DNA from: a virus
Taxonomy: Duplodnaviria > Caudoviricetes
Length of the DNA: 25,765 nucleotides
Direction: 5' to 3' (one strand)
IMG/VR virus record: IMGVR_UViG_3300030372_001545
Coordinates: 1-25,765 of that record
In this document: one piece after another, positions 1-25,765 of the stretch
How the letters are laid out: the number at the start of each line of letters is the position of its first letter
Position numbering within the stretch: position 1 is the stretch's first letter
Notes under the pieces: generated by a model
The model's input: only the letters and a program-made list of their open reading frames with translations
Told to the model about the DNA's origin: nothing
Databases searched by the model: none
Made by a program: the position numbers and the translations under genes

Positions 1-3000
1 GAAATACTAAAAAGCATTTACTCAAAGAATCAAACTCAACGTGAACACCTCCACCAGTTCTATCTCTGTTCCTATAAGCAAAGTCACCACCTTGCTCTAT
101 AGGTAAGCCTATATTCTGTATTTTTGCACCTTGGTATAACCATATAGATTCACTATCAGCCCAAAACATACCGTAATCACAAGATATAATAGAAGCTTGG
201 CTTAGACATCCACATTGTAATATATTCTCTTCTATAACCATTGTCCTTGGGTTTATCATATATGTAGTGCTTTTACTAAAAGCAAATAGCTTACCATTGT
301 AATAGCTTATTGCTGTTGGGTATTCTGGCAACTCTAAGAAATCAGTAGACCAATCATAGATATTGAACTTGCCCGGCTTAGACCTGAATATATAATTAGA
401 ATTATCATCAAGGGACTGGTGCCAAGCATCTGCTATAAACATATATCCATCCCCAACAACAGATAATCCATAGTGAGGTTGCGTATTCTCTAGTAACTCA
501 CTTACACCTGTCCTTGTTTCATAGGTTTCACCAGTTTTTCCCTTATCTGTAATAGTGCAATTCCATTCATTTGAGCCAGTACTTGCTGAAGTCCACTTAA
601 CATCATCTAATGGTATTTGTTCAATTAACTGATAAAAAGCCTTAGGGAAAGCAACATCTTCAGTTGTTCTTGAGCGATATAAATTTATATGAGAAACTCT
701 TTTTGAAATATTTTCTATATTAGGAATTGTTATTTTAATATTTAAACAATCTCCAGTTGTTTGAACAGTCCAGCCAGAATTAGTATCAACTGATGAGCCT
801 AAGGTCTCAGACAATGGAGACTCTTGAAATCCATCATAAACAAAGCTAAAAGCATAATACATATACTGAGGGGTTAATGGGTCTTCTAATGCTCCAGAGC
901 TACCACCATCTGCTGGTGTATCCTTAGCAAAGAATCCTATAAAATCAGATGTTCCTGCGGCAATAGGAGTGCCTATCCTAGCATTGTTAGCGGCGGCTGA
1001 ACCATTACCAACATTATCAAATCCAGTAATAGTTAAATATGGAACTTGAGCTTTAAAACCAAGCGTAGAACTTACAGCAGTGATACCATCATCTAGATTT
1101 GTACTAAACATATAGGATATCTCACCTTTACTTTGATTAGTGACAACCATTAAACCTGTATTAGGGTGTATAATTCCAGTAGGTTTAAAATCCCATTGCG
1201 TTGCGGGGTCATCTGAGCTAAAGGTAATATTTGCTTGTTTATCTTCTGCAAGTTCGTGCTGTAATACCATAGTCCTAACATATCCCATTTTCCCACCATA
1301 GGCATCTTCCCATTCTCTAAACTTGATTCGCTTTGCAGTATCGTTTCCACTATTAAAATCGTAACTTGCAAATTGAGTAAATCTATCACTTCCATAAGCA
1401 CTTGCATCTCTATATGCTACATACCTACCAGAATTTCCATCTCCACCCATATTCATACCTTCTGCTCTTGGATGCTGAACAAGGTCTGTAGAAGCACCAT
1501 TAGCCGCAAATGCTCCAATAATTATCTCACTAGCTGACTTGCCTGTTGAGGTAGCATAAAAGTTATCATTTTCTTTATGAAAAGGATTTTTATAAAAGAA
1601 AGTATCTTTAGCCCAACTATTAGCACCGCTACTAGTCTGTAATGAATTTGCATCGTGTAATAGGTCTATATTATAGGATTTAATATTTCCATCAGTATCA
1701 AAAATACTCAACCTTTGTTTAGTTGCCCCATCTTGCGCAATTAATCCTCTAGTAAAGTTACTAGGTCTCCCTTGTTGATTGAGATATGTTCTACCATCTC
1801 GTGAATTAGGATTGATAAGCCCCCATCTACTTTTATTAAATTCGTCACTTCCTAAATCATCCTTATTATATCCCCCAGAGTGCATTGTATCCTGAGCTAA
1901 TGGAATAATTAAAGGCTTCTTTGTAAAACCTTCAGCCGTACCATCAACAATATTCAATGTAACTACTTGACTAGCTGGTAATCCAGCAACCTCTACCTCC
2001 TTAGGTCTTGCAGAAGAACCTGAACCTGTTAATACCAACCTGTCCCTATTTGCTAAAAAGGTAACATCCTCTCCTCCGTTTTGAAAAGAATCAGCATAAT
2101 AACAAGAACTACTTACTAATTCAGCCCATAATTGTTGCTGTTGCATTAAATGTTCGTTTCTCCCTATTGCAACTTCTTGCTCATTATTCCAACCTCTATC
2201 AGATGCTGAATAAACACAAAAAACCCCTACTCTATCAGCTTCTCCTACATCCATCAATCCAAATTGAAATGTTTGAAGAACACCCGCTTCTCTCTCCCCT
2301 AGCCTTTTTGCAAAGCCTCCATATTGTGACCATATATTCCCAAAGTGTGGCGAACTACTCCCATCATATATGTACTGAGGAGCAGTTTCAAATGCGTTTT
2401 GATTTTCATTAGTACCAGTAGTTCCTTGAGGATGACCTCCCTCAGAAGGGTCATAATTACCTCTAATAATAACACTGTTTATACTGTTGTAAGGCTCTGC
2501 TAGAGAAAGTTGGTTTATCTTATAAAACTCTCTAGTTGATGGGCTTCTATTATCTAATCTCAATCTCCCTGCTTCATTTACAGTGGGTTCCATTCCAGTA
2601 GGGTGCGCAGGGTTTGCTAAGGTAGTAGACCACAACCATTCTTGGTCAAAGGTATGTCCACATATAGGAGGATACCAAGCATCTTCTTCGGGTGTGCCAG
2701 TTTCATAATCAGGGTCTGAATTGTAAGGAGCATAATCTCTTTTGCCATCAAAATTCCAAGAAGCTTGAAACCATATCTTACCTGTTCCACCTGAGCCAGT
2801 ATTAAACCTTGAATCTGTTGGCGTTACCATTATATGGCTATACCAAGCACCTCCAGCTGGGTCATCTGGCTTTCTTCTTCTAGTACATATACCCGGAGCT
2901 GTATCAGGTAGGGGATAAGGCCAGTTTGTATTATATTTTTCAAAAGCTCCTACAGTAGGACTTTTAGTATTGCCACTATCGTGAACACCTGTAAACTTAA

Positions 3001-4291
3001 AACAATGTAATAGCCCATTGTCTACATCATCAAGCACATACAGATGAGGGCCATCAGATGCTATTGAAATAGGGGAAGTTATACTAGTGTCTTCTGCTCC
3101 ATATTTATAATATTGTATAACATTAGCAGTAGCGCCAAGGGTAACTGTTTGAGTTCTAAATATATATATATCTGACTTACCAAATTGAAACCCTGCCCAA
3201 TAATCATACTCCCAAGTACCACTAGCGCCTGCTTTATTTCCACTAGCATCATACCAATTAGTAGTAGTTATTCTTACTAAATCATCTAATATTGGAATTT
3301 CAGTAGGTATTTTTAATTCAGCATCTTCTATAATAACTGTATTCTCACCAAACTCTCTATCCCATTGTTTATACTGCTGAATACCTGCCCACTTTGGTGG
3401 AGTATTAGACTTGCCACCTAATCCAACAGCAACACTTTTGCTATTTAATTGCTGGAAATCTGCTTTGTTTGAGTTTGTTGATAAAATTCCAGCATTGCTT
3501 TTTTCATCAGAAAGAGTAGGAGCATTGTTGGGGTCAAGGTTTATAACCTTATCAATGTTGTGATGTACATTTAAAATTCCATTTATAAATTTTAATAAAT
3601 GAGCACCATCTCTAGTTTTCAAAACGTGCATATCACTGGTAACTGTTCCATTTGCGTGATATATGAAACTTATTTCTTCACCAAGCGTGAAATAATCAAA
3701 GCTATTCCAATAAAGCATTAATCCATTTCCTATGCTTTCTCCATTATTTGTCCCAACATCAGCTGTTACACCAGCGGCTGGAGTCCATCCTTGATTTTCT
3801 CCATTAACTACTGTTTTATATCTATATTTTAAATTTGTATTGGTACAACTTTTTACCTTAAGAGTTAAGTCATTAGTTGGACTAGAGCCTCCAATAAGAT
3901 TACCTGCTACCTTAACAGTATCACCCGGTTTATACCCAGAGCGTGCAACTCCACCTACTGCATTACTACTACTTGTTGCAAGATAAGTCCCAGCTTTAAT
4001 TTCTAAGGTTAATGTTAAATTAGAATTTCCAGTAGAGCTTACATTAGTAGTGGCAACGTTGCTATATGTACCATTTGTTAACCCACTGCCCGGGCCAGAA
4101 ACTGCCGCCCATACCATATCTTGAGGGACACCTTCTGTTAATTCATCTACCCTTATAGTATAAGCAGTGTCTTCTGTTCCAGTAAAATTTCCTTCAACAC
4201 GAATAGAAGTGTTTTTTGAACCTACAGTTTGAAACTGGTCTCCTGCTGGAGATGAAAAACTTTGTACATTATCTGGTGTTGCTAACGCCAT
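1..4291 (-). CDS. Large tail protein, probable nozzle / DNA-stabilisation (P22 gp10 / T7 gp12-like) with accessory domains; partial, >1430 aa, runs off the left edge
   Basis: Translated by hand: ATG at 4291 (MALATPDNVQSFSSPAGDQF...) with no in-frame stop down to position 1. The distal part has propeller-type motifs typical of phage stabilisation proteins (YIFRSKPGKFNIYDW, PTAISYYNGKLFAFSKSTTYMIN, GCLSQASIISCDYGMFWADSESIWLY). Confidence 0.75.
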   Translation of the reverse strand, partial: MALATPDNVQSFSSPAGDQFQTVGSKNTSIRVEGNFTGTEDTAYTIRVDELTEGVPQDMVWAAVSGPGSGLTNGTYSNVATTNVSSTGNSNLTLTLEIKAGTYLATSSSNAVGGVARSGYKPGDTVKVAGNLIGGSSPTNDLTLKVKSCTNTNLKYRYKTVVNGENQGWTPAAGVTADVGTNNGESIGNGLMLYWNSFDYFTLGEEISFIYHANGTVTSDMHVLKTRDGAHLLKFINGILNVHHNIDKVINLDPNNAPTLSDEKSNAGILSTNSNKADFQQLNSKSVAVGLGGKSNTPPKWAGIQQYKQWDREFGENTVIIEDAELKIPTEIPILDDLVRITTTNWYDASGNKAGASGTWEYDYWAGFQFGKSDIYIFRTQTVTLGATANVIQYYKYGAEDTSITSPISIASDGPHLYVLDDVDNGLLHCFKFTGVHDSGNTKSPTVGAFEKYNTNWPYPLPDTAPGICTRRRKPDDPAGGAWYSHIMVTPTDSRFNTGSGGTGKIWFQASWNFDGKRDYAPYNSDPDYETGTPEEDAWYPPICGHTFDQEWLWSTTLANPAHPTGMEPTVNEAGRLRLDNRSPSTREFYKINQLSLAEPYNSINSVIIRGNYDPSEGGHPQGTTGTNENQNAFETAPQYIYDGSSSPHFGNIWSQYGGFAKRLGEREAGVLQTFQFGLMDVGEADRVGVFCVYSASDRGWNNEQEVAIGRNEHLMQQQQLWAELVSSSCYYADSFQNGGEDVTFLANRDRLVLTGSGSSARPKEVEVAGLPASQVVTLNIVDGTAEGFTKKPLIIPLAQDTMHSGGYNKDDLGSDEFNKSRWGLINPNSRDGRTYLNQQGRPSNFTRGLIAQDGATKQRLSIFDTDGNIKSYNIDLLHDANSLQTSSGANSWAKDTFFYKNPFHKENDNFYATSTGKSASEIIIGAFAANGASTDLVQHPRAEGMNMGGDGNSGRYVAYRDASAYGSDRFTQFASYDFNSGNDTAKRIKFREWEDAYGGKMGYVRTMVLQHELAEDKQANITFSSDDPATQWDFKPTGIIHPNTGLMVVTNQSKGEISYMFSTNLDDGITAVSSTLGFKAQVPYLTITGFDNVGNGSAAANNARIGTPIAAGTSDFIGFFAKDTPADGGSSGALEDPLTPQYMYYAFSFVYDGFQESPLSETLGSSVDTNSGWTVQTTGDCLNIKITIPNIENISKRVSHINLYRSRTTEDVAFPKAFYQLIEQIPLDDVKWTSASTGSNEWNCTITDKGKTGETYETRTGVSELLENTQPHYGLSVVGDGYMFIADAWHQSLDDNSNYIFRSKPGKFNIYDWSTDFLELPEYPTAISYYNGKLFAFSKSTTYMINPRTMVIEENILQCGCLSQASIISCDYGMFWADSESIWLYQGAKIQNIGLPIEQGGDFAYRNRDRTGGGVHVEFDSLSKCFLVF

Positions 4292-5440
4292 TTATGGCCC
4301 CTTCCATCCGTTATCATCACTATTTTCTCCGTCTCCTGAACCATCATCACCACTTCCAGTTCCACCAGTTTCCGTGACTACAAAATTCCAACTTGAAGAA
4401 CCAGCAAACATAAAATCATTTGTAACGAAATTACCATCGTCATATCTAACAAGGCTGGCAATGTCAGTATCTAAATTAATATACGAAGTATTTCCATTAG
4501 AGTTTCCTGATATATGTAGTTGCTCTGTCCAATTACCGTTCTTTACTCCATCGTCTATTGCGTAGGGATATATGATTTGATATGTATTATAATTTGCATT
4601 TGTAAAAGAAAGAGTTTTACTAGCAACACTAGCGCCACCACTTGGATAATCAGCTTTTAATTTAGTTGAATCATCAGATGTAAATGTTAAATCTACAGTA
4701 GAGGTTGAATCAATAAAATTAGGGTTGCTAGAGAGTTTTACTTCTACTTTAAATCCTTGTTGCTCGCCCTCTAATACTCCACTATTTTTAAATGTGCTTC
4801 GCTTTACAATGACGCCAGACACAACATCACTCCTGTATGAGTAATTATGATTGAAGTCTACATCCGTACTATTCCACTTAGCATCAGTGCTTTGAGCAGT
4901 GTATTTTAATTTAAGACCTATATCAGCTTCAGTAGTTACATTTTGTGGAATCAAGTAAAAAGTTTGAAGAGTTTGCCAGTTACCACTAGTAAAGGTAAGT
5001 TCAATATATTCTCCAGAATTAGGGTATCCACTTGTATCATTTGTATCATTTATCTTGAGATAGTCATCCATATTCGCAAAATCATCTATCTCTATTTTTA
5101 TAACAACATTTGATGTAGGAATGGTTCCTACCAAGTTAACATCAACCCTATAAGTATCATTCTGATAAAGAGTATTGTCAACAATGCCAGTTGTTAGAAC
5201 ATTAATTTCTCTAGGGATTTGTCCATCACCGCCAACAGAAGGTTGTGCAAAGTGAAAATGAGTTCTCCACTTAGGTAAGTCTATTAGGACATCTTTCCAT
5301 CTACCCCTTAACCTTCCCTCAGTGCTATTAGGGTCTATATCTTGAGAATAAGTAGCCGCATCTATCTTGATATCATTATCATCTGCGGCAGTAACTATGC
5401 CTACATTAAAGTTCTTTATTTCTCTGACGGACTTAGGCAT
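4292..5440 (-). CDS. Tail protein: nozzle-like N-terminal ~50 aa, two Calx-beta/Ig-like repeats and a Gly/Asp-rich tail
   Basis: 382 aa. N-terminus MPKSVREIKNFNVGIVTAADDNDI...DIDPNSTEGRLRG resembles stabilisation-protein N-termini. Repeated LTFTSGNWQTLQT / LSFTNANYNTYQI...AIDDG. C-terminus GGTGSGDDGSGDGENSDD. Confidence 0.6.
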   Translation of the reverse strand: MPKSVREIKNFNVGIVTAADDNDIKIDAATYSQDIDPNSTEGRLRGRWKDVLIDLPKWRTHFHFAQPSVGGDGQIPREINVLTTGIVDNTLYQNDTYRVDVNLVGTIPTSNVVIKIEIDDFANMDDYLKINDTNDTSGYPNSGEYIELTFTSGNWQTLQTFYLIPQNVTTEADIGLKLKYTAQSTDAKWNSTDVDFNHNYSYRSDVVSGVIVKRSTFKNSGVLEGEQQGFKVEVKLSSNPNFIDSTSTVDLTFTSDDSTKLKADYPSGGASVASKTLSFTNANYNTYQIIYPYAIDDGVKNGNWTEQLHISGNSNGNTSYINLDTDIASLVRYDDGNFVTNDFMFAGSSSWNFVVTETGGTGSGDDGSGDGENSDDNGWKGP

Positions 5441-5618
5441 CTTTCCTATCTTGCTCCATTTGCATAAGTTTCGCAGTAATATAGATAGAAAGGTCTAAAG
5501 CTTCTTCAAGAGCCTCCTTAACCCAGTCTCTTCCATCATTAACATCTAACTGGTCAGCGTACTCTTTCTTACCCTTTTCTAGCCTTGCTTCTATCTTCTT
5601 TACTATTTCTTTGTTCAT
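5433..5618 (-). CDS. Small all-alpha MazG-like / NTP-pyrophosphatase-like protein
   Basis: GKKEY...DGRDWVKEALEEALDLSIY contains an EExxD helix. The likely start is ATG 5618, overlapping the upstream TGA (ATGA), rather than 5633. Confidence 0.5.
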   Translation of the reverse strand: MNKEIVKKIEARLEKGKKEYADQLDVNDGRDWVKEALEEALDLSIYITAKLMQMEQDRKDA

Positions 5619-6394
5619 ATCAATTCTCCCCATAGAGAAGCGTGTCCATTTATAATTTGGATTATATGGACAGTAAAATAGCCATTACCAAAGTAATCTA
5701 CCACAGCAAAAGCGTGTTGCCAGTTGTGTTTTCTATTCATAAGCCAATCGTTTGATTTTGAATCTAATTTCTTTAAACATCCTATACTCCAAGCACTCTT
5801 GACACCATCCAAGTGGGTAACTGAAGATTGCTGAATATCGTGATGATGACCGTACATAACATTTGAACCAAGACGGATAAGATGATTGCGGGTATGGTTG
5901 ATACCAGCAAAATGATTTCCGTGATAGTAAAATAACTTACCAATCTTGAGATATTTTCCCATAGGATAGTATTTGAACCCTCTTCCCTCCAAGCAGGCAT
6001 CTGGAAAGTTATACCCGTGACAGTAGGGGTTTTCATCTTGGAACCTATTAAGCCAATCATCGTGGTTTCCTTCGCAGAAGTACTTTTCTGTACAGTTAAC
6101 TTTATCAAGGGCTTCATCAATCTTGTCTAGCCCCTTGTTGACTTGTGCGATTTCTTCGTCCACGAATGGAATTTGATATTCCAAAGGCGGTCTTTTCTTT
6201 TTCTTCCATTGCCAAGATGAAACACTAAACCATTCCCCGACATCGCCGAGGTCTACATAAAAGTCTGGTTTTACTATGCCTATTGCTTTTATCAAGCATC
6301 TAATGGCTCCTTTATCCTCTAGTGGAAAGTGTTTGTCTGGTGTTATTATACCCCTCTTGACAACTCCTTTATCTAATTTGGTAATTGCTCCCAA
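5615..6394 (-). CDS. Calcineurin-like metallophosphoesterase
   Basis: All five motifs present in order: PDKH, LGDVGE, EGNHD, YHG, GHHH. Confidence 0.9.
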   Translation of the reverse strand: MGAITKLDKGVVKRGIITPDKHFPLEDKGAIRCLIKAIGIVKPDFYVDLGDVGEWFSVSSWQWKKKKRPPLEYQIPFVDEEIAQVNKGLDKIDEALDKVNCTEKYFCEGNHDDWLNRFQDENPYCHGYNFPDACLEGRGFKYYPMGKYLKIGKLFYYHGNHFAGINHTRNHLIRLGSNVMYGHHHDIQQSSVTHLDGVKSAWSIGCLKKLDSKSNDWLMNRKHNWQHAFAVVDYFGNGYFTVHIIQIINGHASLWGELI

Positions 6395-6642
6395 AGTTCC
6401 TCCCAGTTGCTAACATCTATAAGTAAACTCTTCGCCTTCTGGAGATGTTTCTCCGTAGTGCGCTTTGTGAATCTAAGTAGAAATTTATGACAATAATCAC
6501 ATTCCCACATTAAAGCCCCATTATAAGCACCAAGTATCTCTACTTCGTGTATGTCAGGACATTGGCAATGTGGGCACTCTTTAGGTTTATCCCTAAAAGG
6601 TTTGTTGCAATCAATATCAAACTTATCTATAACCTTAGACAC
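6373..6642 (-). CDS. Zn-ribbon protein
   Basis: CPHC ... WECDYC. GTG start coupled to the upstream TAG (TAGTG). Confidence 0.7.
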   Translation of the reverse strand: MSKVIDKFDIDCNKPFRDKPKECPHCQCPDIHEVEILGAYNGALMWECDYCHKFLLRFTKRTTEKHLQKAKSLLIDVSNWEELWEQLPN

Positions 6643-6869
6643 TACTTATCCTTGAATACTCCCTCGAGTAAATCAGTAACTATGTCTACAACTCTTTCGA
6701 AAAAGATTTGTTCTTTCTCTTCGGATACAAACGGAATGTCAATTTTTTCATTGATTTTAGTAGCTATTTCATCAGCAAACTCATCAGAACCAAGCCAGTC
6801 CATAGCCTCGCTTTTCATTTTATCTGCTTGAGCCTCTGCCAAGTCCATAATTATCTTTTTAAAATCCAT
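6642..6869 (-). CDS. Hypothetical acidic helical phage protein
   Basis: 75 aa ORF with SD (AAGGAGTAGGA) upstream; INEKIDIPFVSEEKE motif; coupled to its neighbours. Confidence 0.65.
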   Translation of the reverse strand: MDFKKIIMDLAEAQADKMKSEAMDWLGSDEFADEIATKINEKIDIPFVSEEKEQIFFERVVDIVTDLLEGVFKDK

Positions 6870-6875
6870 ATTGTC

Positions 6876-7019
6876 CTACTCCTTTACTTTCTTTGCTTTT
6901 AACCATAAATAGTATATGTTCACTCCGAACATTATACACATTAGTACAACTGACAAGACATCAAGCCAGTACACTAAACCTAAACTTGTGGAGATTCCAC
7001 TAACTTTTAAACTATCCAT
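6876..7019 (-). CDS. Small membrane protein, holin candidate (47 aa, not in ORF track)
   Basis: MDSLKVSGISTSLGLVYWLDVLSVVLMCIMFGVNIYYLWLKAKKVKE: hydrophobic core and basic C-terminus; exactly fills the gap between neighbours. Confidence 0.6.
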   Translation of the reverse strand: MDSLKVSGISTSLGLVYWLDVLSVVLMCIMFGVNIYYLWLKAKKVKE

Positions 7020-7020
7020 A

Positions 7021-7344
7021 TCAAACGTTTTTCCCATTCACTCTGCTTAGACTACCTTTTATTTCTGACACTTGGTTATCTAAATCGTTTATTTCTTTGT
7101 TGAGGGCATCAAATTTCCTATCCAGTTTATCATCTGATTGATTCCACCTGTTGATAAGTTTAATAACCATCCCCTCCATATTTTCAAGTGTTTCACTTTG
7201 ACCTTTGTTTTCAATTTTTAAATTCTGCAAGGCATCTGCTTGCTCGTTCCCTCTGCGATTCATAGAGTAGACCATATAGACGAACATACCCCCTACGACA
7301 CCTATCATACCCGCTTCTGAGTATAGAGCTAGAAACTCCTCCAT
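7021..7344 (-). CDS. N-terminal transmembrane + coiled-coil protein (lysis-associated; holin or i-spanin-like)
   Basis: AGMIGVVGGMFVYMVY hydrophobic segment followed by a heptad-rich C-terminus; strong SD GAGGAGG. Confidence 0.6.
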   Translation of the reverse strand: MEEFLALYSEAGMIGVVGGMFVYMVYSMNRRGNEQADALQNLKIENKGQSETLENMEGMVIKLINRWNQSDDKLDRKFDALNKEINDLDNQVSEIKGSLSRVNGKNV

Positions 7345-7356
7345 TTATTAACCTCC

Positions 7357-7464
7357 TCATTTGAATGGCGACTGTAAAAACTTTAAAAGACCGTCCCTTA
7401 CCTTCTTAAAAAACAAATCTTCCTTCCCTCTGAAGTTACTATTTATATTCTTTTTACGTCTCAC
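7357..7464 (-). CDS. Small basic hypothetical protein (35 aa, not in ORF track)
   Basis: GTG start overlapping the upstream TGA (GTGA); MRRKKNINSNFRGKEDLFFKKVRDGLLKFLQSPFK; its stop abuts the SD of the next gene. Confidence 0.5.
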   Translation of the reverse strand: MRRKKNINSNFRGKEDLFFKKVRDGLLKFLQSPFK

Positions 7465-7784
7465 TTTTTTTTCCTTTTTTTCCAACTTAAGGGATTTAAA
7501 TTTAATTCCTTTTGATACCAATTTAATTCTTCCTCCATTTTTGCAAACTTTGCATCTTCTTCAATTATATGCTTTTCGACAAGCTCTGTAATTGTGGTAG
7601 CAGATTCTGATACTCTTCGTTCAAGGTCACTAATTCTCTGGATAACCATATAGTACGAATACACAAGTCCAGCAACAAGTACAAACATTTGACCAAGCCA
7701 CTTAATGTTAATACTAATGACGGCATTATCATCCACGACAGTCCCACGATAGCTTCTGGCCGTTTTAGGTTTACCATCACTCAC
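7461..7784 (-). CDS. Single-TM + coiled-coil protein with basic C-terminus (i-spanin-like candidate)
   Basis: WLGQMFVLVAGLVYSYYMV TM segment, then coiled coil, ending NPLSWKKRKKK. Confidence 0.55.
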   Translation of the reverse strand: MSDGKPKTARSYRGTVVDDNAVISINIKWLGQMFVLVAGLVYSYYMVIQRISDLERRVSESATTITELVEKHIIEEDAKFAKMEEELNWYQKELNLNPLSWKKRKKK

Positions 7785-7924
7785 AGTTTCTCCGGAATAT
7801 CAAGCCCACCTACAGACCATCCACCATCACAAGCACTTAATAACAATACTGCGAATAGAACCATAAATATTGCTACTCCCACTGCTGACCAAAAATCTTT
7901 ATTAAAATTAGGATGTCTTTCCAT
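7781..7924 (-). CDS. Small lipoprotein (o-spanin-like candidate; 47 aa, not in ORF track)
   Basis: MERHPNFNKDFWSAVGVAIFMVLFAVLLLSA-CDGGWSVGGLDIPEKL: hydrophobic signal and LSAC lipobox; TAATG and GTGA coupling at its two ends. Confidence 0.65.
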   Translation of the reverse strand: MERHPNFNKDFWSAVGVAIFMVLFAVLLLSACDGGWSVGGLDIPEKL

Positions 7925-8961
7925 TAGGATACCATTGCCGCAGTTATATACCTTAGGTTGTTACCAGAGTATCTATGTTTAGCGCCATTAGTCCTTACCC
8001 TAGCCCCATATATATCATCGTGATTAGACGAGGCTAAAAAACTATCTGAATATGTGTGAGTTGGTGTACCAGAACCAATATCGGAATCTAAATAGACTTC
8101 TAAATAAGGTGCTGATGCCCTTGATGGTTTCCAGTATAACTCACATTCATCGTTACCGTGGTTAAAACTAGTAGAACTTCCTCCATCTATTGTAAGCCAA
8201 GTTAGAGTACTAGTACTATTAACATATTTTCCTATTCCCCCATAATACCTATTACCTCTGTAGGCATAACCTATAACAAGATGGTCACAATTAGCATATT
8301 GGTCTCCAGTGGTATCTGAAGTATCTTGCCCTAGTTCAAACATTACATAAGCCGCTCTCGTATTTCTAACAAAATCAATTCCTTGCCATTCGACTTTAAA
8401 AGAATTAGTAAAACCCACTTGTGCTGGAAATCCCTCATTTGGGCCATACCTAAGTGCATTCGAACTATTTGCGCTAAAATATGACCCCTTTAATTGATTA
8501 CTCATAGTAGTCTGTAGGATACTCCCCGAACTAAGGTCGCATTCATAAGCGACTCTTTCTACAGAATAATTACCATCTGCATCAGCAGTACCTTCAGTAC
8601 CGAAAGTTATATTTCCAGTATCTGTCCAAGCAGTCGTATCGTAAGTATCACCTGCAGTATCAGTATTTTGGCTACTTACATTATACCAACTAGTAGGTCT
8701 GTGAAAATCCTCTGCCCATATATATGGTCTTGCATTTGCAGGTATACTACTACCAGTAGCACTATGGTCATACGAATAAAACTCAGACATTAAATGAGGC
8801 GCTGAACCATCTGGTCTATCAGCAGAATCGTTATGAGTATTAATAGTGGCTATTCCACCAGTGGAAGCATTTTGCAAACCAACTGCATTACCTGCTGACC
8901 TTCCTAACTCAACACCAATATCAGCGCCAAGTCTTATCGCTCCTGAGCTACCTATTGCCAT
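7924..8961 (-). CDS. Tail-fibre tip adhesin / receptor-binding protein
   Basis: N-terminus MAIGSSGAIRLGADIGVELG...PDGSAPHLMSEFYSYDH is the attachment-type domain I associate with genes following S74-chaperone fibres (positional analogue of T-even gp38); beta-rich C-terminal domain. Confidence 0.65.
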   Translation of the reverse strand: MAIGSSGAIRLGADIGVELGRSAGNAVGLQNASTGGIATINTHNDSADRPDGSAPHLMSEFYSYDHSATGSSIPANARPYIWAEDFHRPTSWYNVSSQNTDTAGDTYDTTAWTDTGNITFGTEGTADADGNYSVERVAYECDLSSGSILQTTMSNQLKGSYFSANSSNALRYGPNEGFPAQVGFTNSFKVEWQGIDFVRNTRAAYVMFELGQDTSDTTGDQYANCDHLVIGYAYRGNRYYGGIGKYVNSTSTLTWLTIDGGSSTSFNHGNDECELYWKPSRASAPYLEVYLDSDIGSGTPTHTYSDSFLASSNHDDIYGARVRTNGAKHRYSGNNLRYITAAMVS

Positions 8962-10117
8962 TTTCCAGCATCTTAACTTTTTTCGTAAGTTCTTTTATTG
9001 ATTCGATAAGAAGCGGGGCTAATTTTTCATATTTAACTGCTTTATGACCATCTTCACGAGTAACCACAATTTCAGGACAAACTGTTTCTATTTCCTGAGC
9101 TATAATTCCAACATCTTTTTCCCTAACAAAGAATCCATCTTCACCACCTCTGTCTTTAATAACTTTTGCCTTCCAGTCAAAATTATATCCACCAATAGAC
9201 ATAAGTTTATCTAAGGGGTTTGCTATTGGTTTAATATTCTTTTTCATTGCAATATCTGAACCATAATAAGCAGTTACTTCATTAATTGCTCTTACTTCTC
9301 CAGTATGAGTAAATGTTATTTTATCGTTATAAGAGCCACCTGTTTTATTTAAAAAAGCCAAGGTGTGGTCAGTATTTAATCTTATTTTCCATAAGTCTTC
9401 ATCATCATTTTCATCATCAGCAGAAAATTCAATAGAGCAAGGATAAGTTGCGTTACCTTCAAGTTTTAAATTTGTAGCACCCGTATCATCCCTTATAACT
9501 AAATCGCCTTCAATATCAAAAGATGTTGTACCTTTCAATGACAGAGTAGTAGCGGCCATAGTTAATCCAGCAGTATTACCTGCTGTCATCGTAATAGTAT
9601 TAGTGCCAAAAGCAATTTTAGTATCAGTATCCCCACTATGAACCATATCACCGGGAATATATAAATCTCCACCAATAGTAACAGTTTGCGAAGAATTTAT
9701 TGATATACCAGTTGTTCCACCAGTAACTAAACTCACTTCATCAGTTCCAAATGAAAGATAAGTATTAGTATCTCCATCGTGAATAAGCTTTTCATCAATA
9801 GTTACATCTCCAAATGATTGGTCGGTAGACAAACTAACAGTTACAGTATTAGCTGAATAGTTAGTGCTAACACCAGTTCCACCTGCAATATCAACAGTTG
9901 AGCCTTGCTGAACAGTTCCACCGCCACCTCCATCTGCTTGTAAAGTGAATGTAGTTAACTGATTAGTATTAGTATCTGTATCCGTAGGGGTGGCCCAAGT
10001 TCCATCCTTTTTTAAGAATGTAGAACCACTGCCACCCCCCAAGTTTGCTAATGCTACCCCAGAAGGGAAGTCCCCTGAAGGACTTGATTCGTGTAGTACC
10101 TTTTTCCAACTAGCCAA
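8948..10117 (-). CDS. Distal tail fibre with C-terminal intramolecular chaperone (peptidase S74)
   Basis: Cleavage-site motif AYYGSDIAMKKNIKPI, then GYNFDWK, VGIIAQEIETVCPEIV, VKYEKLAPLLIESIKEL. Internal HDGDTNT/HSGDTDT repeats. TTG start with GGAG SD. Confidence 0.9.
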   Translation of the reverse strand: MASWKKVLHESSPSGDFPSGVALANLGGGSGSTFLKKDGTWATPTDTDTNTNQLTTFTLQADGGGGGTVQQGSTVDIAGGTGVSTNYSANTVTVSLSTDQSFGDVTIDEKLIHDGDTNTYLSFGTDEVSLVTGGTTGISINSSQTVTIGGDLYIPGDMVHSGDTDTKIAFGTNTITMTAGNTAGLTMAATTLSLKGTTSFDIEGDLVIRDDTGATNLKLEGNATYPCSIEFSADDENDDEDLWKIRLNTDHTLAFLNKTGGSYNDKITFTHTGEVRAINEVTAYYGSDIAMKKNIKPIANPLDKLMSIGGYNFDWKAKVIKDRGGEDGFFVREKDVGIIAQEIETVCPEIVVTREDGHKAVKYEKLAPLLIESIKELTKKVKMLENGNR

Positions 10118-10120
10118 TTT

Positions 10121-10357
10121 TTAGACTCCGTTTGGTGTAGATACTATTTCGGTGTTTGGTGGTTGATAACCAACAAATTCACCTGTTTTAGCTTTATGTG
10201 AGTCAAGGGCTTTTTGAAACTTACCTCTAAGTTTACCTATTCGTTCAGCTTCATTGCCTTTGACAGTAGATTGGTCGATTAATTGGATAACGAAAAAGGT
10301 CTCCAATGCTTCCAACTTCACATTATACTGCGGTTCAGTCTCTTTTTTCTGAGCCAT
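10121..10357 (-). CDS. Small helical fibre-associated protein, paralogue 2
   Basis: Likely start ATG 10357 after SD AAGGAGAG (track starts at 10408); shares L-x3-E-x2-F-x3-LID-x5-G-x3-E-x7-K-[LF]-Q with 11816..12019. Confidence 0.7.
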   Translation of the reverse strand: MAQKKETEPQYNVKLEALETFFVIQLIDQSTVKGNEAERIGKLRGKFQKALDSHKAKTGEFVGYQPPNTEIVSTPNGV

Positions 10358-10379
10358 TTGTTCTCTCCTTTTCTTATAT

Positions 10380-11816
10380 TTATGATATTCTGACGTAAGG
10401 TGTCCCACTATTCAAGTCATTATCTACTGCAATACTTCCTATAGGAGCTTGGTCGCCACTTGGAGTGCTATTGCTATTAGTACATAATGCAACTTGATGT
10501 ACGTTCTCTGTCCCTGCTGTTGCGCTTATATCATCAGCTGTCGTATCATCTTCATTCAGATTAGCGGCTACACCAGCCATATGTAAGTGACCAGTTCCAG
10601 CATCGTAATACAACATTGCATCAATCGCATTTGTAGTTACTACACCTTCTGTAGCGGCATCTCCACCACCTCTATCAAAAACAAGTCCCATATCTCTCCA
10701 AGAAGAAGTTCCTGCTCTTAGTTTGATTTGAGAATCTGCTACATTTACAGTTTCAACAGTTGTATTCGTTACAGTGCTTGTTCCAGTAACCTGTAAGTTA
10801 CCACCAACAATCATATTCCCACTTGTTTCAAGATTAGAGCTAAATGTCTTTGCTCCTGCAATAGTCTGAGTGCCAGTAGTTAAAATACCTGAAGCACTAC
10901 CTGACGCTGAAGGAATTGCGGCATCAGAACCCGTAGATGAATTACAAGTTGGGCCAGCAGTTGTTCCAGCTGTCCAAGATATGTTAGTAGCAACGTGCGG
11001 GGTATCGCAAGTATTTGCTGATGTTTGGTCAGCATTTGCATCAGTACATTTAGCCGCTGTATAACCCACTGCGATAGTTGAGCCTTGCCAAGTACCAGTA
11101 CCGATTGTACCTAATGTTGTGATACTTGTAGTACCAGCTGCCGCTATAGTAGCGCCAGCAATAGTTAAAGCATCAGTTTCTAGCGTACCATCAATATCTG
11201 CGTCTCCAGAGATATCTAAGCTACCAGCTTCTATTTCACCAGCCGACTTGATTTTAACAGCACTAGAGCCATCAATTAGGAAGTTGATATTGTTGTCGGT
11301 GCTAAAATCGATGTAAGCATCCGACCCACTATAACCAATCTTTAATCCAGAATTGTATATGCTTGTTATTCCAGTTTGAGCCGCAGTCACTGCAACTTCA
11401 GGTGTTGCTGTACTACCATCATTTACTGTGATACCAGTTCCTGCGTCTACACCTGTAACATCTCCTGAAGATGCAGATGCCCACGAAGGGATTCCTGAAG
11501 CAAGGGTTAAGACTTCTCCGTCAGTTCCCTTAGCTAATTTTGCTAATGTCGTGCTACCAGAAGCATATAAAATATCTCCCGCTGTCCACGACGCTATGTT
11601 TGTTCCTCCATTAGCAACGCCTAAGGTATTTGTTACGCCAATATCAGTACAGTTTGCCGCACCTGTAAAAGCAGTTGAAGCATTAGTCTCATCAAGGTCA
11701 ACCAAAAAGGTTCTACCAGTCTCTAATGCCGCCGCTTGAGATGCAACTGTAGTTATTGCCGCAGGGAAATCCCCAGCCGCTGATGATTCGTGGAGGAGTT
11801 TTTTCCAAGTTGCCAT
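10380..11816 (-). CDS. Middle tail-fibre segment
   Basis: 478 aa, G/T/A/S-rich with fibre motifs (LGVANGGT, GDILYASG, GTIGTGTWQG, QTIAGAKTF, GNLQVTGTST); N-terminus MATWKKLLHESS. Confidence 0.85.
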   Translation of the reverse strand: MATWKKLLHESSAAGDFPAAITTVASQAAALETGRTFLVDLDETNASTAFTGAANCTDIGVTNTLGVANGGTNIASWTAGDILYASGSTTLAKLAKGTDGEVLTLASGIPSWASASSGDVTGVDAGTGITVNDGSTATPEVAVTAAQTGITSIYNSGLKIGYSGSDAYIDFSTDNNINFLIDGSSAVKIKSAGEIEAGSLDISGDADIDGTLETDALTIAGATIAAAGTTSITTLGTIGTGTWQGSTIAVGYTAAKCTDANADQTSANTCDTPHVATNISWTAGTTAGPTCNSSTGSDAAIPSASGSASGILTTGTQTIAGAKTFSSNLETSGNMIVGGNLQVTGTSTVTNTTVETVNVADSQIKLRAGTSSWRDMGLVFDRGGGDAATEGVVTTNAIDAMLYYDAGTGHLHMAGVAANLNEDDTTADDISATAGTENVHQVALCTNSNSTPSGDQAPIGSIAVDNDLNSGTPYVRIS

Positions 11817-12019
11817 TATATGACCTCCTTATGATTCATTAACTGTTCCATTTTGTTCTGAAGTTTCAATTTTACTTGTAGAGCCAACTCCAGAAACTTA
11901 CCTTGATGGACTCCTTCGTCTATCAAGCGTAACATAAACCCTACTTCTTTAACGTTTAAACTATTATCAGGCCTTTCCTCTTCTTTTTTAGCCAGCGGTA
12001 TTTTATTCAACCCCGACAT
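11816..12019 (-). CDS. Small helical fibre-associated protein, paralogue 1
   Basis: Likely start ATG 12019 (MSGLNKIPL...; track starts at 12055); paralogous to 10121..10357; TAATG-coupled to the fibre gene. Confidence 0.7.
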   Translation of the reverse strand: MSGLNKIPLAKKEEERPDNSLNVKEVGFMLRLIDEGVHQGKFLELALQVKLKLQNKMEQLMNHKEVI

Positions 12020-12362
12020 ATAACTGACTATCCTTGTAGTAAACTCCACCTTCAATAGCCGTAGGAGTTCCTGATTGTTCTTTTAATTTTAGCACACCAT
12101 TGTAATCAATAGAGAATTTAACATCTGAATCATTAGCAAACTGAGCTAAGTTCCCATTTGATAAAGCACTACTTACACTATCTGAATCCGTAGATTCAAA
12201 TTCAAATCTTCCGTCATTGTCAGCATCAGTTCCACCAATTCCTGCTAAATCAAGAACCTCTACATCAGCTGAACCATTATCATAATAAAGTTTGTTATCA
12301 GTTTTTCTAAATATCAAGTTCGTATAAACTTGGGAAATTACATTATCTGTTAAAGTTGCCAT
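12003..12362 (-). CDS. Short proximal tail-fibre segment
   Basis: 119 aa with SD AGGAGGG; beta-rich; ends TPTAIEGGVYYKDSQLYVGVE. Confidence 0.65.
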   Translation of the reverse strand: MATLTDNVISQVYTNLIFRKTDNKLYYDNGSADVEVLDLAGIGGTDADNDGRFEFESTDSDSVSSALSNGNLAQFANDSDVKFSIDYNGVLKLKEQSGTPTAIEGGVYYKDSQLYVGVE

Positions 12363-12370
12363 ATTCCCTC

Positions 12371-12592
12371 CTAGACTGGCGTAAATGTTGTAGTTATAGA
12401 CTCAACTGGAGTAAAGACAGATTGGATTGATTCAACAGGTGAATAGATTGTTTCTATAGGTTCTATTGAGTTCCATATATCTTCTATAGCAAGAGAGTGA
12501 AAATAAGACTCTGTCACTTGATTGAAGTATACATTAGTAAACTCTGACAAGTTAAACGAACCAAAGTTTAATCCATTATATCCTTCTGGCAT
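12371..12592 (-). CDS. Small acidic repeat peptide in the tail module
   Basis: 73 aa with no Lys/Arg; three 10-aa repeats at the C-terminus; TAATG-coupled to the upstream gene. Confidence 0.6.
   Translation of the reverse strand: MPEGYNGLNFGSFNLSEFTNVYFNQVTESYFHSLAIEDIWNSIEPIETIYSPVESIQSVFTPVESITTTFTPV
12374..12463. repeat. Three degenerate 30-bp tandem coding repeats
   Basis: gactggcgtaaatgttgtagttatagactc / aactggagtaaagacagattggattgattc / aacaggtgaatagattgtttctataggttc, encoding EPIETIYSPV, ESIQSVFTPV, ESITTTFTPV. Confidence 0.75.
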
Positions 12593-13056
12593 TAAAACTC
12601 CACTGGGTTAATATTTATTGGTTGACCACTTCGTGCTTGATAGGCAAACCTCTTACCTAATTTAACACCTTTTTCAAACTTCATTCCATAGTACTGAGCA
12701 ATATCTAGAGTACCTTTTTTCTCGTGACCAAGCTGTATAGCTTTATCAACAAGATATTCGTGGAACTGTTCTGGGATATCGCTTCTTTGACTTAAAAAAT
12801 CTTTACCTACCTTATAACTGCCTGCACTTCCTGATACAGAAGCACCAAGATACAAACTACCAGAGACTGCTCTGTCATCTACTGACTGGTCTTCAAACTT
12901 AAAAGGGTCTCCTTTTTGGTAATAATATATATGAACATCTTTTGTAGCATCTGTTGGAGATGCAAACTGAGAAGCCTCATCTTTACTGGGGTCGTATTTA
13001 GCAACCCAAATTGCTCCCCTTTCTGTCCACCATACGAATTGAGCAGGAACCGCCAT
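12592..13056 (-). CDS. Head-tail adaptor-like protein, C-terminal half
   Basis: DIPEQFHEYLVDKAIQLG...AQYYGMKFEKGV matches the IP-x2-FH-x2-LV-x2-A helical C-terminus of podoviral adaptors. Confidence 0.6.
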   Translation of the reverse strand: MAVPAQFVWWTERGAIWVAKYDPSKDEASQFASPTDATKDVHIYYYQKGDPFKFEDQSVDDRAVSGSLYLGASVSGSAGSYKVGKDFLSQRSDIPEQFHEYLVDKAIQLGHEKKGTLDIAQYYGMKFEKGVKLGKRFAYQARSGQPININPVEF

Positions 13057-13739
13057 TAAAGAACTCTCCCTCTTAGATTATTAACTCCTTCTTTATACTG
13101 ATTAGTATCAGAATATGGATTCATACCCGGATTACTTCGTATACTACCCCTGTAGTCTCTCATCCCTAAAAGACCTTTTAATCCTTTAGCATCTTCTACT
13201 CCCCAACTTGCAACGTTATAGGGGTCTATCGCATTACCTCTAAAGCCCATATCTTCATTGATGTAAGTCCCAGCTTCACTTCCTCTTACATATTGGTCTA
13301 CACTTGTCATATCATTTAATTCTTGTTGATTTCTATAAGCAAAATTTTCAGGGTTATCAATTTCCTGATGAAAAGACCTTTGACTAAATTCATCGTGAAC
13401 TGTTTTATCAAATTCTGTATGCTGGTCTCTAAATGAAGTTCCATATACATTCATACGAGGCATTTGCTTTCCTACCTGAGTTCTATCCATAGGATTAGAA
13501 TGCACCCTAGAAGCATAATCAGCCGCTTCATTATAATCTTGTTTATCAGCATAGTTAGGAACAAAAGTCCTAAGAGCTCTTTGCATTAAGTTTCTATCAG
13601 GAGCTTCATATGCTTTAGCCTGCCCTAAGCCGTAATGTTCTGGTACTTCAGCTGGTGCTGATAAATCAGGAAGATTTGCTTTTCTAATTTCAAAACTGTT
13701 TTGATGAGGATTATTAAAAGGGTTGTTAAAAGGTTCCAT
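13056..13739 (-). CDS. Hypothetical N/Q/D-rich protein (possible internal virion / ejection protein)
   Basis: 227 aa with no Cys, polar and likely disordered; TAATG-coupled on both sides. Confidence 0.5.
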   Translation of the reverse strand: MEPFNNPFNNPHQNSFEIRKANLPDLSAPAEVPEHYGLGQAKAYEAPDRNLMQRALRTFVPNYADKQDYNEAADYASRVHSNPMDRTQVGKQMPRMNVYGTSFRDQHTEFDKTVHDEFSQRSFHQEIDNPENFAYRNQQELNDMTSVDQYVRGSEAGTYINEDMGFRGNAIDPYNVASWGVEDAKGLKGLLGMRDYRGSIRSNPGMNPYSDTNQYKEGVNNLRGRVL

Positions 13740-14002
13740 TATGTTAAATCCCTATGTTTAGGACGACCAGCGAGTCGATTTATAGTTTTACCATCGTAAT
13801 CCACCGAGCGAATTTCTAGTATATGGTCTGCAAGTTTATAACCTCGCTGGTTCGCCACTATATCAAATTTATCAGCAGATTCTAAAATCTTGGTTCTTGC
13901 TGAGAACTCATCCTGCGCTCTATTAAGTAGCTTCATAGCCTCAATAGTTCCTATTTCAGGATGTTGCTGATTTATAATTTCTACCATTTCTTTAAGTTTC
14001 AT
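13739..14002 (-). CDS. Head-tail adaptor-like protein, N-terminal half
   Basis: MKLKEMVE...LLNRAQDEF...VANQRGYKLADHILEIRSVDYDG matches adaptor N-termini (LN-x-A helix; Q-x2-Y-x-L; I-x2-V). Confidence 0.6.
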   Translation of the reverse strand: MKLKEMVEIINQQHPEIGTIEAMKLLNRAQDEFSARTKILESADKFDIVANQRGYKLADHILEIRSVDYDGKTINRLAGRPKHRDLT

Positions 14003-14726
14003 CTTGCCCCCTAGTCATACCTTCAAATTGAAACATCTGGTCATACTCTTGAGCTATAATTTGTCTTTGACTTTGTAACCATTTATAGTCTAAAGCAAAC
14101 TGCTGTTGTTCAGCTGTCATTGCTTGGGCTTTTGCGCTTGCCAATTCTACATCCTCATCATCTTCAATATAATATCTGACCTTCTCCCAACCTTGTGAAG
14201 CTTCAGCTGGGTCTGCGTGACCTCCATCAGAACTATCACTAAGAGTAGCAAGTGAATCTCTCATATCCATAAGTTTCTTATCACATAGTTTCTTAGCCGC
14301 ATAAAGTATTACTGCCCTATACCACTCTGCTGGAAAGTTTGCTATTGCAGAAGTAGTCTGATTAGCGTTACTAACAGCTCCATATTGAACTACATTTGCA
14401 GAAGCAGATGTTCCACTACCAAAGTTTGTAGCAGTTGGCATAGCCGCACCACTTGAGACACTCGCTAGATTATCAGTGTATTGAGCCCAATCATTTCCAG
14501 TGATTGTAGTCAGCAACTTAAATGTATTTAAAGCAGGCGAGCTACTAGTAGTTGCAGTACTTCTGTATATCTTTCTACTTGTTATGTTTAACAAGTCCTC
14601 CCTAGGCACATTATAGATTCTTACTTTAGCCGCACTTCCAGACTCAGTAATGCTTTTTACATTAGAGGGCCCAGTTTCTTTGCCATCTACATCTACATAA
14701 GTGAATCTGTAATGATAAGTTGCCAT
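13992..14726 (-). CDS. Fn3-like domain fused to an adaptor-like C-terminal half
   Basis: YHYRFTYVDVDGKETGPS...RKIYRS...FKLL...YTD, then IANFPAEWYRAVILYAAKKL and DDEDVELA helical region. Confidence 0.6.
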   Translation of the reverse strand: MATYHYRFTYVDVDGKETGPSNVKSITESGSAAKVRIYNVPREDLLNITSRKIYRSTATTSSSPALNTFKLLTTITGNDWAQYTDNLASVSSGAAMPTATNFGSGTSASANVVQYGAVSNANQTTSAIANFPAEWYRAVILYAAKKLCDKKLMDMRDSLATLSDSSDGGHADPAEASQGWEKVRYYIEDDEDVELASAKAQAMTAEQQQFALDYKWLQSQRQIIAQEYDQMFQFEGMTRGQDET

Positions 14727-15262
14727 TATAACCCTGAACTTACGGTTGCATCAGCATCAACTGCTCGTGAAATCTTCTTACTCGTAGATGTTTTATTGCC
14801 TTTTTGAGATACAGTTTGTTTACCTTGATTAGTACCTGATTGTTCATCTTGTTCTAATAAAGTTCCATTTAAAGTATCATCTGGTGGGGCCTGAAAATAA
14901 GTATCACCTCCGGGCACAGTAAACAAGGTCTGATTCATTATGTAATATACTGGAGCTGTTGTATGCGCATAGTAAATACTATCTTCATCCCAAGCATTGA
15001 ATCTTTCCTCAGGCTCTATTTCTCTTGCATTGAATCCTGCTAGATTAACATCAAGTATCTTAGCAGTAGTAGCAAGGGAAAGCCCAGCAGTGGTAACAGC
15101 AGTCTCAGAAGAAAACTGTTTTAATAACTCTGGCTTAACTGCCGCTATTCTTTGAATAACATCTCTAACTCCATCGCTATAGAATTGAGGTAATTCACTT
15201 GTATAACTAGTTATTGGGCCTGCAAGAAATTTTACTTGGTCATCAAATGAAACATCAGCCAT
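14726..15262 (-). CDS. Adaptor-like N-terminal half with a low-complexity tail
   Basis: DGVRDVIQRI...KILDV...DSIYYAHTTAPVYYIMNQTLFTVP followed by ~60 polar residues. Confidence 0.55.
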   Translation of the reverse strand: MADVSFDDQVKFLAGPITSYTSELPQFYSDGVRDVIQRIAAVKPELLKQFSSETAVTTAGLSLATTAKILDVNLAGFNAREIEPEERFNAWDEDSIYYAHTTAPVYYIMNQTLFTVPGGDTYFQAPPDDTLNGTLLEQDEQSGTNQGKQTVSQKGNKTSTSKKISRAVDADATVSSGL

Positions 15263-15390
15263 TACTTCTTAGCCTTTTTCTTCTTTGTGTTCCGCTTTTT
15301 GCGAGTATCTACCTTCTCACCTTCGAATGGTTTACCCGGAACTGTACTCGTTACTAACTGAGTATTAGTTTTTATTTTTTCATTCTGCAT
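15262..15390 (-). CDS. Small Lys-rich protein (42 aa, not in ORF track)
   Basis: SD AGGAG; MQNEKIKTNTQLVTSTVPGKPFEGEKVDTRKKRNTKKKKAKK; TAATG-coupled to the next gene. Confidence 0.7.
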   Translation of the reverse strand: MQNEKIKTNTQLVTSTVPGKPFEGEKVDTRKKRNTKKKKAKK

Positions 15391-15399
15391 TTATAACTC

Positions 15400-15675
15400 C
15401 TATTCGTAATAAACAACTGCTTTTCCAGCGGTCAAAGTAACATCAAGGCTAGTAGTAAAAGGTATTGGCTTTTCAAACCAAACAGCATTCTTAGCAATAA
15501 GGGCTATACAAGATGTATCGTCCTTTATTTCGCCAAGTGCCGCTGAACTACCAGAGAATCCCCAAAGTAAACCAGCAGTACCTGATGCTTCTACAGCACT
15601 TGTGCCGGTAATCTCTTTTAACTTTACTTTTTGTGCGCTCGAAGTGCCGTAGAATGTTTTTTCTATAGCCGCCAT
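15400..15675 (-). CDS. Small beta-rich virion protein (probable decoration protein)
   Basis: SD AAGGAG; C-terminus FEKPIPFTTSLDVTLTAGKAVVYYE; located downstream of the capsid genes. Confidence 0.55.
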   Translation of the reverse strand: MAAIEKTFYGTSSAQKVKLKEITGTSAVEASGTAGLLWGFSGSSAALGEIKDDTSCIALIAKNAVWFEKPIPFTTSLDVTLTAGKAVVYYE

Positions 15676-15690
15676 AGCGTATCTCCTTAG

Positions 15691-15721
15691 TTAAATACGG
15701 GCCCCCAGAAGAGGGCCCGTA
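15691..15721 (-). terminator. Intrinsic terminator-like hairpin after the capsid/decoration genes
   Basis: Perfect 9-bp stem tacgggccc (15696-15704) / gggcccgta (15713-15721) with an 8-nt loop and a short T-rich tail on the minus strand. Confidence 0.75.
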
Positions 15722-15729
15722 CATTATTA

Positions 15730-16203
15730 TTAAGAGGGGTCAGCCCCTATTCCTGTAATGGACATTCCAGCTTGAGGAACAGCTCCATCATACCAAATCT
15801 CAGTAGCTTCATCAATAGCACTAGTGCCATCAGCCGCTGTAAACAGGATGCGAACATACTCTGCATTTTTTGGTAATAAGAACGCCTCAAGTGTATCGTC
15901 GCCCATAGCTCCAGTGGCGGCGTCGCCTTCTGTTGCTTTGGCGGAAACCCAAGTTTGAGAACCTAAAGCTCTACCATTTGGGTCTGCACCGATACCTCCA
16001 ATAGAAATAGCCGCAGAATCCATCGTGTACTGCAATACAGCAGTTACACCAGTTGACTCATCTGCTTTGGCATAGACCATACCTTTACCCTTTACGGCTA
16101 AAGAACTTCCAGCAGTATCTACATCTGCACCAGAAGCCGCCGCAACAGATACTGTTTCAGAACACTTAACGTATCCCTCTGACTTAGTGTATGCGTGTGC
16201 CAT
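15730..16203 (-). CDS. Probable capsid decoration / cement protein
   Basis: Immediately follows the MCP with strong SD AAGGAGG and precedes the terminator; beta-sandwich-like (VLQYT...AEYVRILFT). Confidence 0.6.
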   Translation of the reverse strand: MAHAYTKSEGYVKCSETVSVAAASGADVDTAGSSLAVKGKGMVYAKADESTGVTAVLQYTMDSAAISIGGIGADPNGRALGSQTWVSAKATEGDAATGAMGDDTLEAFLLPKNAEYVRILFTAADGTSAIDEATEIWYDGAVPQAGMSITGIGADPS

Positions 16204-16214
16204 TTTCTACCTCC

Positions 16215-17534
16215 TTAAGACCATTTAAGAACAGCGTGTGTCTCTGGAAGACTGATTTCTAAACCGGCTTCGGTTAGAACCATATCTTTACGTCCATCAA
16301 CGTTGTTGTTCTGTACGTTAGTGATAATATGAGTATCACGAGATACTCCATTACCCTTGAGTGGTCTATATGCAACATTAGACATATCTACTGCTACACA
16401 ATGATTTTCCCAAGGCCCACGAAGTAGTGGGTCAGCAACAAAATGAAGATTACCAAACACGGTATTCACCATTGTTACCTGATGTCCAAAAGCACCTTTG
16501 ATGTTTTGAACGTCTAGGCTGTACTGAGAAGAACCAACGCTGTTATTCAGGAAGGAACCAGAACCCAACTTGTTCAAGTAAGAGATAACCTTACGAGAAG
16601 CAAGTACAAGTTTATTCCCGCTATTTCCACCTTCAGGAGCGAAGAAATCTTCCATCGCATCTAAGAAAGCGTCATAGCCTGAAGAAGAGTAAGACATATT
16701 GTATATCTTACCATTTGCTTCAGTGTAAGGGAGGATACCCCAAGAGTAGCGCATAGGAGCCGCAGTAGACTCGTCAGCAGAACCAACGCCAAATAGCATT
16801 GCTTGCTCTAAGTCCATTTTGTGTTCCATTAGCTTTTCTTGCCACACTCGTTTGTATTCATCAGCCTTACCTCTGTAGCGAGTAGCTAGAGCTGTACCAG
16901 AGAACATTGGGATTGCAGTTTTAAAAATCTGACAATACCCTTCTCTGTCATACATCTCATCACGCCATCCGTCTGGGTCTGTTCCACCCTCAGAATGTGC
17001 GCTACCAATGACAGCCGCCTTTGCATCATCTGCAAAAGCACAAGTAGCCGCAAACTCAGCCTTGAGTTTAACGTCTGCTGTGCCGGCACCTGAAGTAATA
17101 GAAGGAGTAGAATCCACTCTGAAGCGCCTTACCGTTCCGGCGGTGTCTTCAATAGCGATTATTTGTCCTTCTACGATAAACTCAGGTACATATTCAGAAG
17201 ACTGAATATTACCGTGTCTGTCATAGTTTACATACAGCTTAACTAGGTCATCACCTGAATCATTTACATAGGTGGTACCTGCCGCATAAGTAGCAGAACC
17301 TACTGCCTCGCCTAGGTTTAAATTGCGTCTTTGCCACTGGTGACGTTGTTCAAGAAACTTGAATACAGGGTCGTCAGTTGGCTTTTTAGCAACTTTAGAC
17401 AAATAGACGAAGAAGGGGCTCTGCGCTGGTGCGAGTTCTGCAACTCGCTCACCGAAGTTAAATAATCTTCGGTTATCGTTGATAGATTGACCTTGTGGTG
17501 TTACACCGGGGTCAACACTATATTGATTAGCCAT
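16215..17534 (-). CDS. Major capsid protein (SU10-MCP / DUF5309-like, HK97 fold)
   Basis: 439 aa after the scaffold; motifs SPFFVYLSK, GYCQIFKTA, EHKMDLEQAMLFG, DGRKDMVLTEAGLEISLPETHA. Confidence 0.9.
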   Translation of the reverse strand: MANQYSVDPGVTPQGQSINDNRRLFNFGERVAELAPAQSPFFVYLSKVAKKPTDDPVFKFLEQRHQWQRRNLNLGEAVGSATYAAGTTYVNDSGDDLVKLYVNYDRHGNIQSSEYVPEFIVEGQIIAIEDTAGTVRRFRVDSTPSITSGAGTADVKLKAEFAATCAFADDAKAAVIGSAHSEGGTDPDGWRDEMYDREGYCQIFKTAIPMFSGTALATRYRGKADEYKRVWQEKLMEHKMDLEQAMLFGVGSADESTAAPMRYSWGILPYTEANGKIYNMSYSSSGYDAFLDAMEDFFAPEGGNSGNKLVLASRKVISYLNKLGSGSFLNNSVGSSQYSLDVQNIKGAFGHQVTMVNTVFGNLHFVADPLLRGPWENHCVAVDMSNVAYRPLKGNGVSRDTHIITNVQNNNVDGRKDMVLTEAGLEISLPETHAVLKWS

Positions 17535-17582
17535 TTCATAACCTCATCATCTATGACTACTCGACCTACCTTAAAACTTATT

Positions 17583-18590
17583 TCATTTCCAAGGATTCTT
17601 GGACTCGTAGTCTGTTATTAAATCATCAATTATTGCATCTTCAGACGACTTATTTGTCGCCTCATTTGAAGATGGCAATACACCCATTGGAGACGGAATA
17701 CTTTGTGCGTTCTTCGTTTGCTGAAAATCAGGGCTCGGAGGAGGTACCTGAGTTTGAGCTGGAGGATTCACATTAGGAGTTCCAGTTTCCAACTGATAAA
17801 GCTTCCACAAATTATCAAGGGATACTGAAGCAGGGTCAGACATTTTCTGAATAAAGTCAGCAACTACGTTTTCATCAGTCACACCGTGAGTATCTGCAAT
17901 ATGCCTTCGAACACCTTCCATAGCCTGACGTTGCTCATTCTGAGCTCTGACAGCGTCTTGACGTTCTTTCTCTGCTTGTTGCATCTTATCACGCTCTGCC
18001 TGTAACATAGCGCCTTGATATTCGACATACAGACGATTGTAGTCGTCCATATCATCTCTCCAAGAATCAACCTCATCAAGATACCTTGCTGATTCTGAAC
18101 TTGGGTCTTCTGTTGCTTCAGCCCTATTGAAACCTGCGGGCTTTTTGGGTTTATCAGGAGCGCTAGGAAATTGCTCAACTTCTGGTTCCTTGGGTGCCTC
18201 TACTGGTTGCTGGGGCGTCTGTTGTCCATTCTGATATTGACTAATCAACTGATTCTTCAATTCATCATTCTGTTTCTGCATTTCAGCAACTGAGTTTTTC
18301 ATCTTATCAGCTTCAGATTGCCAGTATTGATAACGATTTTGGTCATTATCTACTGGTTGTTCCGGAGCTGGCTGAGCTTGTTCCTGATTTACACTACTCT
18401 CATCTGGGGCCGCAAGAGGTCTCTCTGCTACGGGTGCCCATATAGTGTCCTGATTATCACCACCAAAGATAGCATCTTCGATAGAGTCCGTGAGTTGTTC
18501 TTGAGGGTCAGGCTGTGGAGCAACTGGTGCTTCAACTGCTGGCTCTAGAGAATCAACCAATGGAGTGTCTATTGTTGTTTGTTCTGCCAT
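17583..18590 (-). CDS. Capsid scaffolding protein
   Basis: Lies between portal and MCP; acidic, P/Q/E-rich, with coiled-coil segments (YWQSEADK..., ERDKMQQAEKERQ). Confidence 0.8.
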   Translation of the reverse strand: MAEQTTIDTPLVDSLEPAVEAPVAPQPDPQEQLTDSIEDAIFGGDNQDTIWAPVAERPLAAPDESSVNQEQAQPAPEQPVDNDQNRYQYWQSEADKMKNSVAEMQKQNDELKNQLISQYQNGQQTPQQPVEAPKEPEVEQFPSAPDKPKKPAGFNRAEATEDPSSESARYLDEVDSWRDDMDDYNRLYVEYQGAMLQAERDKMQQAEKERQDAVRAQNEQRQAMEGVRRHIADTHGVTDENVVADFIQKMSDPASVSLDNLWKLYQLETGTPNVNPPAQTQVPPPSPDFQQTKNAQSIPSPMGVLPSSNEATNKSSEDAIIDDLITDYESKNPWK

Positions 18591-18607
18591 TACTTTTTCC
18601 TGTATGT

Positions 18608-20992
18608 TTAGGAGCTCTTCTTTTTCTTACCGGACGAAGAGGTATCCTTGTTCTTTTCATCCTTAGAGGCCTCTCTGACCTCTTTGGATATTTGTCCAGT
18701 TGCATCTTGAAGGCGTTTTTCAAAGAGTGTCCCTGCCGCTTTTGCTTTGTTTGACTGGGAGTCTAAGTCCGCCTTAAATTTTTCTAATTCAGCTTTCTGC
18801 TTAGCGTGATAAACTTCTCTTTCTCTTGTCTGTATATCACCCTCTAAATCTTTAATCTGTTCTTGGAGTTGTTCTAATTGCTGTTCTAACTGACCAATAT
18901 AATCAGTTCGTTGCATAACACCCTCAACATCGAAAACTTCTGTCTTCTTGAGAACTTCTTGTCTATCTATAATCTGGTTCTTATAAGCATCCATATATAG
19001 TTCTAATTGTGCAAATCTATTTGTAGGTAGAGTACTACCTGTTACGACCACAACATCGTAAGCCCCAACCCCTATGTCATTTATCTTATTGATTTCACCT
19101 GTCTTGTCATCAACCATCCTTTTGTTAATCATAAACTCTGACATAGTCTGATTAGGATTAATTAATCTAAAAAGTTTTTCAGATTTATACAACTGTTGAC
19201 ACATAGGAATTGCAACTTCACCTGCACGCTTCAATCCGGCTTCAATATCCATTAATTTAGACCGTATCTTCCGTTGCCCAAACTCATCAAGAGACACGGT
19301 TGCCTTGTAAGTATGCGGGGCAACATCAGAATTACCCATCATTAGTTCATATAAGCCTAACTGGTGGTCAATATCATTTTTCGCTGTGTTCTCATTTTGG
19401 TATAACTCGTTAGGCAACGGAGTCGGCTGTACTGGCTGAGGGGCGCCTTGGTCGAAATCGACCTCTATGGCTACTCCCGGCTGTGCCCATTTTTGCTCAA
19501 ACTCCCGCATATCAACACTACCCGATGGTACCAATATCTTAACATTAGTACTCGTTGTAGCGTGAGCAATTATTAGACTTCTTGTTTTATTAATGTATTC
19601 CTGCATACCCTTTACCATTCGGACATCACCGATAGGATAAGGTGTACGAGTATGTTGATTCATAAACAAGACAATGGGATATTTGTTTATTGGAAGTAAT
19701 CTTCCGTAAAGATATTTGTCACCCATTATGACACACATCTTAATTCTTTCTTGATTGACCTTGACAACTTCAACTTGTCCTTCTTCTAGGAGGTCGTTCT
19801 TTGTTATTTCTTCGATGGACGGAGGCTGTAATTGCTCCATTTGTGCTTCAAATTGTTTTTGAGCTTGTTTAGCTTCTTCTTGCTGAGACTTCTGGAGGTC
19901 TTGGAGTTGGAGTTCCATCCTCTCAGGTACCATATTACCCAGTTGGACTTCCTCCGCCAGCTTAGTTTGCATTTCCACCATTTGAACTGAATGTTCTCTG
20001 CCCATTCGTGCAAGTGCATACTCGCCTTGAGCTTGAATCTCTGCCAACTGCTGTTCGTATTCCCTCTCGTATTTTTGCGATTCTTGTTCAACGACCGACG
20101 CATCTTCAACAACTTGGCCATTGATTTTCCATAACCTCGTACCTTTATATTCCTCATACTCACCCCCCTCTTCTAGTAAGTATTCCTTACCATTCCATTT
20201 TTCATAAACCCTATAGAGGTTGATTTGAACCTTCATATACCTCTCATATCCACGAACATACTCATCATTTTCGCCCCAACCAACTGCTTGAGTCTTTGTT
20301 TCAGTATCTTCAGGGAATACTAATTCACCATCATCTTCCCTACCTGTAGTAGGTCTATCTGTATATTGGTCTGATTCAGCTTGAGAAATAGCATCTGAAT
20401 ACATAGGATAAAGCTTCATAGCTTGATTCCTAGTATACATTCTTGATATTATAATGCTTTCTGCATCATCCCCAAACCTATCTCTAGAGTTTGGGTCTAT
20501 ATATAAATCAAGAGGGTCAATGTCCCTCATAATAACTTCGCCCTTACCGTTGTCTTTGGTAGGGTCTTGATAGACTAGAAGAGCGCCAAGTCCAGTTACA
20601 TAATAATCATCTACAACATTGCGTAAAGCAGTGTCTCCATCACTAATTTGCCAGATATATTCTAACAAACCATTGAGTACCTGAGCTATCTTATTATCAC
20701 TATCTTCACGAGGAGAGACTCGGAACGAAGGTCTTTTTGAGGTTAAGAGTGCTTTGGCAGACTCAACTGCTGGATGGATTCGATTTACTACTACTGGTGC
20801 TTGGCCTCGCTCTTCTAAAGTTTCTCTTTGTGCGGCAGACCATTGTTTTCCTAGTCTAAATTCTCTGTCTTCCTGTGCGTGTGTAGCCCAGCCATCCCGT
20901 TTATTGGAATACATCCGAAACATATTCTGTGTTTCATCAACTATTTCTTTATATTCCGCCTCAGACTGTGGCTCTCTGTATACTTCTATCAT
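18608..20992 (-). CDS. Portal protein (P22-like)
   Basis: GKQWSAAQRETLEERGQAPVVVNRIHP, IDPLDLYIDP, QEYINKTRS, YDVVVVTGSTLPTNR and a C-terminal coiled-coil barrel; directly after TerL. Confidence 0.92.
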   Translation of the reverse strand: MIEVYREPQSEAEYKEIVDETQNMFRMYSNKRDGWATHAQEDREFRLGKQWSAAQRETLEERGQAPVVVNRIHPAVESAKALLTSKRPSFRVSPREDSDNKIAQVLNGLLEYIWQISDGDTALRNVVDDYYVTGLGALLVYQDPTKDNGKGEVIMRDIDPLDLYIDPNSRDRFGDDAESIIISRMYTRNQAMKLYPMYSDAISQAESDQYTDRPTTGREDDGELVFPEDTETKTQAVGWGENDEYVRGYERYMKVQINLYRVYEKWNGKEYLLEEGGEYEEYKGTRLWKINGQVVEDASVVEQESQKYEREYEQQLAEIQAQGEYALARMGREHSVQMVEMQTKLAEEVQLGNMVPERMELQLQDLQKSQQEEAKQAQKQFEAQMEQLQPPSIEEITKNDLLEEGQVEVVKVNQERIKMCVIMGDKYLYGRLLPINKYPIVLFMNQHTRTPYPIGDVRMVKGMQEYINKTRSLIIAHATTSTNVKILVPSGSVDMREFEQKWAQPGVAIEVDFDQGAPQPVQPTPLPNELYQNENTAKNDIDHQLGLYELMMGNSDVAPHTYKATVSLDEFGQRKIRSKLMDIEAGLKRAGEVAIPMCQQLYKSEKLFRLINPNQTMSEFMINKRMVDDKTGEINKINDIGVGAYDVVVVTGSTLPTNRFAQLELYMDAYKNQIIDRQEVLKKTEVFDVEGVMQRTDYIGQLEQQLEQLQEQIKDLEGDIQTREREVYHAKQKAELEKFKADLDSQSNKAKAAGTLFEKRLQDATGQISKEVREASKDEKNKDTSSSGKKKKSS

Positions 20993-21031
20993 AACCTCAA
21001 AAAGTTGTATTAATCCGATTCAAATTACTAA

Positions 21032-22528
21032 CTACATTGTCAACCAGTCAAGAACTGTTCTAGATTTATTTTCAACCTTTTCAGGGTCAAATTCGTCTCT
21101 AGGAACTCGACAGGGCTTATGTCCATCAAGAGCATAGTATATAGCATCTAGTATATCATCGTGCTTACCCTTAGGATAAGAAAGAAACTCTTGCTGTGCT
21201 GGTAAATCTTTAGGTCTAAAGTGAAATTCGCCCTTTGCTAACATAGGAACGAGCGATATGAGCCTTTCACTCTTCTTATTTCTAGGCTTTACCCCTTTTT
21301 CTAAACCGGGTATATATAGGTTTTGTTCCAACATATTCTTTCTAACAGCCTGTCGGAGAGCCTCCTGATAGCCTGTGGTCTCCACTTTCATACGCTTGGG
21401 ACGATATTTCTTAAAAACCTCGATAATAGTGTCTGGCTGAAGAGCAGGGTTAATCTTATCACGAAATAAATCGACAATATACTTATTACCATCAGAGTCA
21501 ACAGCAATCGTGGCAATAACAAAAAAGTCAGAACGAGCATTGAGTGAACTAGCTGGGTCAATTCCTGAATATAATTCGACTGGTATAATCTCTTTTTGTC
21601 CATTTATTGTCCTTACTAGGCAAGGTTGCCCATTAATTCGTTCAAAACTATAGTGGTGTAATTTAACATATTCAGGCTTAAAAGGTGCATTATCAGGGGC
21701 TTGCGCCTCATTCATATATTCTTGGAAGAATCCATTAAGATTCCCAACCCCCTCGAACTCTTGTTTAATAGAATCAATCCTCTTCATAGGGAATCGTTCA
21801 GGCCATATAGAGCTACCATCCTCTTTTATAATAGAATACCAAAGAACCTTCCACGCAGGAGACTCTTTTGCCCAATATAAGAAACAATCTTCTGAGATTA
21901 CCGTACCAATCATTACAATTCTACCATCATCTGACAGAGATGGGATAACAGCTTCAGTCATCCACTTACGATTCTTAGCCCTAGCTTCGGGCGTATTAGC
22001 GTTTAACTCAGATTCGAAGTCATCAACAATAATAAGGTTAGGACGAGTATCGCCTTCAATAAAACCACGAACCCTTTGCCCTGTACCAACCGCAATTATT
22101 CTAGTTCCATTACTGAGTATGATGTCATTCCCAGTCCATCTTTTAGCTGTGCTAGGCCCCATATCCCCGAAGAGTCTTCGGTAAGTACTCGAATTTTCGA
22201 GATGGTACTTAATCCTTGAGAGGAAGTTAATCGACTGCGTTTGGCTTTCGGAAATGATAACAATAAACAGGTCTTCGTCGTCTGGTTTAAATGCGGCACG
22301 CCAAAGTGGTAGTATTAATGATGAAACAGTAGACTTAGCAGTACCACGAGGAGCGGCAATAAGAACTCTGGGTACTCTAGGATTTTGGAGATTTTTGTAT
22401 ACTTCTGTGTGAAAAGGTGGAATCTCAGCCTTAAGAGCAGTGGGAAAGCAGATTTTCCCAAAGAGCCCCATAGAGCGATAAAACTTCTTAAGCGTTTGCT
22501 GTAGCTCATAATTAGCCTCGTAGTCCAT
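21032..22528 (-). CDS. terL: Terminase large subunit
   Basis: Walker A APRGTAKS, Walker B LIIVDDFE, FFQEYMN, nuclease motifs GIDPAS...SDFF and HDDILDA. Confidence 0.95.
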   Translation of the reverse strand: MDYEANYELQQTLKKFYRSMGLFGKICFPTALKAEIPPFHTEVYKNLQNPRVPRVLIAAPRGTAKSTVSSLILPLWRAAFKPDDEDLFIVIISESQTQSINFLSRIKYHLENSSTYRRLFGDMGPSTAKRWTGNDIILSNGTRIIAVGTGQRVRGFIEGDTRPNLIIVDDFESELNANTPEARAKNRKWMTEAVIPSLSDDGRIVMIGTVISEDCFLYWAKESPAWKVLWYSIIKEDGSSIWPERFPMKRIDSIKQEFEGVGNLNGFFQEYMNEAQAPDNAPFKPEYVKLHHYSFERINGQPCLVRTINGQKEIIPVELYSGIDPASSLNARSDFFVIATIAVDSDGNKYIVDLFRDKINPALQPDTIIEVFKKYRPKRMKVETTGYQEALRQAVRKNMLEQNLYIPGLEKGVKPRNKKSERLISLVPMLAKGEFHFRPKDLPAQQEFLSYPKGKHDDILDAIYYALDGHKPCRVPRDEFDPEKVENKSRTVLDWLTM

Positions 22529-22557
22529 ACTTTTGCTTTTTCTTATTGTAAGCCTTC

Positions 22558-23355
22558 TTAGCCGCCTTCTTCTTCTTGTTTGGTTTCTTCTTTATCGTCT
22601 TGCCCAACTTTAACCTCCTGTTGTTGTGCTAACAACTTACGTTCTTCTTCAGCAATATCGCCAATTAATCTTTTAGTCTCCACTGCCTCAAGAGACTGAG
22701 TAGTAACCGTTTTCTGCTTTTCATTCATACCGTGTAAGTCCATTAACTTTTCAGCCGCTCTCATAAGATTCGTAACATCTTTCTTGCCCCTAGCCATCTC
22801 TATAGTCTGATTTAACAGTTCCATAGTAGCATCTGGGGTCAAGCCGTGACCTTGTAATAACTTCTGTAATTCTTCTCTTACCATTGACTTAAATACCTCC
22901 GATTTCATATGGCGTTTCCACTTTCGATGCTCTCCGGGGGTTGTTGAACCCAAAGCCATATCTATTGATAAATTATAATCCATTGTCTGAGCATAGGCCA
23001 TTGCAAGGTTTTTCATCTTATCTTGACCTGCTCTAACCTCTAATTGAGACTTTCCACTCAATGTATGAGGGGTTTTCCTACCCTGAGCATTTAATTTAGT
23101 GTTCTTATACTTGGGTTGGAACATATGGTATCCCCAAGGAAATCTAAGGTAGACACTATCGCTCCCAGAAGCTTTGTGAGGGTATGTCTTCTTAGATATA
23201 ACCAAAGCAACTACCTCATCATCGGAAAGAGCATATTCCCCTGCTTCTACATCTTTCCAGTGTTTATATGGGATATTTGAGGCTTCGGCTTCTTCCTTGG
23301 TATAAATACTATACCAAACCTTACCCGTTTTATGATTTACAGGTATCTGATACAA
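22558..23355 (-). CDS. Probable terminase small subunit with N-terminal extension
   Basis: Immediately upstream of TerL; helical C-terminal half (ELLNQTIEMARGKKDVTNLMRAAEKLMDLHGM) resembles TerS oligomerisation helices. TTG start is uncertain. Confidence 0.6.
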   Translation of the reverse strand: MYQIPVNHKTGKVWYSIYTKEEAEASNIPYKHWKDVEAGEYALSDDEVVALVISKKTYPHKASGSDSVYLRFPWGYHMFQPKYKNTKLNAQGRKTPHTLSGKSQLEVRAGQDKMKNLAMAYAQTMDYNLSIDMALGSTTPGEHRKWKRHMKSEVFKSMVREELQKLLQGHGLTPDATMELLNQTIEMARGKKDVTNLMRAAEKLMDLHGMNEKQKTVTTQSLEAVETKRLIGDIAEEERKLLAQQQEVKVGQDDKEETKQEEEGG

Positions 23356-23403
23356 AATAAAAAGAATCTCTTAAGGTATATTCTAATCCAAATTATTGTT
23401 AAT

Positions 23404-23820
23404 TCAGTCAATAATTTCAAAGTGTACCAAATCGTCGAACCCGTTATCCTTGGTAGTTCTTTGTTCTTTTCCACTCATCACATCCTTATCTAGGCTTGGA
23501 GACGACCAATCTCCTCCCCATCTTACATTAACCCCCAACTTTGCGGCGATTCCCAAAACAAAGCCGCCCAAATAATGGAAATCATCACGAGCATCCCAAT
23601 CAATGGGATAAGGAGATATATCCACAGCCTTTCCTTGAACGTGTTTACCAAATTTCGTTTTGCTTTTACCCTGTGCCACAAGTTCATTTTGTCTCTCCTG
23701 ACTTCTTAGTCCTTCAATTACGGTGATATCGAAGTATTTTACTACCTCATTTAACACACTTACTAGTTTGGCGTCAACTCCTTTGAGTCTTGCCCTGCTT
23801 CTTCTTCCGAATTTCGGCAT
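23404..23820 (-). CDS. Endolysin, peptidase M15 (L-Ala-D-Glu endopeptidase, T5 lysin-like)
   Basis: EGLRSQERQ, KHVQGKAVD, VRWGGDW, FDDLVHFE Zn-peptidase motifs; SD AGGAG. Confidence 0.92.
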   Translation of the reverse strand: MPKFGRRSRARLKGVDAKLVSVLNEVVKYFDITVIEGLRSQERQNELVAQGKSKTKFGKHVQGKAVDISPYPIDWDARDDFHYLGGFVLGIAAKLGVNVRWGGDWSSPSLDKDVMSGKEQRTTKDNGFDDLVHFEIID

Positions 23821-24422
23821 ATTTTATCTCCTGTGTATAAAATGCTGGCATCATCTACATTTATATAGCCAACAAACTTAACTTTAGGTTCATTATTGGA
23901 AAATTCAGTCGTTGTAGGCAATTCTTTCCAATCCCACTTAAATTTATAGTCATTTTGGACTAATTTGCTACAATTAAATACATATATGCTATAGAATGAG
24001 CCTTGGTCTACGGCTGAAACGTACAAAAACTCCTTACCCTTCTCTTTTGCTAGGGCAATATTAGCTTCCATCTTGTCGTGTTCTATCAAAAAGGTGTTAT
24101 ACCAAGTATATCTAGCCTTAATCTCCATAATATAGTCTGGGTCTTCAGCGTCATATCTGGAGTATTCATCACTAACAAGGACAAAAAACCTATTAGACTC
24201 TTTATTTATGATTTCAACTATATCAGACTCGGTGACTTTTATGCCTTTACCCGTTGGAGTTTGCGCTTTGACCTCTGTATACCAGTCAGTGACCGCCTTG
24301 TATAAGTCTTCCCGTCTTTCTTTATGATTGAAACCTACTATGTCAGACAAATCCTGATACAATAGTTGGTAATCCAACTCATAGTTATCGTTAAGGTACT
24401 TATTATACTTAGACAAACTCAA
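23763..24422 (-). CDS. PD-(D/E)XK-family nuclease-like protein
   Basis: YSRYDAEDPDYIMEIKAR (D...ExK), then LIEHDK, FLYV and LPTTTEF...KFVGYI. Confidence 0.65.
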   Translation of the reverse strand: MSLSKYNKYLNDNYELDYQLLYQDLSDIVGFNHKERREDLYKAVTDWYTEVKAQTPTGKGIKVTESDIVEIINKESNRFFVLVSDEYSRYDAEDPDYIMEIKARYTWYNTFLIEHDKMEANIALAKEKGKEFLYVSAVDQGSFYSIYVFNCSKLVQNDYKFKWDWKELPTTTEFSNNEPKVKFVGYINVDDASILYTGDKICRNSEEEAGQDSKELTPN

Positions 24423-24613
24423 GGGTAGAATATAATAAAATCAGCTGTAGTAGTATAATCGGGGTCTAGCTCGTCTTGTTGTATATCTGCCTTCTGTGAC
24501 TTCCCTTTCCATTTGAACTTACGCCACATAGATACGCCATTCTCATCTCTTTGCCTGAATCTCTTTAACCTATGGGGCTTGTAATAGGTTACTTTAGGAA
24601 TAATCACTATCAT
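24419..24613 (-). CDS. Hypothetical protein
   Basis: 64 aa ORF with 4-nt stop/start overlaps at both ends. Confidence 0.55.
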   Translation of the reverse strand: MIVIIPKVTYYKPHRLKRFRQRDENGVSMWRKFKWKGKSQKADIQQDELDPDYTTTADFIIFYP

Positions 24614-24753
24614 TTAGTGATATTTTTAATCTTTTCTTTTAATAAGTAAACACAGTAAGAACAAGAGCTAATTAAACCTCCCCAAAGAAGACTAGGATGA
24701 GGTTCTCCACATAGCCCTGTGATGTGTTTTATAAAGTGTATTAAATTATCCAT
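24610..24753 (-). CDS. Small membrane protein with His/Cys motif (47 aa, not in ORF track)
   Basis: MDNLIHFIKHITGLCGEPHPSLLWGGLISSCSYCVYLLKEKIKNITK; its TGA overlaps the next ATG (ATGA). Confidence 0.65.
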   Translation of the reverse strand: MDNLIHFIKHITGLCGEPHPSLLWGGLISSCSYCVYLLKEKIKNITK

Positions 24754-24756
24754 CCC

Positions 24757-24831
24757 TACTGCTAGTAGTACTGCGAGTTACATATTCTTGTTTTAATTCA
24801 ACGATTAATTCTCTCACTCGTACTGCTAGTA
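24757..24831. promoter_or_regulatory. Repeated interrupted palindrome TACT-GCT-AGTA (operator-like)
   Basis: Exact 11-bp copies at 24757-24767 and 24821-24831; degenerate copy TACTGCGAGTT at 24769-24779. Confidence 0.55.
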
Positions 24832-24876
24832 TACTACCACTTCTACTATACGAGTCAAGTAAATTTCTAAAAAAAA
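24828..24876 (-). promoter_or_regulatory. Sigma70-type promoter facing the structural arm
   Basis: Minus strand: T/A-rich UP-like tract, TTGACT (24858-24853), 16 nt, then TAGTAT (24836-24831) preceded by TGn; an overlapping TATACT lies at 19-nt spacing. Confidence 0.65.
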
Positions 24877-25098
24877 TTACTTTTTTGCTAATTGTTCCAT
24901 TTTAAGGTGCTTATAACAGTATACCGAACCTTCGTTGAGATTACGATATAGGTGTATATTACCAGTAGAATCAGGGACTTCGTAGAAAAGAGTATTATCA
25001 GGCTCGTCTTTTTTATCAAAGGATGTAGCTAAAACAGCCAAAAGTGTTATTATTATTGCTTTTACCATACAAGAAATTAGGTAGAAAACCCTTTTCAA
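24877..25098 (-). CDS. Hypothetical secreted / membrane-anchored protein
   Basis: Hydrophobic AIIITLLAVLATS; C-terminal YCYKH; the start may be ATG 25068. Confidence 0.5.
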   Translation of the reverse strand: MKRVFYLISCMVKAIIITLLAVLATSFDKKDEPDNTLFYEVPDSTGNIHLYRNLNEGSVYCYKHLKMEQLAKK

Positions 25099-25111
25099 AA
25101 AAATATTTTAG

Positions 25112-25320
25112 ACTGGGAGAGCGTGATATACACTGCACCCGTCCCGTTCAATTTTCACGGGGTGGGGTTCCAACTTCGTTGAAACCGCTCGTACTAGCCG
25201 TTAGTCCCGTGCTTATGTGTGGGTTGCCTCACAACACACCTGCCACTCCCAGAAGCCACTAACAACTAGTACTTCAACTCCCCACCACGCTTAATCTCCG
25301 TGCCGTTGGTGCGTGAGCCC
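25112..25320. other. GC-rich structured non-coding element between divergent gene arms
   Basis: Nested inverted repeats: 25161-67/25280-86, 25178-83/25273-78, 25191-205/25258-72 (13 of 15), plus local hairpins. Confidence 0.55.
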
Positions 25321-25403
25321 GCTCTATCTATGCAGATATGATGTTTCACTTCTGCGTTTTCCATAATAGCAATCTCTGTATTGCAAGCAATAAAGGAGGC
25401 ATT

Positions 25404-25748
25404 ATGCCACGCACTTCAAATGTAACTAAAGGGACTGTGTCCAATACATTCAAAGGTTCAACCAACGCCAGAGGCGAATTTATCCACGATATCGATGCTA
25501 CATCAGGAAAGTGGATTAAATCCAATAACCTCAAGGTCGTTGGCCCTGAAGGGTATGAGATGAAGAGTCAACTGTCCAGCGAGATTATCTCGGGATTTGT
25601 TGCCACTTATCCAGACCTTCAGGTAGAACCCAACACTGCCTACATCCTTATGTCCCAGAATACTCTGGATGCTAATGATGAGAAAGGGTTAGCACCCGCA
25701 GTGGTCGGTTTCTACAAGCCTGTACGCTCAGAGTGTGCACTTCCGTAG
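25404..25748 (+). CDS. Hypothetical protein (114 aa), first gene of the divergent arm
   Basis: Strong SD AAAGGAGG shortly before ATG 25404 (MPRTSNVTKG...), preferred over the track start at 25338. Confidence 0.75.
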   Translation: MPRTSNVTKGTVSNTFKGSTNARGEFIHDIDATSGKWIKSNNLKVVGPEGYEMKSQLSSEIISGFVATYPDLQVEPNTAYILMSQNTLDANDEKGLAPAVVGFYKPVRSECALP

Positions 25749-25765
25749 GGTTACACCTCATCAAT

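Follow-up and report, generated by a model that had tools for sequence, protein, structure and literature searches.

Socket and plug motifs at the ends of successive phage fibre genes suggest a serial fibre joined head to tail

Three fibre genes in the window, the whole analysed stretch of 25,765 nucleotides of the virus record IMGVR_UViG_3300030372_001545, probably encode a single serial trimeric fibre consisting of an anchor, a stalk and a variable tip, the joints of which would be completed in trans at an interface that we infer from the sequences. The upstream piece carries a C-terminal end with two predicted strands, which we call socket, and the next piece starts with a peptide containing WKK, which we call plug. 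The gene order, the location of the socket at the very end of the chain, the near-obligate succession of socket and plug and the lack of a socket in the last piece were observed directly. In this reading, the upstream piece would stop after the second strand of a small beta unit, the missing last strand would come from the WKK peptide of the next piece, and the pieces would thereby lock head to tail; one or two small helical proteins would probably assist by occupying the open socket. Such an end-to-end joining is likely, since an abrupt two-strand end is combined with a conserved short start peptide on the next piece. The trimeric state is suggested by the S74 domain and by the fibre families, and the strand given in trans as well as the position on the tail are likewise predictions.

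Table 1. Features of the fibre cassette and their positions in the window.
Feature	Position	Strand	Description
fibre1	12003-12362	minus	119 aa, ORF; predicted proximal anchor, socket 1 at C-terminus
socket 1	12006..12068	minus	fibre1 residues 99-119; two predicted strands, followed by the stop codon
small protein s1	11816-12016	minus	66 aa from ATG; type a; predicted helical hairpin around invariant Gly
fibre2	10380-11816	minus	478 aa, ORF; predicted middle segment, N-terminal plug 1 and C-terminal socket 2
plug 1	11790..11816	minus	fibre2 residues 1-9, MATWKKLLH
socket 2	10383..10466	minus	fibre2 residues 451-478
small protein s2	10121-10357	minus	78 aa from ATG; type b; s1 paralogue
fibre3	8948-10117	minus	389 aa, TTG start; predicted distal segment, N-terminal plug 2, without socket
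345-aa gene	7924-8961	minus	may encode a tip protein; adjoins fibre3

The fibre starts and ends quoted in an earlier sequence-only reading of this DNA match the ORFs of the window exactly, and the N-termini of fibre2 and fibre3 are indeed alike (62% identity over 21 amino acids, E 1e-7). The claimed likeness between the ends of fibre1 and fibre2 was found at the family level but not pairwise, where blastp gave no alignment and the profile-profile probability was 0.9–1.7%. When the profile of fibre2 ends was made from sequences other than those of the window and its two closest relatives, socket 2 ranked 4th among 437 ORF ends (7.5 bits) and fibre1-type ends made up 17 of the top 30, which indicates a family-level relationship of the two ends. 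Socket 1 scored 41 bits against a profile made from other loci and is carried by 982 protein clusters (50% identity). The socket match was located 0–3 residues from the C-terminus in 150 of the best 150 of these clusters, and 0–2 residues from it in all 120 listed proteins (the best 120 of 612). In the plug, W4 and K5 were invariant in 59 aligned starts. Scans of the cassette for promoters and terminators gave results at or below chance.

WKK genes are generally preceded by a gene with a socket end, as the head-to-tail proposal predicts. In a survey of 91 loci, which were chosen by the plug and searched with a socket pattern composed after the ends had been seen, this applied to 139 of 148 WKK genes (116 of 124 after dereplication) against a background of 20 in 318, with 11 of these 20 being true sockets by eye. 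Plug genes that themselves ended in a socket were followed by another plug gene in 59 of 66 cases, and a socket end was present in none of the 27 last plug genes. The layout occurs in three phage types with differing neighbour genes, and the full cassette was found in the cultured Flavobacterium phage immuto 2-6A (MW353175, genes 215–219), making the question testable at the bench. Exceptions are the plug genes of L027/L074 and L048, which lack a socket gene upstream and for which none was found elsewhere in the records (22, 5 and 5% complete), and the socket genes of L026, L030 and L077, which have no plug gene after them (one pattern match each; records 4–59% complete). Microcystis phage Mel-JY01 contains socket 2 and a small gene, with a plug-like ORF 4.5 kb away. 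The idea that the fibre is extendable by adding cassettes has one three-joint locus (L080) as its basis and no further one. A natural hybrid of 2089 amino acids starts like fibre2 (81% over 142 aa) and continues with a body like that of fibre3 (52% over ~860 aa); neither a socket nor a plug lies inside it, and its record (22% complete) showed no small gene.

Parallel fibres could give rise to such a hybrid as well, and it might be possible that fibre2 and fibre3 are alternatives that dock via WKK on one site, located on fibre1 or on the tail, with the fibre2 end being a conserved trimerisation cap. The two plugs of the window are nearly alike, socket 2 lacks a following plug gene in the three loci named above, and two-strand ends could conceivably close on themselves in a trimer. 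We nevertheless consider parallel docking improbable, since fibre2 ends are conserved and socket-like whereas the ends of the last genes are varied tips, and since a socket-ended plug gene is so regularly followed by another plug gene. In addition, the plugs of large phages differ by position, with MA[TN]WKK being the first in 53 of 60 loci and MP[NS]WKK the second in 46 of 60. The motifs might alternatively be inherited signatures of gene ends, reflecting recombination or translation and involving no contact between proteins. Neighbouring genes of the cassette overlap or abut in the window, and in large phages the third gene has a conserved RNA-like element in front of it, showing that the gene boundaries are under other constraints too. 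However, the invariant Gly, Trp and Lys are conserved at the protein level across intergenic gaps of ~0 to 120 nucleotides and in all three phage types, which makes this explanation very improbable.

The small helical protein could be an obligatory structural connector, in which case socket and plug would form no common unit. In this lineage the fibre genes have small genes between them, at least one small gene is present in 60 of 60 loci with two or more plug genes, and exactly two were found in each of three complete two-joint genomes. The proposal that each junction has a small protein of its own agrees with these three genomes but not with 19 of the 60 loci, in which plug genes outnumber small genes (two against one in 18 loci, three against one in the remaining locus). 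A second small gene was absent from five of five such records (16–56% complete), the socket–plug pair of L091 has no small gene in its record (12% complete), and the first junction lacks one in most large-phage loci. The strict one-to-one rule was thus rejected, and a single small protein seems able to act at two or more joints. An obligatory connector is therefore unlikely, and it would also leave unexplained why socket 1 resembles a unit from which only the last strand is missing. Most likely the small helical proteins bind the open socket of the proposed serial fibre; a role as assembly chaperone has close to an even chance, and a collar that is kept in the virion is somewhat less probable.

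The small protein s1 scored 31 bits against the type-a profile, and its model (pLDDT 82) contains helices at residues 22–34 and 40–65. For s2, 25 bits were obtained against the type-b and 21.5 against the type-a profile, and it is 31% identical to s1 (E 0.004). The alignment of the small proteins is without any conserved stretch. Family searches with socket and small proteins gave nothing consistent: no family was common to more than one (Pfam) or more than two (PHROG) of 65 small-protein members, and they matched no family of known tail-fibre assembly chaperones in Pfam, PHROG or PDB. Strong PDB matches of the small-protein profile to designed repeat proteins were rejected as summed weak repeats. 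Cellulophaga phage phi17:2, which gave a weak fold match, was discarded because the profile had no match there; it found nothing in A-1(L), S-SM1 or C48C1 either. A tblastn search with s2 of the window and two small proteins of locus L225 returned no cultured phage. The top matches in BFVD were uncharacterised or unnamed small phage proteins, and the family is absent from the databases searched.

The AlphaFold model of fibre1 (pLDDT 80; strands 16-19, 24-28, 33-38, 71-93, 107-110 and 113-116) consists of a three-strand N-terminal unit, a short beta-rich shaft and two C-terminal strands, the latter with a pLDDT of ~92. Fibre1 has no match in Pfam or PHROG, and the fold search found no PDB entry at E 0.001, the weak top matches being HylP chains (best E 0.09); one uncharacterised viral protein also matched by fold. 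Fibre2 contains a BppL_N repeat (Pfam) at residues 311–328. Fibre3 is a phage tail fibre with an S74 intramolecular chaperone: its C-terminal Peptidase_S74 domain (PF13884, residues 287–351) was detected with E 2e-13 and 50.7 bits, against a curated cut-off of 22, and many tail-fibre PHROGs matched. For the 345-aa gene, the earlier label "adhesin" found no support in Pfam or PHROG, and only its first 66 amino acids are common (56%) to the equivalently placed gene of L001.

There are 34 proteins that end in a single-chain unit continuing into a Trp strand, and socket 1 appears to resemble these caps weakly, without the one further strand. The hhalign comparison gave E 0.0012, a score of 19.1 and a probability of 20%, with the best of 40 column-shuffled controls reaching 11.4. 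For the plug and for socket 2, no significant alignment with the single-chain unit was obtained, and a wider comparison against such units found just two. One of the 34 proteins (P0138) has a plug at its start and this closed unit at its end. Socket and plug fused in register in one chain were found in none of 62 loci detected with the DNA pattern (59 chance matches and three ordinary sockets) and in none of the 270 matches listed from profile searches. With regard to an incomplete acceptor fold, as in donor-strand exchange, the observations are the two-strand end of the monomer model and the faint resemblance to single-chain units that run longer. The split-motif reading, with its putative interface, agrees with the gene adjacency, the chain-terminal sockets, the socket-free last genes and the Trp strand of the single-chain units.

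If the proposed joint exists, a nine-residue plug and a socket of ~25 residues would explain how tips are swapped while the anchor is kept in many aquatic phages. The window and L001 might be an example of this, with fibre1 being 97% identical and fibre3 31%. A small phage protein family that has no function would gain one, and the joint would serve trimeric proteins as a minimal non-covalent connector. Fibres of several gene products joined head to tail (A-1(L), T4) and docking peptides at the N-terminus (KP32) have already been published; a split socket/plug unit together with small proteins was not found in the literature searched. A wider proposal is tentative and in our view rather unlikely: trimeric phage fibres would have a widespread, unnamed trans-complementation joint, a 3+3 beta unit whose split lies at a fixed strand. 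Each joint would have its own plug, a closed single-chain cap would terminate a chain, and small helical chaperones of a new family would occupy the open socket until the plug comes in. Such a joint would be the phage counterpart of donor-strand exchange in pili, and fibre segments could be exchanged or added one gene at a time.

The long tail fibre of T4 has small assembly helpers, and we know of no repeated socket/plug pair in it. It is built serially from the gene products gp34-gp35-gp36-gp37, according to excerpts of a published account (PMC12143355). The cassette, as a proposed serial multi-gene fibre with putative small helpers, resembles it; the socket profile matched no T4 fibre chain in the PDB. 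The neck fibre of the Anabaena myophage A-1(L) is encoded by three adjacent genes (gp82-gp81-gp80), with anchor, middle and tip trimers arranged head to tail, and in the part of the description available beta-hairpins at the N-terminus of gp81, a globular bead present in ~14 copies, are modelled onto the preceding trimer (PMC10966104). On this partial description, three adjacent genes and, in the proposed fibre, serial pieces are common to both systems. In the gp80-gp82 region no socket, plug or small-protein profile match exceeded 7 bits, and this fibre would work alike but belong to another family.

In the Klebsiella phages KP32, K11 and KP34, extracts from published work state that a short conserved N-terminal peptide is needed to attach the second receptor-binding protein to the first, the partner in the KP32 type being an internal T4gp10-like branching domain, which results in a branch (PMC13352976, PMC6872550). 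Judged from these extracts, the plug is like the docking peptide by analogy, homology aside; the predicted partner here differs in being the extreme C-terminus, repeated in series and accompanied by small helper genes. Fibre1 and fibre2 had no Pfam, PHROG or PDB match to a T4gp10-like branching domain, with one low T4_gp9_10_N atlas row (0.86). The nearest named clusters of fibre1 by language-model features, to be taken as leads, were PF26696 PTL_trimer (0.89), PF18454 Mtd_N (0.88) and PF07212 Hyaluronidase_1 (0.87); the Mtd_N profile had no match in the window. All three are single-chain families; the unit of the cassette, in contrast, ends prematurely.

In chaperone-usher pili, monomeric pilins with Ig folds are complemented by the N-terminal strand of another chain. 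At the tail of phage DT57C, a strand of LtfA augments the complete sheets of LtfC, according to passages of the published study (PMC10713586). To the extent of those passages, both systems are similar to the proposed joint, in which the N-terminal strand of one chain would complete or extend the beta-sheet of another; unlike LtfC, the acceptor here would be a truncated unit at the end of a fibre.

The cassette of fibre and small-protein genes is real and widespread. In the window its six genes stand in the order that the sequence-only reading had given, on one strand, following a capsid-portal-terminase block of SU10/P22 type (see table). Besides its S74 chaperone domain, fibre3 matched many tail-fibre families. 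The family searches (Pfam, PHROG) gave no match for fibre1, for the 345-aa gene or for either small protein (s1, s2). A search with fibre1 led to 9 related loci, and the gene order is the same in those whose contigs reach far enough (L001, L002, L006, L008 and the complete genome of L005). Identity between the window and L001 falls from 97% for fibre1 to 65% for fibre2 and 31% for fibre3, indicating a variable tip. Since the head module is of SU10/P22 type and close relatives are complete genomes at 52–55 kb, the window is probably from a podovirus-like phage. The same layout extends to phages as large as ~190 kb and to a third type (L010, L225), and the full cassette is present in the cultured Flavobacterium phage immuto 2-6A (genes 215–219). 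Elsewhere in the window, the 244-aa protein carries a module of ~95 residues matching PHROG 511, which, judged by eye, appears again towards the C-terminal end of the 1430-aa ORF product.

Features of the window and of the compared loci (L-numbers)
Feature	Location	Strand	Length	Remark
fibre1	window	-	119 aa	
s1	window	-	66 aa	
fibre2	window	-	478 aa	
s2	window	-	78 aa	
fibre3	window	-	389 aa	S74 chaperone domain
unnamed gene after fibre3	window	-	345 aa	
ORF	window 2-4291	-	1430 aa	
metallophosphoesterase	window 5615-6394	-		PHROG 221
protein with PHROG 511 module	window 13992-14726	-	244 aa	
head module	window 16215-22528	-		SU10-type capsid protein, P22-like portal, terminase
endolysin	window 23404-23820	-		M15 peptidase
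RNA-like element	L084:5362-5443	+		
RNA-like element	L017:2732-2815	-		
RNA-like element	L144 near 9870-9955			Immutovirus
natural hybrid	L228:2286-8555	+	2089 aa	record G006
gene with fibre2-type C-terminal domain	L208:2355-4022	+		Microcystis phage Mel-JY01

The like starts of fibre2 and fibre3 (the conserved WKK peptide or plug) were confirmed, with 62% identity across 21 residues. For the like ends claimed for fibre1 and fibre2 (the predicted two-strand socket), blastp gave no alignment and the profile likeness is faint, but the claim held at the level of the families: when the window, L001 and L005 were left out of a profile of fibre2 ends, fibre1-type ends made up 17 of the top 30, and the fibre2 end of the window ranked 4th of 437 ends.

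Searching DNA for a pattern of the WKK start gave at least 120 loci, out of an estimated 550 stretches. Counts were made in 91 loci (the window, L001–L010 and 80 pattern loci with long flanks), leaving out 40 pattern loci whose flanks were 300 nt long, as well as three that duplicate L001/L005. Small genes being skipped, an upstream ORF lay within the locus for 148 of 149 plug genes and ended in the socket pattern in 139 of them, as the sequence-only reading had expected of such a survey; this figure is descriptive, because the pattern was written after the ends had been seen and the loci were picked via the plug. After dereplication the count was 116/124. By comparison, the pattern matched 20 of the 318 ends of other ORFs; by eye, 11 of these 20 are true sockets with the partner outside the locus or variant. 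The nine misses include three cases in which, by eye, the pattern had failed to match, one locus with a socket present (L065), one spurious plug and one inserted gene; L027, L074 and L048 are real exceptions. Genes with both plug and socket were followed by a plug gene in 59 of 66 cases, and none of 27 complete last plug genes ended in a socket. In large phages the plugs are position-specific. The genomic case is strong. The only longer chain seen, in L080, has three plug genes, three socket ends and one small gene. In L064 the first plug gene ends after 21 codons, possibly through a sequencing error or because the gene is broken.

The socket lies strictly at the end of its chain. Its profile matched 612 longer proteins in a word search and 982 clusters in a full search, and the match lay 0–3 residues from the C-terminus in all of the best 120 and best 150, respectively. 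For fibre1 as a monomer, AlphaFold (86 sequences, pLDDT 80) predicts a unit of three strands at residues 16–38 and only two strands at the C-terminal end. A related single-chain unit, running on into a Trp-bearing strand, ends 34 proteins; it aligned with socket 1 (on fibre1) at E 0.0012, better than 40 shuffled controls, yet at 20% probability, and showed no significant alignment with socket 2 (on fibre2) or the plug. In one of these proteins the N-terminus is a plug and the C-terminus the closed unit. Socket and plug fused in register in one chain were not found among pattern matches and the best 150 of the 982 clusters. In Mel-JY01, socket 2 belongs to a C-terminal domain of fibre2 type on a protein that starts without a plug; a minimal 43-aa small protein comes next, and the distance to a plug-like ORF downstream is 4.5 kb. 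By language-model similarity (all < 0.9), fibre1 has neighbours with PTL_trimer, Mtd_N or Hyaluronidase_1, and its top PDB matches in a fold search are HylP, weakly; these are leads only.

The two small proteins, s1 and s2, are paralogues and match the two types, a and b, of large phages. The s1 model is a helical hairpin around an invariant Gly. Pfam, PHROG and PDB searches revealed no family common to 65 members, and the best matches by structure are small phage proteins that are either uncharacterised or unnamed. One dedicated small protein per junction had been proposed. Every multi-joint cassette has at least one small gene, but the one-per-junction rule is not general, since 19 of 60 loci with at least two plug genes (not dereplicated) have fewer small genes than plugs: plugs and small genes numbered two and two in 41, two and one in 18, and three and one in 1. 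No second small gene turned up in five one-small records (16–56% complete), and the number is exactly two in three relatives of the window with complete genomes. In large phages both follow fibre2. L026, L030 and L077 have a third short gene (82–86 aa, predicted by eye to be helical) after the two, with fibre3 missing.

In about 50 large-phage loci, a conserved ~65-nt element, possibly a regulatory RNA, directly precedes the third fibre gene (MP[NS]WKK start). Two hairpins surround an invariant GAAGTGG, and 4 of 10 predicted pairs show compensatory changes (30 sequences). No Rfam match at gathering score was obtained in four loci or the window, where the 3-nt gap before fibre3 leaves no room for the element.

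Gene order, adjacency, terminal sockets, the variable tip and the position-specific plugs of large phages make it reasonably likely that the cassette genes build one serial trimeric fibre. Three plugs would complete three sockets, with donor-strand exchange in pili as the system for comparison; the small protein would be a chaperone or a collar that binds the open socket, and the fibre would be located on the tail. It is rather unlikely that the small protein instead bridges the ends as an adaptor, and slightly less likely still that the fibres dock in parallel. In the natural hybrid, a fibre2 start is joined to a fibre3 body; the joint is missing and the record contains no small gene, which is expected of a serial fibre, yet a parallel arrangement does not forbid it. 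Nor does the hybrid have a fibre1 gene upstream. That the proteins make no contact at all is very improbable. A cultured phage with the cassette makes the socket-plug reading testable.

Searches of the open literature yielded no report of the split unit or of the small proteins, on which subscription papers and supplements may bear, and the small helper family is unnamed. The principle of multi-gene fibre assembly has precedents. The T4 long fibre consists of four gene products (PMC12143355), LtfA donates strands to LtfC in DT57C (PMC10713586), and in KP32-type phages a conserved N-terminal peptide docks a second protein on an internal branching domain (PMC13352976). In A-1(L), the neck fibre is made of trimers joined head to tail via N-terminal hairpins (PMC10966104). 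Profile searches detected no homology of A-1(L) to the socket, plug or small-protein modules; the likeness would lie in the way that trimers join head to tail.
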